Origin: a virus
Taxonomy: Duplodnaviria; Heunggongvirae; Uroviricota; Caudoviricetes
Reading direction: 5' to 3' (one strand)
IMG/VR virus record: IMGVR_UViG_3300032167_000057
Span: 4,886-68,885 of that record
Length of the DNA stretch: 64,000 nt
Part shown: positions 1 to 64,000 of the stretch, piece by piece
How positions within the stretch are numbered: position 1 is the stretch's first letter
Layout: the number at the start of each line of letters is the position of its first letter
Notes under the pieces: generated by a model
What the model was told of the DNA's origin: nothing
Database searches by the model: none
The model's input: only the letters and a program-made list of their open reading frames with translations
Translations under genes and position numbers: made by a program

Positions 1-6
1 AGTTAT

Positions 7-321
7 CTATTTTCTCGGTAATAAATGAAGCGTAAATGCGGCTGGTGCTTTGTAGTCAATAACATCTCCACTGTGAACAACTAATGGGATTAAGTCATGT
101 ATCCAGAAACTATTTTCACCAGTCTGTATTTTTTTAACTGAGTAACCGTTAATATTTACATAAAAAGATGTATTTGCCGACAAACTGGCATAAACTTTTA
201 ACATTCCAACAGTATTATCTGGCACAGTGTACGTTCCAGTTATTCCACCAGAAGCAATATTTTTTATTTCAATAAAGTTTTCAGTATCAAACATCATTAG
301 ATTCTGTAAACTTCTGTTCAT
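7..321 (-). CDS. hypothetical protein; the ORF stays open to the left edge of the window (5' part lies in this window)
   Basis: Minus-strand ORF that starts at 321 and has no stop before the window edge. No recognisable motif. Confidence 0.3.
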   Translation of the reverse strand: MNRSLQNLMMFDTENFIEIKNIASGGITGTYTVPDNTVGMLKVYASLSANTSFYVNINGYSVKKIQTGENSFWIHDLIPLVVHSGDVIDYKAPAAFTLHLLPRK

Positions 322-395
322 ATAAGTATGATGTTTTTGATGATAAAAGGTATATGTAAACTGCTAAATAATAAGTAAACATAAAGGAGAGCTTT

Positions 396-863
396 ATGAA
401 AAACAAATTAGAATTATTATTATTATTTTTAATAGGCTCTTCTGCCTATACATTTATAGAAATATTTTATAGAGGTTATTCCTTCCGTCTAATGGCCTTG
501 GCGGGAGGAATAATTTTTGTATGCGGCGGTCTACTTAATGACCGTTTTTCATGGAAGATGGATTTAACCCTACAGTGTTTTTTGATTAGTTTAATGACCA
601 CATGTATTGAAATGGTATTCGGTACATTGGATTATTACTACTTACATCTAAACATGTGGGACTATTCCACTCTTCCATTTAATTATTTTAATGGCAAGAT
701 ATGTCTACCGTTCTCAATTATTTGGTTCTTCTTTGGGTTTATAGTTGTATTTTGCCACGACGCTATATGTTATTACTGGTTACATAAAGGTTCACAACCA
801 CGATATTACATATGGGGTAATTTAATATGGAAAATGCCAAAACGTAAATGCACTGTTCTTTAG
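396..863 (+). CDS. small multi-pass membrane protein (holin-like candidate)
   Basis: 155 aa with about 4 hydrophobic segments, immediately upstream of the lysis genes on the same strand. Confidence 0.4.
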   Translation: MKNKLELLLLFLIGSSAYTFIEIFYRGYSFRLMALAGGIIFVCGGLLNDRFSWKMDLTLQCFLISLMTTCIEMVFGTLDYYYLHLNMWDYSTLPFNYFNGKICLPFSIIWFFFGFIVVFCHDAICYYWLHKGSQPRYYIWGNLIWKMPKRKCTVL

Positions 864-1336
864 GAGGTGAACTTATGTCTTGGATAAAGAAAATTTGGAA
901 CAAAATAAAGAATTGGTTTTGTCGTAAACAAGTTGCTTACGGTTCTACTCATTTTATCAGACCTGATGCTACGATTATTAATATTGATGATAAGACAGAT
1001 GTGTTGGACGTTGATTTAGTTGATGATAATCTTTCTGAAAAAGATAGAAAGAAAGTTAAGCAATATACAAAAAAATGGGTGGATATTATTCTTACTGTTT
1101 CATTGATTGATGTGCAATTTTGTTTTGTACTAGCTTTTCTTGGTAAAGACCAAATTGCTGAAACACTTGGTATTGCTATAATTACTGAGATTGTAGCTAT
1201 AGGTCTAGGCTATATGCTAAAGGCATTTTTTGAGACAAATGCCCAAAAGAAAAATGAAATAGAAATGGAACGTATTAAACGCACATATGCAGTAACAAAA
1301 CCAATTGTAGAATCGGATGAAGAATCCGTAGGATAA
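848..1336 (+). CDS. membrane protein
   Basis: 162 aa with central hydrophobic helices. Overlaps the previous ORF's end by a few nucleotides, which suggests translational coupling. Confidence 0.4.
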   Translation: MHCSLGGELMSWIKKIWNKIKNWFCRKQVAYGSTHFIRPDATIINIDDKTDVLDVDLVDDNLSEKDRKKVKQYTKKWVDIILTVSLIDVQFCFVLAFLGKDQIAETLGIAIITEIVAIGLGYMLKAFFETNAQKKNEIEMERIKRTYAVTKPIVESDEESVG

Positions 1337-1350
1337 AAAGGAGAAAAATT

Positions 1351-1680
1351 ATGAAAGAATTAATTAAAAAATACAAATCTGAATTACTTATCGCCCTTGG
1401 TGCTATCTCTAGTATTTTAGCGACACTTGCTACCAAAGAAGGTACAGATGCTGCTATTTTATCTGCCCTCATTGCTGTATTTGCAGTAATTATTGAGTTG
1501 GTGAAAAATGGTGTTTCAAAAGAAGCTGTAAACTTATTTACCAACTTTATCGTTATTTTGTTAGAAGAACTCGGTGGTGTGACTGTAGTAGATGATAAAG
1601 AAAAAGTGGCTTCTACTGCTGTGAGAGGTAAAGCAAAATCTATTTCTGTGGATGAAATTAAGGAAAGACTTTTAAAATAA
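1351..1680 (+). CDS. putative holin
   Basis: 109 aa with two hydrophobic helices and a charged C-terminus. Sits directly upstream of the peptidase and endolysin and is preceded by an RBS (aaaggaga). Confidence 0.4.
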   Translation: MKELIKKYKSELLIALGAISSILATLATKEGTDAAILSALIAVFAVIIELVKNGVSKEAVNLFTNFIVILLEELGGVTVVDDKEKVASTAVRGKAKSISVDEIKERLLK

Positions 1681-1691
1681 GAGGTGTCTTT

Positions 1692-2504
1692 ATGATTGAT
1701 TATAAAGAGAAATATGGTCAGCACTTAAAACTTTTGCAGTCTCCATATGACTCAAGAGATTATCGCTTTGGTGATGCAGTTCCTATGAGGGCATATGAAA
1801 TTCCAAAAGAATATTTTACACCAGATGCAGGATTTACATATGACCAAGAAAATAGTTCTCAGTGCTGCGCTTCGGCCTATAATTATATTAGATTTTTACA
1901 AGAAAAAGATAAAGAACAGTCTGAAATTACTGTTCCATTTTGTCCATCATTTACATATGCGAATCGTATTGATGGCGAAGATTTTGAAGGTATGTATTTA
2001 CGTTCATGTTGTAAAAAGGGGCGTGAAGGTTCTGTTGTTTGGGGAGAAATGAAATATCCTAACACTTATTTCGGTTCAAAGAATGAATTTTTATCTCGTA
2101 AAAAAGAATTACTTGAAAAAGCAGAACCATTTAAAATCAGTAGTTTTTATACTTGTAGAAATCGTAAAGAAATTCAAGTTGCGATTATGGAAACTAAGGC
2201 GGTTTTAATTGGTGTTCCTGTTTATGAATGTTTCTATACACCTGATGAAAACGGTATTATCCATTATGTAAAAGGTCAAGAAAATCAAGGTGGACACGCA
2301 ATCGTAATTGATGGCTGGTGTGAAATTGATGGTAAATTCTATTGGCGCATTAAGAACAGCTGGAATGCAAATTGGGGCAATCTTGGTGATGGTCATGCTT
2401 ATCTTCCATCTGAATACCCATTTATGGATGATGTGTATGTAATTTGCGATTATGTAATGGATATGAAATTTAAAGAATATAAAGAAAAATATTATGGAGA
2501 GTAG
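1692..2504 (+). CDS. papain-like (C1 family) cysteine peptidase
   Basis: Has an SQCCASAYNY motif (resembles the Q-x-C-G-S-C-W-A active-site Cys of papain), a GGHAIVIDGW His motif and an NSWNANWGNLGDGHAYLP (N-S-W) motif typical of papain-fold peptidases. Confidence 0.6.
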   Translation: MIDYKEKYGQHLKLLQSPYDSRDYRFGDAVPMRAYEIPKEYFTPDAGFTYDQENSSQCCASAYNYIRFLQEKDKEQSEITVPFCPSFTYANRIDGEDFEGMYLRSCCKKGREGSVVWGEMKYPNTYFGSKNEFLSRKKELLEKAEPFKISSFYTCRNRKEIQVAIMETKAVLIGVPVYECFYTPDENGIIHYVKGQENQGGHAIVIDGWCEIDGKFYWRIKNSWNANWGNLGDGHAYLPSEYPFMDDVYVICDYVMDMKFKEYKEKYYGE

Positions 2505-2548
2505 GTTAACCCCTACTCTCTTCTATTATTAAAAAAGGAGGAACAATT

Positions 2549-3997
2549 ATGTCAAAGATAGAAAAAGCGGTACAATTTATGGAGCAAATTGCTGCTGATA
2601 ATAGCCACGGCTATGCTCAAGATAATAGAAATGGCTCTCCTGATTATGATTGCTCTTCTCTTGTAGGTACAGCCTTGTCAAAAGCTGGATTTAAAGTAAA
2701 TCCTTTAAGCACAACAAGGACTTTATATAAACAGTTGATTGATTGTGGTTTTAAAGAAATTGGAGTTAATGAGGCTCGGAAGCGTGGGGATATTTTCTTA
2801 ACAGCAGGAAAACATGTAGTAATGTGTACGGATGCAAATAACATTGTACATGCTAGTTTGAATGAAAAAGGAACTATTAAGAACGGGCAAGTTGGTGACC
2901 AGACGGGAAAAGAGATTTGTTGCCGAAGTTTTTATACTCCAAGTTATAAATGGACTTACCATTTGAGATATGTAGAAAACACTCCTACCCCATCCACTAT
3001 TAAGGGCGTTGATGTTTCTGGTTATAATAAAATAACTGACTATCAAGCAGTTAAAAATGATGGTGTACAGTTTGCAATTCTAAAAATCATTCGTAAGGAT
3101 TTGAATTTAGATAAACTGTTTGAAACTCACTTGAAAGGTTTTAACAAAGTAAATTTACCTATCATTGGGGTTTATAATTATTCATACGCCACATCAGTTG
3201 CTAAATCACGGTCTGATGCTTCTATTGTGGTTAAATACTTAAAACAGTTTAATATGCCAAAATCTACAGTGATTTATATGGACGTTGAAGATAATTGTCA
3301 GAAAGGGTTGGGTCAGTTACTTATTGATATGATTAATGCTTATCAAGAAGTAATTGAAAAGGCTGGTTATAAATTCGGACTTTACACAGGGTTATCTTTC
3401 TGGAATTCGTATATTAAACCATATAAATCCAGTTTAAAGTGTAATGTAGAGTGGATTGCTAGATATAAAAAGGGATATTCACCTATGCAATTTGCAGAAA
3501 ATCCAGAAGAAAGCAGTAAACCGAATATTGGCACTCCAATTGAAGGGTATCAATACACAAGTTCAGGTCAAGTTTCTGGTATTCAAGGCTCTGTAGACTT
3601 AAATATTCTTTATAACACTTCCACTTTATCTTCCTCTCCAGTAATCAAAAATATTGTACGAGTGGATACAACTCTTAATGTTCGTAATAAACCTAATGGA
3701 GATATAAAGGGGAAACTCTACAATGGTGATGAAGTAGACATTTCAAATTATCAAGACGGATTTTACAGGATTGGTATAAACCAATGGGTATCTGCTACTT
3801 ATATTCAGTCAACACGAGGTATTGTGAATGCAAATATATTAAATATACGTAAAGGCGCAGGAACTAATTATGCAGATATAGGGAACATACCGAGGAATAC
3901 TATTATTCCTCTGTTAAAGGAGAAAAAAGGATGGTATTACACGGTATATGATTCAATAGGCGGTTGGGTGTCTGCTGAATATATACACGGACTATAA
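2549..3997 (+). CDS. multidomain endolysin: NlpC/P60 peptidase + GH25 muramidase + SH3 cell-wall-binding repeats
   Basis: The N-terminus reads GYAQDNRNGSPDYDCSSLV...GDIFL...HVVMC...IVHA (NlpC/P60 Cys-His-His). The middle reads GVDVSGYNKITDYQAVKNDGVQFAILKI (GH25 lysozyme signature). The C-terminus carries two SH3-like repeats (NVRNKPNGDIKGKLYNGDEV / NIRKGAGTNYADIGNIPRNT). Confidence 0.85.
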   Translation: MSKIEKAVQFMEQIAADNSHGYAQDNRNGSPDYDCSSLVGTALSKAGFKVNPLSTTRTLYKQLIDCGFKEIGVNEARKRGDIFLTAGKHVVMCTDANNIVHASLNEKGTIKNGQVGDQTGKEICCRSFYTPSYKWTYHLRYVENTPTPSTIKGVDVSGYNKITDYQAVKNDGVQFAILKIIRKDLNLDKLFETHLKGFNKVNLPIIGVYNYSYATSVAKSRSDASIVVKYLKQFNMPKSTVIYMDVEDNCQKGLGQLLIDMINAYQEVIEKAGYKFGLYTGLSFWNSYIKPYKSSLKCNVEWIARYKKGYSPMQFAENPEESSKPNIGTPIEGYQYTSSGQVSGIQGSVDLNILYNTSTLSSSPVIKNIVRVDTTLNVRNKPNGDIKGKLYNGDEVDISNYQDGFYRIGINQWVSATYIQSTRGIVNANILNIRKGAGTNYADIGNIPRNTIIPLLKEKKGWYYTVYDSIGGWVSAEYIHGL

Positions 3998-4032
3998 AGA
4001 AAGGCATAAGATATGAAATGGTAAATTATTAA

Positions 4033-4575
4033 ATGAACACAATGAATTTTATTAATACAGTTAAAGAATTTTTAGCTCAAGATTTTGGCAATATTATCTT
4101 GAGTATTTTTATTTTAATGGCTTTTTGTATTGCTGTGTATGAAATTATTGGTAAATTTTCTAAAATTATTAAAAAACCAGTGAAGTGGGTAAGTAAGAAA
4201 GATGAAGACCATGAGTTATTAATGCAGACAATCCAAGATTTAACTGCTTTACATAATAAACACGAAGAAGATACAAAACAATCAATTCGTCACGATGAAA
4301 TGATTCGTGACGATATTAAAGAATTAACATCCACTATACGTGAAGTGGTAGTACGTTTAAGTGACATGGAAGCTAAAATAGATGCCACCGAGATGGCCAA
4401 ATTAAAAGATAAAATCTTAGGTTATTATCGTAAATATAAAGACCTTGGAGAATGGGAACGTTTTGAAGCAGATACATTTTGGGGATTATATGATAGATAT
4501 ATTACACATGGGGGTAACTCGTTTGTAAAGCATGATATTGAACCCGTAATGCGTAATCTACAAATAAAAGACTAA
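4033..4575 (+). CDS. membrane-anchored coiled-coil protein
   Basis: 180 aa with an N-terminal transmembrane helix followed by a charged coiled-coil region. Confidence 0.4.
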   Translation: MNTMNFINTVKEFLAQDFGNIILSIFILMAFCIAVYEIIGKFSKIIKKPVKWVSKKDEDHELLMQTIQDLTALHNKHEEDTKQSIRHDEMIRDDIKELTSTIREVVVRLSDMEAKIDATEMAKLKDKILGYYRKYKDLGEWERFEADTFWGLYDRYITHGGNSFVKHDIEPVMRNLQIKD

Positions 4576-4576
4576 A

Positions 4577-4771
4577 ATGACTGATATAGAAATTAAAGAG
4601 TATATTCAAACACATCAAGGTGCGGTAAAAGCGCAAGATTATATTATGGAAATCAGAAATACAAGCCCACAAATCATTGAATCATTTTATGATTTGAACT
4701 CTGGAAAGGTAACATTATATACGCCTGATAATACTTTCATGTTCCAATTAATATTAAATAAAATTATGTAA
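4577..4771 (+). CDS. small hypothetical protein
   Basis: 64 aa ORF, co-oriented with the lysis cassette and abutting the previous gene. Confidence 0.3.
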   Translation: MTDIEIKEYIQTHQGAVKAQDYIMEIRNTSPQIIESFYDLNSGKVTLYTPDNTFMFQLILNKIM

Positions 4772-4774
4772 TTA

Positions 4775-4803
4775 GGGAGACTATATGTCTCCCTATTTTT
4801 TTA
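4775..4803. terminator. bidirectional rho-independent terminator
   Basis: GGGAGACTATATGTCTCCC hairpin followed by TATTTTTTT. It lies between the converging plus-strand lysis operon and the minus-strand Ku gene. Confidence 0.6.
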
Positions 4804-4813
4804 CGCAAACGGA

Positions 4814-5521
4814 TTATTGTTTTATCTTTTTTTGAATTAAATTACGCAATTTGGTTTGATATTTATCATAATGAGTTGACCAATCAAATTCATGTGTATA
4901 AGTGGAAATCAGGGTTTGTAAAGTTGCTAACTCATGTCTATGATGTTTGTGTGACGCAATCAATGGGAGTTCGTTGATTTCATTTTCGTAAAATAGAATT
5001 GTTGCTACAATACATCTTTTATTTGGAAATAAAGCAATTAATCTCTGTTGATTACCTAAAACCATTTCAGCTATGGCTATCACTTTATTCGCAATTAATG
5101 CCTTTCTAAATAAATCATATCTTTCTTCAGATTGCATATCAGGTACTAAATAATAAGATTTATAAATTAATAAATCTCCTATTTCTTTAGATTTGCAAAA
5201 ATAACTTACAGTTAATTGTTTATCCTGTTCGGTAGTAATTGAATCAATTTCAGTTTGTTCCAATACAACATATTTATCTTTCGCATATTGATAACCTTTT
5301 ACAATATCTTCGTTTGTAATTTCTTTCTTACATGAAGGACAATATTTATGGTATCTCACTCTTTCCTTAGAATCTTTACATAATTGATTTAATTCAATAC
5401 TATTATCACAGTTAACTTTCATCATTTTTACTGGGATTTGTAAAGTTTGAAACCGTATAGTGGTTATATAAGAAGCGTTCATTTCATTATCTCCTTTGCA
5501 CGATTTGCATTTAGTATGCAT
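4814..5521 (-). CDS. Ku-like DNA end-binding protein (bacterial Ku/YkoV family, short form)
   Basis: SIELNQLCKDSKERVRYHKYCPSCKKEITNEDIVKGYQYAKDKYVVLEQTEID matches the bacterial Ku core (IRFHQ...R.RY.RVC..CG.EV...DI.KGYE...yV.ltd.ei). The N-terminal IRFQTLQIPVKMMKV resembles the Ku FGLVNIPVKLY beta-strand. Confidence 0.55.
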   Translation of the reverse strand: MHTKCKSCKGDNEMNASYITTIRFQTLQIPVKMMKVNCDNSIELNQLCKDSKERVRYHKYCPSCKKEITNEDIVKGYQYAKDKYVVLEQTEIDSITTEQDKQLTVSYFCKSKEIGDLLIYKSYYLVPDMQSEERYDLFRKALIANKVIAIAEMVLGNQQRLIALFPNKRCIVATILFYENEINELPLIASHKHHRHELATLQTLISTYTHEFDWSTHYDKYQTKLRNLIQKKIKQ

Positions 5522-6251
5522 ATAAATCGAGTCGAATATGCAGAAGTTTACAAAACATTACTTCTTTAAATTCAACAGAACAAAAAATCGGTACATTCTT
5601 AGGAAAACCATTATATGAAATAGTTTTGACTGGTACTTCCACAGGAAGTGGGTCAAATGAAGAACACAATGATGTATCGGCGTTAAATATTGAAAATGTA
5701 ATATCAATTGCGGGAACAATTATAAAAACGGCAGCAAGTGGTACGGTAGCAAATCCACTTCCAAGTTATTTTGATGAGGAGAATCTTTGTGTTCCGTATA
5801 TTTCATTTGCAAGATACAAACTTATGATGAAATCTAAAATGTCTGGTGAATTTATTGTTGTTTTAAGATATACAAAAACAACAGACTGATAAACTGTCGA
5901 AATTAAACAATAATTATTTATCGGTAATAAATTGCAATAAATGTTCTATAACCAGTATCATCACCTTTAGTTGTTTGTCTTGCTTCTACCAGACCAGTAT
6001 CGAAGTGTATTTTTGCTTGTGATTCAGCAAAATATCTCGAGTCATTTTGTGTACTCATAGTAAAAATTGAAGCGCTAGCAGAAGTTCCATTATTAAATAA
6101 TAAATGATGATAATTACTCATATTTACATATGCTTCTTTACAATTAATTAATTCAGGGTAAGTTCCTATGCTAACCCAATTTGTACTAACTGTTGTAAAT
6201 TTGTAGTTAATATCAATCGTTTTCCACTCTGAAAGTGCCGTTAAACTTCTG

Positions 6252-6297
6252 CTTAGTAATAAAAATAACGCCTACAATTACATAATCATAGGCGTTA
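6252..6297 (-). terminator. rho-independent terminator for minus-strand gene 6316-7023
   Basis: Inverted repeat TAACGCCTA...TAGGCGTTA. On the minus strand it is followed by TTTTTATT. Confidence 0.5.
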
Positions 6298-6315
6298 AAA
6301 GTATGCTTTTATCCA

Positions 6316-7023
6316 TTAAAAATCGAGGACGATATAATTTACCTTTTTAGGATTTACGACGATTTCATGCTCATTACGCGCGTTTAAATAGCATAATATA
6401 GCATCTTTTTGTACTTTACCCTTTAATATAATTGGTGTGCCCATTTGATATCTTTCAGCAAACCATTTGGCTGTATTATAGTTTGTTGTCCAAGAGAAAC
6501 CATTTTTATATTTAGGGTCACGAACTCCTCTATAAATAGTTACTTCTTCATCCAAGTTTTCTAAGAACCGTAATTCGTCTTCGTCCATTAAATATTCTTT
6601 TTTGGCTTTTTTAAACCATCCTAATAATTCACGACGAGTAACATTTGTTTCATCACAAATCACTTCCATTTGTACATATAGCTCTGACAGCAATTCACCA
6701 AAATCTTTTTCAGATAAATAGTCATGAATATATTTAAAGAAAGTAAGTTTATATGGAGTTGTAATGAACATGGCGAGACTGAATACATCAGGTCTACTTT
6801 TGATTACTTGCTCCATTTCTTTTTTATATTCATAAAAAGAATTTTCATCTTCAAACAGATTAAACATTTGTCCATTATTTGCGCTAAATAAGGCAGAAGT
6901 TGTAAAGAATGGATGTGACACAAATAAATCACCAAATGAACCAACTGGTACTGGGTCTACGTGCAACATACCAATTGCTATGTGTTGTATTTCTTTCATT
7001 TTAGTTTCTTTGATGCGAGCCAT
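6316..7023 (-). CDS. hypothetical protein; possible ADP-ribosyltransferase-like fold (weak)
   Basis: 235 aa. The C-terminal half has IYRGVRDPKY (Arg), FSWTTNYN (S-x-T-T) and ARNEHEIVV (E-x-E) in an order reminiscent of the R-S-E ART triad. This was read by eye and not verified. Confidence 0.45.
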   Translation of the reverse strand: MARIKETKMKEIQHIAIGMLHVDPVPVGSFGDLFVSHPFFTTSALFSANNGQMFNLFEDENSFYEYKKEMEQVIKSRPDVFSLAMFITTPYKLTFFKYIHDYLSEKDFGELLSELYVQMEVICDETNVTRRELLGWFKKAKKEYLMDEDELRFLENLDEEVTIYRGVRDPKYKNGFSWTTNYNTAKWFAERYQMGTPIILKGKVQKDAILCYLNARNEHEIVVNPKKVNYIVLDF

Positions 7024-7025
7024 TA

Positions 7026-7178
7026 TTTACCCTCCACTTTTGTCACATCTATATCCATTACATCACCTGTTGTGATATTTGAGGCAAACCATTTACGGGC
7101 CACATCTAACAGTTGTCCATCTTCCAGTTCACAAGTCACTATATTCTCTTCTATTCTAATTATTGTGAGTTTCATACT
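7026..7178 (-). CDS. small hypothetical protein (50 aa)
   Basis: Minus-strand ORF MKLTIIRIEENIVTCELEDGQLLDVARKWFASNITTGDVMDIDVTKVEGK, tightly coupled between the integrase and the 6316-7023 gene. Confidence 0.3.
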
Positions 7179-8574
7179 ATTCCTCGCTTTTGTAATATTC
7201 ATTATATATGTCTATATTGTTAATTATAATATCATTAATTGCAAGAGTTTTATTTATAGGAAGCTTAACAAGTTTTCCATTTTCAATATAGCCAAGCATT
7301 CCTTCTTCTATCTCTATTAGTGAAATACCCATTTTGCTCAATGATTCTACTACTCCTATAGGAGTAGTATTTACTTGCTTTTGAACATTGTTAAATAATT
7401 TGATAGCAGATGCTTTTTGAGCATTAATAATATGAACATATATATTTAACGTAATTTCTATACTAGAGTGTCCTAATAACTCACTGACAGTCTTAATATC
7501 AACGCCTTTAAGTATCAAATAAGAACCAAATGTGTGTCTTAAAGAATGTAATCCACTTTTCTTTATCTTGCAATTTGCATTCTTTTGCATAAGGTTTAAA
7601 GTGCGTGTAACATTACTATGATTGCTAATTGTAACCCCATCCTCAGTGAAAACATAATAATTAGGGTCTTGGTTTTTCCATAAACCTTTAAGAATTAATA
7701 AAGCAATGTCTGATAATGGAATGCTGCGCTCGCTAGAATATGTTTTAGTACCATCTGTATCTACATAAATATGTTTGGGTTTATCACCCTTTGGATTTCT
7801 TATTTTTGCAATAACGTGCGTTATTGTAATGATGTTTAGGTCTAAATTAACATCCTTCCATTTAAGTGCAAGAGCCTCAGATATACGCAAACCAGTATAC
7901 ATGATAAATATAACCATATGAGCATTTAGTCCATATTTGTTTCTACCAGTACTATGCATTTTTTGAAACTCATCATAGAGTTTTAACATATCTGATTCTT
8001 CTAAGAATGGTACTTTACGCCTTTTGGTTTTTACGTTCTTTTCAGAAGGAATGATGATGTCTTCCATATAATTACATGGAGCATACTTATCTGTTTCATA
8101 CATATACTCGCAAATCTGATTTAATAACGATTGCGTTCTTTTAATTGTACCTCTCGAATATTCTTTTTGCTTTACACAATAATCATCTATATAATCTTGG
8201 AAAATATCTTCGCTTAATGAAGCAATTTGAGTATTACCCAGAAATGTATCTTTAATTCGATTGTCTAACATATCTGCATACGAATCAATAGTTACTTGTT
8301 TTGTATCTGAACCATCATTAGGTTTTATATCTTCTATCCAATGCTTGCAATAATGATAGAATGTTTCCTGCTTAACATTCTTAGCATCGAATTTATGCTT
8401 ATCCTTATTTACTAATTCAAACTGTTCTCTCTTTTGATTAATTTCTTTTTCTGTTTTACCATAGAATGTGTGATAATCATCTTTCCAATCATAATACTTT
8501 CTATAGTATTTATATTGAACACCATTAATTGTACGAGTACCCCAATTACCTTCTCCGTTTTTTCTTTTAGCCAT
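7177..8574 (-). CDS. int: tyrosine integrase (phage integrase family)
   Basis: Catalytic signatures LRISEALALKWKDV (box I Arg) and HSLRHTFGSYLILKGVDIKTVSELLGHSSIEITLNIYVH (box II with the H-x-x-R...Y region). It sits next to the attP-like repeats and a tRNA. Confidence 0.9.
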   Translation of the reverse strand: MAKRKNGEGNWGTRTINGVQYKYYRKYYDWKDDYHTFYGKTEKEINQKREQFELVNKDKHKFDAKNVKQETFYHYCKHWIEDIKPNDGSDTKQVTIDSYADMLDNRIKDTFLGNTQIASLSEDIFQDYIDDYCVKQKEYSRGTIKRTQSLLNQICEYMYETDKYAPCNYMEDIIIPSEKNVKTKRRKVPFLEESDMLKLYDEFQKMHSTGRNKYGLNAHMVIFIMYTGLRISEALALKWKDVNLDLNIITITHVIAKIRNPKGDKPKHIYVDTDGTKTYSSERSIPLSDIALLILKGLWKNQDPNYYVFTEDGVTISNHSNVTRTLNLMQKNANCKIKKSGLHSLRHTFGSYLILKGVDIKTVSELLGHSSIEITLNIYVHIINAQKASAIKLFNNVQKQVNTTPIGVVESLSKMGISLIEIEEGMLGYIENGKLVKLPINKTLAINDIIINNIDIYNEYYKSEE

Positions 8575-8636
8575 AAGAATCCCTCCTTATTTGTGCTTTA
8601 TATAAGGATAACATATGGCAAAAAATTACTCAACAA

Positions 8637-8889
8637 TTTTACACAGATTTTCCATAATTTTACACAGATTAGGATACCTAAGAATACCTATAAATACCTA
8701 AAAATACATAATTGAGAAAAATATAAAAAGCCCCGAAAACGCCGAAAACACGGCACTTTCGAGACTTTTTGATAAGATATTAAAAAATTGTCTTACGCAT
8801 TGGTAGTGCTATTGTTATATTTTTGAAACGCCTATAAACACTGGCTTTGAAGCCTCTTTCAAAAAATTTACACAGATTTTTACACAGAC
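8637..8889 (+). repeat. attP-like region: four direct repeats of TTTACACAGA(T/C) and three ATACCTA repeats at 10-bp spacing
   Basis: TTTACACAGATT occurs at 8637, 8658 and 8867; TTTACACAGAC occurs at 8879. (A/G)(A/G)ATACCTA occurs at 8674, 8684 and 8694, i.e. with helical phasing. The region lies between int and tRNA-Thr, and xis is on the far side. Confidence 0.6.
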
Positions 8890-8903
8890 TAGAAACTTAA
8901 TAT

Positions 8904-8976
8904 GCTGATGTGGCACAGTCGGTAGCGCACTTCATTGGTAGTGAAGAGGTCACGGGTTCGATTCCCGTCATCAGCT
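8904..8976 (+). tRNA. tRNA-Thr (anticodon GGU)
   Basis: Acceptor stem GCTGATG/CATCAGC, T-arm ACGGGTTCGATTCCCGT, anticodon stem CTTCA/TGAAG with loop TTGGTAG. 73 nt including discriminator T. Confidence 0.8.
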
Positions 8977-8982
8977 TTAAAA

Positions 8983-9012
8983 ATAGGGAAGATATGCAAT
9001 CTTCCCTAAATT
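8983..9012. terminator. bidirectional hairpin terminator
   Basis: AGGGAAGAT-ATGCA-ATCTTCCCT hairpin flanked by T/A-rich tracts. It sits after the tRNA on the plus strand and after xis on the minus strand. Confidence 0.5.
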
Positions 9013-9227
9013 ATTATCTTCGTATTCATTTTAGCATTTTTACTTATCCAATCTATTAAATCATCTTCTGGGATATAATAATCTCTTCCAATCTTAAATT
9101 GAGGAAACCCCTTCGTATTTAATAATTTATATAGTGTTTTATCAGAAGCAATACCTAAATATTCTTTTACTTCCTTACTCTTTAATATGCGTTGTATATC
9201 TATCACACTCCTATTTATAAAACACAT
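9006..9227 (-). CDS. xis: excisionase / HTH DNA-binding protein
   Basis: 73 aa. KEVKEYLGIASDKTLYKLLNTKGFPQFKIGRDYYIPEDDLIDWI is the Xis/MerR-type HTH_17 fold. It is adjacent to attP and int. Confidence 0.6.
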   Translation of the reverse strand: MCFINRSVIDIQRILKSKEVKEYLGIASDKTLYKLLNTKGFPQFKIGRDYYIPEDDLIDWISKNAKMNTKIII

Positions 9228-9921
9228 GTCCTATATCATCTTTAAACACAAATGTTCTATTACGTTTAGCCCAACTATTTAAACCAGTATCAAACCATAA
9301 AGCACCATCAGTAGTATCTTCAAATAAAAAAGCATATTCAATTGCTAACACTGTAGAATAATCGATTTCAGTACGATGATAAGCAAACTGATTCTTACGA
9401 GTGATAACTTTACTCAAAGAGCCATTAATATCCGAAAATTCTGTATTAGCAACTCTATTTAATATAACATTGGCCACATTAACTTTAGAATCAAAATCGC
9501 CGTCATGTGTTTCTGTCTCTACCGCTCTTTGGAATAACTCAATCTCTTCATCTGTATATTCATCATAGACAGAATGAAACGGCATAACATACTCATCATA
9601 GTCTCGATATGCTTTTTTATATGCTAAAATATATGCTTGTCTATCATATTCTTTAATTGATTCTAGTGATGTAATTAACTCATTAAACTCTTGAATTTTT
9701 TTCTGTGCTTGAACTTGTTTAAGCTCCTGTAAAGTCGGTAACTGTTCTACTGTTCGTGTTTGCACTATCGGATAAGTAGAAATATGCGGTAAAATATCTA
9801 CAGGAGTAAATACAAAACGTAAAATTAATTGTATCCAGAACACCTGAAGAAGAATAATATTCAATATTTTATACATTTTTTCATTTAATTGAAGTGTTGG
9901 TAAATATCTACTTATGCTCAT
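9211..9921 (-). CDS. SleB-like cell-wall hydrolase (Hydrolase_2 family) with N-terminal TM anchor
   Basis: N-terminal hydrophobic helix. C-terminal VNVANVILNRVANTEFSDINGSLSKVITRKNQFAY matches the SleB/CwlJ core (vA.vvlNRv....fp.ti..Vv...gQF). Confidence 0.6.
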   Translation of the reverse strand: MSISRYLPTLQLNEKMYKILNIILLQVFWIQLILRFVFTPVDILPHISTYPIVQTRTVEQLPTLQELKQVQAQKKIQEFNELITSLESIKEYDRQAYILAYKKAYRDYDEYVMPFHSVYDEYTDEEIELFQRAVETETHDGDFDSKVNVANVILNRVANTEFSDINGSLSKVITRKNQFAYHRTEIDYSTVLAIEYAFLFEDTTDGALWFDTGLNSWAKRNRTFVFKDDIGHVFYK

Positions 9922-9945
9922 TCAGGCCTCCTTTGATACATAAAT

Positions 9946-10284
9946 TTACTCTTTTTTTATTTGAAAACTACGTATGATTATATGGTCGGGTAGTGGAGTC
10001 GCATCAAATTCTGAATATGCCCATCCCTCATCACCCCAATATAGAGTGCCATATGATATATCTTGTGTATTAATGTTTAAATACGTAATATCATAATATC
10101 CCGCTTCTGTTGGTATATAGGGTGCATACCATCTATCAGATTCTGGTTGGGGTTCATAATTATCATTGTCACCTTTATAACCTATCATCATGCGACAATT
10201 CGCACATTTTGGACTTAAATAATCGGTTTTTGTGTAATAACCACATGAAACACATGTACCACTTTCATTTGTTCCTTTACTCAT
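9946..10284 (-). CDS. hypothetical protein with N-terminal zinc-ribbon
   Basis: CVSCGYY...CANC motif; 112 aa. Confidence 0.4.
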   Translation of the reverse strand: MSKGTNESGTCVSCGYYTKTDYLSPKCANCRMMIGYKGDNDNYEPQPESDRWYAPYIPTEAGYYDITYLNINTQDISYGTLYWGDEGWAYSEFDATPLPDHIIIRSFQIKKE

Positions 10285-10286
10285 AG

Positions 10287-10832
10287 TTACCTCTCCTTAT
10301 CAATAATTCGTACCAGACGTTCTACTCCTTCTTCTAAAGTGCCATGATTTAAAATCCTGTACCAAATCAAGTTACTTTTTTCAAATTCGGTAAATTGCTG
10401 GTTTTCTGATTCATAGCGTTGTAAGTAAGAATCAATATTATCTTTTCTTTTTTTAGCCCGTTCAATTCCTTTAGTTTTACTTACTGTGATATAAATAGGT
10501 ATTAATTCAATATCTAATTCTTTTGTTTTCTCACTAAGTTCGTAATAACCATTAGGGTCAATAATGTAGATATCGCACTCCATTAATTGAGAGTATGTAC
10601 AAAAATATTGATAACCATTAATAACGGTGTATGCCATAATATCATCTCGATATTTATCTACTTCATCTTCGGTAATAAAAATATGGTCTGTTTCACCGTC
10701 CAGTTCGGCTGGTCTAGGAGGTCGTGTGGTATAAGAAGTAAGAATGGTTAAACCTAACTGTTTAGCTGCTTCTTTTGACAAGGTGGACTTCCCACTACTG
10801 CTTCTTCCCATTACACAAAATATTTTTTTCAT
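10287..10832 (-). CDS. guanylate kinase-like P-loop nucleotide kinase
   Basis: Walker A GRSSSGKSTL, and TTRPPRPAELDGETDHIFITEDE, which matches the guanylate kinase motif (TTRxPRxGEvdGxdYxFv). Confidence 0.7.
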   Translation of the reverse strand: MKKIFCVMGRSSSGKSTLSKEAAKQLGLTILTSYTTRPPRPAELDGETDHIFITEDEVDKYRDDIMAYTVINGYQYFCTYSQLMECDIYIIDPNGYYELSEKTKELDIELIPIYITVSKTKGIERAKKRKDNIDSYLQRYESENQQFTEFEKSNLIWYRILNHGTLEEGVERLVRIIDKER

Positions 10833-10833
10833 C

Positions 10834-11082
10834 TTATTTCTCCTTATAGAAAAATGGCTGTAACTGTGAGTTAAATCTTTCTAATACTGTCTCATCGTCA
10901 GAATCTAATGTTACTTCTACTGGCTCTTTACCACCTAATAAAATAACACCTAAAATTGATTTAGCATCAAAAGTTTTACCATTACGAGTAATAAAAGCTT
11001 TTTCTGCAAAAGAAGTAATAATATTAGCAAATTCCTGAATATCAGAAATTTTGTTTAAATATAAAGTAACTGTATTTTTCAT
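10834..11082 (-). CDS. HPr-like phosphocarrier-fold protein lacking the catalytic His15
   Basis: NGKTFDAKSILGVILLGGKEPVEV aligns to HPr NGKTVNLKSIMGVMSLG..GAEI, so the Ser46 region is conserved. The His15 region (GIHARPA) is replaced by ISDIQEFA, so there is no His. Confidence 0.65.
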   Translation of the reverse strand: MKNTVTLYLNKISDIQEFANIITSFAEKAFITRNGKTFDAKSILGVILLGGKEPVEVTLDSDDETVLERFNSQLQPFFYKEK

Positions 11083-11209
11083 AATTTGTTCTCCTCTCTC
11101 AACATAGTTTAGTAGTTCATTCGACTACATTATACAATTTTATTTCTATGTTGTGCAATATTTTTTTGTAGTTGCTTCAATTTTATTTTGCACTTAGTTA
11201 AATTTAGAA

Positions 11210-11755
11210 TTATTTTATCTTGTAACAATTCCAAATAACGGGTAATAATACCGTATCGCGTGCATGTAGCCAAGGTTTAGTTGTATCGCCAAAAGCGCCA
11301 TGTTCAGTTATCTGTACAAAATCGCCATGAACAATCTCAATCTTATAATCATTTATATTGTTATAAAAATCTTCTGGAATTTTTGTGCGGTCATGAGTTT
11401 GACCAAATAAGATATTATTCAGAACTTTAGAATAAAGATAAATAACAAATGTTGCTGTACCATCATGTGTAATGCGTTCAGAAGTTACATACTCAAAATC
11501 TGCATCGGGGTCATATTTGAGATGAATATTATAATTGGTAAGATGAAGCAGTTCTCCTACTTCATTCATCATTTCTCCTTCAGGTACTGTAACAATTATC
11601 TCATGAGTATCTTGATACCTTGTAATCACTTTGTTCGGTAAAAAATTCTGTGCCATTTCAAAAAAGGGTAATGAATGTATATTATAATCATCAGTCAATT
11701 GATAAGTATAATTGGGAGAATGTATTCGTTGTTGTACAAATCTTAATGAATTCAT
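11210..11755 (-). CDS. hypothetical protein
   Basis: 181 aa minus-strand ORF in the tightly packed operon; no motif recognised. Confidence 0.4.
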   Translation of the reverse strand: MNSLRFVQQRIHSPNYTYQLTDDYNIHSLPFFEMAQNFLPNKVITRYQDTHEIIVTVPEGEMMNEVGELLHLTNYNIHLKYDPDADFEYVTSERITHDGTATFVIYLYSKVLNNILFGQTHDRTKIPEDFYNNINDYKIEIVHGDFVQITEHGAFGDTTKPWLHARDTVLLPVIWNCYKIK

Positions 11756-11934
11756 CTAATTTCCTCCTCTTTATCAGGTATTTGGATTGACAATCGTGCA
11801 ATTTCTTTAATTGCTTGTAAATATGGACAATGTTCTAATTCTATCTCACTAGCGTTACAATAGCCTAATGAAGCTTTGCGGCAATATCTATGATATGCCA
11901 TATTACATTTACTAGGTGTCATCTGTACCTCCAA
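11752..11934 (-). CDS. small Cys-rich protein
   Basis: 60 aa with Cys/His spaced in a zinc-binding-like pattern; its stop overlaps the next gene's start. Confidence 0.3.
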   Translation of the reverse strand: MEVQMTPSKCNMAYHRYCRKASLGYCNASEIELEHCPYLQAIKEIARLSIQIPDKEEEIR

Positions 11935-11943
11935 GGCAATATA

Positions 11944-12741
11944 TTAATTAATTCTACTAATCTGTTCATATAGAAGAATATCTTTATCGTTTACAACATA
12001 ATTAATATGCATATGTCCACATAGGTGTTTATTAAACTCTGTCTTTTGTCGCACTTCCTCTAAATATGTAGTTAATATATCTTGGTTATATAAACCATGA
12101 CCCAATAGTGCAATTACACTAGCAGAAGGGCTATGTGTAATAATATAATCAACCTTATAATTATGTTTTCTTAAATTATTCCACCCATTCTGCATTTCTT
12201 CTTCTGAAGGAAGTTCGTGCTCCCACCAAGACAATCCTTTAATTTGATACATATATTTACCTTGCTTATCTAATGCCTTTGCTTTATCTCTCCAATCTTC
12301 ATCTTCATAATCAAGAATACCGTCTGAAATATCGTGAGAACTTGCACCGCCAAAAGCAAAGAATTTTTTATCTTCTATTGTAAATATTTCCCCTCTTCTT
12401 AATCGTAAAACGTGAGGACGTAGTTCATTAACCAATCCCCCATTCCATTCTTTAATTGGGAATGTGTCTAAACGAGGGATATTGTCATGATTACCATCTA
12501 CAAAAATAGTGGTAAACGGTTTTTCTTCTAACCAATCTAACAAATATTTTTCCTGTCTGGTTTCTTCTCTGTGCCATATAATTCCAAAATCACCAAGAAT
12601 AATGACTACATTTTCATCTTTATTGCCGCTAAACCCCTTTTGTTCATAAAAATTATCTGTACTAAATCTAACGGGGTTACCATGTATATCTCCCGTTACC
12701 CAAATAGACATAATAATCACCTCTTTTCTGTGTATAGACAT
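11944..12741 (-). CDS. calcineurin-like metallophosphoesterase (Ser/Thr phosphatase family)
   Basis: Motifs VTGDIHGN, GDFGIIW (GDxxDRG-like) and GNHDN. Confidence 0.75.
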   Translation of the reverse strand: MSIHRKEVIIMSIWVTGDIHGNPVRFSTDNFYEQKGFSGNKDENVVIILGDFGIIWHREETRQEKYLLDWLEEKPFTTIFVDGNHDNIPRLDTFPIKEWNGGLVNELRPHVLRLRRGEIFTIEDKKFFAFGGASSHDISDGILDYEDEDWRDKAKALDKQGKYMYQIKGLSWWEHELPSEEEMQNGWNNLRKHNYKVDYIITHSPSASVIALLGHGLYNQDILTTYLEEVRQKTEFNKHLCGHMHINYVVNDKDILLYEQISRIN

Positions 12742-12788
12742 TAAACCAAACCCGTTGTGAATAATCTTCTTTAGCGTGGTTCAAGAGT

Positions 12789-13184
12789 TTATATCTGTCT
12801 CGTTTTTTCATTTTTCTTTCCTCTATAATTATAACAATCAATTTTTTTATTAAGTTCTTCATATAAAGGATGATTGACACCAATTATAATACCTAATTCT
12901 TCTAGTCCATCTTCTGAATTGAAACAATAATAAAAACGCTTGTTATCATTTTGTATTGCGCGCGCCTGTTCTGCTGTTAGATTCATGTTTTTTATCCTCA
13001 TTTTTCTATCTTCAATTATTTCACTCATACCAAAAAATAGAGTTCCGATGCCCGCCCCAACAGCATAAGCATATGTTACTATATCTGTACGACTTAGTAC
13101 TACACCTGAGCAAATCATATAAAGTAAGAACCCGCCCCAACGTAATAGATACCAACCAATTGTTTTATTATTAATTTTTTTCAT
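12789..13184 (-). CDS. membrane protein
   Basis: 131 aa with two or three hydrophobic helices. Confidence 0.4.
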   Translation of the reverse strand: MKKINNKTIGWYLLRWGGFLLYMICSGVVLSRTDIVTYAYAVGAGIGTLFFGMSEIIEDRKMRIKNMNLTAEQARAIQNDNKRFYYCFNSEDGLEELGIIIGVNHPLYEELNKKIDCYNYRGKKNEKTRQI

Positions 13185-13518
13185 AAATATAATCCTCCGT
13201 CCCTCTTAACGACTGTTTCATCATTTCGCAAAAATCCAATATAAATTCTTCTAATCCGTCAACTCGATGCTCTAAATAACGTAAACCACAACTCTCAAAT
13301 TCAAATCCGTATTCTTTTGAATTCCAAGTTAAAGTTGCTATAGTGAAACAATGTCTGTAGCTTATTCGTTTTTCGCCAGTATAAAAATCTGTAACTTCAT
13401 GTGGTATATGGTCTTCCCATTTAATCAAATCAAATTTAAACGGTTCAAAATGACCATCTAAATATGTGGGTGCTCTGAATTGAAAACCATTCCATTCTTC
13501 TGTATATACTCTTACCAT
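13171..13518 (-). CDS. hypothetical protein
   Basis: 115 aa ORF, translationally coupled to its neighbours. Confidence 0.4.
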   Translation of the reverse strand: MVRVYTEEWNGFQFRAPTYLDGHFEPFKFDLIKWEDHIPHEVTDFYTGEKRISYRHCFTIATLTWNSKEYGFEFESCGLRYLEHRVDGLEEFILDFCEMMKQSLRGTEDYIYEKN

Positions 13519-13797
13519 TTATTCCTCCACAATCTGTGTAAAAGTGAATTTTGTGTTCTTAGTGGTTACTACTATTTGATTAGCAGGCCAGTTGTCTAAA
13601 TAAACCACATCACAAACTGTAGAAGTATGTATTCTATGCATGTCATCTAAACAGTTATTAGTCTGATATAAAAACCAACCTCTTTCACCCACATTGAAAT
13701 AAGCCAAATAACATGTACATCCAGCCAAATCAAGATATAACGGGTTAGGACGATTAAATTCTTCTATTCTATCTAAACGATATTTTTTACTGTACAT
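13519..13797 (-). CDS. hypothetical protein
   Basis: 92 aa ORF whose stop abuts the next gene's start. Confidence 0.4.
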   Translation of the reverse strand: MYSKKYRLDRIEEFNRPNPLYLDLAGCTCYLAYFNVGERGWFLYQTNNCLDDMHRIHTSTVCDVVYLDNWPANQIVVTTKNTKFTFTQIVEE

Positions 13798-14206
13798 TTT
13801 TCTTATTCTCCTTTAATTGCTGTTTATATTGACGTATAACTTCATATGTAATAGTTCTAATGTTTGCATGGGCTTGATAATAGCAATCTATTTTTTGTAA
13901 TTTGTTACAATCAGTTTCAAAAGCGTATCCTGCGCTACATTCATATTCAACTCTTGAAAATTCTTGCCAACAGATTATTGAATCAATTTCTTTTACAAGA
14001 GCTTCAAAACCTTCAAAGGTTTTTTCATATGGATGATAAGATTTATACGTAAAATTTTTGGGATTGCGTAAATATTTTTTTACCGCTTTCTCAGTATGTT
14101 TTTGTACATGATAATTATCAAATATATTAAACATTTCTACTCTGTGTTTATTCACATGATAATTGAGAACATAAAATTCAAATATCATATCCACACCTAC
14201 TTTCAT
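13787..14206 (-). CDS. hypothetical protein
   Basis: 139 aa ORF. Confidence 0.4.
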   Translation of the reverse strand: MKVGVDMIFEFYVLNYHVNKHRVEMFNIFDNYHVQKHTEKAVKKYLRNPKNFTYKSYHPYEKTFEGFEALVKEIDSIICWQEFSRVEYECSAGYAFETDCNKLQKIDCYYQAHANIRTITYEVIRQYKQQLKENKKNVQ

Positions 14207-14458
14207 TTTCGTTTACTACCGACAAATTCTTGTAAATAGCCGTATACACATCGGAGATAAAATAACGAATATATACATTTAATTCTCCTCAAATACTTCT
14301 TTTACAATTATTAATTCATCTACAAAATGGTTATTTTCAAAATATGAAATTCTAATACTATCCCCTAATTTATCAACTACCCAATTATCATTTTCATAAA
14401 GTCTTTCCACTGTTGTGTTTTTACCCTCTGTATTATATTTTAAAACCATTTATTTCTC

Positions 14459-14815
14459 CTATTTTAATGAAACAATTCGATATTTTTTCGTGCCATCATC
14501 ATAACTACGAACTTCCAAACTACCTGTACACACTTCTCCAACCTTATCTTTATATTTATTATAAGTTGAACTACCACTCATTACATAATTGATACCGTCA
14601 TATTCAACAGTGATACGATATACAGCAGGATGAGATTTAGTCATTGGCATTTTTAACGTGACATTATATTGAACCGTTGTGTAACTAGGTTTGTAATATT
14701 CATCAATAATATTGACTTCCACTTCTTTATATTCTGTGTTAATGCATTTAGTACAACCTGCTAAAATACAAAGATGTATCAATAATAATAAAAATAATGT
14801 AATATATTTTTTCAT
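14459..14815 (-). CDS. putative lipoprotein
   Basis: Signal peptide followed by a lipobox-like LAGC (LLLLIHLCILAGCTK). Confidence 0.5.
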   Translation of the reverse strand: MKKYITLFLLLLIHLCILAGCTKCINTEYKEVEVNIIDEYYKPSYTTVQYNVTLKMPMTKSHPAVYRITVEYDGINYVMSGSSTYNKYKDKVGEVCTGSLEVRSYDDGTKKYRIVSLK

Positions 14816-15187
14816 TTATGAATTCCTCAATTGTAATTGTATATAATCGTATATCGCTTTTTCAGGAAATGTATTACATTCGATAATGTCAAAGATTTGC
14901 ATACCACATACGCCAAGCATAAAAAACATGACCACACAGAACAATCCCCACTCCATACCATACCAATCACCCCAAATATGTATACAGATTGTAATTACCA
15001 AAGAAACAACCATGATTACACACGCTATAATTATCCAAGCCATAGAAGTTCCTACTTCCCACTTAATAAATTTTTCAGCTAATTGGGTAATATAAGGAAG
15101 AACATTCTCACCCGTCCAATCAATTGTTAATCCAATTTTACTTCCTAAATATTCTAATATTTTAATTACTTCATCACTTAACTGCAT
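14816..15187 (-). CDS. membrane protein
   Basis: 123 aa with two or three TM helices; its stop abuts the lipoprotein start. Confidence 0.4.
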   Translation of the reverse strand: MQLSDEVIKILEYLGSKIGLTIDWTGENVLPYITQLAEKFIKWEVGTSMAWIIIACVIMVVSLVITICIHIWGDWYGMEWGLFCVVMFFMLGVCGMQIFDIIECNTFPEKAIYDYIQLQLRNS

Positions 15188-15200
15188 GTAATATCACCTC

Positions 15201-15701
15201 TTATCTATATTTATCCAACACCTTTTCTTCATTACTGTAAACTTGTTGTGCAGCTTTTTCTTGGGCCGACATTTTTTGTGTCTGTTTCGTATGAAATTCT
15301 GTAACCACTTTATTACTCCAATCATTCATTAAATCAATAAACTGGTTAGGCATATAATGAATAATTTTTTTATTACTGCAATCCCATCGTCTATAAATTC
15401 TACTATCAAGTCCCATATCTAATTCAAATTGGTATTCTGCCATCTGAATTCCTTCCACATATGTTTTAACTTCCATACTATAAAAATGGGAATAAGCACC
15501 AAGATGATGGTGGAGATAAGGTATTTTTAGCACAAGAACATCATTCAAACGAATGGCCTCATTAACATGTGATACACAATTACATACCGATTTTAAATCA
15601 ATATTGTTAGAATAGATTGTTATAGCTTCGGCCAACAATCCTCTATCCAATTTATGATATTTTGCTTTTTTCTTTTTAAATAAATTCATCTTTTTCTCCA
15701 A
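15201..15701 (-). CDS. hypothetical protein
   Basis: 166 aa ORF. Confidence 0.4.
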   Translation of the reverse strand: MEKKMNLFKKKKAKYHKLDRGLLAEAITIYSNNIDLKSVCNCVSHVNEAIRLNDVLVLKIPYLHHHLGAYSHFYSMEVKTYVEGIQMAEYQFELDMGLDSRIYRRWDCSNKKIIHYMPNQFIDLMNDWSNKVVTEFHTKQTQKMSAQEKAAQQVYSNEEKVLDKYR

Positions 15702-15705
15702 TCTG

Positions 15706-16077
15706 CTAGTACATATAACAGAGCCATGTTCCCACTATCTGTAGCAGATGTAGACTTTGGTCTGTAACTAAATTTATTTTCTTCTGATTTGCCTTTAAAT
15801 CATCTATAAACATATGCGCTATGACATTTACAATAAAAAGTGATATGCTCCAGTTTCCGCCATATAAGATTAAATACAAGGTAGGAAGTAATGTAATACT
15901 AAATGCCCAACTAAAACTATGCATGAATAATGCCATTATGTAATCGTGCTTATATAAAGGTTTTGTATTCTCCCACCACTCTTTTTGTTTCATAGCCGCT
16001 AAACAACCTTGTAAGTAATAATCATCAACTATATGACAGAAAATCATACCTATCAAAAATAGAATCTTATAATCCAT
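15706..16077 (-). CDS. membrane protein with His/Asp motifs
   Basis: 123 aa with about 3 TM helices. Conserved-looking HIVDDYY and HMFIDD motifs. Confidence 0.4.
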   Translation of the reverse strand: MDYKILFLIGMIFCHIVDDYYLQGCLAAMKQKEWWENTKPLYKHDYIMALFMHSFSWAFSITLLPTLYLILYGGNWSISLFIVNVIAHMFIDDLKANQKKINLVTDQSLHLLQIVGTWLCYMY

Positions 16078-16474
16078 ATTTCTTGTTAATCCTCTTTATT
16101 ATTTGTCAATTCCTTAATTAAATTAGTTGGGTCGTACTTGGAATTATAAACAACCTTTCCTTTATCATTTGTTACAACATAAAAATCTTCATATTCTGTT
16201 CTACCCCAACAATCATAACCATCTGCTCTTCTTTCTATTGTTACTTTTACTCCCACAAAAATCACCTCAATTCAAAATCAAGTTCTGTTTTTATTTAGAA
16301 GAACTAAACGCCAATATATTCTGGCAGTATCTCTAATATCTTATTTATTTCTTCTAATATTGCTTCATCAACTTCTTCTCTTTTTATATCGTTATTATCT
16401 TCAATATTAATTTTTAAGGGTGGTGGTGTAATCATATTTTTACCTCCATTTTCCCAACCAAAGTGTTATTTTAT

Positions 16475-17263
16475 TTACTCAAATACCGATTTAAAAGCTT
16501 CTAAATTACCATCTCTACCACTTGGAATTGCGAATACAACTTTTCTAAAACAATTCTTATACGTTGTTTCTAAACACTCCTTAAAAATCATTGCGACTTC
16601 TACAGGATTCTGTCCGAACACACCACAACCATATGCCCCTAAGATAAGTACTTCCACTTCATTATCCTTTGCAATATCAAGTACAAATTTAATTCTTGAT
16701 TTTAAAACTTTTGTATTCTCTGTATCAGAAACATTCTGATACTTTTGCGCCGCTGATTTGTTGGGAGCTGCACATGTAATTACGTCACGATAGATTTCAG
16801 ACCCATCATATTGAAATACAATATTCGGGGTATATAAACCACGATTCAAATATAACGCTTTGTTCTTATGCTGATTATTCCAATCATAAAAATCTTTAAC
16901 AAACTGAGATAGAACATTATATAAGTAAGAATCATGACACAAACATTCTTCCTGCGCTTTACTACCATTAAGAAACATACCACCAGGATTCTTGTATGAT
17001 GAAAAATTTAGTAATGCAGTTTTACCATCTGAGTATTTACCGGATGCCATAACCGTATCCGCATCTGCAACTATGATTTTTGTAGGTTCTTCTAATTCGT
17101 TTACAATATCTCCGTTACATATAAAATCAGTATCATAAATTTTAGTATTCTTGATGGATTGTGTAATTTTATCTCCGTGTAATTTCTGCATTTCAGTAGT
17201 ATGTTTTCTTGCTCTCTGTGCTCTTTGGTCTTTGTTTTCCCAATATTCTTTTATATATGCCAT
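16475..17263 (-). CDS. bacterial-type poly(ADP-ribose) glycohydrolase-like macrodomain protein (DUF2263/TIGR02452-like)
   Basis: NPGGMFLNGSKAQEE matches the PARG signature GGG-x(6-8)-QEE. LILGAYGCGVFGQNP is the macrodomain diphosphate-binding loop. Confidence 0.6.
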   Translation of the reverse strand: MAYIKEYWENKDQRAQRARKHTTEMQKLHGDKITQSIKNTKIYDTDFICNGDIVNELEEPTKIIVADADTVMASGKYSDGKTALLNFSSYKNPGGMFLNGSKAQEECLCHDSYLYNVLSQFVKDFYDWNNQHKNKALYLNRGLYTPNIVFQYDGSEIYRDVITCAAPNKSAAQKYQNVSDTENTKVLKSRIKFVLDIAKDNEVEVLILGAYGCGVFGQNPVEVAMIFKECLETTYKNCFRKVVFAIPSGRDGNLEAFKSVFE

Positions 17264-17677
17264 ACTTTATCTCCTATCAAACTTTGTTTTTATTTACTAT
17301 CAAGTGCTCTAAATTGTTTCTTTTCGATGCTAAATGTTTCACATATTAAACTCATAGCGGCAACCAAATCTTCATAATAACCACCGTAACTAAGCTCATC
17401 TAATTCGTCTGCAAGACAATCTAAATTGTCAACTATTTCATATGGTGTCATAATTATCCTCCTTATCAAAGATTTATTTTATCTAGTTTCTTTATACCCG
17501 CCATTAAAATAAAATTGTGCCCATTCACAATTCAAAATTTGATGTTTAGACAATATAATCCAATCAGCTTCTCCATCTTTATTTATATAATTGCAGATAT
17601 AACTATCATGCTCTGTGTCGTTTCTAATATCTTCAAGCGTCATCACATCAATCCCTTCTCCTGACCAAACGTTAATT

Positions 17678-17935
17678 TTATAGCGGTAAGTCTCTTGTAT
17701 CTATTCCATCATCTTCAATATTTAACCAATCCAAGATAACTTTAGCACTATCATCCATTGTAAAATTTGTTTCAGATACAAGTTCTTCTGCCTCTGTGTA
17801 TAAATCATCTAATTCCATAGATATCATATCCCAAGAAAAAAACATTCCTGCATGAAGGTCAACATTCCTAATACATTCTCTTGCAGTTTCAAGTCCACAA
17901 TCTATTCCTATTTCCAATGCTTCTTTTAATTTCAT
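17678..17935 (-). CDS. small acidic protein
   Basis: 85 aa with strong Asp/Glu bias. Confidence 0.35.
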   Translation of the reverse strand: MKLKEALEIGIDCGLETARECIRNVDLHAGMFFSWDMISMELDDLYTEAEELVSETNFTMDDSAKVILDWLNIEDDGIDTRDLPL

Positions 17936-18186
17936 AGCTTACTCCAAAATCAAATATTAGTTTGATTCTTTTAAATCAAATCCTAACTCTTTAAGATGTT
18001 GATGGATTTTAAGTTTTTCGTTTACTATTACTTCGTCGGTGGGGTCACTTATATAATTCATCAAAGAATCCCAAATCGTATTAAAAATATCTACTCTATA
18101 TTTTTTATATAATTCATAATTCTTATCACTCATCATTTCTCCAATAAAAGCAAAATTCTATTGCTGTTTTCTATCTAAAATACTCT

Positions 18187-18501
18187 TTAGTATCCTAATA
18201 TATCCTTAATTGGCAATAACGTTTCCACTGAAACTCCATCTTTTTCTTCATCCAAAGTTAAAACATAACCTTGTTTTTCAATGTCGTATAACTTACTAAC
18301 AACATTGTTCAATTCTTCAAGCCTATTAGCCACGTCATGACACATGACAGACCAATTGTTTTCACAAGTTCCTACTCTATCGTTTTTATGTTTTTCTGCT
18401 AATCTTCTTAATTCATTAATCATTCTTTCTGTATTCATATAGGTCACCTCATTAAATGCCAAAGTTCTTTGACGGTGCAGTAAATGAAAATTTCTTACCA
18501 C
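18187..18501 (-). CDS. hypothetical protein
   Basis: 104 aa ORF. Confidence 0.4.
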   Translation of the reverse strand: MVRNFHLLHRQRTLAFNEVTYMNTERMINELRRLAEKHKNDRVGTCENNWSVMCHDVANRLEELNNVVSKLYDIEKQGYVLTLDEEKDGVSVETLLPIKDILGY

Positions 18502-18634
18502 ACTTACAACAAGTTTCTGTAATAGTACATGTCTTATTTACATCATCATATTTACAATCTGTATCATTACTTTTGAATTTATGATTTGTTAATCCGCATA
18601 AAAACTGTTTGATTTTCTTCATTTCTACCTCCAT
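18452..18634 (-). CDS. small Cys-rich protein
   Basis: 60 aa with a CKYDDVNKTCTITETCCKCGKKF motif. Confidence 0.3.
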   Translation of the reverse strand: MEVEMKKIKQFLCGLTNHKFKSNDTDCKYDDVNKTCTITETCCKCGKKFSFTAPSKNFGI

Positions 18635-18655
18635 TTTCTCAATAAAAGAGTTGTT

Positions 18656-19066
18656 TTATCCAATCCACTCCTCGCACTTAAAACCATTCTCGTTCAACCA
18701 ATCAGCTACCAAATGTCTATGACAGAAATCAGAAGGTTTTTCATAACAAATCAGACACACATCTTTCTCACCAATATTGTAGTCATACGATAATCTTGAA
18801 AAATCTAAAACAACATCCGTTGCGTTCAGCTTATCTAACACTTGCTCATTAAAGCATTTAATATAGTAGTCGTTATCATGATTCTCTTTCCATTTCATAA
18901 AAAAGTCATACTTTGGTGCTAACTTCTTATACTGCAATCCCTTATACCAATCAGGTGCTTTGCCACAAATTGAGATTGGTACAATGTTATCTGGTAATGA
19001 TTTTAATTTTGCAAAATAACTTGTATATATCATTTTCTTCTCCTCCTGATAAAATGAAAATTTCAT
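18656..19066 (-). CDS. hypothetical protein (conserved-looking YTSYFA N-terminus)
   Basis: 136 aa: MIYTSYFAKLKSL...PISICGKAPDWY. I cannot place the family. Confidence 0.4.
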   Translation of the reverse strand: MKFSFYQEEKKMIYTSYFAKLKSLPDNIVPISICGKAPDWYKGLQYKKLAPKYDFFMKWKENHDNDYYIKCFNEQVLDKLNATDVVLDFSRLSYDYNIGEKDVCLICYEKPSDFCHRHLVADWLNENGFKCEEWIG

Positions 19067-19068
19067 GA

Positions 19069-19320
19069 CTAAAACACCCTTTTATTCTCTATCTTCACAC
19101 ATTTAAATGTTGTTACAGTTTGAATGTTCTTACCTATAATGTGTGATTCTACAAACACCTTCCCATTACTGTCCTTATATTTTTCTTCATGAACTATTGG
19201 AGTTTCTTCATCTCTTGTAGATACCGTTTGTACCATAACATCAATTGTTTTTCCATTCATAATTAACTGTGCAGGTACATTAAATGTTGTCTCGAATGTC
19301 ATTCGCTTTACCTCTCTCAT
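19069..19320 (-). CDS. hypothetical protein
   Basis: 83 aa ORF. Confidence 0.35.
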   Translation of the reverse strand: MREVKRMTFETTFNVPAQLIMNGKTIDVMVQTVSTRDEETPIVHEEKYKDSNGKVFVESHIIGKNIQTVTTFKCVKIENKRVF

Positions 19321-19468
19321 AGAAATCCGTCTCTGTTCTGCTCTTAACTAATCCTTCTCCAACCATAAAAGAGATGACATTAAACGGGCAATCTGCTACT
19401 TGTGGATTTTCTTTTAACCACTCTTTATATGCCTCTTCTATTTTCTTTCTATCTCCAAACCAAACCAT
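19280..19468 (-). CDS. hypothetical protein
   Basis: 62 aa ORF overlapping its neighbour. Confidence 0.3.
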   Translation of the reverse strand: MVWFGDRKKIEEAYKEWLKENPQVADCPFNVISFMVGEGLVKSRTETDFYERGKANDIRDNI

Positions 19469-19717
19469 TCTCTATCACCTCAAAACCATAATAGAATCGA
19501 TATTGTTATATCATTGTTTGGGGTTGATTTTTCTTTATTTATTTCCCCAATATATATAATAATTAATAAAATACACTACACATATCAACGCAGCGCATAT
19601 ATGTGTACTAGGATGTATATTAATTCCCTTTATCCAACAACAAATACTTCTCAATATTTCATAAGCCCAAATTACGGCACATAATCCATTCATAATTTTC
19701 ATAAAATACATCTTTTA

Positions 19718-19933
19718 TTACCCCTTAATTCCGTACACCCAATAGTCATATTCTTCGGGTGTTAATCCTAAATATTCCCAAGGTTTCATCTTATCTTTAT
19801 CTAATTCGTTATACCAATACAAAGCGTCTTGAAATAAAGTTTCAATAGCAATCTCAATTGCAGTTTTATATGCTCCATCGGTTATTTCTGGAAGATGTGA
19901 CATTAAAACTTTTGCCGCCAATACATCATTCAT
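19718..19933 (-). CDS. hypothetical protein
   Basis: 71 aa ORF. Confidence 0.35.
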   Translation of the reverse strand: MNDVLAAKVLMSHLPEITDGAYKTAIEIAIETLFQDALYWYNELDKDKMKPWEYLGLTPEEYDYWVYGIKG

Positions 19934-20141
19934 AATAATTTCCCACTTCTTGATTAATTAAATATTTACCCAGTTGCATTTCTTCTGCTGTGCTGGTATA
20001 AATATCACAACGTTCTCCACTGCATACCATGCAACCATCACATCTTTGTAGTTGCATTTCCATTTTCATTGTGATATAGTCGGCTATTCTATCGTCACAC
20101 GACTTAATATTTATCCAATCATAATTGTTCATATTCTTCAC
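19926..20141 (-). CDS. small Cys-rich protein
   Basis: CDGCMVCSGERCDIY motif. Confidence 0.35.
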   Translation of the reverse strand: MKNMNNYDWINIKSCDDRIADYITMKMEMQLQRCDGCMVCSGERCDIYTSTAEEMQLGKYLINQEVGNYYE

Positions 20142-20152
20142 ATCCTATCTCA

Positions 20153-20665
20153 TTACTTTCCGCTACTACCCAATTTACCCACACCTCTAAGAGATGGAAT
20201 TTTGGATAATTCATCATAACTAATTTCTTCTGTATTGAGCTTTGGGAGTTTAAATAAGATGCCTTGAGCAATTGCTTTAGAATAAGGATAGAAAAGACAA
20301 TCTGAATAATATAGCCCATATTTGTGTATATGTTCTTCTCTAGATAATTTGGAAATGATAATATCGCGTTTGCCCAAATTGGTAATAGGGGCAACAATTT
20401 CTCCACGATAACCAGAATCAATTACTCCAGCCATCTGTGACATTCCTTTCGTTCCTGTTGAACCACGTTCTTTTAAAATAAACACATAATCATCACTAAA
20501 TGCTGTTGCTATACCAGTAGGAATCATTACTGTTTGTCCAGATTCTATATAAATACATTCCTGCGGAAAATTAGCGTATAAATCATAGCCTGCATCTTCT
20601 TCATTTTTAGTTGGAATAATTGCATCAGGTCGCACCTTTGCAAAATATAATATATCTGTATTCAT
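20153..20665 (-). CDS. dut: dUTP diphosphatase (dUTPase)
   Basis: Motifs AGYDLY, PTGIA and GVIDSGYRGEI (dUTPase motif III). Confidence 0.9.
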   Translation of the reverse strand: MNTDILYFAKVRPDAIIPTKNEEDAGYDLYANFPQECIYIESGQTVMIPTGIATAFSDDYVFILKERGSTGTKGMSQMAGVIDSGYRGEIVAPITNLGKRDIIISKLSREEHIHKYGLYYSDCLFYPYSKAIAQGILFKLPKLNTEEISYDELSKIPSLRGVGKLGSSGK

Positions 20666-20715
20666 ATTGTTTGTTCTCCTTATCTGTTTGATTAGAGTAG
20701 TAAGGGGATGCCCCC

Positions 20716-21675
20716 TTACATACTCACTCTATCCGCGATTTCCGCATTCTTTGCTTCGTTATAACGTGTATCACCATGTACTCTAGTGAATCCTAAATAG
20801 CCATTCATACGGTCAATTTTCGTAATCATGGAACTTCCACATTTAGGGCAGACATCCATTTCCACTTGCTGATAGCCACAATCTTCACAATAACACATTG
20901 CAAGATTTACCCCCTCATAAAACCCTTTATCCATAGCTCTAAGCACGAGAGTTTTAATTGCTTCCTTGTTATAACCTAAGTTATATCTGACATACTGAAT
21001 TTTTCCACCATTGAAATAATCCCAAAATCTTTCTTCTTTATCTTGTTTTTCAATAGGTGACATTTCTTCAGATACATGACAGTGAAAACTATTACTTACA
21101 TAAGGCTTATCTGACACATTTTCGATAATCCCATACATTTTACGGAACTGTTCTACTTGTAAACCACAAAGGCTCTCAGCAGGCGTTCCATATATTGCAT
21201 ATAGAATATTATCTTCTTCTTTAATTCTATCTACATAGTTCTGAATATACTGCATTACTTCTAAAGCAAATTGTCCATCTTCTCTAATAGAGTTACCATT
21301 ATATAATCTCTGTAATTCGTTTAGAGCAGTAATACCATAACTAATTGTCATAGGAGGAAGAATTGACTTAATCTTCTCTTCTGGTTTTAAATTACCACCA
21401 TATAAACCACCCTCACAGAAAGCAATAGGATTTACACTCGCTCGAAGTTCTCCAATATAATCATAAGTACGCTTATGTAATCCTCTGATAAGTTCAAGAT
21501 AATGTTCCAATACTTCAAAAAAGTCTTTTGATTCTTGTCTTGATTTTGCTAAAATCATCGGTAAATTAAGCGATACAACACCTAAATTACATCTTCCTTC
21601 AAATACTGGCTTGTCATCCTCATCCGCAGGATGCATTCCACCTCTTTCATACCATGGAGAAAGGAATGCACGACA
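20716..21675 (-). CDS. nrdD: anaerobic ribonucleoside-triphosphate reductase NrdD, exon 2 (C-terminal part)
   Basis: CRAFLSPW...GRCNLGVVSLNLPMI aligns to T4 NrdD CRSFLSVW...GRNNLGVVTLNLPRI. The C-terminus has the CEDCGY...CPKCGS zinc ribbon and the glycyl-radical region (GYLGFTRV). The frame is open upstream of the annotated Met back to a TAG at 21676-21678. Confidence 0.85.
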   Translation of the reverse strand, partial: CRAFLSPWYERGGMHPADEDDKPVFEGRCNLGVVSLNLPMILAKSRQESKDFFEVLEHYLELIRGLHKRTYDYIGELRASVNPIAFCEGGLYGGNLKPEEKIKSILPPMTISYGITALNELQRLYNGNSIREDGQFALEVMQYIQNYVDRIKEEDNILYAIYGTPAESLCGLQVEQFRKMYGIIENVSDKPYVSNSFHCHVSEEMSPIEKQDKEERFWDYFNGGKIQYVRYNLGYNKEAIKTLVLRAMDKGFYEGVNLAMCYCEDCGYQQVEMDVCPKCGSSMITKIDRMNGYLGFTRVHGDTRYNEAKNAEIADRVSM

Positions 21676-22524
21676 CTAACTGCTTTCGCAGTTTGGACTA
21701 TATCTTCATCTATTATTCTATTACCAAATAATAGATGCTCGGCACTTCCACATAAGGACTTTCACCTTATATGTACTCTACTCGCTTCTTCGCATAAGTT
21801 TTTCTCTTATGCTATGCTTTCGATAGTCTCTTGACTTTCTTCAACGTATTCAAATAAATAATCATAATTATTAGTTAATTTTTCATCTTTTAATATCATG
21901 GTTACTGTCTTTCTATTAATATGTAAATCTTCACACATACTTCTTATAGATTTATAAGTTTTAAAATATTTACCATTTTTCTTATAATAGACGTTTATCG
22001 CATGACATCTTGACTTATATTTATATAATTTGTTATCATAACCATGTTGGGTGTTATCACTATTTGTACACCACTCTAAGTTATCTATATTATTATTTAA
22101 CTTATTTCCATCTTTATGATTGACTTGTGGTAGATTATTTGGATTAGGAATAAACGTATTGGCGACCAACCTATGTACACGTTTATAACATTTCTTACCA
22201 TTTGAATCTCTTAAAACACATTGGTAATACCCAACGGTATCTATCCACTGACCAATTTCTTTGTTTCGTTTAGTATCATAAATCACACCGTTAATGTTGA
22301 TTCGATATCTCTCAAAACCTTGAATTTCTTTATTTATAATTATTGTTTCTATATAAAATTCACCTTCTTTAAAAGTGAATACGTTGAATATTAGCACAGG
22401 ATTATCATAATAATGACTTCCCCTGTTAGCCAATTCATTAGCCATCATTTCCTATGGTTACTATTCGTTGAATTGACACCTTATATATATAAGTTCACCG
22501 AGTTTTACATGAGCTATCATATTA
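21676..22524 (-). mobile_element. group I self-splicing intron in nrdD carrying an HNH homing endonuclease ORF
   Basis: Exon 1 ends ...SPMG (GGU) at 22525 and exon 2 starts CRAF at 21675; a direct join recreates the conserved NrdD SPMGCRSF junction. The S element AAGATATAGTC lies about 20 nt upstream of the terminal G (UAG) on the minus strand, and the 849-nt insert contains the HNH ORF. Confidence 0.8.
21807..22448 (-). CDS. HNH homing endonuclease (intron-encoded)
   Basis: NHKDGNKLNNNIDNLEWCT is an HNH motif. The N-terminal DNA-binding region is typical of phage HNH homing endonucleases. The ORF sits inside the nrdD intron. Confidence 0.8.
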   Translation of the reverse strand: MMANELANRGSHYYDNPVLIFNVFTFKEGEFYIETIIINKEIQGFERYRININGVIYDTKRNKEIGQWIDTVGYYQCVLRDSNGKKCYKRVHRLVANTFIPNPNNLPQVNHKDGNKLNNNIDNLEWCTNSDNTQHGYDNKLYKYKSRCHAINVYYKKNGKYFKTYKSIRSMCEDLHINRKTVTMILKDEKLTNNYDYLFEYVEESQETIESIA

Positions 22525-23727
22525 ACCCATTGGACTAATCACTCTTTTATATTTCTTATACATTTCAGGTACATATCCATTACCAGTTAAAGATAACCAA
22601 TCAGGATACATGGTTTTACTACTACAATCAATTCCTGCATTAAATACATCTGCATTTGGATACTGTTCAGAACCATCTCCGTGAAGTTCTTTATCATATA
22701 AGAATACAATCTTAGGGAATAAAACAGGACGCTTAAATCCTTTCTTACCTTGGCCCTCACTATGTACTTGGAGTAAAGTAATAGCGGCCATTTTGCCAAA
22801 TATATCTGTTGCTAATCCTATAGTCATGGTAACGAATGGGTAATCGCCCCTAGAAGAACCAACTGTATTTAACTTATATTCAATGCCTTGCCAACCTTGT
22901 TCAAAGTCTCTTCTGACTTTATCAAGAGCATATTTTATAGCTCCTTCGTCTTTAACTCGACCATTCCAAGACACTTGACTTAATACATCATTTTCAACTT
23001 TTCTATATTCTTCAATATATTTTCTATAAGACTTCTCTGCATAAGGTGCTAAAATCTTATCAACTTCTGGTACAGTAAACCCTCCGTATTGCTGTGCAGC
23101 TGTTGAAAGGATAATATCTCCCATAACATCGAATGCAGTATCAAGTGAATTAGGCTCGTTATACCAAACGTTCCCCATTTCAAAACCGTTATGCATAATA
23201 TGGCCTACACGCATCAAACAGCAATTAAAGGAATCAAGTCTAGCACTCCTATCATGGATATAGATGTACCCATCTTTCATTGCTTGCTTTTCATCAAGTG
23301 TTAAGAAAAACTTCTTATATAATTCACTGCTCAGTTCGTTATAAATTAAACTTCTCTTTGTTGCCACCAAAGCAGAATCAGTATTAGCATTACTCTTATC
23401 ACCAATGTATCTAATTGCTTGACTTCTGGCGTATACTTTATCCATCATATGAACAAAGTCTTTTTTATAATTTCTATATTCTTTATACATTTTCCCCACT
23501 ATTGGATATAATTCTTCCAATACGGCTTCAACGATATTATGCATTTCATAAATTTCAGTTTCTTCTAAATCATTTTCAACGAGTTTTTCCCAGACGGCGT
23601 TACAAATCAACTGATAATCATTAGCATTTAATTCTACCATTGCTCGTCTAGCAGCTTTATTACAAGCATTAATTATTTTTTGTTCATTATAATCTTCTAA
23701 TGTGCCATCTTTTTTAATAATCCTCAT
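22525..23727 (-). CDS. nrdD: anaerobic ribonucleoside-triphosphate reductase NrdD, exon 1 (N-terminal ATP-cone + catalytic core)
   Basis: ATP-cone MRIIKKDGTLEDYNEQKI. YIYIHDRSARLDSFNCCLM...QQYGGFTVPEVDKILAPY aligns to T4 NrdD IIHVHDIDYS..NCCLV...HQYGGTTFANVDKVLSPY. Ends at MYPDW...SPMG. Confidence 0.9.
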
Positions 23728-23739
23728 TCAGTTACTCCT

Positions 23740-24144
23740 CTAGTTATAATTTTGAATAAAATGGCTATAAATCCACTCCATTGCATGTTGTTGGGAATCA
23801 AAAGTTACCCAACTATATTCCTGTTCCCATGGATAAATGGTGTCATCAAATTCATTAAAACAAACAATGGGAATATGGCATAATTTAGCCGCTGTAAGTT
23901 CTCCCATAGTTCCTAATGAATTTAGACTATTGTGACCATTAAATAGAATTAAATCTGCGTGACAAGCCTGATATAAACAGAATTCCATAATTTCACGTTC
24001 AGATTGATGTCGCTGTTCTTCTACTGAATAATAATCATTAATATTAATTACTCGTACTTCCACCATATCAGATGCTTCACACTGTAAATTTTTAAAATAC
24101 TGTTGAGCGTATTCTCTCCATGAACGACTTTCTTGTTCCGTCAC
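23740..24144 (-). CDS. nucleoside 2'-deoxyribosyltransferase-like protein
   Basis: ADLILFNGHNSLNSLGTMGELTAAKLCHIPIV resembles the Nuc_deoxyrib_tr active-site region (S-G-T-x-x-E-x-G). 134 aa. Confidence 0.5.
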   Translation of the reverse strand: MTEQESRSWREYAQQYFKNLQCEASDMVEVRVININDYYSVEEQRHQSEREIMEFCLYQACHADLILFNGHNSLNSLGTMGELTAAKLCHIPIVCFNEFDDTIYPWEQEYSWVTFDSQQHAMEWIYSHFIQNYN

Positions 24145-24182
24145 TCCTGAACATGCCCCAGCAGTATAAATCGTAAAAGTTT

Positions 24183-24845
24183 TTATGGTAATTCACCCAC
24201 TTTCTTCGTGACAAATTTTAGATATTTATCCCACAAACCGACACTATGAATATAATCTTTACCCTTGAGTCCACGCTGTCGCATATCGGCAACAATTACT
24301 TCTTTTGGACGTTTTTTAGTGGCTAAAGAATTAATAAATTCCTTACATAAATGTCCTAATGCTAAGTAGGATAATCCAGATGGTTCAACAATTGCGTTAT
24401 ATTTTTGCAAATCTTCCTCTGGTATTGTGTATTTAGTTTTTGGTAAATTTTTAATGGAAAATGGACTGATTGAAGCACCACTTGTCAGCGGTTGAAAATA
24501 AGATACGAGTTTTGAAAAGTTCTTATCATAGAATTGAATTATGACTTCTTCATCAGATTCTCGAACAGATAATATATTATCTATTAACCCATCGGCTTTG
24601 ATTGCTCTTATTATATTTCTACCACGTCCTAACGACGGACAATAAAATTCTAATATTCCTTTACCGTAATAAAATATTTGACATTTATTTGTACATTTAA
24701 TATATACATCTGAAGTACATAAACTACCGTCAGGTTCTCGTGGAAAATCATTTGTCTGCAAATCATAAGGAGCGAGCAATCTATATTGCCCCTTATATTT
24801 GGATAAATAATAAGACATATTGTTTTCCCGTCCTTTCATTTTCAT
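24183..24845 (-). CDS. hypothetical protein
   Basis: 220 aa. No radical-SAM CxxxCxxC, so not an obvious NrdG. Confidence 0.4.
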   Translation of the reverse strand: MKMKGRENNMSYYLSKYKGQYRLLAPYDLQTNDFPREPDGSLCTSDVYIKCTNKCQIFYYGKGILEFYCPSLGRGRNIIRAIKADGLIDNILSVRESDEEVIIQFYDKNFSKLVSYFQPLTSGASISPFSIKNLPKTKYTIPEEDLQKYNAIVEPSGLSYLALGHLCKEFINSLATKKRPKEVIVADMRQRGLKGKDYIHSVGLWDKYLKFVTKKVGELP

Positions 24846-24874
24846 TATACAATTTTTGTCAGGACATGTTCATT

Positions 24875-27151
24875 TTAAAAATCTAATTTTGGATGTTCTA
24901 ATTCATACAAACATTCTTTTAAATAAGTTTGCTTCTTAGAAACACCCTCTTTTGAACATGCCATACGTAAAGCATTACTTTCCGCTATTACTTCTGTATG
25001 TTTCTTTGCTCTAGTAATACCTGTATATAACAGTTCTCTAGTTAATAAACTATAACCTGAAAAATCCACGCCCAAAATACAATAATCACATTGTGAACCT
25101 TGCATTTTATGTACTGTAATTGCATATGCTGGCTCAATACTAGACAAATCACCACCAGATACAACAACTTCTCCTATACCAACAAAATCAATAATGGCAA
25201 TTTGTTCATCATCAAACTCATCTTTGGTAATTTTACGAATCATACCAATACTGCCATTGAAAATATTTGGTGTAGTTTTATAATTATTTTTTGTATTTAT
25301 TACCTTATCACCCTCACGTAAAATAACTGGTTTACCACGTTGGATATAAGTGTACTCTGCTCTATATTTACTTGCTGGATTATATAACTCCTGAATCGCA
25401 TTATTTAATACATATGTACAAGCTTGTCCTTTATCTTTAACAGGAACAATTACTTGAATATCCATGATGTTTTTCTTTTCATCTAAACGTTTTTGCACGC
25501 TCTGCATAATATTATAAAAAGTATTACTTCTATCATTATAACAAGTAATAGTTAAATCCTGTAATTTACCAAGGGTTTGAGTTCCTACCCAGCCTTTATT
25601 AATAATCTGGTATCCATGACGAATCTTTCTACTTTCGGTAATAATAGCACTATCTGCGGCCTGTCTATGAATTTCTTGTAAATGAACCACAGGAATAGAA
25701 CCAGAATTAATCATATCATAAGCAACATTTCCACACCCGATAGATTCCAACTGCGCAATATCCCCTAGCATAATTAACTTAGCCCCATCTCGTATTGCAC
25801 GAATTAAATCATAAAAAAGAAAAGCGTCTATCATCGAAATTTCATCTACAATAATGATTTGATGAGATAAAGGATTTTCATCATGAAATGCGAAACCATC
25901 TTTATTTATTTCCTCTGTACAAGGATATCCCAACAAACGATGAATGGTGTAGCCCTCTGCTCCAGTAACTTCACTCATTCTAGCCGCTGCTCGTCCCGCT
26001 AAACTTGTTTGTGCAAATGAATAATTAGGTAGCGCTTTCAACATTGCACTCACTAAAGATGTTTTACCACAACCAGCCTCTCCATATACAATACACACAT
26101 TATTTTCTAATGTAGTCTGAATACCATTTAACTGTTCTTCTGTATAATTCCAACCTTGTGCTATTTCTAATTGTTTAACATCTTCGCGCCAATCTGTGTA
26201 TGAAGTAATGGGAGTCGCATCTCTCAATCGAAGCAATTCTTTTGCTATGTTCTGTTCTACATTATAATATTTGCTTAAACCAATTTTTGTTTTATCGTTG
26301 TTGTAATATACAATACCCTGATTGTATAAATCGTGGATAGCTTTTACTACTGTTTCATCCGCGACTTCTTCGCCAAGAGTTTCTAATAAAGCACCAAATA
26401 ATTCATCTGGGGTAACCCATGAATAACCATTTTCCCCCATTGAATTAAGATAATATTTAATATAAGCTATTACACGTTCTACTCCATAAGGATTGATACC
26501 GCCCTCTAATGCAAATTTATCAGCAGTAGACCATCCTACTCCATCTATTTGCATTAATGTGTATGGGTTATGTTTCACTGTCTCAATTACAATTTCGGGT
26601 GATTTATATTTGGCTAATAGTTTCTGAATCATAAGCTGAGTTAAATTAAAATCTTCTAACTCAATATAAATATTAGCCAAATGATAATGCATATTAAATC
26701 TATCTACCCATTCTCCTGCTCTGTGTAAACCACAACCATTAATTTTCACAAGAGAAGCGACATCGCCTTTTTTCAAAGTCTCAAATGGATTGTCCAATGC
26801 TTGATACATACTGTCTACTTGATTAGGAGTAAAAATGGTTGACAGAAATTTTTGCTGACCGTCTTTATCATCTACACTTAAACTTAGTGCATTGATAATT
26901 GTTTTAATTTCATATTGTTCTCCGAATTTTGGGTCTGGAGCATATATGGCAGTTACGATATATTTATTACCTATTTTGGGCTGAATCATCGTACCCTTTA
27001 AAACTATGATTTTATTTGATAATTTTCCCGAAATTATATCATCTACGCTACATTTTATAATGCCCCAGTCGTTTTTATAATAAATAATATCTTCAATGGA
27101 ACACGTTATTTTAATTTTATCTTCGTCCATATTCTGTATGTTTTTGCTCAT
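24875..27151 (-). CDS. RecD2-like SF1B DNA helicase
   Basis: Walker A VYGEAGCGKTS, Walker B IIIVDEISMID, AITVHKMQGSQ and the C-terminal VIAESNALRMACSK typical of RecD/TraA-type helicases. The N-terminal extension resembles RecD2. Confidence 0.8.
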   Translation of the reverse strand: MSKNIQNMDEDKIKITCSIEDIIYYKNDWGIIKCSVDDIISGKLSNKIIVLKGTMIQPKIGNKYIVTAIYAPDPKFGEQYEIKTIINALSLSVDDKDGQQKFLSTIFTPNQVDSMYQALDNPFETLKKGDVASLVKINGCGLHRAGEWVDRFNMHYHLANIYIELEDFNLTQLMIQKLLAKYKSPEIVIETVKHNPYTLMQIDGVGWSTADKFALEGGINPYGVERVIAYIKYYLNSMGENGYSWVTPDELFGALLETLGEEVADETVVKAIHDLYNQGIVYYNNDKTKIGLSKYYNVEQNIAKELLRLRDATPITSYTDWREDVKQLEIAQGWNYTEEQLNGIQTTLENNVCIVYGEAGCGKTSLVSAMLKALPNYSFAQTSLAGRAAARMSEVTGAEGYTIHRLLGYPCTEEINKDGFAFHDENPLSHQIIIVDEISMIDAFLFYDLIRAIRDGAKLIMLGDIAQLESIGCGNVAYDMINSGSIPVVHLQEIHRQAADSAIITESRKIRHGYQIINKGWVGTQTLGKLQDLTITCYNDRSNTFYNIMQSVQKRLDEKKNIMDIQVIVPVKDKGQACTYVLNNAIQELYNPASKYRAEYTYIQRGKPVILREGDKVINTKNNYKTTPNIFNGSIGMIRKITKDEFDDEQIAIIDFVGIGEVVVSGGDLSSIEPAYAITVHKMQGSQCDYCILGVDFSGYSLLTRELLYTGITRAKKHTEVIAESNALRMACSKEGVSKKQTYLKECLYELEHPKLDF

Positions 27152-27257
27152 ATTTTGTCCCTATTTCTATGTTTAAGAGCATAAGTGGAGAAATAGTCGT
27201 CTAAAATATTTAAACGGCTTATTTCTCTCTCAGCTCGTTATACGTTATTATCTATGA

Positions 27258-28712
27258 CTAGATTTGAAGTCGCTCTGCTTGTACAATTAATTCCTTTTCA
27301 TCCGTAACTTCTACAATTTTGTTAATGGTGTGATTAAAAATCGAATCGTTATACACTTTTAAGAAGAATTGGTCTCCCATTCTCATACCATGACATAATA
27401 AAAGCGTTCCTCGTTTTAACCAACTTTCTTCCAATCTTTTCTTTTTACCATTCTCTTCTGATACCTGAGATATGGTTTTGTTATAATAAGCATAAGCTCC
27501 CTTATTTGTTTTTACTGTTACTACTCCATATCTAGTCAATAAAGTAAATGAATGATGATTATTATCATTCGCTAATACTGTTCCAGCCAAACGGCTAATT
27601 TTATATTTAGGAAACGCTCGTGGTTCTCCGTTAATACGACGGGTGTACCACTCATAAGGTTCTGGTTCTTCTGGTAAATCAAAGTAATTGACAATTCCAT
27701 AATGCTTTTCATCTACCCCGTCTAACTCATGTTCCGCATCATAATAGCTTAATGCTTCCATATTCCAATGAGGTACTGTACCAGAAGCGTGTTTCTCCCA
27801 TAATTCATTAAATAGTTTTTGATTGTATAAGTTTAGTGTTTCTTCTTTACTCATCCAATCTCTAAACGTTTTTAATTTGGTTTCGACTTCTTTCAAGAAG
27901 TTCTTTTCAGAGATAACATAATACGAATTCTTCACTTCAATTACTGCATCTTCGGAGAAATTAGCCACGAAAAATGATTGAGAATTGCTATCTAATAGAA
28001 AATATCTGTCATGATAACCGCACTTCGGAACTTTTTTATCTGGGTTTACATATAATCTATCTAACCCATCTGGATGTAAAACATAATCTTTAAAGTTCAG
28101 AATACGTATAATAATGTCAAACTCATCAGGAATCATTTTCATTTCAACCATTTTACCCATTTGAGACATGGTGAGATTATCACATGGTTTAAACACATAA
28201 TTTTCTAAATATAACCGCATAGTTTTAGTACGGTCTGTATTGTGTAGTTCGGTAAAACTACCGCCTTTGATTAACTTAATCATTTGTGCATTTGTGAGTA
28301 ATTTGGTGACGATAAGTTTGTCACAGAAATCTTGAAATGAATTATATGGTCGGTGCTCTAGAATTGTTTGTACTGCTTCTGTTCCGATTCCATTGATTGC
28401 TTTAAGACTGAATAAGATACGATTATTTTGTTTATCCACTTTAAAACCAAAATCCGCTTCATTAATAAGTGGTAAAGCTACTTCTGTACCACTCTGTTTA
28501 ATTGAAGCAATAGCCGTAGACATTTTTCCATAGTTAGTTCCATCGTTTGCATCTTCATTATATGACCCAGAATCTACAACCAAATTGGCCGCAGACCAAT
28601 AGATTGAACCATATTTATAACATAAATTCAGTTCCTGCAATCCCAATAAACTGTAAGCAAGACAATGAGAACGATTAAATCCATCATTTATACCCCCGAT
28701 TTCTCGGTATTT
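27258..28712 (-). CDS. dnaE: DNA polymerase III alpha subunit (DnaE-type), exon 2 (C-terminal part; exact 5' boundary uncertain)
   Basis: Upstream of the annotated TTG start the frame reads ...GFNRSHCLAYSLLG, which matches DnaE YGFNRSHAVAYS. The HhH region AINGIGTEAVQTILEHRPYNSFQDF is also present. The frame is open back to a TAG at 28713-28715. Confidence 0.75.
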   Translation of the reverse strand, partial: KYREIGGINDGFNRSHCLAYSLLGLQELNLCYKYGSIYWSAANLVVDSGSYNEDANDGTNYGKMSTAIASIKQSGTEVALPLINEADFGFKVDKQNNRILFSLKAINGIGTEAVQTILEHRPYNSFQDFCDKLIVTKLLTNAQMIKLIKGGSFTELHNTDRTKTMRLYLENYVFKPCDNLTMSQMGKMVEMKMIPDEFDIIIRILNFKDYVLHPDGLDRLYVNPDKKVPKCGYHDRYFLLDSNSQSFFVANFSEDAVIEVKNSYYVISEKNFLKEVETKLKTFRDWMSKEETLNLYNQKLFNELWEKHASGTVPHWNMEALSYYDAEHELDGVDEKHYGIVNYFDLPEEPEPYEWYTRRINGEPRAFPKYKISRLAGTVLANDNNHHSFTLLTRYGVVTVKTNKGAYAYYNKTISQVSEENGKKKRLEESWLKRGTLLLCHGMRMGDQFFLKVYNDSIFNHTINKIVEVTDEKELIVQAERLQI

Positions 28713-28965
28713 CTATAGGGATTAGACTATATCTTTAGAGTAAAATACTCTATTCGGCACTTCCATCTGTGCTAATCTCAGATGTACGTAATAGTCGTTA
28801 CACCTTCCTTATGTATAAGGCTTGGCACGGTATTACCTTATCTTACGACTTAGGCTTTCACCGTTAGCATAACAAAAATGTTACACACCGTTTTTGCATA
28901 CGTTCACCGAATTTTACGTGAGCAGGTTTGTTTACCCACGTTGCATGAAAATTAATACAAACCAC
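28713..28965 (-). mobile_element. ORF-less group I intron in dnaE (boundaries approximate)
   Basis: A roughly 260-nt non-coding insert splits DnaE between the conserved ...IEKFA and GFNRSH segments. It contains the S element AAGATATAGTC (minus strand 28735-28725) and shares with the nrdD intron a 12-mer (TCGGCACTTCCA on the plus strand), CTTTCACC and similar spacing to a terminal UAG. Confidence 0.65.
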
Positions 28966-31421
28966 ACATAACGAATTAATTTATTTGATAATTGTTTTTC
29001 TTTTGCGTTTTGTAAAAATTCCTGCTGTAATATTTCAAAATCTTTTGGAGACTTCTTCGCTACAGATTTTCTCAACTTGTCTGCCCATGCTAATGAAAAA
29101 CCACCAATCTTAGGATGCATAACTAACAGAAATAAGTATTCCTGCGCTTCACAAATACCATAGGAAATACCTAAAATATCCTTTAATATATCTTGTTCTT
29201 CCTCTGTAAGTCCCATACTAGACATTTCCTGATACCATAAATTAATATCATTTTTAAATCTAGCATACTTCTCAAGCGGTGCTTCCCCACCCTTTTCTTG
29301 TGCCATAAGTCTCATAACTGAGTTTAAAGCTGCTAAATCATCTACTGAATGTGGTTTTGATAACGAAATGGCTTGAATCCCCGAAGCCTTCTCCATCTGG
29401 AAAAAGCTTAATACTTTATGTTCCCACAGTAATTTCCACATTTCTTCTGCATCACGTTCTAAAGTATATATACCTAAATACTTTTCATAAGTATCTTTGA
29501 GAGTTCCTTGCCACTCAATAACACCATCCTCTAATAGTAAATTCATACAAGCATGAATCTTGTCGAGTGCTTCTACAGACAGACAGTCGAATTTAATTAA
29601 TGATAATTTTTCACATTCATGTAAATCAAATTGAGTAATAATATCTCCTGAATTGGTTTTCATCTGTGCTGCTACTTCTGTAAATGGTTCATCTGTTAAA
29701 ATAATGCCCCCAGCATGAGAACCTACCCCATTTACCAAACCTTCAAACTTCTGTGCACACTCCCATAATTCAGGGTATCTTTCCATTTCACGAACAAATT
29801 CCATTACAGGGCGGTTATCTTCATCTCCAAAATACATCTGTTTAAAGGAACGTAATTGTCCTCTATCTGCTACAATTAATGAAGATATATACTGTGCCGT
29901 ATCATTATCTATACCCAATCCTCTAGCACTGGTTAAAATAGCACTACGTGGTTTTTCGGTAGATAACGTCATAACTTTACTAATTCTATCTGCACCATAA
30001 GTGTCACGGAATTTTCGCATAACCGCTTCTCGTTTAGAACCCTCAATATCTACATCAATATCTAATGGCGACGCACGTTCGGGATTTAAAAATCTCCAGT
30101 GAAATGTTTTCGTTTTTTCTTTTAAAGGGTTAATCTGTGTAATATTTAATATATAATTTAGAATAAATCCTACACCAGAACCTCGGCCACATCCTACTAA
30201 TGATACTTCCCATAAGAGTTCTACAATATCTTTAACATCTAATAAATAGGCCGACCAACGTACTTTCATCTTATCCGAAGCAATAATTAATGAATCCAAA
30301 CATTCTGCAATTGCCTCATAAGTTTCTGTGTTGCAAAGTTCTTTTGGCTTTCTTTCCAGTTCATTCACGATTTCTCTACACAAATGTCTATCTGGCTCAT
30401 ATTCAGAAAGGAAGAAATAATCCAAATGAGGAATCAATGGTTGATATTTTTTGAATAAAGATGGGTCTGGTTCAGATGAATTAAATGGTACATACGGAAT
30501 ACGCATCGGTTTGCGCAGGTCATATATTTGCACCATATCATAAATCAATAAAGTATTATCCAGACCTCTTTGTACCGCTTCTTTCCCTATATAAGCATCC
30601 ATAAAGTCATGAATTTCTTCCGAAGTCATCACATAAGTTGTTTCATAAAAATCATCAACTTCTCTATCTCCGTCCTGACTTTCTAAAAAGATTTTGTGGA
30701 ATTTTCTATCTTCTTTCTTTAAGTAATGGGAATCCGTGCTGATAATATAAGGCGTGTTTGTGATTTCAGATAAGCGAATTAGATATTGATTAACTATAAT
30801 CTGTTCCATTTTAGGCGAAGGTTGTAATTCCAAAAAGAAATAACCTTGTCCAAAAATTTCATTCATATATTCAACCCAACTAATACATGCGCCCCATAAT
30901 TCGGGGTCTTTTGTGGCTTCAAATTCCAATATTTTGGCAGGTAAAATACCTCCCAAGCAAGCAGAAGAACCGATAATATGACCTTTATATGTCTCCAACA
31001 TAGTTTCTAATTCGTCATAATATGTTGGTACACGCATCATAACATTCATAAAAGCATTGTTTAACCATGATTGTGTACTTAATTCTCTAATACCCTTATG
31101 TCCAAAAGAATCTAAAGCCAGTAATATAAAGTGCGGATATTTCTGTCCTTTCTTATTTTCTGGTGTTACATCACGAGTGCATAAATAGATTTCATTTCCC
31201 AAACCTATTTTAAAATCTACCCATTCTGGATTATCTTTATGGCTATAGAAATATTCTATTGCCGATAAGCTAGAAGTGACTGATTCATGTCCTGTTAGGC
31301 AAATTCCTTTTAAACCTATATCATGTGCATATTGGATAATATCTGATACCTTGTTAATTGAATCACGTATACGCAAATTACTATCTCGGTCTGTGTGGTT
31401 GTGTATACTAAAATAACTCAT
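28966..31421 (-). CDS. dnaE: DNA polymerase III alpha subunit (DnaE-type), exon 1 (PHP + palm/fingers)
   Basis: N-terminal PHP domain MSYFSIHNHTDRDSNLRIRDS (HxH). LLALDSFGHKGIRELSTQ resembles DnaE LLAKNEEGYKNL. The 3' end of the annotated ORF (IRYVWFVLIFMQRG) is probably read-through into the intron. Confidence 0.8.
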
Positions 31422-31525
31422 GCTATTACCTCTTTATTTATAGAGTAAAAAAATAGGCTTAAATAAATACCGATATTCATCTTCTTTATCAAGCCTATTT
31501 CTATATTGTTTCTATATTATTATGT

Positions 31526-32446
31526 TTAGTTTAGAGATACAATAGGAGTTGCATTACTCTGAACCTGTGGAACACTACCATTCCACTTATCATACATAAT
31601 TTTTTCAATCAATTCAGGAGTTAAACTTTCTGCAATCTTTTGATTTGCTTCAGCTTCTGCTTCTGCGGCAATTAAAATTGCATCCGCTTCTGCCTGTGCC
31701 GCAATGATTTTTCGCTCTGCTTCAATAGCGGCGGTCTCCTTATTCTTTCCTGCTTCAATTAAAGCAACTTCTTTCTCTTTCTGAGCCTGAATCTTAGCTG
31801 TCTGTGCTTCAATATTAGCAAGTTCCAATTCCTGCTGTGCTGTTACTTTTTTCTGAATAGCGGCAGCAGTTTCTTCATCTACAGAAATATCTGTAAAGTT
31901 CACAGTGTCAATAATAATTCCATAAGGTGCAAATTTCTCTTTTAAATAACTGTCTAATTCTGCATTAATTGCTGTACGCTGGTCGCCAAAAATATCTGTT
32001 ACTGGGTATTTAGCAGATACCTCCTGTGTCCATGCCACAATCTTTGGTTTGATAAAAATATCTTTTACTTCTTCTCCAGAACGCCCCTTGAACTGAATGA
32101 AAGTATCTGTTACTTTTTCTGCATCAAACTTATAAGAAAATTCAAGATTTACCCTTACTGTTTTACCATCAGAAGTTGGGATATTAAAACTTTCATCTTT
32201 CTTTGAATCACCCTTATCTTCTGAAGTTAAATAACTCTGCTCAATACCAATTGAATAATTAATTACTTTTTTAGTAGGAGACACGATGTGCCATCCCTGT
32301 GTTAACGTTTCATCAGTTACACCGTTTGCTACACTGTAAATTACACCAACATAACCCGCTGGCACTTTTTCGATACATAATAACAACATAATGATAATAC
32401 CGATGAAAATTACACCTAGACTAATACCACCAATTTTACCTTTCAT
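31526..32446 (-). CDS. SPFH/band-7 (stomatin/prohibitin-like) membrane protein
   Basis: N-terminal TM helix, the VPAGYVGVIYSVANGV band-7 start, and a long coiled coil (EAQTAKIQAQKEKEVALIEAG...). Confidence 0.8.
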   Translation of the reverse strand: MKGKIGGISLGVIFIGIIIMLLLCIEKVPAGYVGVIYSVANGVTDETLTQGWHIVSPTKKVINYSIGIEQSYLTSEDKGDSKKDESFNIPTSDGKTVRVNLEFSYKFDAEKVTDTFIQFKGRSGEEVKDIFIKPKIVAWTQEVSAKYPVTDIFGDQRTAINAELDSYLKEKFAPYGIIIDTVNFTDISVDEETAAAIQKKVTAQQELELANIEAQTAKIQAQKEKEVALIEAGKNKETAAIEAERKIIAAQAEADAILIAAEAEAEANQKIAESLTPELIEKIMYDKWNGSVPQVQSNATPIVSLN

Positions 32447-32600
32447 CTTTTTTCTCCTCTTCTGTTTCTTCGCTCATAGCTTCCATGGCATAATTCCAAA
32501 TACGTGCCACAAAAGTTCCAAATGGTTTATATATTCCAGCTAATAAAAGCCATATAATAAATACTCCTAAAAGTACTAAAATAATCAATGCGGGATTCAT
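32436..32600 (-). CDS. small single-pass membrane protein coupled to the SPFH gene (NfeD-like partner candidate)
   Basis: 54 aa MNPALIILVLLGVFIIWLLLAGIYKPFGT...EEKKDER. Its stop overlaps the SPFH start by 8 nt. Confidence 0.35.
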   Translation of the reverse strand: MNPALIILVLLGVFIIWLLLAGIYKPFGTFVARIWNYAMEAMSEETEEEKKDER

Positions 32601-32604
32601 AATG

Positions 32605-33242
32605 TTACTCCTCTAGTTCATCTATATGTGAAAATTCTTTTGCATGAAAGAATTCATTATATACATCATATCTGGATTGAATATCTAACCAATTAATCGT
32701 CTTATTATTCTCTTTCGCCCAATTAATAAATTCAGCTATATGGCCACAACAAGAAAATTCTGAGCATCCTGCTCTATATATACAATTGGGTACTAACACA
32801 TTTGCCAATTCTTCTTCACCCGCTTGTTTAATTACTTTTTTCAAATCTTCCATATAATGTCGCGTTTCATCAGAAGCTTGTCTACATAGACGGTATCTTG
32901 ATACATTAATTAGTGCCTGTAAATTGGCTTCTATATCCATATTTACTAATGTATCTTGTCGCGCCGCGTCTCTATCTATTCCTGTTCTATCGCTTCTTTG
33001 AGTAGAAACCCATTTTCCCACCCTAGCCAATGTCTTGCAAAATGCACAGAAATCCAAGATTTAATACCGTCCCAACTCCATTTTATTTTTCCAAGACGAA
33101 TTGGCGAATGTTCTGAAATAAGGATTTTTTTAATAAACTCACGAGTGGCTGGAATAGATGTATCTTCTTGATTTGTTGTGTGACGACATTGATTTTTTAT
33201 TTCAGTCCAATCTAATGAAATTTTCTGTATTTGCGTTTTCAT
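32605..33242 (-). pseudogene. thyX: ThyX-like flavin-dependent thymidylate synthase, disrupted by a frameshift (two overlapping ORFs 32976-33242 and 32605-33057)
   Basis: Frame 1: EHSPIRLGKIKWSWDGIKSWISVHFARHW matches ThyX [29 protein letters not shown]. Frame 2 continues KWVSTQRSDRTG (S-x-x-x-S-x-R region), and later RQASDETRHYMEDL matches the ThyX R..HAQ.EI region. The frame switch falls near the GGGTGGGAAAATGGG homopolymers. A segment of about 60 aa found in canonical ThyX is missing. Confidence 0.45.
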
Positions 33243-33709
33243 ATTTACCGCTTTCTATTTTTCTTTATGTTCAAATGATATATTCCCTACTTATCAGCCA
33301 TGTGTCTAATCTAAAGTCTAATACAAACATACTTATAACCTAAGCCATGGATTTGAAAAAACGTTACGATTTAAGCGTTAAATACCTACGAATAGGTAAT
33401 TAAACTTTGATAGAAATAAGCTTTTATCGTTACTCTTTAAACTATAAAAGTTAAATTTTAAACTTTACAGTCTCACCATTAGATTTAAATAGATGTTAAG
33501 CGCTCTCTATTTAACCAAATAATCTGTTGTTTTGGTCATTAATATCAGCCCAAATCTTCTATTAAACTTACGTTCCTCTGTAGAAGTAAATTTACTTGAA
33601 TAATTTTTAGAGAGGGTTTGTTTTGTTTTTTACATGATTCTGCACCCACAAAAGAACCATGGTTTGTAATTTAAGATTTTCGATAAGCAAGGAATATGAT
33701 TAATTACAT

Positions 33710-34348
33710 TTAATATTCAATTTCGATAATAGTCAGAGCATTGCTGACAGATAAAGCACTATCAACTTCTGCTGTAAAATTATCAATTTTCTGTGTTAAT
33801 AACTCAATCTGCTTATGTACGTCAATCGGGTCAACTAATACCGCAGTATTGGCCTCAATATATGTTTTACGAGCCTTGTCAAACTCGTCTACATTTGTAC
33901 GACCCTCTTTGTTACCAAGCATACCAGTAACATAATCATCAGCTTTCTTATCCAGTGATTCATTATGTTTCATAATAGTAGCCTGTGCTGACATGTACTG
34001 TCTCTGTAATTCTGCTAACAAGATTGTGTCAAATTCGATGCCATGGTTTTTCATTTCAATAGCCTCAGCCACCGTATATTCCACTCCACCAATTGTTACG
34101 ATTGTCTTTGCGTTAGAAAGAACAATTGCTTTTTTAAGAGCTGCTCTTCTACGAATTAAATCTGTAACAGATTCAAATCCAGCCTTCATCTGCTCTTTTT
34201 TCTCAGCCAATGGTACACCGCTAATCTGCTGAACATTATTTTTAACCTGTGTTACGTATGAATTCTTATCAATCGCATTAATAATTCTAGAATCCAATAC
34301 TTTTAAACTAGCTAAAGCCGAATGAATTGTCATTGTCTCTTTTGTCAT
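33710..34348 (-). CDS. hypothetical alpha-helical protein
   Basis: 212 aa ORF; no motif recognised. Confidence 0.4.
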   Translation of the reverse strand: MTKETMTIHSALASLKVLDSRIINAIDKNSYVTQVKNNVQQISGVPLAEKKEQMKAGFESVTDLIRRRAALKKAIVLSNAKTIVTIGGVEYTVAEAIEMKNHGIEFDTILLAELQRQYMSAQATIMKHNESLDKKADDYVTGMLGNKEGRTNVDEFDKARKTYIEANTAVLVDPIDVHKQIELLTQKIDNFTAEVDSALSVSNALTIIEIEY

Positions 34349-34413
34349 AGCTCGTTCTCCTTTTTAATAAAATTTAATGATTAATAGTTAATAATATGGA
34401 ATACAATTCCTTA

Positions 34414-34485
34414 CTCCCCTTGCTGGATTCGAACCAGCGCTCCTCGGGTCAAAGCCGAGTTCCTTAACCGCTTGGATAAAGGGGA
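34414..34485 (-). tRNA. tRNA-Gln (anticodon UUG)
   Basis: Minus-strand TCCCCTT-TA-TCC-AAGCGGTTAA-GGA-A-CTCGG-CTTTGAC-CCGAG-GAGCG-CTGGTTCGAATCCAG-C-AAGGGGA-G. The acceptor and anticodon stems pair well. Confidence 0.75.
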
Positions 34486-34658
34486 AAATTATTTGCGTTT
34501 TTTATTGTTAGCCGCAACCCTAACATAACTTATATAAAGTTTAAAGAAATGAATTAAAGAAAGGAGGTATTTAAGATGTGCCAAAACTTTCTGTCTCATA
34601 CATCTTACATTTACATTATACAATTTTTAATTTAGTATGTTCATTTTATTTTAGTAAT

Positions 34659-35657
34659 TTAAAAAACAATTTTTCGTTTTGCCGTTTGTTCTTCTATCGG
34701 CTTTTCTTCATAAGATTTATTTACTTCAAAAGTTTTGTTTGTGGGAGTCCAAAGTGAATGGTATTCACACAGATTGTTGTATTTTTGTGCACCAGTGTTT
34801 GTTTTTGAATAAGAACACCATGCACACAAAGGTGTTGGACTTGGTTTCCAGATATGAGAAGAACCACATTGGTCGATTCCGTTTAATAATTTATCCAACG
34901 CTTTTACCAAACGTTTTTCCCAACCTTTAGTTAAAGCATGTTGTTGGTCATTAATTAGAATAAATCTATATAATGATTCAATTGGTAAAACACCAAATTC
35001 TAATAAGATAGCTAAAGCATATATTCCAAATTGTAATGAAGTAGCTACGTCACTACTTGAATATAATTTTTTAGATGTTTTATAGTCTGTGGTTCTATAA
35101 TATGTTTCTCCGTCTACTACTTTTTTATCAATTCTATCTATATAACCATGAATAATAATCCGATTATCATATACAAATTCAAAAGGATGTTCAAATAATA
35201 TTGGCATCCAATCATCTGTTTCCATTTCATGATGTAAAACCTCATCAAAAATCTTCATCTTATCTTCATAGGTTTTTCCACTTGCGTTGTCAGGAGCATA
35301 CCAGTCTTCCATATATTTCTTTTTGAGAGTGTTCACTCCAGACAACGGTTGCGTGGTTTTTTCATCTAATTCAGTTACACCATTAATTAAATAATCGGAA
35401 AGTCGTTCATAGTCTACTTTACCCCCATCACTGTTCAGCATTTTCCCTTTTTGCTCTAATACATAATGACAAATTGAACCAAGTTCCGTTGCCAAACTGG
35501 ATTCAAAAGAGAACTTTTTTTCTACATATTTATAATAGTACTGCATAGCACATTTTTTATATGTATCCAGTTTCGTATAACTCGCCATTTTAAGAGTTTG
35601 TCTATCTGCTTCAGTGACTGGTCTTATTTTAGTTAACAATGATTCCATTTTGACCAT
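34659..35657 (-). CDS. PD-(D/E)XK nuclease, Cas4/RecB-like with C-terminal Cys cluster (phage exonuclease)
   Basis: GYIDRID...TTDYKTSKK (D...D-Y-K core) and a C-terminal CAWCSYSK...C cluster, as in Cas4-family nucleases. The N-terminal Cys may be the fourth Fe-S ligand. Confidence 0.55.
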   Translation of the reverse strand: MVKMESLLTKIRPVTEADRQTLKMASYTKLDTYKKCAMQYYYKYVEKKFSFESSLATELGSICHYVLEQKGKMLNSDGGKVDYERLSDYLINGVTELDEKTTQPLSGVNTLKKKYMEDWYAPDNASGKTYEDKMKIFDEVLHHEMETDDWMPILFEHPFEFVYDNRIIIHGYIDRIDKKVVDGETYYRTTDYKTSKKLYSSSDVATSLQFGIYALAILLEFGVLPIESLYRFILINDQQHALTKGWEKRLVKALDKLLNGIDQCGSSHIWKPSPTPLCAWCSYSKTNTGAQKYNNLCEYHSLWTPTNKTFEVNKSYEEKPIEEQTAKRKIVF

Positions 35658-35667
35658 CCTTTACAGT

Positions 35668-36825
35668 TTATGAACGGTGCAAAACTTTTAAATCTTCTGG
35701 AGTAATAACTATTTTATCATCCAATAATTGTAATAATACGTCTTTTCCCCTATCTGTAGGAGAATCTTTTCGTCGTAATAAATTTTGTCTATCCATTAAT
35801 AAACTTATTTTGACATAAGGCACTAATGGACTTACCTTTTTTAGTAATTTATGATAATAACTCTCGGCTTCAAAGCTGTCATGTTTTTCATATTCCTTGT
35901 CAAAACCAATAATAACCTCTTCAACTCCGAGCACGTCTATTAATAATTTACATTGTGTCAGTGTAATATTTGAACCGCATACACTAACTGCATATGAACT
36001 ATCTCCAAAATAACTATAGTTCTGCATACATGACTTTTCACTTTCTAAGAGAAGACATTTCTTGGTCTGTTGTATACGCTCTTTTGTAACGTTGATTCCG
36101 TATAAATTACTTCCCAAACTATGACTTAAAAAGTTATTTTCAAACATTAAAGGCATGTATTTTCCATTAAACTGTTCTATATCTTTTTCATCCAAAAACC
36201 GTCCACGTATTCCAATCAATCGGTTGTCTTTATCCCTATGTGGTATGATAATCTGATTAGTTAATCCATAATATCCAATCTCATATCTACTCAATGCTTC
36301 TCTAGAAATATTGTCATTCAACCATTCTTCATGTGGCACATAACAAAACATTTCTAAAATATTTTCATTTATTTCATTTAAAATTGGGATGGCTTTTGGT
36401 TTTTTTTGTGCTGCTTTTAATCTTTCAATCCATTCAAAATCAGTAATTGTAGAACTGGATTCAGATTTTGTTTCTCCTTGGTAATCTGCATATCCCACAA
36501 TATTTGCTATATATAATAGAGCCTTATACCATGTGATAGTTTTACCTTGGTTTCTATTTCCACGAATCACCAGCTCAATCGGGCTAAAACTGTCTCCACA
36601 GGTATAACAATGAAACATTCTTCCTTTTGAATCTGGTACATTATCATTAGGTTCATGATAATAAGCCAATTTGTACGGTGAATCTCCGTTGTGGCACAAT
36701 TTAGTACTGAACCATAAATTATCTTGGTTATCAGTTTTATAATCAGGACACCCTAACTCACGACAAATTGTAATAATATGTTCTTTGGTAAGGGTTTGTA
36801 GTATCGCATCTTTATTTAAATACAT
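35668..36825 (-). CDS. DnaG-like DNA primase (zinc-binding + TOPRIM)
   Basis: Zinc finger CPDYKTDNQDNLWFSTKLCHNGDSPYKLAYY...FHCYTCGDS. TOPRIM-like EEVIIGFDKEYEKHD. Confidence 0.6.
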   Translation of the reverse strand: MYLNKDAILQTLTKEHIITICRELGCPDYKTDNQDNLWFSTKLCHNGDSPYKLAYYHEPNDNVPDSKGRMFHCYTCGDSFSPIELVIRGNRNQGKTITWYKALLYIANIVGYADYQGETKSESSSTITDFEWIERLKAAQKKPKAIPILNEINENILEMFCYVPHEEWLNDNISREALSRYEIGYYGLTNQIIIPHRDKDNRLIGIRGRFLDEKDIEQFNGKYMPLMFENNFLSHSLGSNLYGINVTKERIQQTKKCLLLESEKSCMQNYSYFGDSSYAVSVCGSNITLTQCKLLIDVLGVEEVIIGFDKEYEKHDSFEAESYYHKLLKKVSPLVPYVKISLLMDRQNLLRRKDSPTDRGKDVLLQLLDDKIVITPEDLKVLHRS

Positions 36826-36837
36826 TACTCATTCCCC

Positions 36838-38463
36838 CTACCAATCGAACTTAGTTGCAGTTTTAGTTTCTGTCTCTTCTGAAGAAGTGTTTTGTTGTTC
36901 AAAGTCTTCTTCTTTCATAATATGGCTATTAGCTTCTATTACTTTATCCATACATTCAATCTTAGTAAAATCAACATTAATCAAATTAAAATCAAAATCC
37001 GTTACAAACACCGTTTTTTCTCGCATACAACCTAAATCAATATGCGAAAAAATAATAATACGTGTTAATTTTCCTCGACGCACTTTATATACCCAATGCA
37101 TCATATTAATTTGTGGACAATTAACTATTTTCTTAGTAATGTTTTCTATCTTTTTCAATTCTGATTGCGTTGGCCGCATAGAAATAATACCAACATCAAT
37201 CTTATTCGCAATCTGCTTACTACCTTGTAAACAGTTTTGGTCTTTATATTTCGCTTCCATTGCTTCATAATTTAACTGCGTAGAAGACATAATGAAAATA
37301 TTTAATTGTTCTGCCAATGCTTTTAATCGTGTACTGAAAATACTGAGTAACTGATATTCCTGCATTCTCATACTTGACTTAGCACCAACTTCTGTTATTA
37401 ATCGTAGGGAACTATGAAGATAATCAAAGAATACATAGTTTACACTATATGTATTATGATAACGTTTGATAATGTTTTCTATATCTGAGATACTAAAATC
37501 TGTACATACACAAATGTACAAAGGACTTGATTGTATGTATTGAATTGCTTGCTGGACTCGTTCATACTCACCAGCTTCATAATCTCCATATAAAATATGT
37601 TCTTCGTTAACACCGCTAATGGTTGCCAAAATAATTGTTTGACATTCATCTTCGCTCATTTCTGTTGAAATAAATAAGGCTGGACATTCAAAACCAGTGT
37701 ATTCCCATTGTTTGCTTTTTACATTCCAATGATAAGGAACACTAATATTACATACATCCATAATAGCCTGTCTGGACTTAGACGAACCAGTAGTACCTGA
37801 GCGTAAATAGAATTTACCTAAACGCATTCCTCTACACGCGGTATTCAAACCACTAGAAGTTAATGGCACTCCAACATCAGGTGTTTCACATAACTCTTCA
37901 ACCAACTCACTCAGTTTATCTCCTGCTTGTACATCTACAGTTAATGTATTGGTACAATATTTCATCTTAGGAGTTAAAACCAAATCATTTTCTATTTGTT
38001 CAATAATACTTTCTTCTGTATAATTATCGAATTTGATTTGTTCTGTTTCAACCTCGGAAGGATTGGTTAGAGTTGCATTAAATATTAGATTGGTATCATA
38101 ACCTTTATTTGCGTAATAACGCAACAGGCTATATTTTTTTAATCTATGATAGAAGTAGTCATAGTTTCCAATATCCACCATGCTACGAGCAGAAGTTAAA
38201 TATTCCAACCCCTTGTTATTTTGGAATATATTATATTGATTTTGATACTGACTTAAATAAGAATCTATAGTAAATTCGTCTATATGTTCACACCCTTGCA
38301 TAAATAAATTATACATGGAGACAAATAGAATTTCATAAAACGGCTCAGTGTTAAAATCACTACGGTCTAACGGTCTATCTATATCACTTAGCAAGCTAGG
38401 GTCTTGCATGATTGAGCCAAATATAGCCAAATAACTACGTTTACATACCAGTTGTTCGTTCAT
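36838..38463 (-). CDS. DnaB-like replicative helicase (RecA-fold, deviant Walker A)
   Basis: DnaB N-terminal-like region (AIFGSIMQDPSLLSDI...FYEILFVSMYNL). P-loop YLRSGTTGSSKS. FISTEMSEDE resembles the DnaB H2 motif. YICVCTDFSISDIENIIKRY resembles DnaB (I.Dd...t..ei....r). Confidence 0.55.
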   Translation of the reverse strand: MNEQLVCKRSYLAIFGSIMQDPSLLSDIDRPLDRSDFNTEPFYEILFVSMYNLFMQGCEHIDEFTIDSYLSQYQNQYNIFQNNKGLEYLTSARSMVDIGNYDYFYHRLKKYSLLRYYANKGYDTNLIFNATLTNPSEVETEQIKFDNYTEESIIEQIENDLVLTPKMKYCTNTLTVDVQAGDKLSELVEELCETPDVGVPLTSSGLNTACRGMRLGKFYLRSGTTGSSKSRQAIMDVCNISVPYHWNVKSKQWEYTGFECPALFISTEMSEDECQTIILATISGVNEEHILYGDYEAGEYERVQQAIQYIQSSPLYICVCTDFSISDIENIIKRYHNTYSVNYVFFDYLHSSLRLITEVGAKSSMRMQEYQLLSIFSTRLKALAEQLNIFIMSSTQLNYEAMEAKYKDQNCLQGSKQIANKIDVGIISMRPTQSELKKIENITKKIVNCPQINMMHWVYKVRRGKLTRIIIFSHIDLGCMREKTVFVTDFDFNLINVDFTKIECMDKVIEANSHIMKEEDFEQQNTSSEETETKTATKFDW

Positions 38464-38478
38464 TCACGAACCACCTTT

Positions 38479-39060
38479 CTAGACTATATCTTCGATATTC
38501 ATCTGTTTAATATTTTTCTTCTTGTGAGGGTTAATTTTTATCACTTTTTCGTGATAAAAGTTATTAACTTGTATTTCCCTATTTTGCTCTTCTATTGTTT
38601 TGAGCGCTGTATAGAATTGTCTTCCCTCATCTAATATGTAAGGAAATAGACCTATACAATCACCTACTGGTTCGTTTTGCATTATGTCCAGATGCCAATA
38701 AAATATATTATACATTTCTTCCCAAGAAGAATTGTATTGCTCTACATACCTAGCACTTAATGTATAAAATTTTGCACCTAATTGCTCCACCTCTAACACG
38801 CTCGACATATAATCAAAGAATTTTTGTTTTGCTTTATATTCTTCTTCGCTTATAGGTTTTGCAATTTCCTTTGGTGCTTTAACAGTTTGGCGTTTTTTTG
38901 ACTTTGCCTTTTCTGCTAATTGTTCTTGTTTATTAGATGCTAAGGCTTTCATGCTGGCGTTAAAACACGTAGTGTGCACATAACGTGTTTTATACGGCAT
39001 TAAATTATCCGTAGCTTCTATATATTCGCCACATAAGGCACACTTACGTTTGTTCGCCAT
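38479..39060 (-). CDS. hypothetical protein with N-terminal zinc-ribbon
   Basis: CALCGEYIE...YVHTTCF. The 3' end of the coding sequence contains a group-I-intron S-element-like AAGATATAGTC immediately before the stop. Confidence 0.4.
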   Translation of the reverse strand: MANKRKCALCGEYIEATDNLMPYKTRYVHTTCFNASMKALASNKQEQLAEKAKSKKRQTVKAPKEIAKPISEEEYKAKQKFFDYMSSVLEVEQLGAKFYTLSARYVEQYNSSWEEMYNIFYWHLDIMQNEPVGDCIGLFPYILDEGRQFYTALKTIEEQNREIQVNNFYHEKVIKINPHKKKNIKQMNIEDIV

Positions 39061-39077
39061 TGGTTAAGTTCCTTTAA

Positions 39078-40073
39078 TTACAGTTTCATTTCTGCAATAA
39101 ATGATTCAATATCATAAATAATGGTTTCAATCTGCTGTTCCTGACCTTTTTTCAAATCAGAAGCTTTTTTACCACTACCTAAATTATCAGCAACAATTCT
39201 CTGTAAATCATCCAAATAGCCTGCTTCAGCCAATTTTTCTCCTAGAATCTGCATTTCATCCATTAATTCATCGTAGGATTTTTTCTCGACTGTGCGCTGC
39301 GCTTTCTGTTCTGCATAAGTTACAGCGGTAATACCTTCTGCTTTTTCCTGTGTCTCAATAGCATCTACAATCAACTTTTCTAAATTTTCTGCTGTAAACT
39401 CGGGCATATAAGTGGAAGGTAAATAATCAAATCTACTTCTTGCAAAGAATCTATCTGTCTCCGCTAAATAACCAGATGATTTAATAATACGTCCATCTTC
39501 ATCCACGCCATTAGATTCTACGTAGATGCATAAATCTGTATTATCTAAGATTGGGGATAAACTACGCTTATCTGCCTTTGGAGAAATAAAGCCTGTATTT
39601 GGGTCTGATTGTGCATGAGCAATAAAATATACACAATATCCAGCACCAACCAGTTTGTTAATCTGTTTCCAAAATTCTGTAGCGTATTCTTTCCATAGTC
39701 CATAACCGCCTCTGCCTGAAGCAATAGATTCTTCTCCATATTTCTGACAAATATATTCCTGACAATAATTGGCCGCTGGCTCAATTGAATCAAAAATAAT
39801 TGTAGAATACATTTCTCTCGCTTTTTCTACTGTTGTAGGGTCAGTTAACTGCTTATTAATCTTGATAAAATCTGACCATTTAGTAATCGGACAAAATGGA
39901 ACGTTAGGAATAGCATTTAATCCAGCCTCAAATGGTAAATAAAACGGCTTTTCCATACGCGTTGCCTGTTTTGTCTTTCCAAGATTATTACCCCCGTATA
40001 CAAGTAAAACTTTGCCTGCTAATCCTTTAGCAACTGTGGAATACTGGGGCGCAAAAATATCTAAAGATGCCAT
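39078..40073 (-). CDS. AAA_24/Sak4-like RecA-fold ATPase (phage recombination/replication)
   Basis: Walker A GKVLLVYGGNNLGKTKQA. Length and layout are typical of the phage AAA_24 family. Confidence 0.5.
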   Translation of the reverse strand: MASLDIFAPQYSTVAKGLAGKVLLVYGGNNLGKTKQATRMEKPFYLPFEAGLNAIPNVPFCPITKWSDFIKINKQLTDPTTVEKAREMYSTIIFDSIEPAANYCQEYICQKYGEESIASGRGGYGLWKEYATEFWKQINKLVGAGYCVYFIAHAQSDPNTGFISPKADKRSLSPILDNTDLCIYVESNGVDEDGRIIKSSGYLAETDRFFARSRFDYLPSTYMPEFTAENLEKLIVDAIETQEKAEGITAVTYAEQKAQRTVEKKSYDELMDEMQILGEKLAEAGYLDDLQRIVADNLGSGKKASDLKKGQEQQIETIIYDIESFIAEMKL

Positions 40074-40135
40074 TTTTCTTCTCCTTTATCTTTAAAAATC
40101 AAAATTGTTGTAACTCAATCCGCTTCGGGCTTCGT

Positions 40136-41065
40136 TTAGAAACCCAAAGAACGGCCTTTAGACTGAGCAGATGGGCGTGACTGTGGTGCTGGAGTTACAG
40201 TCTGATTCTGTCTCTGAGCCATCTTCTCATTACGGACATTAATAGCTAAGGCTACTGTGTCCTTATCATATGCGTTTTCATCTTCATAAGGTTCTGAAGC
40301 ACCAGTAATTAACATATCATTCTTATAATCATAAGTAATTTCTACCTTTGGCTTACCAATCTTCATAGGAATTTCTTTAATATGTTCAATACGATTATTA
40401 ATAATCTCGCCTGTAAATAATACAGTCTGTCCAGCTTCATAACTATCCATTACTGCATCTGCAATTCCGTCTGTCGCAGGTGCTTTTAAAGCAATAGGTT
40501 CAATTCCGTTATATGTAGGCATCCATCCATGCACAATTACTGCCCCTGTTTCAACACCCTCTGTATCTACTTCTGGAACAAGAGATTTAATATAGACTTC
40601 TACTTCAAACTCTGATTTCATATCTTCTGTAGTTAAAGGTCTATTTGCTCTATTAAAGAAATTGCTCTGGAAGTTTACTACATCTCCATTACGACCAGTG
40701 TAAGCATTAATTTTTCCTTTAACAATTAACTGGGTAGCTTCTGCTTCACCAACTTCTTTAATAGTTTTATATTCTTCTTTACATGTCTGTAAACCTTTGT
40801 AAATTGAATTTTCTTTTCCATCCTGTGTAAGTTTATTAGCCTTTGCTTTATACTTTACAAAATTTACATCGCTGGTCTTTACAGTCAAATAACCTTCAAT
40901 AATGTCACGGCCTTCGTCATCTTTCTTTTCTTCTAAAACCATTTCGCTTAATAAACCAGCACTATAAGCAACGGCTTTAGCCTCTTTTAAATTTGTGTTT
41001 GTTGTGTCACTCATGTTTCTTCTCCTTTTTACTGATTCATCATACATGTCATACAAGATTCGCAC
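40136..41065 (-). CDS. hypothetical protein (possible SSB-like; weak)
   Basis: 309 aa. It sits immediately downstream of the AAA_24 gene, as DUF2815-type SSBs do. The C-terminal tail ...GRSLGF ends in an aromatic residue. No firm motif. Confidence 0.3.
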   Translation of the reverse strand: MRILYDMYDESVKRRRNMSDTTNTNLKEAKAVAYSAGLLSEMVLEEKKDDEGRDIIEGYLTVKTSDVNFVKYKAKANKLTQDGKENSIYKGLQTCKEEYKTIKEVGEAEATQLIVKGKINAYTGRNGDVVNFQSNFFNRANRPLTTEDMKSEFEVEVYIKSLVPEVDTEGVETGAVIVHGWMPTYNGIEPIALKAPATDGIADAVMDSYEAGQTVLFTGEIINNRIEHIKEIPMKIGKPKVEITYDYKNDMLITGASEPYEDENAYDKDTVALAINVRNEKMAQRQNQTVTPAPQSRPSAQSKGRSLGF

Positions 41066-41355
41066 TCATCACATGAGCACCAATCAAATTCATCCATTGA
41101 CATTTCTTCAATGCAACAAGTGTCTTCGTTAATAAATAAAACACAGCCCTCATAATCTGCTTCAAACTGTGACATATCCTGATGCAAACGATAAGTTGCC
41201 GCATTAATTTTGTCCAGTTGGTACTGAAGAGCATCAAAACGTCTCTGTTTTTCTTCATAATCTACAGGTTTTAATGTTTTTTCGTATCTTACACACTCAT
41301 CTGGATTATTAAACATGCTACCATCGGTAGCCACATACATCTGTTGAACTTGCAT
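41029..41355 (-). CDS. Cys-rich small protein
   Basis: C-terminus WCSCDECESCMTC. Confidence 0.35.
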   Translation of the reverse strand: MQVQQMYVATDGSMFNNPDECVRYEKTLKPVDYEEKQRRFDALQYQLDKINAATYRLHQDMSQFEADYEGCVLFINEDTCCIEEMSMDEFDWCSCDECESCMTCMMNQ

Positions 41356-41370
41356 TGTTTATCCCTTTCG

Positions 41371-41595
41371 TTATGAATAAGAATTATATATGTAATAACG
41401 TTCGTCAGTATTTACATATATGTTTTTATCTATAATGTGAGCAATTGTATTTGTTGTTCCACAACAAGGGCAAACGCCTAATTTTGCTTCATAATTTCCA
41501 TATATAATGGTCTGCGTTGCTTGTTCTGGTGTTAAATCACACTCGCATTTTATACATTTTTGATTGATTACTTCGACAATCATACTCCCAAACAA
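41371..41595 (-). CDS. zinc-ribbon protein
   Basis: CIKCEC...CPCCGT. Confidence 0.35.
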   Translation of the reverse strand: MFGSMIVEVINQKCIKCECDLTPEQATQTIIYGNYEAKLGVCPCCGTTNTIAHIIDKNIYVNTDERYYIYNSYS

Positions 41596-41686
41596 TCACT
41601 TCCTTTCCTGTCGCCGTTTATTACATTATACAAATTTTTTTGGCTGTTGTTCATTTTAATTTAGTAGTTGCTTTGCGTTTTAGTAA

Positions 41687-42271
41687 TTAGAAAATTTTCT
41701 TTCCAATCATAATGGCTACTATGTCACGAACTGTTTTTTCAGAAAGTTGTGTATTAGTATCTAGGGTATCGATAACTTCTTGATATGCTTGATTCTGTTC
41801 TTGCAAAGATTTGATAATGGATTTGTAATCAGCAATGGCTGCATCATTATCTAGGATTAAAGATTTATATGTTTCTTTTTCAATATTTACGCTTTCTTGA
41901 CTCTCAGCGAATTTTTGTTTGGCTTGGTCTAATTTCTCTTTCAATTTTTCAATGTATTCGTCATTAAAATCTTTACCTAAGCCTAAATCAATACTATATA
42001 AAGTAATAACATTATTTTTATTTGGGTCTACAATAATTACCCATGTTCCGTTTAAATAAATATCGACCAACTGTTTATTAAATATATCAGATGTAGGTTT
42101 TCCTGAATAAATCAGTTCACCATATTCTATCATTTTACGAATATCGTTTTTAATTTTGTCGTCTTGTTCGAATAGAAAAATGGCCACTTCTGTTTGGTCT
42201 TGTTTATTCATAATACGTTCCGCATAACGCTGTTTTGCATGTTGCGAAAACTGTAGAGTATCAAGATTCAT
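41687..42271 (-). CDS. hypothetical protein
   Basis: 194 aa with a coiled-coil C-terminal half. Confidence 0.4.
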   Translation of the reverse strand: MNLDTLQFSQHAKQRYAERIMNKQDQTEVAIFLFEQDDKIKNDIRKMIEYGELIYSGKPTSDIFNKQLVDIYLNGTWVIIVDPNKNNVITLYSIDLGLGKDFNDEYIEKLKEKLDQAKQKFAESQESVNIEKETYKSLILDNDAAIADYKSIIKSLQEQNQAYQEVIDTLDTNTQLSEKTVRDIVAIMIGKKIF

Positions 42272-42467
42272 ATACCTCGTCCTCCGTTATTTTTTTATGG
42301 TTTACAATAGCCGTAATATCGGCTAACATACCAGTCATTGTGTTTAATCTACGCAAAAGCTCCTGAATTATTATCTCATTTGATATAGTTTTTAAAATGT
42401 AGATTTTATCCTCTTCTGACATACCTTTTGCGATATTTTTCATCTCATTTTGCTCTAAAACGTTCAT
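42261..42467 (-). CDS. hypothetical protein
   Basis: 68 aa ORF overlapping the next gene's start. Confidence 0.35.
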   Translation of the reverse strand: MNVLEQNEMKNIAKGMSEEDKIYILKTISNEIIIQELLRRLNTMTGMLADITAIVNHKKITEDEVYES

Positions 42468-42478
42468 TTTTTCCCTCT

Positions 42479-42568
42479 AAAACAGGCCAAATCTAATATA
42501 AATTATGTAAATTTTAGGTTTAGGTTTAGTTTTTTCTTCGTACATTAGCAGATAGATTTGGCCTGTTT
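42479..42568. promoter_or_regulatory. perfect 16-bp inverted repeat AAACAGGCCAAATCTA ... TAGATTTGGCCTGTTT separated by about 58 nt in an intergenic gap
   Basis: The two arms are at 42479-42494 and 42553-42568. They lie between the end of gene 42584-42898 and the start of 42261-42467. Confidence 0.4.
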
Positions 42569-42583
42569 ATTCATAATAAATAA

Positions 42584-42898
42584 TTAAATAGCTACATATT
42601 TTTGCCAAACATCATGAACTAAAAATTGTGGTAGGTCATCATATTTAGCATATACTTCATCATCGTCTAAAATCCGATGTAAACCATCGGTAGTTATTTC
42701 GCTTATAAAGAATTTAAAATCATAAATTTTACCACAATCAGCACAATATAATGCTTTATAAGGTTTATGTGTGCTCTCATGTACCAATAAACAATCCTTA
42801 TATGTGTGTTTATGTTTTGCTTTTGATTTTGATTTTGAAACAGTGGACTGTTTCTTTTTGCGGTGTTTAGGTATCTCTTCTAGTAAAAAATCCGTCAT
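42584..42898 (-). CDS. hypothetical protein
   Basis: 104 aa with a basic N-terminus and a CADCGK motif. Confidence 0.35.
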   Translation of the reverse strand: MTDFLLEEIPKHRKKKQSTVSKSKSKAKHKHTYKDCLLVHESTHKPYKALYCADCGKIYDFKFFISEITTDGLHRILDDDEVYAKYDDLPQFLVHDVWQKYVAI

Positions 42899-42914
42899 GT
42901 TTTTCTCCTTTGAC

Positions 42915-43124
42915 CTAACTATTATTCCATATATCTAAGTCTATAAACGCCAACCATCCAGAAAATAGTAATAATCCTATTACCGATAGCCACCAATATC
43001 CCGCAAAACCATAACCAACCATAATTATGCTACCAAATAACCACGTTGCCATCGCTATCAGTAATATAATTACGGCGAAAGTGGATAAAGTTTTTTCAAT
43101 AAATTGTAAAAGCGTATTCTTCAT
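42915..43124 (-). CDS. small membrane protein
   Basis: 69 aa with two TM helices. Confidence 0.35.
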   Translation of the reverse strand: MKNTLLQFIEKTLSTFAVIILLIAMATWLFGSIIMVGYGFAGYWWLSVIGLLLFSGWLAFIDLDIWNNS

Positions 43125-43136
43125 TATTACCTCCTG

Positions 43137-43328
43137 TTAAACAAGCGGTTTTTCATCGGTAATTAAATAATAAGTAATCACCAAAGTTCCAATAATCGTA
43201 CATATTACTGTCGGTATTGGAAAACATGAATACATAAAATTCAAAAAAGTCCCTATAAGCGCATATAAACATATATAAATTGCTAAAAATATAATTACTT
43301 TATATATATTACTTAAAATTCGCTTCAC
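43137..43328 (-). CDS. small membrane protein
   Basis: 63 aa with two TM helices. Confidence 0.35.
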   Translation of the reverse strand: MKRILSNIYKVIIFLAIYICLYALIGTFLNFMYSCFPIPTVICTIIGTLVITYYLITDEKPLV

Positions 43329-43343
43329 TTTTTCACCTTCTCT

Positions 43344-43853
43344 CTATGATTGTAATTGTAAATATTGTTGCTTATAGTATCGTCTCATAAAAGAAATTGC
43401 GTTTGGTGTTAATCCACATTCGTCGGCTACCACCGAACGTGTTTTACCTTCTGCTAATAGAAACAGGGCTTTTTTATGGTTTCTGTTGTTAATATTAGTT
43501 AAAAACTGAAACAAAGCCATACAATTAATTACATCACTATATTCACATATTGTTTGTTGGGAATAAATTAGCGAATCATTTTCAGACAATTGAAAAGAAA
43601 TATAAAATGAATCAGATTGAGATTTGTCTAATACTTTACTCCAAGTTTGTTTCATTAATTGGAAAGCAAAAGTAGAAAATTTCATTCCTTTATTTTCCTG
43701 ATAATATAGCCCAGCTCTGCATAAACCCAAAGCAGCAACATCATAATACTCATCTTCCGATAAGCCATAGTGTTTCAAGAAACGATAAATAAGTTCGTGA
43801 TTATCCTCAACCATTTTCCGTTGTTGACTGGATAACTTTTGTGGTTGTATCAT
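43344..43853 (-). CDS. sigma-70 family (ECF/phage-type) sigma factor-like protein, paralog A
   Basis: Region-2-like HELIYRFLKHYGLSEDEYYDVAALGLCRA, FSTFAFQLMKQ, and a C-terminal region-4 HTH (ECGLTPNAISFMRRYYKQQ). It is paralogous to 46844-47356. Confidence 0.55.
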   Translation of the reverse strand: MIQPQKLSSQQRKMVEDNHELIYRFLKHYGLSEDEYYDVAALGLCRAGLYYQENKGMKFSTFAFQLMKQTWSKVLDKSQSDSFYISFQLSENDSLIYSQQTICEYSDVINCMALFQFLTNINNRNHKKALFLLAEGKTRSVVADECGLTPNAISFMRRYYKQQYLQLQS

Positions 43854-43904
43854 ATCACTTTATCTCCATTATACATTTTTTTTTAGTAGTTGTTCAAAAA
43901 TAAT

Positions 43905-44201
43905 TTAGAAGATAAAGTATACAGAGGTTGTATCGTTTAACATTAATTTATAACTTCTTGAACCATTTTCTTCAATTTTACTAAACACAAGTGTTTGTAA
44001 AACCTCCCAGTTAATTTCTATTTCTCCATTATACAAAGTAATAACCCATACAGGTTTGTCTAAAGAATAAGTGGAAATATCTAATGGTTTAATTAATTCC
44101 GAATGAGAAAAGGAGGGGTTTTCTATGCAATAAATAACGCGCCCCTGATTATCAATTACCTTATTTAGTTCTTCAAAAAAGATTTCAAAATTGTCTTGCA
44201 T
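43905..44201 (-). CDS. hypothetical protein
   Basis: 98 aa ORF followed by a hairpin terminator at about 44208-44250. Confidence 0.35.
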   Translation of the reverse strand: MQDNFEIFFEELNKVIDNQGRVIYCIENPSFSHSELIKPLDISTYSLDKPVWVITLYNGEIEINWEVLQTLVFSKIEENGSRSYKLMLNDTTSVYFIF

Positions 44202-44267
44202 TGGTTTTCCCTTTCACATAAAAAAGACTGGATATTTCTATCCAGCCTTTTTATTGATTATTCTCTA

Positions 44268-45200
44268 CTATACAACGTCATATTCTTTTAATTTACGAAA
44301 TACTTGGTATGGTTTCCAATGTCCTCTGCCATATCTATTTAAAATTCTTTGAATTTGAGGATGTTTATATCTACTCTCTAGAGATAAAGACACCTTTATT
44401 CGCTCTGATTCTGTCAGTAAAGACCAAATCATACCACTATCTTTTAATTCTATGGTTTTAATAACAAATTTCTGTTGCTTTGCGTAATTATATAACCTCC
44501 ATTTGATTTTCGTATGTCTAAATTCTGGGTCTAATAATTGTTCATTGTAAGACATAGTAATAGGAAACCGAACAATAAATTCATTTTCCTCTAATAAGAA
44601 ATCCATCGGCGGAGTTGTTTTAGTAGGGCCTCTGCGAAAATATTTTTCGGCAATTGCTTCCTGCGTTAACGCCACTAAATCATCCGAAATAGTTAAACAT
44701 GTTCCATCTGCCAATACCAATTCTTTAGTTTCAATATGTAAACTATCTTTGGTTAATTCAGCAATTTGTTGAACAGTGAAACCTTCATAAATACAGCGTA
44801 CTACAAATCGGTCTATTTTATTTAGAAACCCTGTTGTGGCAGCTTCTGTTAATTCTTCTGGTGTAATATAATCTGCTGGGCCTTTTATTTCTTTAAGCGT
44901 AGCAAATGGCATCGTTATTAAACCGCTGTCTGGTGTGGTAAATTCCATATCTAAACACCATAAACCATATTTACGCAACAAATAAAAATAAACAACCAAT
45001 GTAGCATATGTTTTATTTTTTAATAAATCTATTTCATAAATAGTTCTGACTTCATCTTGTGTAAAACAACATACATCTTTATCATATTGCACTTCTAACT
45101 CTTCCAATGTTTCTAAAAAATGGACAACATTAATAGAATAATGAATATCATAATCAGTTAAATACTGTATAAATAATTGCTTCCGTTCCGCGTTGTACAT
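44268..45200 (-). CDS. hypothetical protein
   Basis: 310 aa, immediately downstream of the second recombinase. Confidence 0.4.
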   Translation of the reverse strand: MYNAERKQLFIQYLTDYDIHYSINVVHFLETLEELEVQYDKDVCCFTQDEVRTIYEIDLLKNKTYATLVVYFYLLRKYGLWCLDMEFTTPDSGLITMPFATLKEIKGPADYITPEELTEAATTGFLNKIDRFVVRCIYEGFTVQQIAELTKDSLHIETKELVLADGTCLTISDDLVALTQEAIAEKYFRRGPTKTTPPMDFLLEENEFIVRFPITMSYNEQLLDPEFRHTKIKWRLYNYAKQQKFVIKTIELKDSGMIWSLLTESERIKVSLSLESRYKHPQIQRILNRYGRGHWKPYQVFRKLKEYDVV

Positions 45201-45267
45201 AAAACTCCTCCCTTCTTTAGTTTTCTTGCTTCAAGTCTACCTATTAGTTGTTATTGTAGCATATTTT

Positions 45268-46305
45268 TTAATCTTTAGCCATGACAAAACCATCATGAAT
45301 TTGTTTAACAATGATATCGGCCGAACGCTGTTTTACATCAGAATCATTCATAACTACATAACGCTGGGTAGTACTAATATTAGAATGACCTACCGCTCGT
45401 CGTGCAAATTCTATATCTCCAGTTTCCTTTATAATATTAGTTACAAATGCATAACGTATTTTATGCGGTGAAATCCCTTCGCCTAAAACCGCTTCTGAGT
45501 ATTTATGAACAATTTCTGCTATACTATCTGTTGATAATCGCGCTTTTTGTCGAGAAATAAATAACGCATCCAGCTGAACACCCCATTCACGCAACAGTTC
45601 TTCTCTATCATATAACCAATCATTTACATATTGCATAATGGAACTGATTTGATAAACATGGGTTTTTCGCCCCTTATCAATAACTGTTAATTCTCCCGTT
45701 TCCAAATTAATATCTTCTACATTAATTTCGCTTAACGCACTACGACGCATACCAGTCAAAATAAATAATAATAAAATCAAGAAATCTCTTGATTTCCATT
45801 TATTCTGAATTTTACGAGCTCGTGTAGAACCAGCCCCAAATAATACAGCGCCCAACATTTGTTGCAATTCATCAGGAGTAATCTCAGGCCGTTGTACCTT
45901 ATCTTCTCCTTTTGGACGTTTAATTTCTGTTATTGGATTAATTTCGATTAACTTATTTGAGTATAAATACCCCATAAAGTTTTTTAATACAGTATAAATT
46001 AACTGTTGATAAAAAATTGATGTGGGAGTAACTTTAGCAACACCATTTTGTATAACCGTTTTGGTCTTTTTAGCAACCATATAACGTGCTACATTCTGTG
46101 CTGCTTCTTCTGGTGTCACTGTGGTTGAATCTTCTTTTATACTTTTATAAAAGTTCTCAATTATTCCAATATATTTATGAGCAGTTTTAATTTGAGCACC
46201 ATAAGAAAAAGAATAACAATAATCTTTTACATATTGAGGCAGACTTTCTAATTTTTTATCAATTTTATCCTGATAACATAATTGAGTTTCAAATCTACCA
46301 TTCAT
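45268..46305 (-). CDS. tyrosine recombinase (XerC/D-like, second phage-integrase-family enzyme)
   Basis: RRSALSEINVEDINLETGELTV (box I Arg) and HKIRYAFVTNIIKETGDIEFARRAVGHSNISTTQRYV (H-x-x-R ... Y). Confidence 0.8.
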   Translation of the reverse strand: MNGRFETQLCYQDKIDKKLESLPQYVKDYCYSFSYGAQIKTAHKYIGIIENFYKSIKEDSTTVTPEEAAQNVARYMVAKKTKTVIQNGVAKVTPTSIFYQQLIYTVLKNFMGYLYSNKLIEINPITEIKRPKGEDKVQRPEITPDELQQMLGAVLFGAGSTRARKIQNKWKSRDFLILLLFILTGMRRSALSEINVEDINLETGELTVIDKGRKTHVYQISSIMQYVNDWLYDREELLREWGVQLDALFISRQKARLSTDSIAEIVHKYSEAVLGEGISPHKIRYAFVTNIIKETGDIEFARRAVGHSNISTTQRYVVMNDSDVKQRSADIIVKQIHDGFVMAKD

Positions 46306-46308
46306 AGG

Positions 46309-46548
46309 TTATTTCCCCTTTCTCTGTTGGTTCTGTGCATCAATTTTTCTTATCTCTTGTATATAAGGGTCTTGTGATAATTCATAATTATTAAAACAGC
46401 AATACCCAGCATATATAATCCAACAAAGAATGAATCCAATAATTCCATCTTTACATAATAAACACATTAAAGATAGAGGAATAAACAATAATAACCCATC
46501 TTGATTTTTATAACTATAATATACAAACTTTTTATTCATTGTCAACAC
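46309..46548 (-). CDS. small membrane protein
   Basis: 79 aa with two TM helices. Confidence 0.35.
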   Translation of the reverse strand: MLTMNKKFVYYSYKNQDGLLLFIPLSLMCLLCKDGIIGFILCWIIYAGYCCFNNYELSQDPYIQEIRKIDAQNQQRKGK

Positions 46549-46556
46549 CTCCTTAA

Positions 46557-46832
46557 TTAGCCTTGAGCTTCTGTTAAAGTATCAATTAAGTCCGCGTCTA
46601 AGAATTCACTAATTGTATCAATTACTATCTCTAAACAATCTACTGCGTTTTCTGTTTGTTCATATCTTTCCGTGTCCTGTAAATTTTCAGGAATATTCTC
46701 TAATGCTTCTTCTTCCTCTGTAAATAAATCGGTAACTTCACTTAAAATAATAGACAATTCTATTAATAACGGCTGAAGCGCCCTTTTTACCCCATCTATC
46801 GCCTTTCGTCTTACATTATTCATCTTTACCAC
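46557..46832 (-). CDS. small acidic protein
   Basis: 91 aa with a highly acidic C-terminal half, immediately downstream of the sigma-like gene. Confidence 0.35.
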   Translation of the reverse strand: MVKMNNVRRKAIDGVKRALQPLLIELSIILSEVTDLFTEEEEALENIPENLQDTERYEQTENAVDCLEIVIDTISEFLDADLIDTLTEAQG

Positions 46833-46843
46833 TCCTTTCTAGA

Positions 46844-47356
46844 TTAAGCACAGCATCGTACATATTTCCGTTGCACAGATTTTAACGTATTTACCACAGT
46901 GCCTGTACTAATATTCATTTTTTCTCCAATGGTACGATACGGGACACTGTTTAATACATAGGTCAATACTTTCTGTTCGCGTTCTGTTAATTTGTGTTGA
47001 ACAAAGTAATCTAAAAATTCTCGTGCACAAATATCGGATGTAAAATCATATTCAGAAGCATGTTTACCTTTAACAACTGATGAGTTATCAATTTCTCCAC
47101 CTGTAGGTAATAAAACTGAAACACCTCGTTTTTTTGTACCATACATACTCTTAATATGATTTTTAACTACATTCTGACACATGTTTACAGCAAAAGTAGA
47201 AAATTTCCCTTTGCTATCATCATATTTAATTGCTGCTTCACACAAAGCAATGGCTACAATATCATAATATTCTTCTTCTGGTAAATGCATATTGTTAATC
47301 ACAAAATAAATTAAATTATGATGATTAACAACGAGTTCTTTCTGCTGTTCTGTCAT
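46844..47356 (-). CDS. sigma-70 family sigma factor-like protein, paralog B
   Basis: NHHNLIYFVINNMHLPEEEYYDIVAIALCEA and FSTFAVNMCQNV are shared with paralog A. C-terminal HTH (IGEKMNISTGTVVNTLKS). Confidence 0.55.
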   Translation of the reverse strand: MTEQQKELVVNHHNLIYFVINNMHLPEEEYYDIVAIALCEAAIKYDDSKGKFSTFAVNMCQNVVKNHIKSMYGTKKRGVSVLLPTGGEIDNSSVVKGKHASEYDFTSDICAREFLDYFVQHKLTEREQKVLTYVLNSVPYRTIGEKMNISTGTVVNTLKSVQRKYVRCCA

Positions 47357-47371
47357 TTATCCTCCCGTTTT

Positions 47372-47656
47372 CTAATATTCATTAGGAAATAATATTGTGG
47401 TAACACTTCTGTCCCATTCAGTAATTATCCAAATATTACCGCGACAGGTAGGATAAACTGCTAATATTCTATCATCTCCGTTTAAGACTGCTTCGTTGTT
47501 CAACTGCTGGTCATCTGTACAGGTAATTCCCCAATCACATGCTTTATATTGTGTTAAAGCCTGTGACAAATCTCTTTTAAAATCAGAATTACCTTCTTCC
47601 ATTACTGTGGCTATACCTCGTGTAACATACAACTGTCCTAAATCAAAAGCTCTCAT
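47372..47656 (-). CDS. hypothetical protein
   Basis: 94 aa ORF. Confidence 0.35.
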   Translation of the reverse strand: MRAFDLGQLYVTRGIATVMEEGNSDFKRDLSQALTQYKACDWGITCTDDQQLNNEAVLNGDDRILAVYPTCRGNIWIITEWDRSVTTILFPNEY

Positions 47657-47811
47657 ATTTATCCTCCTTTCTAAGCAAATATTATTGGTTTACTTTTTTA
47701 TTAAAACAAACGTATTCATTAACTTTTACGTCTGTCATATACGTCATACAGCCAAACTATTAGCCATAAAGCACAAATACCGCACGCTATACAAATGAAT
47801 TCTGTACTCAT

Positions 47812-48333
47812 TTAATATCTCCCTTCCAATATTTCTTTTAAAGTTCTGGGCGTAAATCCTATTATATCTGCTCCAACATTAAAAGCTCTGGGCATCTGAG
47901 CTGCATATTGAGTTGTAGCATTATGAAAAGTGTTATGAACATGACCATAGAAATGTAACACGTTACGATAATAACCGTTCCATTCTACCATTGGATAATG
48001 ACAACAACAGATTTGCGTGCCTCCATCATCCACCATTAAAATAGAATTTATTTCTTCAAAATATTGTCTATGGTCTGGATTTTTTAATAATTTGGTATCA
48101 TGGTTGCCAATAATTAAATATTTCCGTCCCTTCAATTGTGACAAATAAAAAATAGGGTCTTTTCCTTTATAAGAAAAATCCCCTAAAATATATACATCAT
48201 CATTTTCTGTAATTTTTTCATTCCATTTTGCAATCATTACATTATCCATTTCCTCAACCGTTTGAAATGGTCTATTGCTTAAACGTATAATGTTTTCATG
48301 ACCGAAATGAGTATCCGCAATATAATATTTCAT
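47812..48333 (-). CDS. calcineurin-like metallophosphoesterase
   Basis: IADTHFGH, GDFSYKG and GNHD motifs. Confidence 0.7.
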   Translation of the reverse strand: MKYYIADTHFGHENIIRLSNRPFQTVEEMDNVMIAKWNEKITENDDVYILGDFSYKGKDPIFYLSQLKGRKYLIIGNHDTKLLKNPDHRQYFEEINSILMVDDGGTQICCCHYPMVEWNGYYRNVLHFYGHVHNTFHNATTQYAAQMPRAFNVGADIIGFTPRTLKEILEGRY

Positions 48334-48334
48334 A

Positions 48335-48526
48335 TTACCCTCTCTTGTTTATAGGTCTTTGCCTAACTTCTTCCATGTCAAAACCAAATAAATTTAAAAC
48401 AAATTCCAAAGCATCCTCAAACCCTTTGCAATAATTAATATCTTCTATATTACCCTCGTCTTTGGCTGCTCGTAGGTCAATATGGTTATCTTGATATGCT
48501 TGTACTATTTTATTATCTAATATCAT
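48335..48526 (-). CDS. hypothetical protein
   Basis: 63 aa ORF abutting its neighbours. Confidence 0.3.
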   Translation of the reverse strand: MILDNKIVQAYQDNHIDLRAAKDEGNIEDINYCKGFEDALEFVLNLFGFDMEEVRQRPINKRG

Positions 48527-48735
48527 TAGTTTCCCTCACTATTCATTTGGTCTCTTAATCCCTGTAACTGAAACTCTTGCACTTTGACCATGTTTACGTT
48601 ATCAGCATCCAATTCTCGTTTTATAATTTCTTTCTGCATATCCCCAATGGCGCTTTTGTTTAATTCAAAACACTCAGGAACATCCCTATAAATCTTTGTT
48701 ACTTCAATTGTTGTTGTTACTTTTCTTTCGTTCAT
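48526..48735 (-). CDS. hypothetical protein
   Basis: 69 aa ORF. Confidence 0.3.
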   Translation of the reverse strand: MNERKVTTTIEVTKIYRDVPECFELNKSAIGDMQKEIIKRELDADNVNMVKVQEFQLQGLRDQMNSEGN

Positions 48736-48772
48736 ATTTTTTAATTCTCCTTTCTAATAGTAAATTATTAAA

Positions 48773-49039
48773 TTATTCAGTTTCACTACATAACCAATTT
48801 AAAATAGAATCATAACTATCATGTATATGTACATCTCCAAAATTTATAACACTTTCTCCATCATCCCAATAAAGGTCTATACCACAAAGCCAGTCTGCCA
48901 ATTCTTCTGTTGACATTCTCTGTATAACTTCAAAATTAGTAATGGGCTCAAAATCTGAAGCGCCATCACACATCATATTACATTTTGGTTCACAAGTTGA
49001 TGGTTTATAATTGTGTTTACATTTTCTACAATCAGCCAC
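48773..49039 (-). CDS. Cys-rich small protein
   Basis: CRKCKH...CEPKCNMMCDG. Confidence 0.35.
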   Translation of the reverse strand: MADCRKCKHNYKPSTCEPKCNMMCDGASDFEPITNFEVIQRMSTEELADWLCGIDLYWDDGESVINFGDVHIHDSYDSILNWLCSETE

Positions 49040-49052
49040 TCTAATTCTCCTT

Positions 49053-49316
49053 TTACTTAATTGAATTAAGACTATAATTATACTTATCTGGCAATATAAA
49101 AATCATATATTCGGGCAAATTGGTCGTACAACAATCTCGATAAGCTTCACTAATCATATTTAATACTTCTATTGCTGCTTTTTCCGACAAATATTCTTCC
49201 ATTATACCCACATCTTTATGATAAATATTATAGGAATCAGGCATAAATTGATTTCTTACAATTTCAAAATTTAAAGTTGAAACCATTTTCGTACCGCATG
49301 AATTTATGACAATCAT
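49053..49316 (-). CDS. hypothetical protein
   Basis: 87 aa ORF. Confidence 0.35.
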   Translation of the reverse strand: MIVINSCGTKMVSTLNFEIVRNQFMPDSYNIYHKDVGIMEEYLSEKAAIEVLNMISEAYRDCCTTNLPEYMIFILPDKYNYSLNSIK

Positions 49317-49837
49317 GTTCTTCCCCCTTTTTCAATTAATTCAATTTGTTTCTCTAATGCAGCAATAGCTAATTTTAAATCAGCAAATGCATCATGATTA
49401 ACACCGTCTCCCAGTTGTTTATTTGCAGTGTTAATTCTATATAGAATAGACTGTATTACTTCTTTTATTTCAGTAATTGTTGGTTGTTTTTCTACAAAAA
49501 ATTCTTCATCGAAAGTAACAACATACATTATTTGTCCCCAACCTCCATTTACCCAACATTTAATTACTGGTAAATTTTTAATTGATTCATACCAATTACT
49601 AGGACTTTGGTTCACAATACGCCATTCCCCCGTTTCCGTGTTTTTCCTTATTTCTATGCGATTACCTAACCACCCACCATATTTTTTATTTGAAGAACAA
49701 AATTCAATAAGAAACGAATTTTCGATTTTGCATATATAATTTAATAAATCATCAAATTTAACAGGAAAATCTCCAACTAAATCATAACTGGTAGTAGCAT
49801 CGCTATTATCTCTTAATTTGTGATACCTAAAATTCAT
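49313..49837 (-). CDS. hypothetical protein
   Basis: 174 aa ORF. Confidence 0.4.
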   Translation of the reverse strand: MNFRYHKLRDNSDATTSYDLVGDFPVKFDDLLNYICKIENSFLIEFCSSNKKYGGWLGNRIEIRKNTETGEWRIVNQSPSNWYESIKNLPVIKCWVNGGWGQIMYVVTFDEEFFVEKQPTITEIKEVIQSILYRINTANKQLGDGVNHDAFADLKLAIAALEKQIELIEKGGRT

Positions 49838-49857
49838 AATACCCGCCCAAATAAAAA

Positions 49858-49902
49858 AGCGTCTAAAGATTAAATCTTTAAACGCTTAATTTCCATGCTT
49901 AT
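49858..49902 (-). terminator. rho-independent terminator (minus strand)
   Basis: On the minus strand: hairpin AAGCGTTTAAAGAT-TTAATC-TTTAGACGCTT followed by TTTTTTATTT. It lies downstream of gene 49938-50333. Confidence 0.5.
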
Positions 49903-49937
49903 TATATCTTTAATAAATTACGAATATCATCATGCAT

Positions 49938-50333
49938 TTATCTTAACCATTCCCATTCACGTTCTTGTCTTAATTCTTTTAAGGCATAATCAATAATAAC
50001 TGCCTTCTCTTCTTCATTTAGAATATTTGTATCAATACTATCATCTGTAGGAGCGTCTTCATCCCATACAGACATATAAATCCCATCTAAGTTTTCTGTT
50101 CCTTTTTCAAAGTGTACAAAACACATAATATATTCTGTGCTGCTATTAATATTACGTTCTAACTTTTCAATTCCTTTATGATTGATTTCAAACTCAACCG
50201 AATCAATTTCTTTTACAATTCCATCTTTTGTGTTGGGTGTATTAGGTCTATCCCAATCTAAATAAACCAAGCTTGTATCTTGTCCTACTCCTAAAATACT
50301 TTCTCTTGTTATATTCATATCATCTACCTCCAT
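49938..50333 (-). CDS. hypothetical protein
   Basis: 131 aa ORF. Confidence 0.4.
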   Translation of the reverse strand: MEVDDMNITRESILGVGQDTSLVYLDWDRPNTPNTKDGIVKEIDSVEFEINHKGIEKLERNINSSTEYIMCFVHFEKGTENLDGIYMSVWDEDAPTDDSIDTNILNEEEKAVIIDYALKELRQEREWEWLR

Positions 50334-50444
50334 TTTCCTGTTAAAATTCCGATTTTATCCCATGAATCCTTCTCTTCCAATAAAAAAAGCATCTGAAGAT
50401 TTATTCTTCAAATGCTTTTTACTTATTTTATTCAATATAGCAAT

Positions 50445-50639
50445 CTATTTTTGCATTTCATGTTCGTATAATTGTATATATGCCCTAACCCCTTTTAATT
50501 TAACAATATAAAGTGTGGATTCATCGTCATCTGGGAATACCTTTCTAATTGTTTTTTCAACAATTTTTCCATTCATACTTTGAAGAAATTCACTTGTTGA
50601 GAACACTTTACATCCTGAAAAATTTTTTATGTTTGACAT
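50445..50639 (-). CDS. hypothetical protein
   Basis: 64 aa ORF with a hairpin plus T-tract terminator downstream at about 50385-50430. Confidence 0.3.
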   Translation of the reverse strand: MSNIKNFSGCKVFSTSEFLQSMNGKIVEKTIRKVFPDDDESTLYIVKLKGVRAYIQLYEHEMQK

Positions 50640-50875
50640 TTAACACCTCTTATATCATTATTTTTCTATTATTATACTATAAATCCCAATAATCACCAAG
50701 TTCCATACTACTTCTACTTTCTACTTATAATTTTCTCTCAATCTAAGTTTCCATTCATGAAAATTAAATTTTACATCAATATCATGTTTTCTTCCAATCA
50801 ACATAATTAATTCAAACATCTTATCTTCTGTCTACTTAGATTATTGCCAATAAATCCATTAATAAAGTGATGAAT

Positions 50876-51304
50876 TTATTGACATGTTTCAGTATCTCTG
50901 TAATAAGTATTAAAGTGCTCTTTAAATTCTTTTGCCTTTTCTAAATAATAATTCTCTACAGAACCAAAGTATCTGATTCTCCATAACTCCTGATATTTAT
51001 CCCACATATGTCTTAACTCATGCTCCCTATCTACAAGGCTCTTACTGTCGTCTGTAAGTAAACGATATGCGTTTATCATATCTCCATAACATCCACCACC
51101 AATTTTATTCTTAAAATAAGCCCACATAACCATTGCACTATTGTTTCCATTTGAGCATAATCCTAAAACACCCTTCCCATAAGTATCGAGCAACACATCA
51201 AGTTCATTGCATGTTACCCTTCTATACTCGCAAGGTGTCCACATTCCGTTCTCATCTACTCTAACTATATAATATTCTTTCTTTGCCATAATTAAATCCT
51301 CCAA
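50876..51304 (-). CDS. hypothetical protein
   Basis: 142 aa ORF. Confidence 0.4.
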   Translation of the reverse strand: MEDLIMAKKEYYIVRVDENGMWTPCEYRRVTCNELDVLLDTYGKGVLGLCSNGNNSAMVMWAYFKNKIGGGCYGDMINAYRLLTDDSKSLVDREHELRHMWDKYQELWRIRYFGSVENYYLEKAKEFKEHFNTYYRDTETCQ

Positions 51305-51551
51305 TCTTTGTAATAAAAAAGGTATCTGGATTATTATTCTCCAAATACCTTTTCGTTTTATTCACTATACAATTCTTCCCAATAAGTACAATTCTCACCG
51401 CCATGTTCTGTATAGTAATCATCAATTTCTTCTTCAGTCATATTGTCCATTTGTTTACAATCCATAGTGCCAGTTACATTGTAGTCATTGATACAATGCT
51501 TACAATTCCAACAACTCTTTTGCATTTCCATTCCTCCTTAGAAATCTAATT

Positions 51552-51749
51552 CTATTGACTACTATCCTTTATAAATTCTATTGCTTCTGTTCTGTTTCTT
51601 ACGGGAACAGTCTCATATTCACTATGAAACTTCCATCCATTCTTGAAATATAATATATACTTGCAGTCGTCCGTCAATCCTGATTCTACTTCCAATTTAT
51701 CAACTCTTTCATGATATTTTTTAGGTAATCTTTTTAATAATTTTTCCAT
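51552..51749 (-). CDS. hypothetical protein
   Basis: 65 aa ORF. Confidence 0.3.
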   Translation of the reverse strand: MEKLLKRLPKKYHERVDKLEVESGLTDDCKYILYFKNGWKFHSEYETVPVRNRTEAIEFIKDSSQ

Positions 51750-51768
51750 TACATATCCTTCTTAGAAC

Positions 51769-52179
51769 TTAGATTTCATTAAGAAAATCATTCAACTGTT
51801 TTTTAAATTTATCTGTATTTTTCTTTGTCTTATCTAATACTGACTGTGCTTCTGACACTTTTTTCTCTGCAATCATTTCCTCTTTTTCAAGTACTGTTAA
51901 TCTTTCATTATCTAAATCATTAAACAGCTCTCTTACAGTTTTATTTCCCTTATAACCATATCCCATCCAAACGGCAGGTACTTTATCAAAATGAGGAAGC
52001 CAATATTTTCTTGCTTCAATAGTTTTTGTTCCCCAATTTGCTCCACAATTTCTACACATTAATTTATAGGTTATTTCCTTTGTGTTTCCATTTACTTCTA
52101 TATCATCTCTAAACCATTCTGGTTTATCACAACTGCATTTTTTAGTTAATGCTGCTTTTCTGGCTATTCCTCTTCCCAT
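51769..52179 (-). CDS. zinc-ribbon protein with C-terminal coiled coil
   Basis: CSCD...CRNCGANWG. Confidence 0.4.
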   Translation of the reverse strand: MGRGIARKAALTKKCSCDKPEWFRDDIEVNGNTKEITYKLMCRNCGANWGTKTIEARKYWLPHFDKVPAVWMGYGYKGNKTVRELFNDLDNERLTVLEKEEMIAEKKVSEAQSVLDKTKKNTDKFKKQLNDFLNEI

Positions 52180-52273
52180 ATAGCCACGCCCCTTTCTCGA
52201 TAAAACCTATAATCTATCGTTTCATTCTACTTCTTTTACATTAACCCTCCATTCTACTATTAAAAATATTATT

Positions 52274-52456
52274 TTAACCGTATAAAATATTTTCTAAATC
52301 ATCAATTACAATTTCCAACTGTCTCTTAACTTCTTCTCTCGCTTCATCCGACATATCTATCTTATAAAGTTCTGTTAAATACAATCTATAATGTGCAATC
52401 TTTTCTTCAATCTGGTCGCAACACCATGAAGCATTATTTCGTTTTCTATCTGCCAC
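52274..52456 (-). CDS. hypothetical protein
   Basis: 60 aa ORF. Confidence 0.3.
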   Translation of the reverse strand: MADRKRNNASWCCDQIEEKIAHYRLYLTELYKIDMSDEAREEVKRQLEIVIDDLENILYG

Positions 52457-52487
52457 AATACAACTCCTTCCAATAGCCTTAAAACAA

Positions 52488-52715
52488 TCAATCTATCTCA
52501 TGCTCTATTGTATAACCCTTGCTTTTATAATGCTCAATCATATGTTCAATAGGATTAAATCCAATACTCTTAGAACCAATACCTTTTTTATTGATTATCT
52601 CAATGTCTGTATATCCATCTTCTCTTTTCACAAGTCTCCTTGTTTCTTTTGTTTTTTCATTGTATAATATTACTTCTTTCATATTCAAAACTTCCTTTTT
52701 ATCCGTGATAACCAT
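52488..52715 (-). CDS. hypothetical protein
   Basis: 75 aa ORF. Confidence 0.3.
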   Translation of the reverse strand: MVITDKKEVLNMKEVILYNEKTKETRRLVKREDGYTDIEIINKKGIGSKSIGFNPIEHMIEHYKSKGYTIEHEID

Positions 52716-52887
52716 ATTAACTTCTTTTAATGGTTACAGGTAAGCAAATTCTTAACAAGTATTATAACATAAGAATTATTTCATGACTATTAAAAGTACA
52801 ATTTTATTTGCTATCAGAGCCTCTAAAACCGCAATATATTCCTTTCTAATCAAATTAACGCTTAAATATTCATCCCGCAAAAGTTGA

Positions 52888-53160
52888 TTATTGATTCCAA
52901 ATTAAAGTATATATAACACCTTCTCCCGTACTTGTAATATTTAAATCTATTGCATTTATACCTTTTTCGTTCAATTTGTGTATTTCATTATTTACCTCGC
53001 GTGTTATATCATAATCATGGTGCAAACCTGTTATTAATTCAAATGCTTTAATCTGTTTCATATATTTTCCTTTCTGATAACTGATTTCTCCTACGGTTCT
53101 ATTGACTAACAACATAATAGTCACAACTTCTTTTACTATATTCTCCTGAATAAGAACCAT
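52888..53160 (-). CDS. hypothetical protein
   Basis: 90 aa ORF. Confidence 0.3.
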   Translation of the reverse strand: MVLIQENIVKEVVTIMLLVNRTVGEISYQKGKYMKQIKAFELITGLHHDYDITREVNNEIHKLNEKGINAIDLNITSTGEGVIYTLIWNQ

Positions 53161-53269
53161 CGAAATATTGCATTTTGAACGTATACCTTGACTCTACAAT
53201 ATTCCGAACATTTCTTTTAATTGTTTTTACTTCCGCATTTCTGTCGTAAATTTCTACTTCCATATCTCA

Positions 53270-53527
53270 TTACCTCTCATATTCTGCTGATTTATTTATA
53301 TCTATCTCTGCATAAACCCAAGTTATTGCTATCAACACCAACAAAAACAATAACCATAGAGAAGCGATGACCCAACGGCCACCGAATACAATGCTATATA
53401 TAAATTTCATAAAAGCCACACAAATAAGTGTTATATCAAGCATAATTGCCATCTTTTCAACAAAACTTTTTATACAATATTTTACTTTAGGATTTAATGA
53501 ATCCCAAAAATTCTTTATATCTGTCAT
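53270..53527 (-). CDS. small membrane protein
   Basis: 85 aa with two TM helices. Confidence 0.35.
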   Translation of the reverse strand: MTDIKNFWDSLNPKVKYCIKSFVEKMAIMLDITLICVAFMKFIYSIVFGGRWVIASLWLLFLLVLIAITWVYAEIDINKSAEYER

Positions 53528-53552
53528 TTTTATTTCCTTTCTAAAATACGGT

Positions 53553-53804
53553 TTAGTTATCTAATGATTCATAGGCATCTTTTAAACCTTTTATAAAATC
53601 TTCTGCAATTTTTTGACAAGTTTGAATAGAAGCCATATAACTTTTTTCTTCTGCAATCTTGCAAATCTCATCTACATAATGACCGACAATTTCAATCATT
53701 ATTTCAAGATTATTTTTCGCTTTATTATCATAATTCGTTTCTCCAATTGGTGTAATTCCACCAACCAATTTATCAATTACTTCAATAATCTGTTCTGGTT
53801 TCAT
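53553..53804 (-). CDS. hypothetical protein
   Basis: 83 aa ORF. Confidence 0.35.
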   Translation of the reverse strand: MKPEQIIEVIDKLVGGITPIGETNYDNKAKNNLEIMIEIVGHYVDEICKIAEEKSYMASIQTCQKIAEDFIKGLKDAYESLDN

Positions 53805-54002
53805 ATCTATCTCCTTCTACGGTTTAGCTTACTTTAATAAACCACAACCTTTTTTCAAATCTCTTATTTTCCTTTTCATGTTGTCTATCAAACTTTCCAT
53901 ATATTCAATTTGTCTTTCCATATCCCTAATTTCTTGCTCAACATAATTTCTTGATAAATGTTTGAATGGATTTTTCATATCATTTCCTTTCTAAAAATCA
54001 GT

Positions 54003-54302
54003 TTATCGGCTTAACCAAATCTTTACACCTTGAAATTCATAACAGCAATCATCGGATTCATTATTCATATCATCTAAAATGTTTGCTATAAAATCATTCA
54101 AGCCAGATTCTTCATAATCATAATCAAATAATTCTGCCGCCTCTGGTGTAATGAATCCCATTGCCACACATTCATGTTCTTTGGCTTCTACTTCAATCGG
54201 ATATGCTTCTCCATTGTTTAATATATCAAACAAATCAATAACATCATTTCTTGTCAATCCATCTTCGCCATGTTTTTCTCTTAATGTGATTCCGTATTCC
54301 AT
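54003..54302 (-). CDS. acidic small protein (member of a 3-gene set sharing a conserved 3' junction)
   Basis: 99 aa. Its 3' end is followed by CAGTTTATCGGCTTAACC, a degenerate copy of the junction repeat. Confidence 0.4.
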   Translation of the reverse strand: MEYGITLREKHGEDGLTRNDVIDLFDILNNGEAYPIEVEAKEHECVAMGFITPEAAELFDYDYEESGLNDFIANILDDMNNESDDCCYEFQGVKIWLSR

Positions 54303-54496
54303 ATTTATTTTCCTTTCTTCACTATAGTTTAGTGATTTTTTCTTTCATCAGAAAAATAGAAATTACCACCTGTTTCTGGATGCGACCATAAACCGTTTCC
54401 TAAATAATATCTGCCTTCTTTTTCGTTATCACTTTCTTCGCATTCATATGTTGTTAATTCTTTTTCTCCCATTTCGTTATTCTCCTAAAATTCAGT

Positions 54497-54865
54497 TTAT
54501 CGCTTTAACTGTTCTGCCACTTTCATGATATGTAATGCGGATAAATAATTGCAGCGTCCACCCAACTCCAATGCTCCCGCATAGTTTTTTGGTGCATTTT
54601 CCAGCAATTTTTCTGCGAAATTATCAATAGCTTTTTTATAACCGTCATTCCATCCGTTATAATAAAGACTTAATTCCACTTCATCACAACCTTTAACTTT
54701 TGCTTCGTCAACATCCTTTGCTATATCAAGCAATTCTTTGAGTTTTAGTTTTGTTGCTTTACGAAACGGAACGCATTTTGCTGATAAAGCATTACAAACC
54801 GCATCCGTAAAACGCATTTTATTTGCTATTACCTTTGCTTCTTCCAAATTCATTCCTGCACTCAT
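54497..54865 (-). CDS. hypothetical protein, paralog 1 (C-terminus ...AEQLKR)
   Basis: Shares KKAIDNFAEKLLENAP and the AEQLKR C-terminus with 54888-55214. The 26-mer TCAGTTTATCGCTTTAACTGTTCTGC spans its stop. Confidence 0.45.
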   Translation of the reverse strand: MSAGMNLEEAKVIANKMRFTDAVCNALSAKCVPFRKATKLKLKELLDIAKDVDEAKVKGCDEVELSLYYNGWNDGYKKAIDNFAEKLLENAPKNYAGALELGGRCNYLSALHIMKVAEQLKR

Positions 54866-54887
54866 AATTACTCCTTTAACAGTCAGT

Positions 54888-55214
54888 TTATCGCTTTAAC
54901 TGTTCTGCTATTTCGTCAATATCTCTGACCTTCCATATTGTACATTTCTTGTAATCTGCCATTATGTCAGGATTTTTTAGTATTTCTGCTGCTTTTTCTT
55001 TCAACCGTTCTGCAAATTCCTCAATAGCCTTGTTGCGGATTTCCGTATCATATTCAGATGTGTCTACTTCTTTATAGTACGGGCAATCTGTTCTTTCTCC
55101 ATTGCAAGGTACGTTAATAGTTCCTTCTGAACAAAAACACGAACATTCGAAACATTCATCTTGAAACTCTTCGTCTGTTATGATTTTTCCGTCGTTATCT
55201 CTACACCAACTCAT
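54888..55214 (-). CDS. hypothetical Cys-rich protein, paralog 2 (C-terminus ...AEQLKR)
   Basis: The N-terminus has CFECSCFCSEG...C...C. The C-terminal half is homologous to 54497-54865, and the identical 26-mer spans its stop. Confidence 0.45.
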   Translation of the reverse strand: MSWCRDNDGKIITDEEFQDECFECSCFCSEGTINVPCNGERTDCPYYKEVDTSEYDTEIRNKAIEEFAERLKEKAAEILKNPDIMADYKKCTIWKVRDIDEIAEQLKR

Positions 55215-55244
55215 ATCTGTTCCTTTTTATTCACTCCAATCAAG

Positions 55245-55601
55245 TTAGTCAAATTGTGGGCTTTTTATCCCATTCTCTAAACGATACCCTAAACAATATT
55301 TCTGTTTCTCTTTCCAAGCCTTAAATTCGTCAATAGTGCCGATTGCTTCATACTCTTGCACTTTTGCTTTATATTCCATACTTACACGAAAATTTTCTTT
55401 AGATATTTCAATTACTCGCTTATAACCTTCCACCGTTCCGATTGCTCGGTACTGTTGGATTTCTTCAAGGGCTTGGATTGCCATTTTTATAGCATCTATA
55501 TGTTTTCTATATGTATCTTCACTGCTTAAAAATTTAAGGTTTTCAATTAGACTAATTGCTTCATTCTCCGTCATGCTCATTTCTCTACCACCCCATATCA
55601 T
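55245..55601 (-). CDS. hypothetical protein
   Basis: 118 aa, with internally repeated helix segments (QQYRAIGTVEGYKR / QEYEAIGTIDEFKA). Confidence 0.4.
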   Translation of the reverse strand: MIWGGREMSMTENEAISLIENLKFLSSEDTYRKHIDAIKMAIQALEEIQQYRAIGTVEGYKRVIEISKENFRVSMEYKAKVQEYEAIGTIDEFKAWKEKQKYCLGYRLENGIKSPQFD

Positions 55602-55788
55602 TTCTGTTGCCGATATTATTAGGATTTATCATGTAAGACATTTTGTGTTTCAATTCTGCATTTTCTTTCTTTAATGCTCGATTTTCCCTAATTATATTCA
55701 GTAGTTTACAAGTATCTTTATTTTCGCATCTTGTACCCTTTGAATACTCGGTACACATATTACATAATTCACGTTCCGTCATGCTCAT
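55585..55788 (-). CDS. hypothetical protein
   Basis: 67 aa ORF. Confidence 0.3.
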   Translation of the reverse strand: MSMTERELCNMCTEYSKGTRCENKDTCKLLNIIRENRALKKENAELKHKMSYMINPNNIGNRNDMGW

Positions 55789-56069
55789 TCTCCTTTGCTA
55801 ACTCTTAAATGTACTGGATATTCATTCCTAAAAATAAATTCAATCCATTCTCCCCTATGCGGATAACCACTATATGTACTAATTCTGTCAAACCCAAAAT
55901 GTGCATTTCCAATCATTAAAGTACAGTAATTGCAGTACCACTCAATCTGTATTGTCTGTCCATCTATTTCAAATTGAAATATTCTACTAAATCCGTATTG
56001 GTCTGGGTTTATCCATTCGCCTTTTATTCCTACTATTTCCAATTTCTCAACTAATTCTTCTTTTGTCAT
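55785..56069 (-). CDS. hypothetical protein
   Basis: 94 aa ORF. Confidence 0.35.
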   Translation of the reverse strand: MTKEELVEKLEIVGIKGEWINPDQYGFSRIFQFEIDGQTIQIEWYCNYCTLMIGNAHFGFDRISTYSGYPHRGEWIEFIFRNEYPVHLRVSKGE

Positions 56070-56526
56070 TCTTTCACTCTCCTATCTGCTAAAAGTCTAC
56101 AATATTCTCTATATTCTTCTTCTGTTATTTCTATTCCATTATCAAGGGCAAATTCTACTCCATCAATTAATCCCTGTTGTTCTGCCGTATAACTCACATA
56201 TATCCCTTTCATAATAAAAGATTGCTTTTAATCAAACATATGCCTTAAACTTGTTAATTCATCGGCTAGCAAACTACAAATTTGTATTGCATCCATACCT
56301 CTATTTGCACCTTCTAACGCATTATAAATCATATGGTCTAAATCTTGTCTGATTCTTTCCACTTCGTCAAAATCAAGAATCGTAACACCTTTCATCATAA
56401 TTTTAATTCCTCCTCACCAGCTCTGCTTTCCTAATACTCCATACAACCAATTACATTTTGAAGTTCTTCCTCAAAAGTTAATTCATCTTCATTCTGCATA
56501 ATCTGCTTCCATAACAAATACATATT

Positions 56527-56706
56527 TTATTTACCAATTTCATATGGCTTCAAAATTAGTATAATCTTGTCGTCTTCTTTTTTATAAAAGAATTCCACCG
56601 GTTCTCCTGCTGTATCACGTCTTCCAAATATTTTTTCTCTCAATTCCTTCGGAATAACCACTCTGCCCAAATCATCTATTCTTCGAACAATTCCTGTTGC
56701 TACCAT
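56527..56706 (-). CDS. AbrB/MazE/SpoVT-family DNA-binding protein (59 aa; not in the supplied ORF track)
   Basis: MVATGIVRRIDDLGRVVIPKELREKIFGRRDTAGEPVEFFYKKEDDKIILILKPYEIGK carries the canonical swapped-hairpin motif G-x-V-R-x-x-D-x-L-G-R-x-V-I-P-K-E-x-R. Confidence 0.55.
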   Translation of the reverse strand: MVATGIVRRIDDLGRVVIPKELREKIFGRRDTAGEPVEFFYKKEDDKIILILKPYEIGK

Positions 56707-56726
56707 AAGACTATCTCCTTTTCCAT

Positions 56727-56909
56727 TTAGCTACTTTTATATCTCTTTGACATACCACATTTTGTACAACGATATGTCTTACAATTATATCTTGATGAAT
56801 CCGTTTCGACACACACATCAAAAATTAATTCCCATGCATGTTCACAATAACAAGAACGAATATAATTTATTAACCATCTCATGTATTTACCTCCAGTAAT
56901 TAAACACAA
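56727..56909 (-). CDS. small Cys-rich protein
   Basis: CYCEHAW...CTKCGMS. Confidence 0.3.
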   Translation of the reverse strand: MCLITGGKYMRWLINYIRSCYCEHAWELIFDVCVETDSSRYNCKTYRCTKCGMSKRYKSS

Positions 56910-56912
56910 ATC

Positions 56913-57125
56913 TTATTTCCTAAAATAACTAGCAAGTACTACCCATTTATCAAAAAACTTTTCTTCAATGGTTGTATAATCATTCTGTTTATAAACTTTA
57001 GAGTAGTACAACTTTGCCATAAACTTTGTCAGAAAATATTTTTCTTTATCAGACATCATATAAGAGCCTGCAAGTCTATAAATTTCTGTTACTCTATACA
57101 TATGAAATTCCTCCATAACCCACAC
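56913..57125 (-). CDS. hypothetical protein
   Basis: 70 aa ORF. Confidence 0.3.
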   Translation of the reverse strand: MWVMEEFHMYRVTEIYRLAGSYMMSDKEKYFLTKFMAKLYYSKVYKQNDYTTIEEKFFDKWVVLASYFRK

Positions 57126-57130
57126 AAATC

Positions 57131-57400
57131 TTATATAGCATGACGTTCTTCATAATCTATATTTTTTGCCAGTGAAGATAAATTAATTTGAACAAATTTA
57201 TCATCTAAAAGTACTCCAACTAAACCATCGAGAATATTCCCTTCTTCAGAAATTTGAAAACCATAAAATTTAATTACCTCAAATCTTCTGCCATCCTTAA
57301 CCAGACCGACTGAACCTTCTTTTATTATTGTTGTTTCCATAATTATATCCTCCAGACCAAATACAAATTTTATTCCCATTTTACTTTCTTCTCTAAACAA
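57131..57400 (-). CDS. hypothetical protein
   Basis: 89 aa ORF. Confidence 0.3.
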   Translation of the reverse strand: MFREESKMGIKFVFGLEDIIMETTIIKEGSVGLVKDGRRFEVIKFYGFQISEEGNILDGLVGVLLDDKFVQINLSSLAKNIDYEERHAI

Positions 57401-57636
57401 CCTTCATAAACAGCAGGATGTCCAACTTCTTCAATATTTGGTTTATCTGCATGTTGGATTCCACCAAATTCTTTTTCACAAATAGGGCATTCAAATACTG
57501 CATAATGAATATCAGATGAATAACGTAATTCATCTTCTGTTATTTCCCAACCACGAAACCATTTCTTACAGTTAGGACATTGCACTGCAACGTGTCTAAT
57601 AGGTGTTCTTTCATACTCTACTCTTACATTAAACAT
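57370..57636 (-). CDS. zinc-ribbon protein
   Basis: CPNCKKWF...CPICEKEF. Confidence 0.35.
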   Translation of the reverse strand: MFNVRVEYERTPIRHVAVQCPNCKKWFRGWEITEDELRYSSDIHYAVFECPICEKEFGGIQHADKPNIEEVGHPAVYEGCLEKKVKWE

Positions 57637-57667
57637 TTTATTCTCCTTTATAAATCAAACACGAATT

Positions 57668-58090
57668 TTATTCCCATTCATCTTTAAGTTCCTGTGGTAT
57701 CTCTTCTTCATACTCACCATCTCCCAAACACAACTCTCCGTTGTCTGGCAGTCTATCTCCGTATTTATTAGCAAAGTCTTCAAAGGCTGCATAAATATAG
57801 TCGTGTTCCTCTCTATCAAGTTCCATTATTGTTTCATAATCATCCCAATAGTAAACAACCTTTAAATCGTTTGTCTTATCATTAACCATATATCCTTCGA
57901 TTTCAAAGTATTGTTCATCTCTATCTGATAGATAATCACAACCATCGTCTATTTCCTCTGCCTGCTCGTACACCTCTTCTGGTAATTCATTTGCCTTTAC
58001 CCACATTCTGTAATACACTTCGTTGCCCTCAATTACCTTCATACTAATTCCATTAATCTTCATAACTTTTAATCTCCTTTCATTCATCAA
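57668..58090 (-). CDS. highly acidic protein (DNA-mimic candidate)
   Basis: 140 aa with more than 30% Asp/Glu (EEIPQELKDEWE, DDGCDYLSDRDEQYFEIEGY). Confidence 0.4.
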   Translation of the reverse strand: MMNERRLKVMKINGISMKVIEGNEVYYRMWVKANELPEEVYEQAEEIDDGCDYLSDRDEQYFEIEGYMVNDKTNDLKVVYYWDDYETIMELDREEHDYIYAAFEDFANKYGDRLPDNGELCLGDGEYEEEIPQELKDEWE

Positions 58091-58392
58091 ACATGGATTT
58101 TATCAACTCGCTAACAATCAGTCTTTTCTATGGTTTAAAGTGATAATGCAAATCCACAAATTAAAAAACAAATTGCAAATATACATCCTATAATATATAC
58201 TCGCTCTCTTTCTTTATTGGTTAAGTTATTTCTCCAATCTTCTAATTTGCATAAACAGTTATCAATTTTCGTTTTCATAATTACCTCCATCAAATGCGGG
58301 TTTTATCTATCTGCATGTTTCAATTCTCGCTTTATAGCAAGTCCTACTTCTTCTGCCGAAAAGACACTACAATACACTATACTTATACCTTT

Positions 58393-58758
58393 TTATTTAA
58401 ATTTACGTGGAAGAGTATTTATGCTCGTTTTCACGTCATATGAAGTGATTAATAGTAGTAATTTACTACTTATAATTTCATCCTTAAACTGATGAACTAA
58501 AGCCTCTCCTTTACTATAACGACAGCAAATTTGACAATATTCTTTTTGCAAATATAGAGTAATTGGCTCTTCTTTTTCTAAATAATGCTTTATCACAGTA
58601 TAAGTGCGTGAAGCAAATAAGTTATTTCCATCGCCCCACATTACATTAGTCTGAGCAAGATAATCAAACAATTCATCTAACTCAGTCGCTGAATAAACAG
58701 GTATTACTGCTCCTTTTGTTGTAAAAAATTGTTGTAATAAATTTTTATCTACCGTCAT
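58393..58758 (-). CDS. hypothetical protein
   Basis: 121 aa ORF. Confidence 0.35.
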   Translation of the reverse strand: MTVDKNLLQQFFTTKGAVIPVYSATELDELFDYLAQTNVMWGDGNNLFASRTYTVIKHYLEKEEPITLYLQKEYCQICCRYSKGEALVHQFKDEIISSKLLLLITSYDVKTSINTLPRKFK

Positions 58759-58968
58759 AGTTTCACCTTAATAGATTACTGTAATTTCTTTATCTGTTTC
58801 TCCCAATGTATCCGCCCACCATAAATCTGTCGCTTCAATCTGTTGGGGATTAGTATAATGTTTGGTTAATAAGTAACTTGCGTTTTGTGTTGTATAAATA
58901 CAATGTCGTCCCATAAGTCTTAATTAAAAAGAGGAGGCACTATACCTCCTCTTTTCCTCTCCTTCCTA

Positions 58969-60345
58969 TTATGATTCTACAAAATAATAATCATAAACAT
59001 CATTCGCACAAGTATTCGGATGTTCTCTAAAGAAATTACCCCATGCTTCTGCTTCGGTAATTCCTTCCGCATAATCAACTTCTTCTTTATCATTGATATC
59101 CATATAATAGATTTCCAGATAAATTTCTGGTTCTACATATAAATAAACACCCTGCGCTGTTTCTTTAGCCTTTGCTGATGCTACGTTTTCTGTTTCTTTT
59201 ACATTATTTGTTGTAGCGCTGGTTGATGTAGTAGTATCAGTAGTATTGTTCTGACATGCATCATAATGTTCTTTTGAATAATAACCATAGCGGCGCTTAC
59301 TGTAATAATAATCATAGTCATAATCATAATCATCATAACCATAATCGTATCCATAACCGTATCCGTAAGAAGAACGATAATTTCCAGTATAAGTATATTT
59401 CTTTTCAATATATTCAAATACTGGTGCTTCATCCGCTTTGTCTAATAAATCCTTAACAACATTACCTGTGTTATACATCTCTTCCAATAAGATATATTCA
59501 TCTTTTGTATGAGCATTGTAATAACCACAAGATAAATTAACTGCTGCCACTTTAGATGGAGGTGCTAAGTGACCAATATCACTAAATGAACCCCATGCCG
59601 TTTTAAATCCCGTATTATCTGTAATATATTTTGTAAATTCAGGATTATCGCACTGATAAAATACTGCATCCATTCCGTTTTTACGGTCAAGTTCAATCAT
59701 ATATTTCAAACTTTTTAATTCGTCCGCATATACAGTTTTCATAAACTTATTAGAACCAACACCGCCACTTTCTTCATCCTCACAGAATAAAATATAAGGC
59801 TTGTACGTGTTAATTATGTCCATAATAATATAAACACCGCAACGGTCATCTCCGCCAATACCAAAAGGAGAAGAAACTTTAGTTAAGCCTTCTTTCGTTT
59901 TTTCTTCCGTAATAATATAAGGCGGATAATCATGCACAGTATCCATATGAGATGTTAATAAAATAGGGATATCTCCAATTGCGAAAATATAACCATCTCC
60001 TACAATTGGCTGATATCCCTTGTTTTTCAAGTATTTCACTAAAAACTCTTTTAGTTTTTTCTGTGGAAACTTCACAATTGTTTCCAACGCTTTATTGCTT
60101 GGTATTCCTGTGTTGCAAATGAATGTCCTTTCCGCCTTTTTCGGTGTAGTTGTAGTTGTAGTTGTTGAAGTGGTAGTAGCAGTCGCTGGTTGAGAAACTG
60201 TCTGCTGAACAACACTTGGTACTGCTAAATTATTTGTTGCTGTTTTGTCAGGTTCGCTCTGTGTGTTTTCTTGACTAAAATTATACAATACTCCCATATT
60301 ATTCATCCTCGCTTTCTTCCCAATCTTCTTCCTCTGCACGTTCAT
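58969..60345 (-). CDS. M42/M28-type metallopeptidase-like protein flanked by Thr-rich and Tyr-Gly/Tyr-Asp low-complexity tracts
   Basis: Core LLTSHMDTV, FGIGGDDRCGVYIIMDI and FCEDEESGGVGSN resemble M42 (HMDEIG, DDRaG, EEvGlrGA). The N-terminus has TTTSTTTTTTTP. The C-terminus has YGYGYGYDYGYDDYDYDYDYYY. Confidence 0.45.
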   Translation of the reverse strand: MNVQRKKIGKKARMNNMGVLYNFSQENTQSEPDKTATNNLAVPSVVQQTVSQPATATTTSTTTTTTTPKKAERTFICNTGIPSNKALETIVKFPQKKLKEFLVKYLKNKGYQPIVGDGYIFAIGDIPILLTSHMDTVHDYPPYIITEEKTKEGLTKVSSPFGIGGDDRCGVYIIMDIINTYKPYILFCEDEESGGVGSNKFMKTVYADELKSLKYMIELDRKNGMDAVFYQCDNPEFTKYITDNTGFKTAWGSFSDIGHLAPPSKVAAVNLSCGYYNAHTKDEYILLEEMYNTGNVVKDLLDKADEAPVFEYIEKKYTYTGNYRSSYGYGYGYDYGYDDYDYDYDYYYSKRRYGYYSKEHYDACQNNTTDTTTSTSATTNNVKETENVASAKAKETAQGVYLYVEPEIYLEIYYMDINDKEEVDYAEGITEAEAWGNFFREHPNTCANDVYDYYFVES

Positions 60346-62566
60346 CTAACAGGTCTTGGTAACATTCTCCGCATAAATCCTGTCCCGTTTCTTCATCATA
60401 ATGTGATTCAGATTTTAACATCCATTCTCCACAAACATCGCAACATGTAATACGGTCATCTTCTTCTGGATATAAGTGGCCATTAATTTCAATATAGTCA
60501 TCTCGATAGTATTCTGGAACATAATAACCGTCTACATCTACAAAACAGTCATCTGGATGATAATAGTCTCCATTATATTCAACAATTCTAATAGAATCAT
60601 AAGCATCGTCACATACTCGGCCATAATTTTCTACATATATAGAATTACCAACTTCATATTCATTATGATATTCACAATAGAAAGTACAATCCATACAATA
60701 ATAGTCGCCATCAATAATTACATATGAATCTTCATATTCTAAATCAATCTCGTCCCCACAATCCGCGCAATACACTGTACGAGTGCGACTGCCTGTGCTT
60801 GCTTCTGCTTCAGTTTCAGCAGTGGGATGAAAATTTACATTAGATTTGCTTACTTCATGGCAACAATTGATTGTGTTATCTTCGTTAAACTCTTCTCCAC
60901 AAGAAATACAAATCGGTCTAGCACCAACCTTTACAGAAGTTTTATTCATTTCTCTTTCTGCTGGATAAGATACATTGCATCCACTCACATTTGTCCAGTC
61001 AGTGTAACATCTAGCACCTTCGCCTCTCTTGAACATATTACCGCAGATTTCTCCACCAAATTCAGTATTCCAGTTTGCAATACCTGCGCATGGTGACCAT
61101 AAAGATAAGAATGAATTTCTAACCTGAGTATATAAATCAGATTTTCCGTCACTGCCCTGAGGATATAAACGTGACTGGCACAATTTATCGTTGCCCCAAT
61201 AGAACATACAACGGTTAATCTTTTCTACTTCCTGAAGGTTAGGATTTTCTTCATTATCTTTTAAATGATAATAAACCATAGATGAAGCATCTAACATATA
61301 ACTTGTTGTACCGCTTGCGTGCATACCTGAATAGCCGTCTGACTTACTCTTTCTAAGATTGAGTTTGTCAATTGTATGACAACTTGTCCATGATACTCCA
61401 AAACTCTGTGTCCAATAATCTACTGGATGAACAGAAATAACCACTTTTCTCTTTTCTGGTTTTGGAGAAATTGCATCTGTATAAGCCGCATATTCACGCT
61501 CATACGGTTTCTTCATTTCCTCTTCATAATGGTCAACATGCCATACGTCTTCTTTGTGCTCTAATTCATCCAAGCGGAATAACTTACAAGCCTTACCAAC
61601 CGCTCTGGTTGTTTTCTGTCCTTCGGCTGCTTTAAACTTAGCATCCACTGGTTTCATAATTTCATTTAAAGCGTTAGCCTGCTCTTGGGTTAAATTCTCG
61701 TTACAAATGTTACTAATCCATTTCACAAATTCCTGAAATGCAGGATATACACCCTTATCTACATATTTAGGCAACTGCACCGCTTCTCTGTACTTGTCAT
61801 TATCCTGTTTCCATTCATCATATGTTCTACCATTAAATACTGTGGTTGCAGAATCACAGAAACGCAAATCATAAACAGCGCCAATAACTTCCGCGCCTCT
61901 TTCATATTTATTTAAAGCCTCATGACGTGGTAAGCCTTCTGATGTGATGGACGGTGTACACAAATGCGCTTCCATATCAAAATTATTTAACCAATATTTA
62001 CCGAACGCTTTAATCTTATCCTTATCAAGTTTGCGTTCAAATTCCTGAGTCTGTACAATCTGGAAGTTACCGTTATACGCTGGCGATTTCTTCATCATAT
62101 AGATTAAATCTTTTTTCTGTTCCCACCATCTATCAATAATGGCATTTAAACCTACCATAGAATATCTCCAACCTACGGCTGGTAAGACTCTCTGCATGGA
62201 CTCAATAATGCTTTGTCTCTCCTGCTCAGACAATACATTTGCTGACTGGTCAATTACATTGGCACAAGTAGTTGTATCAAAATGTTCTACTTTGTTTAAA
62301 CCAATCTTATCCATAATATAAACTGGAGCAGTGTCATCTCCATCGGTTGATACTAAATAAAGTGTATCATGTGTAATACGGTGTTCACCAGTACCTAATA
62401 CTATAAACAATCCATTGGCAGGATATGCCTTATTTGTGAATCTTGACTTATACTGCTGCAAATCTGCATTATCAGTAAAAAAGTCTTCATATTCGTCATA
62501 GACGTAATCGTTATTAACAAGTACTGTGTTTCCTTTCTCAATCTGTGTTCCTAATGCAAAACTCAT
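60299..62566 (-). CDS. large hypothetical protein with C-terminal multi-CxxC acidic region
   Basis: 755 aa. The C-terminal ~250 aa has at least 8 CxxC/CC pairs (CISCGEEF, CADCGDEI, CMDCTFYCEYH, CCDVCGEW, CGECYQ) and ends in an acidic tail EEEDWEESEDE. It overlaps the next gene by 47 nt. Confidence 0.4.
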   Translation of the reverse strand: MSFALGTQIEKGNTVLVNNDYVYDEYEDFFTDNADLQQYKSRFTNKAYPANGLFIVLGTGEHRITHDTLYLVSTDGDDTAPVYIMDKIGLNKVEHFDTTTCANVIDQSANVLSEQERQSIIESMQRVLPAVGWRYSMVGLNAIIDRWWEQKKDLIYMMKKSPAYNGNFQIVQTQEFERKLDKDKIKAFGKYWLNNFDMEAHLCTPSITSEGLPRHEALNKYERGAEVIGAVYDLRFCDSATTVFNGRTYDEWKQDNDKYREAVQLPKYVDKGVYPAFQEFVKWISNICNENLTQEQANALNEIMKPVDAKFKAAEGQKTTRAVGKACKLFRLDELEHKEDVWHVDHYEEEMKKPYEREYAAYTDAISPKPEKRKVVISVHPVDYWTQSFGVSWTSCHTIDKLNLRKSKSDGYSGMHASGTTSYMLDASSMVYYHLKDNEENPNLQEVEKINRCMFYWGNDKLCQSRLYPQGSDGKSDLYTQVRNSFLSLWSPCAGIANWNTEFGGEICGNMFKRGEGARCYTDWTNVSGCNVSYPAEREMNKTSVKVGARPICISCGEEFNEDNTINCCHEVSKSNVNFHPTAETEAEASTGSRTRTVYCADCGDEIDLEYEDSYVIIDGDYYCMDCTFYCEYHNEYEVGNSIYVENYGRVCDDAYDSIRIVEYNGDYYHPDDCFVDVDGYYVPEYYRDDYIEINGHLYPEEDDRITCCDVCGEWMLKSESHYDEETGQDLCGECYQDLLDERAEEEDWEESEDE

Positions 62567-62681
62567 TTTAATCTTCTCCTTTTGAAAATTTATTTTTTGA
62601 TTTTATTTTTTACGTACCTCATTCAACCCCATAAATGCCTTAGTATATTTCTTCTCCTTTCCTCGTTATTAGGGAAACCGC

Positions 62682-62747
62682 CCAGAAGGGACTTGAACCC
62701 ATTATTTACATACCATGGTACTGTCGTCTTTCCGTTAGACCACTGGG
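62682..62747 (-). tRNA. tRNA-like element (non-canonical; possible tRNA pseudogene or Met-like)
   Basis: On the minus strand: AGCCCAG-TG-GTCT-AACGGAA-AGAC then a T-arm ATGGG-TTCAAGT-CCCTT and CTGGGCG pairing with the 5' end. The anticodon region contains the palindrome GTACCATGGTAC. It gives only a 3-bp stem (loop ACCATGG, CAT centre). Confidence 0.3.
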
Positions 62748-62779
62748 CTATGATGGGGCTTTTCAGCCCCATTTACTAA

Positions 62780-63487
62780 TTACAGTCTAGCTGCTAAAGT
62801 TGATAAAGTTGCTGTTAAGGATGCAAGCACATCTCTTAAATCATCTGTATTATCACTTGCCACAGCATCTGCGCCTGCACAGCAGTAAGAATCCCTGTCA
62901 AATAACAGAGTTCTGCTTGTTGTGGAGTAAGGTCTTCCATCAATAGTATTCAGGATAGTCCAAACCTTCATGATATCCTTGCTCTGCTTGTAATTAACAG
63001 CCAACATATCATCATCCAACTTGGACAACTTAATTCCTTTGCCGTCTTCTGCAAAAGCAACAAGGCCGTCATTCTCTGTGTCCACTACAAGACGTAACTT
63101 TCCATCTCTTGTCTGTACTAACATATCTGCTGTAATATCGCTCTTTCTCATATTGCTACCTCCGTTAAATGAATAAGTTGTTACTGTTACAGTTGCTGAA
63201 ACTGGTGCACTCTCGGTCTGTCTAGACCATTTACATGTTCTGCATCCAGTCTCAAATACACGACCAGAAATGTCATGCATTGGGCCCCAAATCTCCATAA
63301 CGTCCTTGCTATCTCCGTAGCGGTTTCCGTCAAGGTCATCGGTTAACTTGGAAATCATGATTGACTTACCGTCTGCTGTGGAAGCAATAAGTCCATCTGC
63401 GCATGTGCTTGTTACAATGCGGTGTTTTCCATCTCTTGTGATGATAAGGTTACCAGTTGCGATTAAGTTTTTCTTTGACATAAGCAT
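62780..63487 (-). CDS. hypothetical protein built of two tandem ~105-aa repeats (GC content higher than surroundings)
   Basis: LIITRDGKHRIVTSTCADGLIASTADGKSIMISKLTDDLDGNRYGDSKDVMEIWGPMHDISGR is repeated as MLVQTRDGKLRLVVDTENDGLVAFAEDGKGIKLSKLDDDMLAVNYKQSKDIMKVWTILNTIDGR. The codons are visibly GC-richer than in neighbouring genes. Confidence 0.45.
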   Translation of the reverse strand: MLMSKKNLIATGNLIITRDGKHRIVTSTCADGLIASTADGKSIMISKLTDDLDGNRYGDSKDVMEIWGPMHDISGRVFETGCRTCKWSRQTESAPVSATVTVTTYSFNGGSNMRKSDITADMLVQTRDGKLRLVVDTENDGLVAFAEDGKGIKLSKLDDDMLAVNYKQSKDIMKVWTILNTIDGRPYSTTSRTLLFDRDSYCCAGADAVASDNTDDLRDVLASLTATLSTLAARL

Positions 63488-63531
63488 ATGTCCTCCTTTA
63501 AAATAAGTATTTTATTTTTCCTTTCGGAAAG

Positions 63532-63603
63532 TGACTCTCTGTGGATTCGAACCACAGTCTTTGCACTGAGAATGCAACGTCTTAACCTCTTGACTAGAGA
63601 GCC
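63532..63603 (-). tRNA. tRNA-Glu (anticodon CUC)
   Basis: On the minus strand: GGCTCTC-TA-GTC-AAGAGGTTAA-GAC-G-TTGCA-TTCTCAG-TGCAA-AGAC-TGTGG-TTCGAAT-CCACA-GAGAGTC-A. The stems pair well. Confidence 0.7.
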
Positions 63604-63616
63604 AATAAAAAAGAGG

Positions 63617-63922
63617 CTACGTATTAGCCTCTTTAAATAATTTCGGTATATATTGAGTTGATAAATTTAATGGTTCAATTATTTTATTCAAGTCTCTTAT
63701 CGCACCAAATTTTGAAACATTATATTGTATTCTTTTACTTGCTGTATTAATTTCAAACGCATAACCACCATCCCCATAATAATTCAGAATATCTTTAGTT
63801 GGGAATTGATTAAAATTCATTGAAAAACTAGGAAATCCACTCCATCTATATGACAGCGATGCCAACATTTGTATAATTAATTCCGTCTCTTTCCTGTTTT
63901 TAAATATCACTCTTATTTTCAT
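63617..63922 (-). CDS. hypothetical protein
   Basis: 101 aa ORF. Confidence 0.35.
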   Translation of the reverse strand: MKIRVIFKNRKETELIIQMLASLSYRWSGFPSFSMNFNQFPTKDILNYYGDGGYAFEINTASKRIQYNVSKFGAIRDLNKIIEPLNLSTQYIPKLFKEANT

Positions 63923-64000
63923 GGTTTATATCCTCTGCATAAAAGCTTTGTATCTTCAATAAATTCGGTTAACATTAATCGATTCCACATCCAACCTACT

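Follow-up and report, generated by a model that had tools for sequence, protein, structure and literature searches.

What use would a phage have for a lone Ku gene beside its integration genes? The question was raised by a minus-strand ORF in a stretch of viral DNA of 64,000 nucleotides (the window), for which the original prediction proposed either protection of DNA ends or recruitment of host LigD for circularisation of the genome. Both functions are possible for a phage Ku. The conserved promoter of the forespore type described below points, as a sequence-based prediction, to expression in sporulating lysogens, a use which that prediction left unconsidered.

Identity and carrier of the phage Ku gene

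The ORF taken for Ku (4814..5521, minus strand, 235 aa) is present in the window and includes the peptide RVRYHKYCPSCKKEITNEDIVKGYQYAKDKYVVL. A Pfam search, the check proposed with the prediction, found the Ku domain (PF02735, E=3.5e-36, 125 bits against a cut-off of 25), and the NCBIfam equivalog model TIGR02772 (Ku_bact) matched with E=2.9e-57 and 194 bits, exceeding its curated cut-off of 150. PHROG 4873, 'Ku-like DNA end binding', matched at E=1.6e-29. Residues 7-220 matched the solved B. subtilis Ku core 9vnq (E=9.5e-29), and the M. tuberculosis Ku structures 8v53 and 9i91 matched over the full length at E about 2e-21. The conserved H/C-x12-CxxC positions are retained. Identification as Ku was thus confirmed by domain, family and structure matches alike.

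The length of the predicted protein fared less well, since the ATG at 5521 is probably unused and 222 aa is likelier. Nearly all of the ~120 homologues listed are 222-224 aa long, and the identical Ku sequence was called as 222 aa on at least 24 public contigs. A GGAG ribosome-binding site at 5494-5491 lies 8 nt ahead of an ATG at 5482, and a predicted -10 box (5518-5512) falls within the 13 extra codons of the longer ORF. For these reasons the true Ku gene most likely spans 4814-5482, starts at the ATG at 5482 and encodes 222 aa. An exact-sequence look-up of the 235-aa ORF gave no match because public gene calls start at the 222-aa ATG.

4814..5482, minus strand: Ku gene, 222 aa, core-only (Pfam, PHROG, TIGR02772 and PDB matches; family length; dN/dS about 0.10)
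5491..5496, minus strand: ribosome-binding site AAGGAG, read from the sequence (AAGGAG or AGGAG at the same place in all relatives)

That this Ku is phage-borne was confirmed by the SPbeta-like temperate phage genes of the window. PolIII alpha shares 37.5% identity with SPbeta YorL, relatives carry YonB, YonD and YonG genes, and the replication and recombination set comprises PolIII alpha, DnaB, a primase, a RecD2-like helicase, a PD-(D/E)XK nuclease and an AAA_24 ATPase. The window belongs to a large SPbeta-like temperate phage, and we are nearly certain that the gene encodes a functional bacterial-type Ku carried by a ~130-140 kb phage of this kind that infects gut Clostridia.

No LigD had been seen near Ku, and this holds for the whole 64 kb: neither a ligase nor an AEP polymerase domain was found in any ORF of at least 230 aa, each searched with Pfam and, if unmatched, also against PHROGs or PDB. 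Nor did the Pfam calls available for the ±10 kb flanks in relatives include a ligase or AEP domain. Two candidates were rejected. PHROG 47 marks the 385-aa ORF at 35668-36825, considered as an AEP, as a primase, and its DnaG-like PDB matches were no more than faint; searches with the 309-aa ORF at 40136-41065, considered as a ligase or LigD-like polymerase, gave no match.

Genomic setting and predicted promoter

The predicted location at an integration module was also borne out, with Ku lying 1.7 kb from a tyrosine integrase accompanied by arm-type repeats, a tRNA-Thr and a Xis-like gene. On its other side, Ku faces the converging end of the late operon.

396..4771, plus strand: end of the late operon including the lysis module, converging on Ku (ORF list, domain searches, public gene calls)
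1692-2504, plus strand: C1 peptidase, lysis module
2549-3997, plus strand: endolysin, lysis module
4773..4795, plus strand: hairpin terminator between the converging lysis operon (end 4771) and Ku (end 4814), T-run on the plus strand
6266..6297, minus strand: intrinsic terminator ending the integrase operon (terminator prediction)
6316..8574, minus strand: integrase operon (Pfam, PHROG, public gene calls)
6316-7023, minus strand: 235-aa protein of PHROG 4776, integrase operon
7023-7202, minus strand: DUF3006 protein, integrase operon
7177-8574, minus strand: tyrosine integrase, integrase operon
8619..9227, no strand assigned: probable attP region (repeats, tRNA, Xis-like gene)
8619-8888, no strand assigned: four TTTACACAGA repeats, probable attP region
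8904-8976, plus strand: tRNA-Thr(GGT), probable attP region
9006-9227, minus strand: HTH_17/Xis-like gene, probable attP region

Three public contigs of the same phage terminate within the tRNA (at 8924, 8925 and 8948), and an Rfam scan of 4500-9300 returned the tRNA only.

Ku is common to more than 50 large gut phage contigs and to one prophage, in Coprococcus ammoniilyticus of the family Lachnospiraceae. The Coprococcus locus is 99% identical to viral contigs across ±10 kb; a prophage boundary beside Ku in this genome was therefore ruled out. Median dN/dS of Ku was 0.10 (371 pairs). Of 63 loci, 57 retain the Ku DNA but only 3-8 the flanks, and, Ku aside, the ±10 kb around the gene in relatives has no gene in common with the window. 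Ku is a strongly conserved island amid mosaic flanks. In relatives it is an isolated antisense unit within a tRNA array, outside any early operon, and in another lineage a core-only Ku of 225 aa, with 46% identity, likewise lies at this junction, between a YonG late operon and an integrase.

Among the 50,697 records of the GenBank phage collection, 86 of the 87 matches to Ku came from Mycobacterium phages, with tblastn identity of 23-24%, and megablast of 3500-9500 against GenBank phages found no match. Until now phage Ku has been an oddity of two mycobacteriophage clusters. The present sequences form a distinct Ku clade, a conserved core gene of abundant uncultured 100-200 kb phages infecting human-gut Clostridia.

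Because the terminator at 6266..6297 closes the integrase operon, Ku is set apart as a separate transcription unit with a terminator on either side. The downstream hairpin (4773..4795) has its T-run on the other strand and may also terminate the Ku transcript.

Just upstream of the gene, the sequence GCATA-N18-CATACTAA at 5541-5511 matches the forespore consensus, taken as a -35 box G(T/A/C)ATA, a spacer of about 15-18 and a -10 box CAnAnTA(A).

5512..5541, minus strand: predicted sigma-F/sigma-G type promoter GCATA-N18-CATACTA(A) (-35 box 5541-5537, -10 box 5518-5512)

GCATA-N18-CATACTA has a single exact occurrence in 128 kb (both strands). Against a PWM built from 55 mapped C. difficile SigF/SigG promoters, which may not fit the phage host, the window promoter scored 12.3 bits, the training median being 12.8. 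One of 56 control upstream regions scored at least 12.3 bits and the background was 0.125 hits per kb per strand; by itself, the window copy lies only within the top ~2% of upstream regions. Near matches to this PWM are frequent in AT-rich DNA.

Across Ku loci, scores ranged from 8.5 to 15.1 bits and reached at least 12.3 bits in 45 of 59 loci, with the hit invariably 22-30 nt ahead of the Ku ATG. In 405 kb of relatives, the Ku promoter accounts for 5 of the 16 hits scoring at least 14 bits. The -10 box is conserved across three diverged lineages, while the -35 box is without the conserved G in most relatives (TAATA or ACATA). A sigma-E promoter was rejected, since the sigma-E PWM scored below the sigma-F/G PWM in all but one locus, and promoter prediction listed no sigma-70-like site upstream of Ku. 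The only promoter-like element of Ku is thus a conserved one, predicted to be of the forespore sigma-F/sigma-G type.

Core-only form of the phage Ku

Firmicutes Ku, such as B. subtilis YkoV, shares its core domain with the phage protein throughout the length of the latter, which lacks both the tail and the GLVN(I/V)P motif. The TIGR02772 profile match ends at position 227 of 259. Residues 7-220 align with 7-225 of the B. subtilis core construct 9vnq (227 aa), so that the phage protein terminates at the equivalent of core residue 225-227. All members of the phage family share the C-terminal end ...KLRxLIxxKIPK. Among 129 full-length sequences representing the diversity of Ku, 119 extend at least 15 residues past this end point, and a tail of about 44 residues stands midway in the sorted lengths; the phage tail is 0. 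In ten of the 129, including the phage Ku, the tail has at most 8 residues; both phage clades are among these, along with some sequences that are probably fragments. Identity between the phage protein and the closest Ku with a tail (P0124) is only about 35-40%.

Both the conserved minimal C-terminal region of bacterial Ku and its basic extended C-terminus, which is frequent but not universal, are absent from the phage Ku. An earlier study reported the minimal region in each of the 689 prokaryotic Ku proteins that it examined, and LigD binding in B. subtilis needs it: the B. subtilis core binds DNA and threads, without binding or stimulating LigD (PMC4889933). C-terminal regions mediate or strengthen the recruitment of LigD by Ku of B. 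subtilis and M. tuberculosis (PMC4889933, PMC9638933), with the M. tuberculosis core alone still binding the LigD ligase and polymerase domains (PMC9638933).

The second change affects the GLVN(I/V)P loop, in which L30 and N32 are required for oligomerisation of B. subtilis Ku (PMC12784961). It is replaced by QTLQIP in the window Ku and by x(D/N)LYIP or NNKLIH elsewhere in the family. The L30 position is L or M in 115 of 128 representatives and T, N or D in the phage clade; the G29 position is G, S or A in 122 of 128, against Q, N, K or S in the clade. This loop, the driver of Ku-Ku filament and synapsis formation, is lost in the phage Ku.

These data identify the phage protein as a natural core-only Ku that ends where the B. 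subtilis core construct ends. By homology to the B. subtilis and M. tuberculosis proteins, it would form a homodimeric ring threading onto dsDNA ends. Since the C-terminal regions are missing and the filament loop is replaced, we expect the protein to bind DNA ends, capping or holding them, and to perform canonical LigD recruitment and bridging poorly. It is a natural counterpart of the engineered 'Ku core' of biochemistry and cryo-EM, and offers a test of Ku without the LigD arm and filament interface. An AlphaFold2 monomer from a shallow alignment of 29 close homologues (pLDDT 43, pTM 0.32) was set aside as structural evidence, Ku being an intertwined dimer.

Candidate uses of a core-only Ku

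The original interpretation holds in that the gene is a Ku, is carried by a phage, lies by the integrase and has no ligase within 64 kb; its account of the DNA at 5522-6315 as decayed does not (see below). Since Ku is its own transcription unit with a conserved, predicted forespore-type promoter, the most likely use would be lysogenic conversion, with a stand-alone Ku capping or holding the ends of DNA when lysogens sporulate. We place this use slightly short of an even chance, and the combined explanation (Ku identity, core-only form and sporulation use) at an even one. Expression timing and biological role of the phage Ku are inferred here, as are its dimerisation and binding to ends. The prophage of a sporulating lysogen would express Ku in the forespore, where the protein would protect or hold double-strand breaks of the single, non-replicating spore chromosome, prophage included, until germination. 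Sealing of the breaks would be left to any available host ligase.

Known systems provide two precedents. B. subtilis ykoUV is under sigma-G/SpoVT control and is required for spore resistance (PMC3656841, PMC4889933). The phage Ku resembles it in its predicted forespore-type promoter, and differs in having no adjacent ligD and in being phage-carried. SPbeta sspC is a sigma-G-dependent spore DNA-protection gene in the same kind of phage, and the logic proposed here is the same, a prophage gene in the forespore regulon protecting spore DNA (PMC8270828); sspC, however, belongs to the SASP family and is unrelated to Ku. Neither the window nor the Ku loci of relatives yielded a SASP motif or a spore-specific companion gene. 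If the forespore promoter is real, prophage carriage would be tied to spore survival in gut anaerobes, with a bearing on transmission of spore-forming commensals, and the sspC precedent would extend from Bacillus to Clostridia.

Spore repair normally requires a ligase partner, and the absent C-terminal region argues against efficient use of LigD. A counterpoint is the LigD-domain binding retained by the M. tuberculosis core (PMC9638933). An evolutionary route to the sporulation use can be suggested only tentatively: the phage clade may have acquired from a host a ku gene under sporulation control, forespore promoter included, and then reduced it to an end cap that has no tail, does not bridge and works independently of LigD, preserving the spore chromosome and the prophage. 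The nearest tailed Ku (P0124) is preceded by GTATA-N17-CAATCTA, which scores 13.2 bits. If this route is true, the gene would be a second, mechanistically different phage-encoded spore DNA protection after sspC, and a natural Ku working without dedicated recruitment of an NHEJ ligase.

The main rival is end protection during infection after the manner of Mu Gam, a minimal Ku relative that blocks exonucleases at DNA ends. Ku made upon infection or induction would cap injected, terminally redundant DNA at its ends, as well as the tails of rolling circles or concatemers, blocking AddAB/RecBCD-type exonucleases, and CRISPR spacer generation from free ends, without ligation. A form without LigD arm or bridging tail suits a pure end-capper, and the phage Ku is functionally analogous to Gam, for which end protection has precedent (cited in PMC8136500), as a minimal Ku-fold end binder of a temperate phage without bacterial Ku tails. 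Replication and recombination genes of the phage's own, free ends exposed by headful packaging in SPbeta-type relatives (PMC8270828) and strong purifying selection over many phages agree with this reading. The phage protein nevertheless holds the full ~220-aa bacterial Ku core, and Pfam, searched at E<=0.1, gave Ku and a pair of chance hits below threshold, with Gam absent. The upstream region has no sigma-70-type early promoter and a conserved element of forespore type instead, although it could possibly serve an RNA polymerase or sigma factor of a phage that favours a similar -10 box. In relatives, moreover, the isolated antisense gene in the tRNA array is not part of an early operon. We consider Gam-like protection unlikely, while noting that a nuclease blocker of this kind would be a candidate anti-AddAB tool for Gram-positive genetics.

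Less probable still, at perhaps one chance among many, is recruitment of a ligase from the host (LigD, or else LigA, which Mu Gam reportedly recruits) to join the ends and circularise the injected genome. Such a use is described as established for mycobacteriophages Corndog and Omega (PMC4351075, citing Pitcher 2006). Their Ku proteins (Corndog gp87, Omega gp206) are likewise lone phage Ku without a phage ligase, and PHROG 4873 holds them together with the window Ku. LigD ligase and polymerase domains are bound by the M. tuberculosis core alone (PMC9638933), and some Lachnospiraceae have acquired NHEJ (PMC7719229). The likeness ends at the C-terminus. Omega gp206 (282 aa) and Ashwin gp88 (284 aa) retain 'DVSxLLAKLEAS' and a further C-terminal region, lysine/arginine-rich in Ashwin; mycobacteriophage Ku of 282-284 aa thus keeps GLV(N/T)VP and the C-terminal LigD arm, while the window Ku of 222 aa is tail-less. 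The minimal C-terminal region and tail that it lacks are needed for LigD in B. subtilis (PMC4889933), its bridging/filament motif is gone, and its identity to mycobacteriophage Ku is just 23%. The mycobacteriophages have 4-nt cohesive ends (PMC4351075), whereas the window Ku belongs to an SPbeta-like Clostridia phage and has a predicted sporulation-type promoter, unsuited to an immediate-early need. SPbeta-type phages package by the headful, are terminally redundant and recircularise via recombination, without end joining (PMC8270828), and no ligase was found within 64 kb.

Exclusion or defence, in which a lysogen's Ku would bind the ends of incoming phage DNA and block its circularisation or replication or force error-prone joining, is very improbable: a moron-like stand-alone unit by the integrase and a variable cassette is a typical site of prophage defence cargo, and restriction of a mycobacteriophage by host NHEJ has been reported (PMC12848934), but PADLOC had no match for Ku or its neighbours, Ku is a core gene across diverged phages whereas defence cargo usually varies, no vegetative promoter was found, and Ku would bind the phage's own induced DNA ends too.

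The cassette in question lies upstream of Ku. The original prediction saw no convincing ORF in 5522-6315 and read it as decayed, which is unsupported: this stretch is a variable cassette with two ORFs, called as genes and identical on 17 public contigs.

5550..6255, no strand assigned: variable cassette with two orphan ORFs (homology breakpoint, ORF conservation, bracketing inverted repeat)
5626-5889, plus strand: orphan ORF, 87 aa (gene call; 100% identical on 17 public contigs)
5918-6121, minus strand: orphan ORF, 67 aa (gene call; 100% identical on 17 public contigs)

Pfam, PHROG, PADLOC and Rfam searches of 5550..6255 were without match. Among 5.8 billion proteins, in which two stop-to-stop frames were also searched for longer intact homologues, the 87-aa and 67-aa ORFs matched only identical calls. 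Homology to a 96%-identical relative (L001) breaks off at 5549, and a 14-nt inverted repeat flanks the cassette at 5537-5550 and 6242-6255.

Identity and architecture of the phage Ku

The open reading frame at 4814-5521 on the minus strand (235 aa) exists and holds the peptide quoted in the original prediction of a Ku homologue, which was borne out by domain, family and solved-structure matches. A Pfam check for the Ku fold returned a Ku match (PF02735, E=3.5e-36, 125 bits; gathering score 25). The protein also matched the NCBIfam equivalog TIGR02772 'Ku_bact' (E=2.9e-57, 194 bits; curated cut-off 150) and PHROG 4873 'Ku-like DNA end binding' (E=1.6e-29), and aligned end to end with structures from B. 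subtilis (9vnq, E=9.5e-29) and M. tuberculosis (8v53 and 9i91, E about 2e-21). The H/C-x12-CxxC positions conserved in bacterial Ku are kept, and the AlphaFold monomer was of low quality (pLDDT 43). Judged on its sequence, the phage protein is almost certainly a Ku. The frame stood as predicted, but its start did not. We placed the probable start at ATG 5482, giving 222 aa, because homologues measure 222-224 aa, the identical 222-aa product is the gene callers' version on at least 24 public contigs, GGAG lies 8 nt upstream of this ATG, and the predicted -10 box falls inside the 13 extra codons of the longer frame.

McGovern et al. reported a C-terminal region of 19-173 residues in all 689 prokaryotic Ku proteins analysed, composed of a conserved minimal part and, in most cases, a basic tail; the B. 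subtilis core alone kept DNA binding and threading, and neither bound nor stimulated LigD (PMC4889933). The phage Ku ends at position 227 of 259 of the TIGR02772 profile, matching the end of the 227-residue B. subtilis Ku (bsKu) core construct used for cryo-EM (PMC12784961). At least 15 residues extend past this endpoint in 119 of 129 full-length representatives (mid-distribution about 44). The ten with eight or fewer, phage Ku included, are members of the two phage lineages, probable fragments, and two or three further proteins that are likewise core-only. A missing exon could not be accommodated: the converging lysis operon has its terminator hairpin within 20 nt past the stop at 4814. By its endpoint, the phage protein is a natural 'Ku core'.

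The core itself is altered at one loop. bsKu cannot form Ku-Ku filaments or synapses without L30 and N32 of its beta1-beta2 loop GLVN(I/V)P (PMC12784961). This loop is replaced by QTLQIP in the window Ku and by x(D/N)LYIP or NNKLIH in relatives, at positions where 115/128 representatives carry L or M (L30) and 122/128 carry G, S or A (G29). Mycobacteriophage Ku proteins, in contrast, retain GLV(N/T)VP and a 'DVSxLLAKLEAS' element, beyond which the C-terminus continues (lysine/arginine-rich in Ashwin). Scanning all ORFs of at least 230 aa in the 64-kb window detected no ligase or LigD-type polymerase, so the claim that no LigD lies nearby holds across the window; neither was among the Pfam calls in the ±10-kb flanks of Ku-carrying relatives.

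Conservation and neighbourhood of Ku

A Ku search of 5.8 billion proteins gave 509 matches, the best 120 of which consist of one 96% identical copy and then a tight family at 64-70% identity, nearly all of 222-224 aa. When 1.8 billion cluster representatives were searched exhaustively with HMMER, the family representative scored 329 bits and P0122, from a second core-only lineage (46% identity, 225 aa), 199 bits; the first tailed Ku proteins (35-40% identity) reached at most 167 bits, leaving a gap below the phage family. IMG/VR holds the family on 52 viral contigs, many between 100 and 196 kb long, and it is also present in a Coprococcus ammoniilyticus prophage (Lachnospiraceae). Among GenBank phages, Ku matched Mycobacterium phages alone (23-24% identity), apart from one unnamed record. 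Phage-encoded Ku is known from PHROG 4873, Corndog and Omega, and eleven Ku-carrying phages were counted in RefSeq (PMC8136500); our literature search found no published description of the present clade. New are the host range, with the gene in SPbeta-like phages of Clostridia, a tail-less architecture whose filament loop is altered, the status of Ku as a conserved core gene amid mosaic surroundings, and a predicted forespore-type promoter.

Ku is under strong purifying selection (median dN/dS 0.10 over 371 pairs) and is a conserved island at the DNA level, conserved in 57 of 63 loci, its flanks in only 3-8. No other window gene had relatives within ±10 kb of Ku in other lineages. Its position is constant, always with the late operon on one side and a tyrosine integrase on the other, and in relatives it is the sole plus-strand gene amid minus-strand neighbours. 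In the main group of ~150-kb relatives (L003, L005, L012, L013, L017, L022, L024 and L025, around 9500-12100), Ku sits within a minus-strand phage tRNA array, flanked on either side, at distances of up to a few hundred bases, by tRNAs for Trp, Ser, Pro, Glu, His, Asp, Gln, Cys and others. The neighbourhood in the window is as follows.

1-4771, plus strand: end of the late operon, with lysis genes
4773-4795, plus strand: hairpin with T-run
5541-5511, minus strand: promoter-like element, GCATA-N18-CATACTAA
5626-5889, plus strand: 87-aa ORF
5918-6121, minus strand: 67-aa ORF, inside a 117-codon open frame without an earlier canonical start
6297-6266, minus strand: terminator of the integrase operon
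8619-8976 region: four TTTACACAGA repeats, between the integrase start and tRNA-Thr(GGT)
Beyond tRNA-Thr: Xis-like gene

The repeats, the Xis-like gene and the fact that three public contigs of this phage, independent of each other, end inside the tRNA (8924, 8925, 8948) suggest that attP, with arm-type integrase sites, is probably at or next to the phage-borne tRNA-Thr(GGT). Ku would then lie some 3.4 kb away from one end of the prophage, in keeping with its predicted location at the edge of the integration module.

The stretch 5522-6315 had been described as decayed, which our data did not support: gene callers report its 87-aa and 67-aa ORFs, unchanged in sequence, on 17 public contigs. They had no other homologue and no Pfam, PHROG, PADLOC or Rfam match. 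Homology to the 96% identical phage ends at 5549 and gives way to different ORFs, pointing to a replaceable cassette. A 14-nt inverted repeat, TATGCAGAAGTTTA / TAAACTTCTGCTTA (5537-5550 / 6242-6255), brackets the cassette, with one arm overlapping the predicted Ku -35 box; a repeat of this size is expected here by chance, its position alone being notable and suggestive of cassette exchange.

A predicted forespore-type promoter and the role of Ku

Terminators flank Ku on both sides, and the hairpin at 4773-4795, whose T-run is on the plus strand, may also act on the Ku transcript. No sigma-70-like site was listed upstream. Alignment of 59 upstream regions (23 distinct sequences) identified one element common to three groups of loci (window lineage, main group and P0122 lineage), CATACTA(A/T) (variants CATATACTA, CACACTA and CATGCTA), located 12-17 nt ahead of the ribosome-binding site. 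Sigma-G promoters of B. subtilis follow the consensus GMATR-17/18-CATnnTA. The degenerate pattern occurred 7 times in the 128 kb of both strands, where 2.6 ± 1.5 would be expected, and the exact GCATA-N18-CATACTA once, at Ku.

We scored the same regions with a two-box PWM trained on 55 mapped SigF/SigG promoters of C. difficile (PMC7438776, Table S5), a member of a different Clostridia family. All Ku loci scored 8.5-15.1 bits, 45/59 reaching at least 12.3 (training median 12.8), and the match always lay 22-30 nt before the Ku ATG. Matches of at least 12.3 bits occurred in the window at 0.125 per kb per strand, and only 1 of 56 other window upstream regions scored as high (median 4.0). That region (16096-16105, minus strand, 12.5 bits) precedes ORF 15706-16077, of 123 aa and unknown function, by 19 nt. 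Over 405 kb of ten diverse relatives, the Ku promoter supplied 5 of 16 matches of at least 14 bits. A SigE PWM (47 promoters) fitted worse in all but one Ku locus. The -35 box is weak in most relatives. P0124, the nearest tailed Ku (266 aa, 40% identity; contig GC 41%), has a predicted forespore-type promoter of its own, GTATA-N17-CAATCTA (13.2 bits; L064 250-311), just before its ribosome-binding site, and the phage may have acquired its gene with sporulation control already in place.

The predicted promoter agrees with the control of B. subtilis ykoV-ykoU, which belong to the sigma-G/SpoVT forespore regulon and whose mutants form DSB-sensitive spores (PMC3656841, PMC4889933). SPbeta likewise carries sspC, a sigma-G-dependent gene protecting spore DNA (PMC8270828). 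We give a link between Ku expression and sporulation close to an even chance. In the proposed model Ku would form, by homology, a dimeric ring loading onto dsDNA ends; having demonstrably lost the LigD arm and filament interface, and made from its own predicted promoter, it would be a lysogenic-conversion factor capping or holding breaks in the spore chromosome. Such a spore-protection role is proposed tentatively. A Gam-like function, shielding injected or replicating linear phage DNA from AddAB/RecBCD, fits the core-only architecture well but not the promoter and the isolated antisense placement, and is rather unlikely. Circularisation with host LigD, as for Corndog and Omega (PMC4351075), is improbable: the tail is missing, the bridging motif is lost, and SPbeta-type phages package headful, terminally redundant DNA (PMC8270828). 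With the tail lost, cooperation with LigD is less likely but still conceivable, since the M. tuberculosis core alone still binds LigD domains (PMC9638933). An exclusion or defence gene is more improbable still, Ku having no PADLOC support and behaving as core, unlike variable cargo.

Gene content of the host phage

The window covers one arm of the genome of a large temperate phage of low GC content (about 32%), and nearly all genes from 4814 to 64000 are on the minus strand.

Minus strand: integration and recombination (tyrosine integrase, Xis-like HTH_17 protein, two further tyrosine recombinases)
Minus strand: replication (PolIII alpha, DnaB, primase, RecD2-like helicase, PD-(D/E)XK nuclease, AAA_24 ATPase)
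Minus strand: nucleotide metabolism (NrdD, interrupted by an HNH endonuclease)
Minus strand: PARG and three tRNAs

PolIII alpha shares 37.5% identity with SPbeta YorL, and the SPbeta-specific YonB, YonD and YonG families are present in Ku-carrying relatives. The region recurs in identical form in several human-associated metagenome samples, where its contigs reach 131-139 kb. NrdD, the anaerobic ribonucleotide reductase, consists of two ORFs (20716-23727, minus strand) parted by an HNH homing-endonuclease ORF (21807-22448), and PolIII alpha is also in two (28932-31421 and 27258-28646, minus strand), recalling the intron- and intein-ridden nrd genes of SPbeta. The two additional tyrosine recombinases adjoin at 44268-46305 (minus strand), one with an MrpR-type N-terminal domain (multimer resolution), which hints that the phage genome passes through a plasmid-like or multimer-resolving stage. 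A Hydrolase_2 gene (SleB/CwlJ-type cell-wall hydrolase; 9211-9921, minus strand) adjoins the Xis-like gene; this family includes spore-cortex lytic enzymes, and the gene could be another tie to sporulation or germination. The 235-aa protein at 6316-7023 (minus strand; PHROG 4776, unknown function) had no Pfam or PDB match, and its C-terminal half resembles an R-S-E ADP-ribosyltransferase (IYRGV ... FSWTT ... NEHEIVV). With the microbial-type PARG at 16475-17263, it would form a possible ADP-ribosylation writer/eraser pair.

Follow-up and report, generated by a model that had tools for sequence, protein, structure and literature searches.

A histidine-free HPr-fold protein in a large gut-type phage belongs to a family of HPr paralogues from Clostridia and their phages that retains the Ser46 helix

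The window analyzed here, a stretch of 64,000 nucleotides from the virus record IMGVR_UViG_3300032167_000057, comes from a large gut-type phage; one of its genes encodes a genuine HPr-fold protein in which the phosphocarrier histidine is missing. The features around this gene are listed in Table 1; the HPr-like, GK-like, and metallophosphoesterase ORFs had been placed correctly, all on the minus strand, by a first-pass annotation made from the sequence. That annotation also described the phosphoesterase as lying two genes upstream of the HPr-like gene; the distance is in fact three ORFs, with ORFs of 60 and 181 aa in between in the mechanical ORF list, and gene calls on identical contigs agree with this distance.

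Table 1. Features of the window in the region of the HPr-like gene (positions are those of the window)
Feature	Position	Strand	Description
SleB-type protein	9211..9921	(-)	236 aa, C-terminal Hydrolase_2; PF07486 4.6e-10
GK-like gene	10287..10832	(-)	181 aa, predicted guanylate-kinase-fold P-loop nucleotide kinase; PF00625, phrog_1815, TIGR03263, PDB
HPr-like gene	10834..11082	(-)	82-aa HPr-fold protein, zero histidines; member of the His15/Arg17-less "DAKSIMG" paralogue family
Intergenic region upstream of HPr-like gene	11083..11209	(-)	127 bp; sigma-70-like match, Shine-Dalgarno
Metallophosphoesterase	11944..12741	(-)	265 aa, generic enzyme; PF00149 8e-9, phrog_1649 1.3e-32

The HPr-like gene is preceded, at about 8 nt from its ATG, by a GGAGA Shine-Dalgarno sequence (i.e., a strong RBS), and the best regional sigma-70-like match on this strand (TGCACA-17-TATAAT, 11157-11129) lies in the intergenic region, where it is consistent with, and does not prove, a promoter. 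As promoter-like sites in the region were not enriched over shuffled sequences (26 found, 28.9 expected), the promoter scan was not used as evidence of expression. At the downstream junction, a single base separates the HPr-like stop codon, TAA, from the GK ATG, and AAGGAGA lies within the end of the HPr-like ORF; the 1-nt gap and this internal site make the previously proposed translational coupling plausible, and the GK-like gene is probably co-translated with the HPr-like gene.

The HPr fold signature that had been read from the motif NGKTFDAKSILGVILLGGKEPVEV, which is present in the HPr-like ORF, is borne out by Pfam, by a family profile compared with Crh, by an AF2 model, and by Foldseek. 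PF00381 (PTS-HPr) matches the ORF with an E value of 8.2e-5 and 23.0 bits, equal to the gathering score of 23; TIGR01003 gives 30.6 bits against a cut-off of 47.9. A single-sequence search of the PDB returned B. subtilis Crh as the best matches (E 3.5e-3), a profile built from 57 relatives matched Crh with an E value of 6e-13 and HPr with one of about 1e-9, and hhalign against B. subtilis HPr gave a probability of 97%. The AF2 model (pLDDT 94.3, pTM 0.83) shows a beta-alpha-beta-beta-alpha-beta-alpha topology, i.e., exactly the element order of the HPr open-faced sandwich, and 39/39 top Foldseek matches in the PDB were HPr or Crh, with TM scores of 0.65-0.71 for most HPr; the protein thus does model as an HPr fold comparable to PtsH, and its homology to HPr is confirmed well above chance level. 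Searches for close relatives returned little: contigs encoding the window protein were copies of the same phage only, a word-index search of proteins matched nothing but the query, and no match to deposited phages was found by tblastn with the window protein or with P0068, or by a near-identity DNA search with the region 9000-13500.

In the register used here, window residue i corresponds to HPr residue i+4, so that Lys11 takes the place of His15, Ser13 that of Arg17, and Ser42 that of Ser46. The reported absence of His15 was confirmed, as the whole protein is free of histidine, and phosphocarriage for the PTS is consequently impossible by the known mechanism, as had been stated. The helix of the Ser46 region is retained (D39-A-K-S-I-L-G45, with K41-S42), and the G-x-H-A/T-R-P active-site turn of PtsH could not be aligned in the window protein by hhalign. 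HprK/P acts on the Ser46 region of HPr. On HPr, CcpA contacts I47, M48, M51, and Ser46-P, and its interface extends to the beta1-alpha1 turn and the beginning of helix 1 (PMC10287919); the same turn and helix-1 start belong to the Enzyme I interface (PMC8509676). The claim that the phage protein keeps the surface used by HprK/P and CcpA therefore stands for the helix-2 half and fails for the other, where neither the beta1-alpha1 turn nor the first part of helix 1 aligns and Arg17 is replaced by Ser; since the His15/Arg17 face, which is used also by CcpA and Enzyme I, has been rebuilt, the protein retains just half of the surface through which HPr interacts. Replacement of Arg17 by an acidic or polar residue would put a negative or neutral charge at the would-be His~P site, which argues against canonical recognition by HprK/P and CcpA; in HPr, a phosphate on His15 works against phosphorylation of Ser46 and prevents binding to CcpA (PMC3526391). 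The invariant K-S pair could also be structural, because Ser46 is conserved in HPr of bacteria that have no HprK/P, e.g., V. cholerae (PMC10287919), and because the Ser46 equivalent begins helix 2 in the AF2 model.

Family members were gathered by an exhaustive HMMER search, which yielded 57 representatives; PF00381 matches 57/57 of these (best at 2e-14), and K-S is invariant among them. Further loci were retrieved with back-translated DAKSIMG patterns and, as such patterns fix the motif in the loci that they retrieve, claims of invariance rest on the unbiased 57-member HMMER set. A dereplicated set of 95 members has K45 and S46 throughout (95/95), I47 in 79, M/L48 in 92, G49 in 84, and F/L/M51 in 79, and no conserved His or Arg was found at positions 15 and 17. 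Position 15 is Ser, Thr, Lys, or Asn family-wide and position 17 is Asp, Glu, Ser, or Asn (E24/D22/S17 on the phage side, n=95; D46/N19/E13 on the chromosomal side, n=93), with Arg or Lys at position 17 in 4/73 phage and 0/119 chromosomal distinct cores; the G13-x-H15-A-R17-P18 turn is lost, and the residues through which HPr contacts Enzyme I (16, 17, and 20) are not conserved. The Ser46 helix, D-A-K-S-I-M/L-G-x-F/L-S-L, is nearly unchanged across the family, and by sequence comparison its S-I-M-G resembles Gram-positive HPr and Crh, unlike the S-L-F-K of E. coli. On the phage-clade HMM, the window protein reaches 69.8 bits and B. subtilis Crh 43.5 bits, and on the chromosomal HMM the values are 46.9 and 35.2 bits, respectively; judged by these scores, the His15/Arg17-less paralogues are a clade of their own, separate from Crh. 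None of the family members (0/57) matches any PHROG, a literature search found no functional literature on the His-less HPr paralogue family, and the class appears unstudied.

A His-less paralogue is carried by 118/120 genome loci, representing at least 118 Clostridia species genomes, with carriers in the gut and rumen that include Lachnospiraceae and Oscillospiraceae. The chromosomal copies, which likewise have neither His15 nor Arg17, are genes of about 77 aa that stand alone on the opposite strand within a housekeeping locus with conserved neighbors (MtaB, ThiI, RuvX, IreB, RsmE, and PrmA; also cysteine desulfurase); no phage or nucleotide-metabolism marker was found near any of these loci. 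Faecalicatena orotica PWJ23513.1 and Butyrivibrio WP_029231829.1 are chromosomal members. The 90%-identity clusters of this paralogue have 700-1800 members, annotated merely as "HPr family phosphocarrier protein". Membership of the window protein in this host chromosomal family leaves the earlier idea that it mimics HPr-Ser-P unsupported; if there is mimicry at all, its target would be the His-less paralogue rather than HPr.

On the phage side, a family-consensus query identified 11 records among deposited phages, and BFVD holds three entries with an HPr-like fold. The gene is present in cultured, virulent phages, including phages of Enterocloster (E. bolteae); PMBT24, with WDQ45469.1, and the CB473/CB457 phages are cultured examples. 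Many of the carriers are phages of about 100-200 kb, with divergent copies in the early or nucleotide-metabolism region. At least 39-42 divergent phage clusters have kept the gene, and the median identity between phage copies is 34%. A rough NJ tree intermixes the copies from phages and from chromosomes, the nearest neighbor being chromosomal for 9/34 phage representatives, and this interleaving suggests repeated transfers; the window's group forms a deep phage-only grade in the same tree. Consistent with the previous statement that no phage system of this type had been described, a literature search for phage HPr, HPr-like protein, or ptsH found none, and the genome paper on PMBT24 does not mention the HPr-like gene.

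The GK-like ORF contains both GRSSSGKSTL and TTRPPRPAELDGETDHIF, as reported in the first-pass annotation, and PF00625 covers protein residues 4-179 (profile positions 4-181 of 182) with 33.7 bits against 25.2; phrog_1815 matches at 1.9e-36, and TIGR03263 gives 42.3 bits, below the Gmk equivalog cut-off of 160.45. Its PDB matches are guanylate kinases without exception, the PDB matches, and the family-library matches with E values up to 1e-5, consist entirely of nucleotide kinases and the nucleotide-related PhnN, and no protein kinase matched at any E value in the PDB or the family libraries. In our reading of the alignment, the guanine-binding Glu (I-E-W-A motif) is aligned to Ala, and base specificity probably differs from that of Gmk for this reason. 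From these matches, the protein is assigned as a (d)NMP-kinase-type enzyme that belongs to the phage nucleotide block and not as a dedicated protein kinase. Compared with phrog_1815 and cellular Gmk, it shares the full-length GK fold, the P-loop, and the TTRPPRPxExDG NMP-binding motif, and differs from Gmk in its score far under the equivalog cut-off and in the Glu to Ala change; the GK-like gene is common in Staphylococcus, Bacillus, and Clostridioides phages. The metallophosphoesterase contains VTGDIHGN and GNHDN, as quoted previously. It shares the superfamily motifs GDxHG and GNHD with lambda-type PPP phosphatases and differs from them in having GDFGIIW as motif II and a C-terminal GHxH. 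Identity as a PPP Ser/Thr phosphatase was rejected because motif II is not GDxVDRG, because phmmer against the PDB found no chain at E<=1, and because PF00149 is a superfamily-level match only. Its best family match is phrog_1649, a generic metallo-phosphoesterase family, and we classify it as an unrelated, generic phage phosphoesterase that is a neighbor only.

Linkage across phages places the HPr-like gene in a nucleotide-metabolism context. In 12/28 phage clusters, a GK-like gene is located at a distance of up to 3 kb, on the same strand and downstream, usually at 0.7-2 kb and within a ThyX/deoxyribosyltransferase/NrdD/G/dUTPase syntenic block; NrdD lies within 3 kb in 15/26 clusters, dUTPase in 11/27, and the metallophosphoesterase in 3/24. 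Direct adjacency of the HPr-like and GK-like genes occurs in 2/42 clusters, i.e., those of the window and of L011. The GK-like gene was found in 68 deposited phage records, just one of which also has the HPr-like gene, and the metallophosphoesterase in 12, with no overlap with HPr-like records. The commonest immediate neighbor of phage HPr-like genes is the Hydrolase_2 family (within 3 kb in 8/25 clusters), which lies directly upstream (13-34 bp) in L014, L078, L023 (PMBT24), and L107; in the window and L011, it is found downstream at no more than 1 kb. That the HPr-like gene sits so regularly among NrdD, ThyX, and dUTPase genes could indicate a nucleotide-related role, which would count against the explanation preferred below. 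A thymidine-hypermodification cluster was also considered, as ThyX, a PLP enzyme, and a P-loop kinase occur in some relatives, and was set aside; the window itself has no ThyX match.

These data bear most directly on the module proposed in the first-pass annotation, in which the GK-like protein phosphorylates Ser46, the phosphoesterase dephosphorylates it, and the product mimics HPr-Ser-P. The GK start codon only 1 nt past the HPr-like stop codon speaks for this module, as does a GK frequency within 3 kb that is far over what a random pair of genes in a genome of 100-200 kb should show (a few per cent); however, NrdD and dUTPase are linked equally often, ThyX and other genes intervene everywhere except in the window cluster and L011, only 1/68 GK-bearing phages has the HPr-like gene, and six cultured Enterocloster phages have the HPr-like gene and no GK match. 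Neither enzyme looks like a dedicated partner, as all matches of the GK-like protein are to nucleotide kinases or PhnN and as the phosphoesterase is rarely near, lacks the PPP motif II, and has no PDB relative; the chromosomal family, moreover, has neither as a neighbor. The proposed conserved trio of kinase, HPr-like protein, and phosphatase was thus not found, the notion of the protein's "own kinase and phosphatase" cannot be upheld, and the module, contradicted by the linkage data, is largely refuted and in our judgment scarcely credible. The same nucleotide linkage would fit an adaptor or regulatory subunit for a nucleotide enzyme (NrdD/G, ThyX, the GK-like protein, or a deoxyribosyltransferase, of phage or host) or for the Hydrolase_2 protein, which lies close to the HPr-like gene in four clusters including that of PMBT24 as well as in the window and L011. 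As chromosomal copies have none of these neighbors, the core function of the family cannot depend on genes of the phage block, and shared descent can preserve synteny inside one phage lineage even where no functional link exists; we also know of no HPr-fold regulator of any of these enzymes, and we regard such a role as unlikely.

An equivalent of Crh, which would be phosphorylated on Ser46 by host HprK/P and whose Ser-P form would act as a CcpA co-repressor imposing catabolite repression during infection, draws on Crh being the best PDB sequence match and on conservation of Ser46 and of the CcpA-contact residues I47, M/L48, and hydrophobic 51. This role is doubtful, since A16-R17-P18 is kept in Crh and lost in the family, the beta1-alpha1 turn and helix 1 belong to the CcpA interface, HPr with a negative charge at the His15 site is blocked from binding CcpA (PMC3526391), and the family is its own clade, with the window protein outscoring Crh on the family HMMs. 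Acquisition of a host gene as a passenger with no selected function in infection, suggested by the 9/34 phage representatives nearest to a chromosomal copy in the rough NJ tree, is very improbable given retention across at least 39-42 divergent clusters at 34% median identity with the same invariant motif and an intact fold throughout, the deep phage-only grade of the window's group, the strong RBS and promoter-like site, and the presence of the gene in virulent cultured phages.

The best overall explanation, to which we would give an even chance, is a non-PTS regulatory HPr paralogue that acts via its Ser46 face and whose kinase and phosphatase neighbors are not dedicated partners. The HPr-like protein would be a small regulatory protein that binds through the conserved face of helix 2 (Ser46) and most probably remains connected to the seryl-phosphate carbon-status branch of HprK/P as a substrate or a competing pseudo-substrate, with an output partner that need not be CcpA; the phage copy would be expressed alongside early and nucleotide genes and may supply or override the signal of the host paralogue during infection. 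A further-reaching version, which we consider possible though on the unlikely side, is that the family represents a third HPr-type signaling class of Clostridia and large phages, neither HPr nor Crh, in which the Ser46 face is frozen and a rebuilt His15/Arg17 face serves a new partner; phages would repeatedly capture it at the head of the nucleotide block, often beside a SleB-type hydrolase, and take over its signaling, and the coupled GK might act on it in the window's lineage.

Textbooks present HPr, Crh, and NPr as the HPr-type regulators of carbon metabolism in bacteria, and a paralogue class with neither His15 nor Arg17 and with an almost invariant Ser46 helix adds to these. Its recurrence in large gut phages, including cultured phages of Enterocloster bolteae, offers a tractable entry point to the role of the paralogue, and the phage copies could show whether phages manipulate host carbon-status signaling in the gut microbiome. 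The present analysis also removes an over-reading, in that the adjoining "kinase" and "phosphatase" are best taken as ordinary phage nucleotide-metabolism and phosphoesterase genes.

Among known systems, B. subtilis Crh is similar to the window protein in its HPr fold, in the absence of His15, due to which Crh has no PTS role, and in its N/D-A-K-S-I-M-G Ser46 helix; the window protein likewise has His15 replaced and Ser46 kept (K41-S42-I-L-G). By contrast, Crh keeps a G-L-Q15-A-R17-P loop where the family is unaligned and has not retained A16-R17-P18. The family also ranges over Clostridia and their phages and not Bacilli, and its chromosomal locus (mtaB/thiI/ruvX) is distinct from that of crh, which lies in the yvc operon. 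The "Crh" of Thermoanaerobacterium (PMC3526391) was rejected as a family member, as it is a true Crh orthologue. With regard to HPr (PtsH), the window protein differs in having neither His15 nor Arg17 and in scoring below the TIGR01003 cut-off; it shares with HPr the same fold at the TM scores given above, a PF00381 match at threshold, and a Ser46 region of the Gram-positive type.

The 82-aa HPr-like product is near-certainly a real HPr-fold protein. It matches the Pfam family PTS-HPr (PF00381) at 23 bits, exactly the gathering score (E 8e-5), and its best solved-structure match by sequence is B. subtilis Crh. When 1.8 billion cluster representatives were searched exhaustively with HMMER, 57 small proteins came up at E<=1e-3, all of which match PF00381; a profile built from these 57 finds Crh (6e-13) as well as numerous HPr chains (about 1e-9). 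The AlphaFold2 model generated with the 57-relative alignment has a pLDDT of 94.3 and the HPr element order, and each of the best 39 Foldseek matches in the PDB is an HPr or a Crh structure. Pfam, family profile, model and structural search hence support the HPr fold proposed in the first-pass annotation.

The hhalign alignment with HPr covers HPr residues 22-74 only, in a register (residue i = HPr i+4) that places Lys11 at His15, Ser13 at Arg17, and Ser42 at Ser46; the protein contains no histidine at all, confirming the previously noted absence of His15. Among 95 dereplicated relatives, K45 and S46 are invariant, I47 is found in 79, M/L48 in 92 and G49 in 84, and a hydrophobic residue is strongly conserved at 51, while position 15 is Thr, Ser, Lys or Asn and position 17 is Glu, Asp or Ser. 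These patterns indicate an intact Ser46 helix but a rebuilt β1-α1 turn and beginning of helix 1. Residues 16, 17, and 20 of HPr form part of the Enzyme I interface (PMC8509676), and the CcpA interface comprises α1, α2, and the β1-α1 turn, with contacts by I47, M48, M51, and Ser46-P (PMC10287919). The proposal that the protein keeps the surface used by HprK/P and CcpA is thus only half true, since the Ser46 helix is retained but the rebuilt region also belongs to the CcpA interface.

Chromosomal copies were sought across species genomes with a back-translated DAKSIMGIF pattern, which matched at least 120 genomes of Lachnospiraceae, Oscillospiraceae, and other Clostridia; isolates among the matches listed include Faecalicatena orotica, Hespellia stercorisuis, Dorea ammoniilytica, Butyrivibrio, Lactonifactor, and Pseudobacteroides cellulosolvens, and 118 of 120 genome loci among these matches carry an HPr-like ORF of ~77 aa. 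The chromosomal gene is solitary, on the opposite strand to flanking housekeeping genes (NCBIfam names MtaB, ThiI, NifS-type cysteine desulfurase, RsmE, PrmA, IreB, and RuvX), and no GK, Hydrolase_2, metallophosphoesterase, dUTPase, NrdD, ThyX, or integrase gene was found nearby at the loci among the matches listed. His15 and Arg17 are missing from the chromosomal copies too: 84 of 93 have Ser/Thr at position 15, and position 17 is Asp, Asn or Glu. Their 90%-identity clusters hold 700-1800 sequences each, named in the sources solely as "HPr family phosphocarrier protein". With an HMM of phage copies built without the window protein's own cluster, the window protein scored 69.8 bits (46.9 with the chromosomal HMM), as compared to 43.5 (35.2) for B. 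subtilis Crh and 40.9 (30.7) for HPr; these higher scores place it in the His-less family rather than with Crh or HPr proper. Tandem copies also occur: the 157-aa metagenomic protein P0004 is a fusion of two HPr-like domains that both lack the histidine and both carry G-K-S-L-M-G, and in two genome loci (L227 4096-4509; L238 4369-4731) the motif occurs twice, at a spacing of about 330-390 bp.

On the metagenomic contigs looked up, family members were always in phage context. They were present in 147 of 158 loci, mostly IMG/VR contigs and many on contigs of 100-200 kb, and are also carried by cultured Enterocloster bolteae phages; the copy of phage PMBT24 is auto-annotated "phosphocarrier protein HPR" and is not discussed in the PMBT24 genome paper. 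No PHROGs family corresponds to the protein (0 of 57 members match). Three gut-virome entries in BFVD share the fold (TM up to 0.89); an 81-aa gut-virome protein in BFVD (A0A8S5PSI8; TM 0.82) bears the UniProt name 'Catabolite control protein A', almost certainly mis-transferred. A rough NJ tree on 84 columns, indicative only, interleaves some phage and chromosomal copies and puts the window copy in a deep phage-only group, which suggests old, repeated exchange between phages and chromosomes.

Features of the window, with profile coverage or source where applicable
Feature	Position	Strand	Remark
Ku-like gene	4814-5521	-	precomputed Pfam, identical contig L001
Tyrosine integrase	7177-8574	-	
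tRNA-Thr (GGT)	within 8904-9008	+	between integrase and HTH_17 genes
Perfect 10-bp hairpin	8984-9008		after tRNA-Thr
HTH_17 protein	9006-9227	-	
SleB-type Hydrolase_2 protein	9211-9921	-	
112-aa Cys-rich ORF	9946-10284	-	
GK-like ORF	10287-10832	-	
82-aa HPr-like ORF	10834-11082	-	
181-aa ORF	11210-11755	-	function not assigned
60-aa ORF	11752-11934	-	
Metallophosphoesterase	11944-12741	-	Pfam/PHROG families
Microbial PARG-like (poly-ADP-ribose glycohydrolase) gene	16475-17263	-	precomputed Pfam, identical contig L001
NrdD-like ORF	22522-23727	-	profile positions 4-392 of 718 only
DNA polymerase, smaller ORF	27258-28646	-	phrog_405 positions 804-1100
DNA polymerase, larger ORF	28932-31421	-	phrog_405 positions 42-781
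tRNA-Gln	34413-34486		
Second tyrosine recombinase	45268-46305	-	
tRNA-Glu	63531-63603		

The window as a whole is large-phage DNA (genes for DNA polymerase, DnaB-like helicase, primase, RecD-like helicase, NrdD, endolysin, and three tRNAs); metagenomic contigs of 131-139 kb carry the same sequence, and no close relative was found among deposited phages. The DNA polymerase is seemingly split over two ORFs, and the gene for anaerobic ribonucleotide reductase seems to be either split or interrupted; in relative L018 (1-2845) an HNH_3 endonuclease gene lies between two NrdD pieces. The tRNA-Thr and hairpin could mark an attachment site, or else represent a phage tRNA.

The HPr-like gene lies in a tight minus-strand ORF run (9.2-12.8 kb). 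In the 127-bp gap before the gene are a ribosome-binding site (GGAGA) and the strand's best promoter-like match (TGCACA-17-TATAAT); the GK start is provided with a separate AAGGAGA that lies within the HPr-like ORF. Promoter-like sites in the region are not enriched over shuffles. These sequence signals are consistent with, though not proof of, expression of the HPr-like gene.

The first-pass annotation had inferred a phage module mimicking HPr-Ser-P, possibly with the GK-like and phosphatase genes as its own kinase and phosphatase. ORFs were called in all loci, neighbours within 3 kb were counted with iterated HMMs per family, and the HPr-like proteins were clustered at 80% identity (42 clusters). 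Neighbours included NrdD (15/26 clusters), GK-like (12/28), integrase (12/26), dUTPase (11/27), Hydrolase_2 (8/25), nucleoside deoxyribosyltransferase (7/24), ThyX (5/25), and metallophosphoesterase (3/24); three window ORFs of unassigned function are restricted to the window's own cluster. The GK-like gene directly adjoins the HPr-like gene only in the window (1 nt, stop to start) and in locus L011 (28 bp), and lies 0.7-2 kb downstream in other clusters. Its proximity is non-random because both genes belong to a nucleotide-metabolism block with the recurrent order HPr-like, ThyX, GK, deoxyribosyltransferase, NrdD, NrdG, dUTPase. Deposited phages point the same way: 68 records have the GK-like gene, 11 the HPr-like gene, and one (MT835469.1) both, and none of the 12 with the metallophosphoesterase is among the HPr-like records. 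By family and PDB matches, the GK-like protein is a nucleotide kinase with a full-length guanylate-kinase fold, in which the guanine-binding Glu aligns to Ala in our reading; the phosphoesterase is a generic metallophosphoesterase without PPP motif II and with no PDB relative by sequence search. The neighbours are thus essentially ordinary genes with no conserved linkage as a trio, and a self-contained kinase/substrate/phosphatase module is not what the window carries.

The commonest immediate neighbour of phage HPr-like genes is a Hydrolase_2 gene of the SleB ('spore cortex-lytic') type. Four clusters, among them L014 (4318-4971) and cultured phage PMBT24 (L023 5542-5988), have it 13-34 bp upstream of the HPr-like gene; in the window (9211-9921) and L011 (3848-4546) it lies less than 1 kb downstream, and it is never beside chromosomal copies among the loci listed. 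In relatives, ThyX and a gene resembling class-V aminotransferases or cysteine desulfurases occur near the HPr-like and GK-like genes (L011 1375-2472; L021 37-1215; L014 5469-6149), an assemblage with a P-loop kinase that is reminiscent of DNA base-hypermodification clusters.

The window protein is an HPr paralogue outside the PTS whose Ser46 helix is frozen; the paralogue is conserved in hosts and their phages. We propose that it would be a small regulatory binding protein acting via the helix-2 face, and that early in infection the phage copy would either provide or override the signal of the host paralogue, an explanation we consider about evenly poised. That it is still linked to HprK/P-dependent seryl phosphorylation is possible but rather doubtful. 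In favour of such a link, S-I-M-G is the Gram-positive HPr/Crh form, as opposed to S-L-F-K in E. coli, and something must constrain the helix-2 face, since the PTS partners are gone. However, conservation of Ser46 extends to bacteria that lack HprK/P (PMC10287919), and Ser42 starts helix 2 in the AlphaFold2 model, a structural position. Moreover, negative charge at the His15 site of HPr opposes Ser46 phosphorylation and CcpA binding (PMC3526391), and the acidic or polar residue replacing Arg17 resembles the His~P state, which disfavours HprK/P and CcpA.

The gene class is already in databases under automatic names, and no functional study of it was found in the literature searched; its moderate interest lies in its standing as a third, so far uncharacterised, HPr-type paralogue common to Clostridia and their phages. 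Unlike PtsH, the window protein has neither His15 nor Arg17, and unlike Crh, it lacks the Arg17 loop and falls in a separate clade, and hence belongs with neither.

Follow-up and report, generated by a model that had tools for sequence, protein, structure and literature searches.

The PARG gene and its phage setting

The stretch of 64,000 nucleotides analyzed here (the window) carries on its minus strand an ATG-initiated open reading frame of 262 amino acids (16475..17263), which belongs to the PARG family TIGR02452/PF10021 (DUF2263). A direct reading of the sequence places a Shine-Dalgarno motif, AGGAG, at 17271..17275 on the same strand, with a 7-nt spacer to the ATG at 17263-17261, and this start is supported by the fact that homologs align from residue 1. 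The gene is an accessory gene within a long leftward block of co-directional early and replication genes and is directly flanked by small open reading frames with no assigned function. Around it, a promoter scan yielded 21 promoter-like sites compared with 27 expected from shuffled sequences, and a terminator scan yielded one weak terminator-like site.

The window comes from the interior of a contig of 131,507 bp, on which the PARG gene is located at ~77.7-78.5 kb. This ~131-kb element is an SPbeta-like phage, its host is probably a member of the Lachnospiraceae, and as it carries integrases and a Xis-like gene, it is probably temperate. An identical copy of the PARG protein is encoded on 24 metagenome contigs, and the gene order is kept in the 6 places shown. 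When 21 kb of the window were compared with 50,697 phage genomes by megablast, no match was obtained; the phage is absent from the deposited collection, where it has relatives at the protein level only. A Ku-like open reading frame is also present in the window (4814-5521); a look-up gave no record with this start, and the gene call on the contig comprises 222 amino acids.

Family membership, fold and active site

The preliminary description of this DNA had read the gene as a bacterial-type PARG/macrodomain protein, and family profiles, solved PARGs and the model fold all confirm this assignment. TIGR02452 matches residues 31-258 over profile positions 27-265 of 266 (E=3e-57, 194.2 bits, cutoff 50 bits), PF10021 (PARG_cat_microb) matches with E=9.2e-26 and 91.4 bits (cutoff 23.5 bits), and the solved PARGs of D. 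radiodurans (DrPARG) and T. curvata (TcPARG) align with E=2e-26 and E=1.6e-23, respectively. The structure model (pLDDT 86.7, pTM 0.87) has a long N-terminal helix (residues 11-39) and shows a macrodomain together with the helical N-terminal extension that characterizes the family. The top 13 Foldseek matches to the model are PARGs throughout, among them T. curvata PARG 3SIH (E 3.5e-18, TM 0.84/0.81, 278 alignment columns); against the 5ZD* entries of DrPARG the query-normalized TM score is 0.72-0.76. An identity as a MacroD-type macrodomain was considered and rejected, as PF01661 reaches only E=0.027 and 14.8 bits, below its cutoff of 22 bits, and the fold matches to MacroD2 and Af1521 (E~1e-5, TM about 0.4-0.5) come far behind those to the PARGs. 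A DarG-type protein or known defence component was likewise discarded, since no PADLOC family matches at E<=0.01. No PHROGs family matches the protein.

Going by the family, the macrodomain cleft of this protein should bind ADP-ribose through the GAYGCGVFGQ diphosphate loop, and the second Glu of the QEE motif (E106) should hydrolyse the alpha(1''->2') ribose-ribose O-glycosidic bond with release of free ADP-ribose. The same bond is common to poly(ADP-ribose) (PAR) and to ADP-ribose attached to the 2'-OH of the RNA backbone. The QEE signature noticed earlier is present in the catalytic loop NPGGMFLNGSKAQEE (residues 92-106; 16946..16990, minus strand), a GGM-X7-QEE variant of the PARG signature, and a check on homologs showed the motif to be conserved: G94, G95, Q104, E105 and E106 are invariant in 41 PARG homologs. 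In the HMMER alignment E106 is paired with the catalytic E112 of DrPARG in the segment NPGGGFLGGAQAQEE, and the E112A exchange abolishes the activity of that enzyme (PMC6445106). Compared with the textbook signature GGG-X6-8-QEE, the spacing is in range and Met96 takes the place of the third Gly. This replacement is not disqualifying because the position varies in the clade; among the 120 closest homologs we counted GGM in 105, GGG in 4, GGA in 2, and GGK and GGL in 1 each.

The macrodomain phosphate-binding loop of the preliminary description was also found. It corresponds to the diphosphate-binding loop LGAYGCGVFGQNP (residues 208-220; 16604..16642, minus strand), which aligns with the DrPARG loop LGAWGCGVFRNDP and fits the pattern G-x-x-G-C-G-x-F. 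GAYGCGVF is present in 116 of the 120 closest homologs, the DrPARG counterpart being GAWGCGVF, and in the loop G209-A-Y-G-C-G-V-F-G-Q218 all positions but A210 are invariant in the 41 homologs, with A210 conserved in at least 90%. The C-terminal alignment stops at D260 of DrPARG, which has S248 as its counterpart, and a conserved Arg is missing after this point; the clade varies at position 250 (Arg), and N253 is the same throughout. Judged from its sequence, the gene encodes a full-length bacterial-type PARG with intact catalytic residues.

Distribution in phages and bacteria

The PARG gene is not unique to this phage. Homologs were found in only 20 of the 50,697 deposited phage genomes, and the carriers are Lak megaphages, Bacillus phage G (gp114), two uncultured phages of ~0.6 Mb and one 23-kb fecal contig. 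IMG/VR contains 95 relatives, mostly on viral contigs of 90-220 kb, and 54 of the 80 that were kept lie on contigs of at least 90 kb. All closest genomic relatives belong to Lachnospiraceae, in whose genomes near homologs occur in non-phage or mobile contexts. We dropped the idea that the nearest bacterial-genome loci represent prophages of this phage type, as these loci have only PARG in common with the window. The literature searched contained no characterized PARG-type phage enzyme and described no phage role; the papers that combine 'parG-like' with phage presumably deal mostly with the plasmid partition protein ParG and not with the glycohydrolase.

Neighboring genes of PARG

A gene for a metallophosphoesterase of 265 amino acids (11944..12741, minus strand; PF00149, 8e-09; phrog_1649, 1e-32) is located 3.7 kb downstream of PARG. 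The metal-binding motifs of this family are invariant, its PADLOC match is to the candidate-system model PDC-S10 only, and no class was assigned, as the best solved structures reach only E=0.055 (Lmo2642) and 0.28 (lambda phosphatase). Of 20 PARG clades, 8 have a Metallophos gene within ±10 kb, in every case with the orientation of PARG, RlaP is found near phage PARG in 5, and a CCA-adding/PolyA_pol+HD enzyme, DUF2828-vWA and Band_7 in 4 each, all of these figures being raw occurrences in accessory regions of large phages that are generally rich in such genes. In two clades and one bacterial-genome locus (L132), Metallophos directly adjoins PARG (<=~40 nt), and the tight spacings in phage loci are PARG-Metallophos with 4-36 nt, PARG-RlaP with 3 nt and PARG-CCA-type with 55 nt. 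We regard the metallophosphoesterase as a candidate functional partner of PARG.

Other homolog contexts combine PARG with an RNA ligase, an AAA_33 kinase and Metallophos, with RtcB, or with RlaP, Metallophos and SIR2, and in one phage locus KptA-RlaP lies 6.6 kb from PARG. In eight Lachnospiraceae/Acetatifactor loci, KptA/Tpt1 (PF01885, 8e-49) follows ~66 bp downstream on the same strand, which gives PARG and KptA/Tpt1 the appearance of an operon; the PARG proteins of these loci are 55-61% identical to that of the window. As the KptA proteins of the eight loci share 76-89% identity and come from a single lineage, this arrangement amounts to about one evolutionary event. The phage-type neighbors are rare in the 79 bacterial-genome PARG loci (Metallophos in 3, RlaP in 2), and the 64 kb examined of this phage lack genes for KptA, RNA ligase, RlaP and a CCA enzyme.

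An ART-like protein in the same phage

The preliminary description had also pointed to a weak ADP-ribosyltransferase (ART)-like candidate with YRG, SWT and NEHE motifs and had proposed to check whether it models as an ART fold. The motifs are present in this 235-amino-acid protein (6316..7023, minus strand) as YR165G, S177WT and E218xE220, and an ART fold was found in the model, in which the compact C-terminal ART-like domain spans about residues 158-235. Strand 160-167 contains R165, S177-W-T179 make up strand 177-179, which precedes helix 182-190, and E218-x-E220 is found where strand 220-223 begins. Eighteen sequences carry the R-S-ExE triad without exception; across 72 representatives (26-48% identity), S177 never varies, and R165, E218 and E220 are each kept in at least 90%. 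The protein matches no Pfam or NCBIfam family and no PADLOC family at E<=0.01, its sole family match is phrog_4776 with no assigned function, and one of the 72 relatives matches ART-PolyVal (PF18760, E=0.0036). Because a significant match to a curated family is missing, we call the protein ART-like and do not name an ART family.

The closest known systems are compact R-S-E ARTs of the cholera-toxin-like (ARTC) type (the Rhs toxins TreX/TreTu, phage AcrIF11, ART-PolyVal domains of polyvalent phage proteins and T4 Alt/ModA/ModB), from which the protein stands apart by a very short R-to-S spacing of 12 residues. Its N-terminal domain of ~155 residues is conserved (H37 invariant, P38 in at least 90%) and has no assigned function. 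A nested mobile element is not proposed, since the tight packing of integrase, DUF3006 and ART in the window is not kept in homolog contexts. A conserved phage ART-PARG module was rejected, as an HMM search found the pairing within ±10 kb in 1 of 89 phage or metagenome loci, namely in this phage itself, and in none of the 79 genome loci. The ART-like gene is a separate accessory gene that is not demonstrably linked to PARG.

Proposed role in erasing ADP-ribose marks and alternative explanations

Family, fold and intact active-site residues support the earlier reading of the phage PARG as a candidate ADP-ribosylation eraser. At roughly even chances, we propose that it erases ADP-ribose marks as part of an RNA-repair and anti-defence toolkit that is common in large phages, and from the gene context we infer nucleic-acid ADP-ribosylation as its substrate. 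The enzyme would act in the infected cell or in the lysogen, where its most probable targets would be RNA or nucleic-acid ends and not long PAR chains, and the marks could be set by ART toxins of the host or of competitors or could arise as side-products of KptA-type RNA-end chemistry. Their removal would keep the translation apparatus usable, so that PARG would act as an 'orphan immunity/antitoxin-like' eraser, and the recurrently linked metallophosphoesterase may work together with it.

This proposal is in line with what is known from characterized bacterial PARGs, which also remove ADP-ribose from 5'-phosphate RNA and DNA ends (PMC11833690). SCO0909 and DRB0099 represent the only hydrolase type that reverses the 2'-OH RNA ADP-ribosylation by RhsP2; they also clear ADP-ribose from 5'-phosphate ends and shield E. 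coli from the toxin, and the operon partners of DrPARG are an RNA/DNA ligase and a PNK/phosphatase (PMC11833690). In Anabaena, a TIGR02452 gene is co-induced with RtcB and a slipin in the TrcR translational-stress regulon (PMC10272220). Phage ADP-ribose erasers, namely the NADAR protein AdfN and DarG-like macrodomains, are proven counter-defences (PMC11825919, PMC11481870, PMC13309987). Against the proposal speak the lack of KptA, RNA ligase, RlaP and CCA enzyme genes in the window, the rarity of the phage-type neighbors in bacterial genomes and the single lineage behind the KptA-PARG arrangement, and also that the linkages made by the best-known anti-phage ARTs, DarT (base ADP-ribosylation) and CmdT (adenine-N6), are not expected to be cleaved by PARG (PMC11833690).

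The presence of an ART-fold protein with a conserved R-S-ExE triad ~9.5 kb from PARG on the same strand of the same phage raises the question of a writer-eraser pair, in which PARG would reverse or time-limit the modification by the phage's own ART-like protein in a reversible host reprogramming similar to that by T4 Alt/ModA/ModB. ARTs with an R-S-ExE triad typically carry out mono-ADP-ribosylation of Arg, which speaks against such a pair, as does the finding that bacterial PARG leaves the protein-proximal mono-ADP-ribose and DrPARG is inactive on Glu- and Ser-linked mono-ADP-ribose (PMC6445106). ART plus Macro 'toggles' have been proposed in jumbo-phage surveys (PMC7824862), but the ART-like family was found within ±10 kb of PARG in none of the 88 other phage or metagenome loci, and its three IMG/VR homologs lie on contigs outside the 80 PARG loci kept; we therefore judge a writer-eraser pair to be decidedly unlikely. 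Bacterial PARGs match the cognate immunity protein in protecting E. coli from RhsP2 (PMC11833690), and together with the probably temperate lifestyle and the close homologs in Lachnospiraceae genomes this would fit a lysogenic conversion, in which PARG guards the Lachnospiraceae lysogen against ADP-ribosylating toxins of competitors (RhsP2/Tre-type) to the benefit of the host and not of lytic growth. However, the gene lies inside the co-directional block and not in a moron-type position with its own promoter and terminator, and its strong recurrence in very large phages, among them Lak megaphages and phage G, points to a function during infection, so that protection of the lysogen appears unlikely.

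Degradation of protein-linked PAR produced by a PARP-like enzyme of host or phage, as in C. difficile (CD160) or the Herpetosiphon PARP/PARG, seems quite unlikely. It is the textbook activity of the family (TcPARG, DrPARG and CdPARG; PMC8120803, PMC5966428, PMC6445106), active PARPs exist in some Clostridia and PARPs also in some jumbo phages (PMC7824862), but neither the window nor the Pfam annotations precomputed for the examined contig stretches showed a PARP-like gene, and no PARP family is among the recurrent PARG neighbors. Bacterial PARPs are moreover sporadic. The 1''-2' linkage of the Thoeris signal gcADPR is, by chemical reasoning, the same ribose-ribose linkage as that cleaved by PARG, and SPbeta-like phages are classic Thoeris targets that carry anti-Thoeris genes. 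On these grounds PARG might hydrolyse soluble ADP-ribose signals or metabolites (the 1''-2' bond of gcADPR, O-acetyl-ADP-ribose, ADP-ribose-1''P) and thereby blunt NAD-based defence, yet to our knowledge the known anti-Thoeris proteins are sponges. Jumbo-phage Macro domains are predicted to break down ADP-ribose-derived signals (PMC7824862), a gene of the isochorismatase family, which includes nicotinamidases, adjoins PARG in 5 genome loci, and SIR2 is close to PARG in one homolog context. Nevertheless, cyclic gcADPR is sterically unlike a PAR terminus, no paper in the literature searched links it with PARG, and this PARG locus has no Thoeris-related context, which makes signal degradation very improbable.

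The erasure of nucleic-acid ADP-ribose, which we prefer, matters because, in the conflicts of bacteria with phages and with one another, the ADP-ribosylation of DNA and RNA increasingly emerges as a major weapon, and PARG-type enzymes are the only known hydrolases of 2'-OH-linked RNA ADP-ribosylation. PARG recurs in large Lachnospiraceae gut phages, in Lak megaphages and in Bacillus phage G, often near RNA-repair-type genes, and the 262-amino-acid protein is a concrete and easily expressed candidate to probe ribose-linked RNA ADP-ribosylation against phages and to trace the host toxins. A bolder and in our view doubtful extension is that PARG and the recurrently adjacent metallophosphoesterase form an undescribed counter-defence or RNA-repair module of large phages, in which PARG would remove ADP-ribose at the RNA 2'-OH or at phosphate ends, or else cleave the 1''-2' bond of gcADPR, and the phosphoesterase would act on the ADP-ribose set free or on the RNA end. 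If true, this would be the first PARG-type anti-defence enzyme and would imply that ribose-linked RNA ADP-ribosylation is a widespread anti-phage weapon in gut Firmicutes; if PARG does no more than trim PAR, or is carried along as a passenger, the result is a routine annotation.

Comparison with known systems

The phage PARG adds to a well-known bacterial family, and phage ADP-ribose erasers as such are already known. It shares the HMM family and the full-length fold with T. curvata PARG (3SIG/3SIH), DRB0099 (5ZDA-5ZDG), SCO0909 and the CD160 PARG, and at ~28-30% identity to the characterized bacterial enzymes it has the QEE pair, the signature GG, the diphosphate loop and the N-terminal helical extension in common with them. 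Unlike these enzymes, it is phage-encoded and carries Met for the third Gly. The R268-D261 'ribose cap' ion pair, which restricts TcPARG to exo-glycohydrolase activity, is not evident by sequence, and the cap varies within the family, with a Thr in DrPARG (PMC6445106).

Among phage-borne ADP-ribosylhydrolase families, the closest parallels are AdfN (NADAR) of T4-like phages and the DarG2-like macrodomains of ICP1 and chimalliviruses, which were apparently captured from bacteria, reverse toxic ADP-ribosylation and permit infection (PMC11825919, PMC11481870, PMC13309987). In contrast to PARG, these proteins have a NADAR fold or belong to the DarG/TARG1-like macrodomain class, and they remove base-linked ADP-ribose set on DNA by DarT, whereas PARG chemistry is directed to ribose-ribose or phosphate-linked ADP-ribose. 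Large phages have been predicted to combine Macro-type enzymes with RlaP, CCA-adding enzymes, RNA ligases, calcineurin-like phosphatases and KptA (Iyer, Burroughs, Aravind et al., 2021, 2022; PMC7824862, PMC9503650), and PARG or DUF2263 is absent from the main text of both papers. The ~131-kb SPbeta-like phage is smaller than the usual jumbo phages, and the neighbors of these jumbo-phage networks recur around PARG in the present analysis.

Identity and fold of the phage PARG

The poly(ADP-ribose) glycohydrolase (PARG) gene (16475..17263, minus strand) lies exactly where the preliminary description had placed it, starts with ATG, encodes 262 aa and is preceded by a Shine-Dalgarno sequence AGGAG (17275-17271, minus) 7 nt upstream of the start codon. 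Its classification there as a PARG/macrodomain protein was borne out by profile searches, as NCBIfam TIGR02452 matches near full length (E=3e-57, 194 bits compared with a 50-bit cutoff) and Pfam PF10021 (Microbial-type PARG, catalytic domain) at E=9.2e-26. Searching the PDB sequences with phmmer returned PARGs only, namely D. radiodurans DRB0099 (DrPARG; 5ZDA-5ZDG, ~2e-26) and T. curvata PARG (TcPARG; 3SIG, 1.6e-23). The generic Macro domain stayed sub-threshold (E=0.027). Judged by the curated models, the identity of the protein is clear. Both motifs quoted earlier are present, the catalytic motif NPGGMFLNGSKAQEE at residues 92-106 and the diphosphate-loop motif LGAYGCGVFGQNP at residues 208-220. 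The signature reads GGM-X7-QEE, whereas the textbook form is GGG-X6-8-QEE, and 105 of the 120 closest homologs carry Met in the third-Gly position.

From 41 aligned homologs AlphaFold2 gave a confident model (pLDDT 86.7, pTM 0.87), whose best fold match in the PDB is TcPARG (E 3.5e-18, TM 0.84/0.81, 278 alignment columns); DrPARG gives a query-normalised TM of 0.72-0.76 and ordinary macrodomains rank behind the PARGs (E~1e-6). The preliminary description had made its assignment dependent on a PARG fold, which was found, and on conservation of the QEE motif: Q104, E105 and E106 are invariant among the 41 homologs (62-80% identity), together with G94, G95 and G209/Y211-Q218. E106 aligns with E112 of DrPARG, and the E112A mutant of that enzyme is dead (PMC6445106). 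By its aligned residues, the phage PARG has an intact active site. TcPARG possesses an Arg-Asp "ribose cap", whereas in the phage protein such a cap is not evident in the sequence alignment, where S248 stands opposite D260 of DrPARG, with no conserved Arg beyond it.

The PARG gene is located in a large, probably temperate phage

The window (GC ~32%) comes from within a large phage genome and encodes a split PolIII-alpha, a RecD2/Dda-like helicase, DnaB and primase, a PD-(D/E)XK nuclease with a Sak4-like annealase, a dUTPase, two tyrosine recombinases, MrpR and YorF homologs, three tRNAs and an NrdD gene interrupted by an HNH ORF. Twenty-four metagenome contigs encode the identical PARG protein, and the order of genes is unchanged in the six places listed; the longest contig among those is a JGI contig of 131,507 bp, of which the window covers ~61-125 kb. 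Immediately upstream of the window, large proteins, one of them with a tail-fibre Collar domain, run into the lysis cassette. A papain-like Peptidase_C1 protein (1692-2504, plus) is encoded directly upstream of a multidomain endolysin (Amidase_5 + ELLD + GH25 + SH3; 2549-3997). A Ku homolog (PF02735, 3.5e-36) is encoded at 4814-5521 (minus). The NrdD gene (20716-23727, minus) consists of an ATP-cone + NRDD part (22522-23727, minus) and an NRDD part (20716-21636, minus) separated by an HNH_3 endonuclease ORF (21807-22448, minus), an arrangement suggestive of an inserted homing endonuclease or intron. Two ORFs likewise encode the DNA polymerase III alpha homolog (27258-31421, minus), with ~285 nt between the ORF for PHP, pol3-alpha and finger (28932-31421, minus) and the HHH_6 ORF with a TTG start (27258-28646, minus).

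The ADP-ribosyltransferase (ART)-like side-candidate of the preliminary description does exist as an ORF (6316-7023, minus, 235 aa). It is joined with gaps of <=1 nt to a 50-aa DUF3006-like ORF (7023-7175) and a tyrosine integrase (7177-8574, minus), and a tRNA-Thr(GGT) (8904-8976, plus) is located between this integrase and an HTH_17 Xis-like gene (about 9006-9227, minus). The region 6316-9227 may represent an attP/integration module; the linkage of integrase and ART-like gene was not conserved in the homolog contexts compared. Another tyrosine integrase (45268-46305, minus), adjoined by an MrpR-like recombinase (44268-45200, minus), is located centrally within the replication region. The integrases and the Xis-like gene suggest that the phage is temperate. 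Past the right end of the window, a related 139-kb contig (locus L175, 1-923) encodes a PF05183 RdRP-like polymerase, which we take to resemble the single-subunit RNA polymerase YonO of SPbeta, and on this ground we call the phage SPbeta-like. The nearest genomic relatives of the PARG (55-67% identity) are all found in Lachnospiraceae ([Clostridium] symbiosum, Lachnospiraceae A4, Acetatifactor, Blautia and Fusicatenibacter), which suggests this family as host clade and as source of the gene. That these loci are related prophages can be ruled out, since PARG alone is common to them and the window.

Distribution and gene neighbourhoods

Of 50,697 deposited phage genomes, only 20 encode a PARG homolog, in every case with less than 46% identity. 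Fifteen of them are Lak megaphages, two are entries for Bacillus phage G (gp114), two belong to uncultured phages of ~0.6 Mb and one is a 23-kb fecal contig. Metagenome-derived data contain 2,801 homologs at E<=1e-10, and IMG/VR 95 relatives; 54 of the 80 kept are located on contigs of >=90 kb, and those kept form 20 clades (85% identity). Based on these counts, the gene is common in metagenome-derived data and belongs to the accessory genes that recur in large gut phages, rather than being a single occurrence.

In the window, PARG is part of a long co-directional block and is surrounded by small ORFs of unknown function; promoter and terminator scans in its vicinity were uninformative. An overlapping antisense ORF (16308-16736, plus) is not a gene; its apparent conservation across many loci solely reflects the PARG coding sequence that it shadows. 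All ORFs of 89 phage and metagenome PARG loci were clustered and raw clade counts were used. The commonest neighbour is a metallophosphoesterase family, which shares the strand of PARG and occurs in 8 of the 20 clades. It recurs beside PARG in divergent phages, at times abutting it (within ~40 nt in two clades). The family, with one member in the window (11944-12741, minus) and others in three numbered neighbourhoods (L064, L083, L132), has all metal-binding motifs intact, matches the PADLOC candidate-system model PDC-S10 at 3.8e-10 and is without relative among solved structures. A 118-aa protein of unknown function, RlaP (PF10127) and an HNH endonuclease follow with five clades each, and a CCA-adding/PolyA-polymerase+HD enzyme, DUF2828-DUF7788-vWA, Band_7 and ClpP with four each. 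Single homolog contexts contain RNA ligase, AAA_33 kinase and Metallophos, or RtcB and PIN. On a 508-kb contig (L011, homolog P0112), either a megaphage or a dense defence/mobile island, PARG is found among SIR2, GmrSD, RlaP, two Metallophos and an intein-containing DNA methylase.

In 79 bacterial-genome loci, whose neighbours were clustered de novo, the phage-type neighbours are rare. In eight of these loci (L103, L106, L107, L113, L114, L115, L121 and L130; Lachnospiraceae/Acetatifactor genomes), PARG is followed on its own strand, after ~66 bp, by a KptA/Tpt1 RNA 2'-phosphotransferase gene (PF01885, 8e-49), an apparent two-gene operon of essentially one lineage. A writer/eraser-type pairing of this kind is not described in the literature searched. 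An isochorismatase-family gene abuts PARG in five bacterial-genome loci, and one phage locus has KptA beside RlaP, 6.6 kb from PARG. KptA, RlaP and RNA ligase are absent from the 64-kb window.

Proposed function and comparison with known systems

The literature is in line with these recurrent contexts. The bacterial PARGs SCO0909 (S. coelicolor) and DRB0099 represent the only type of hydrolase that reverses ADP-ribosylation of RNA 2'-OH groups by the toxin RhsP2; they also take ADP-ribose off the 5'-phosphate ends that KptA/TRPT1 make and shield E. coli from RhsP2. An RNA/DNA ligase is encoded in the DRB0099 operon along with a PNK/phosphatase (PMC11833690). Furthermore, the TIGR02452 gene of Anabaena belongs to the TrcR translational-stress regulon, where it is induced together with RtcB and a slipin (PMC10272220), and the recognised RNA-repair/NAD-ADPr toolkit of jumbo phages comprises RlaP, CCA-adding enzymes, calcineurin-like phosphatases, KptA and Macro domains (PMC7824862). 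From the recurrent neighbours and this literature we infer that the phage PARG would erase ribose-linked or phosphate-linked ADP-ribose, probably from RNA, and might serve the phage as an orphan immunity/repair enzyme. DarT and CmdT, the best-known anti-phage ARTs, form base linkages, whose cleavage by PARG is not expected (PMC11833690).

We regard the annotation as secure and the proposed function as plausible. The PARG family itself is well known, and we found no characterisation of a PARG-type enzyme from a phage in the literature searched. Experiments have established NADAR and DarG-like macrodomains as phage-borne ADP-ribose erasers (PMC11825919, PMC11481870, PMC13309987), and for Macro domains of large phages a role in counter-defence and RNA repair has been predicted (PMC7824862, PMC9503650).
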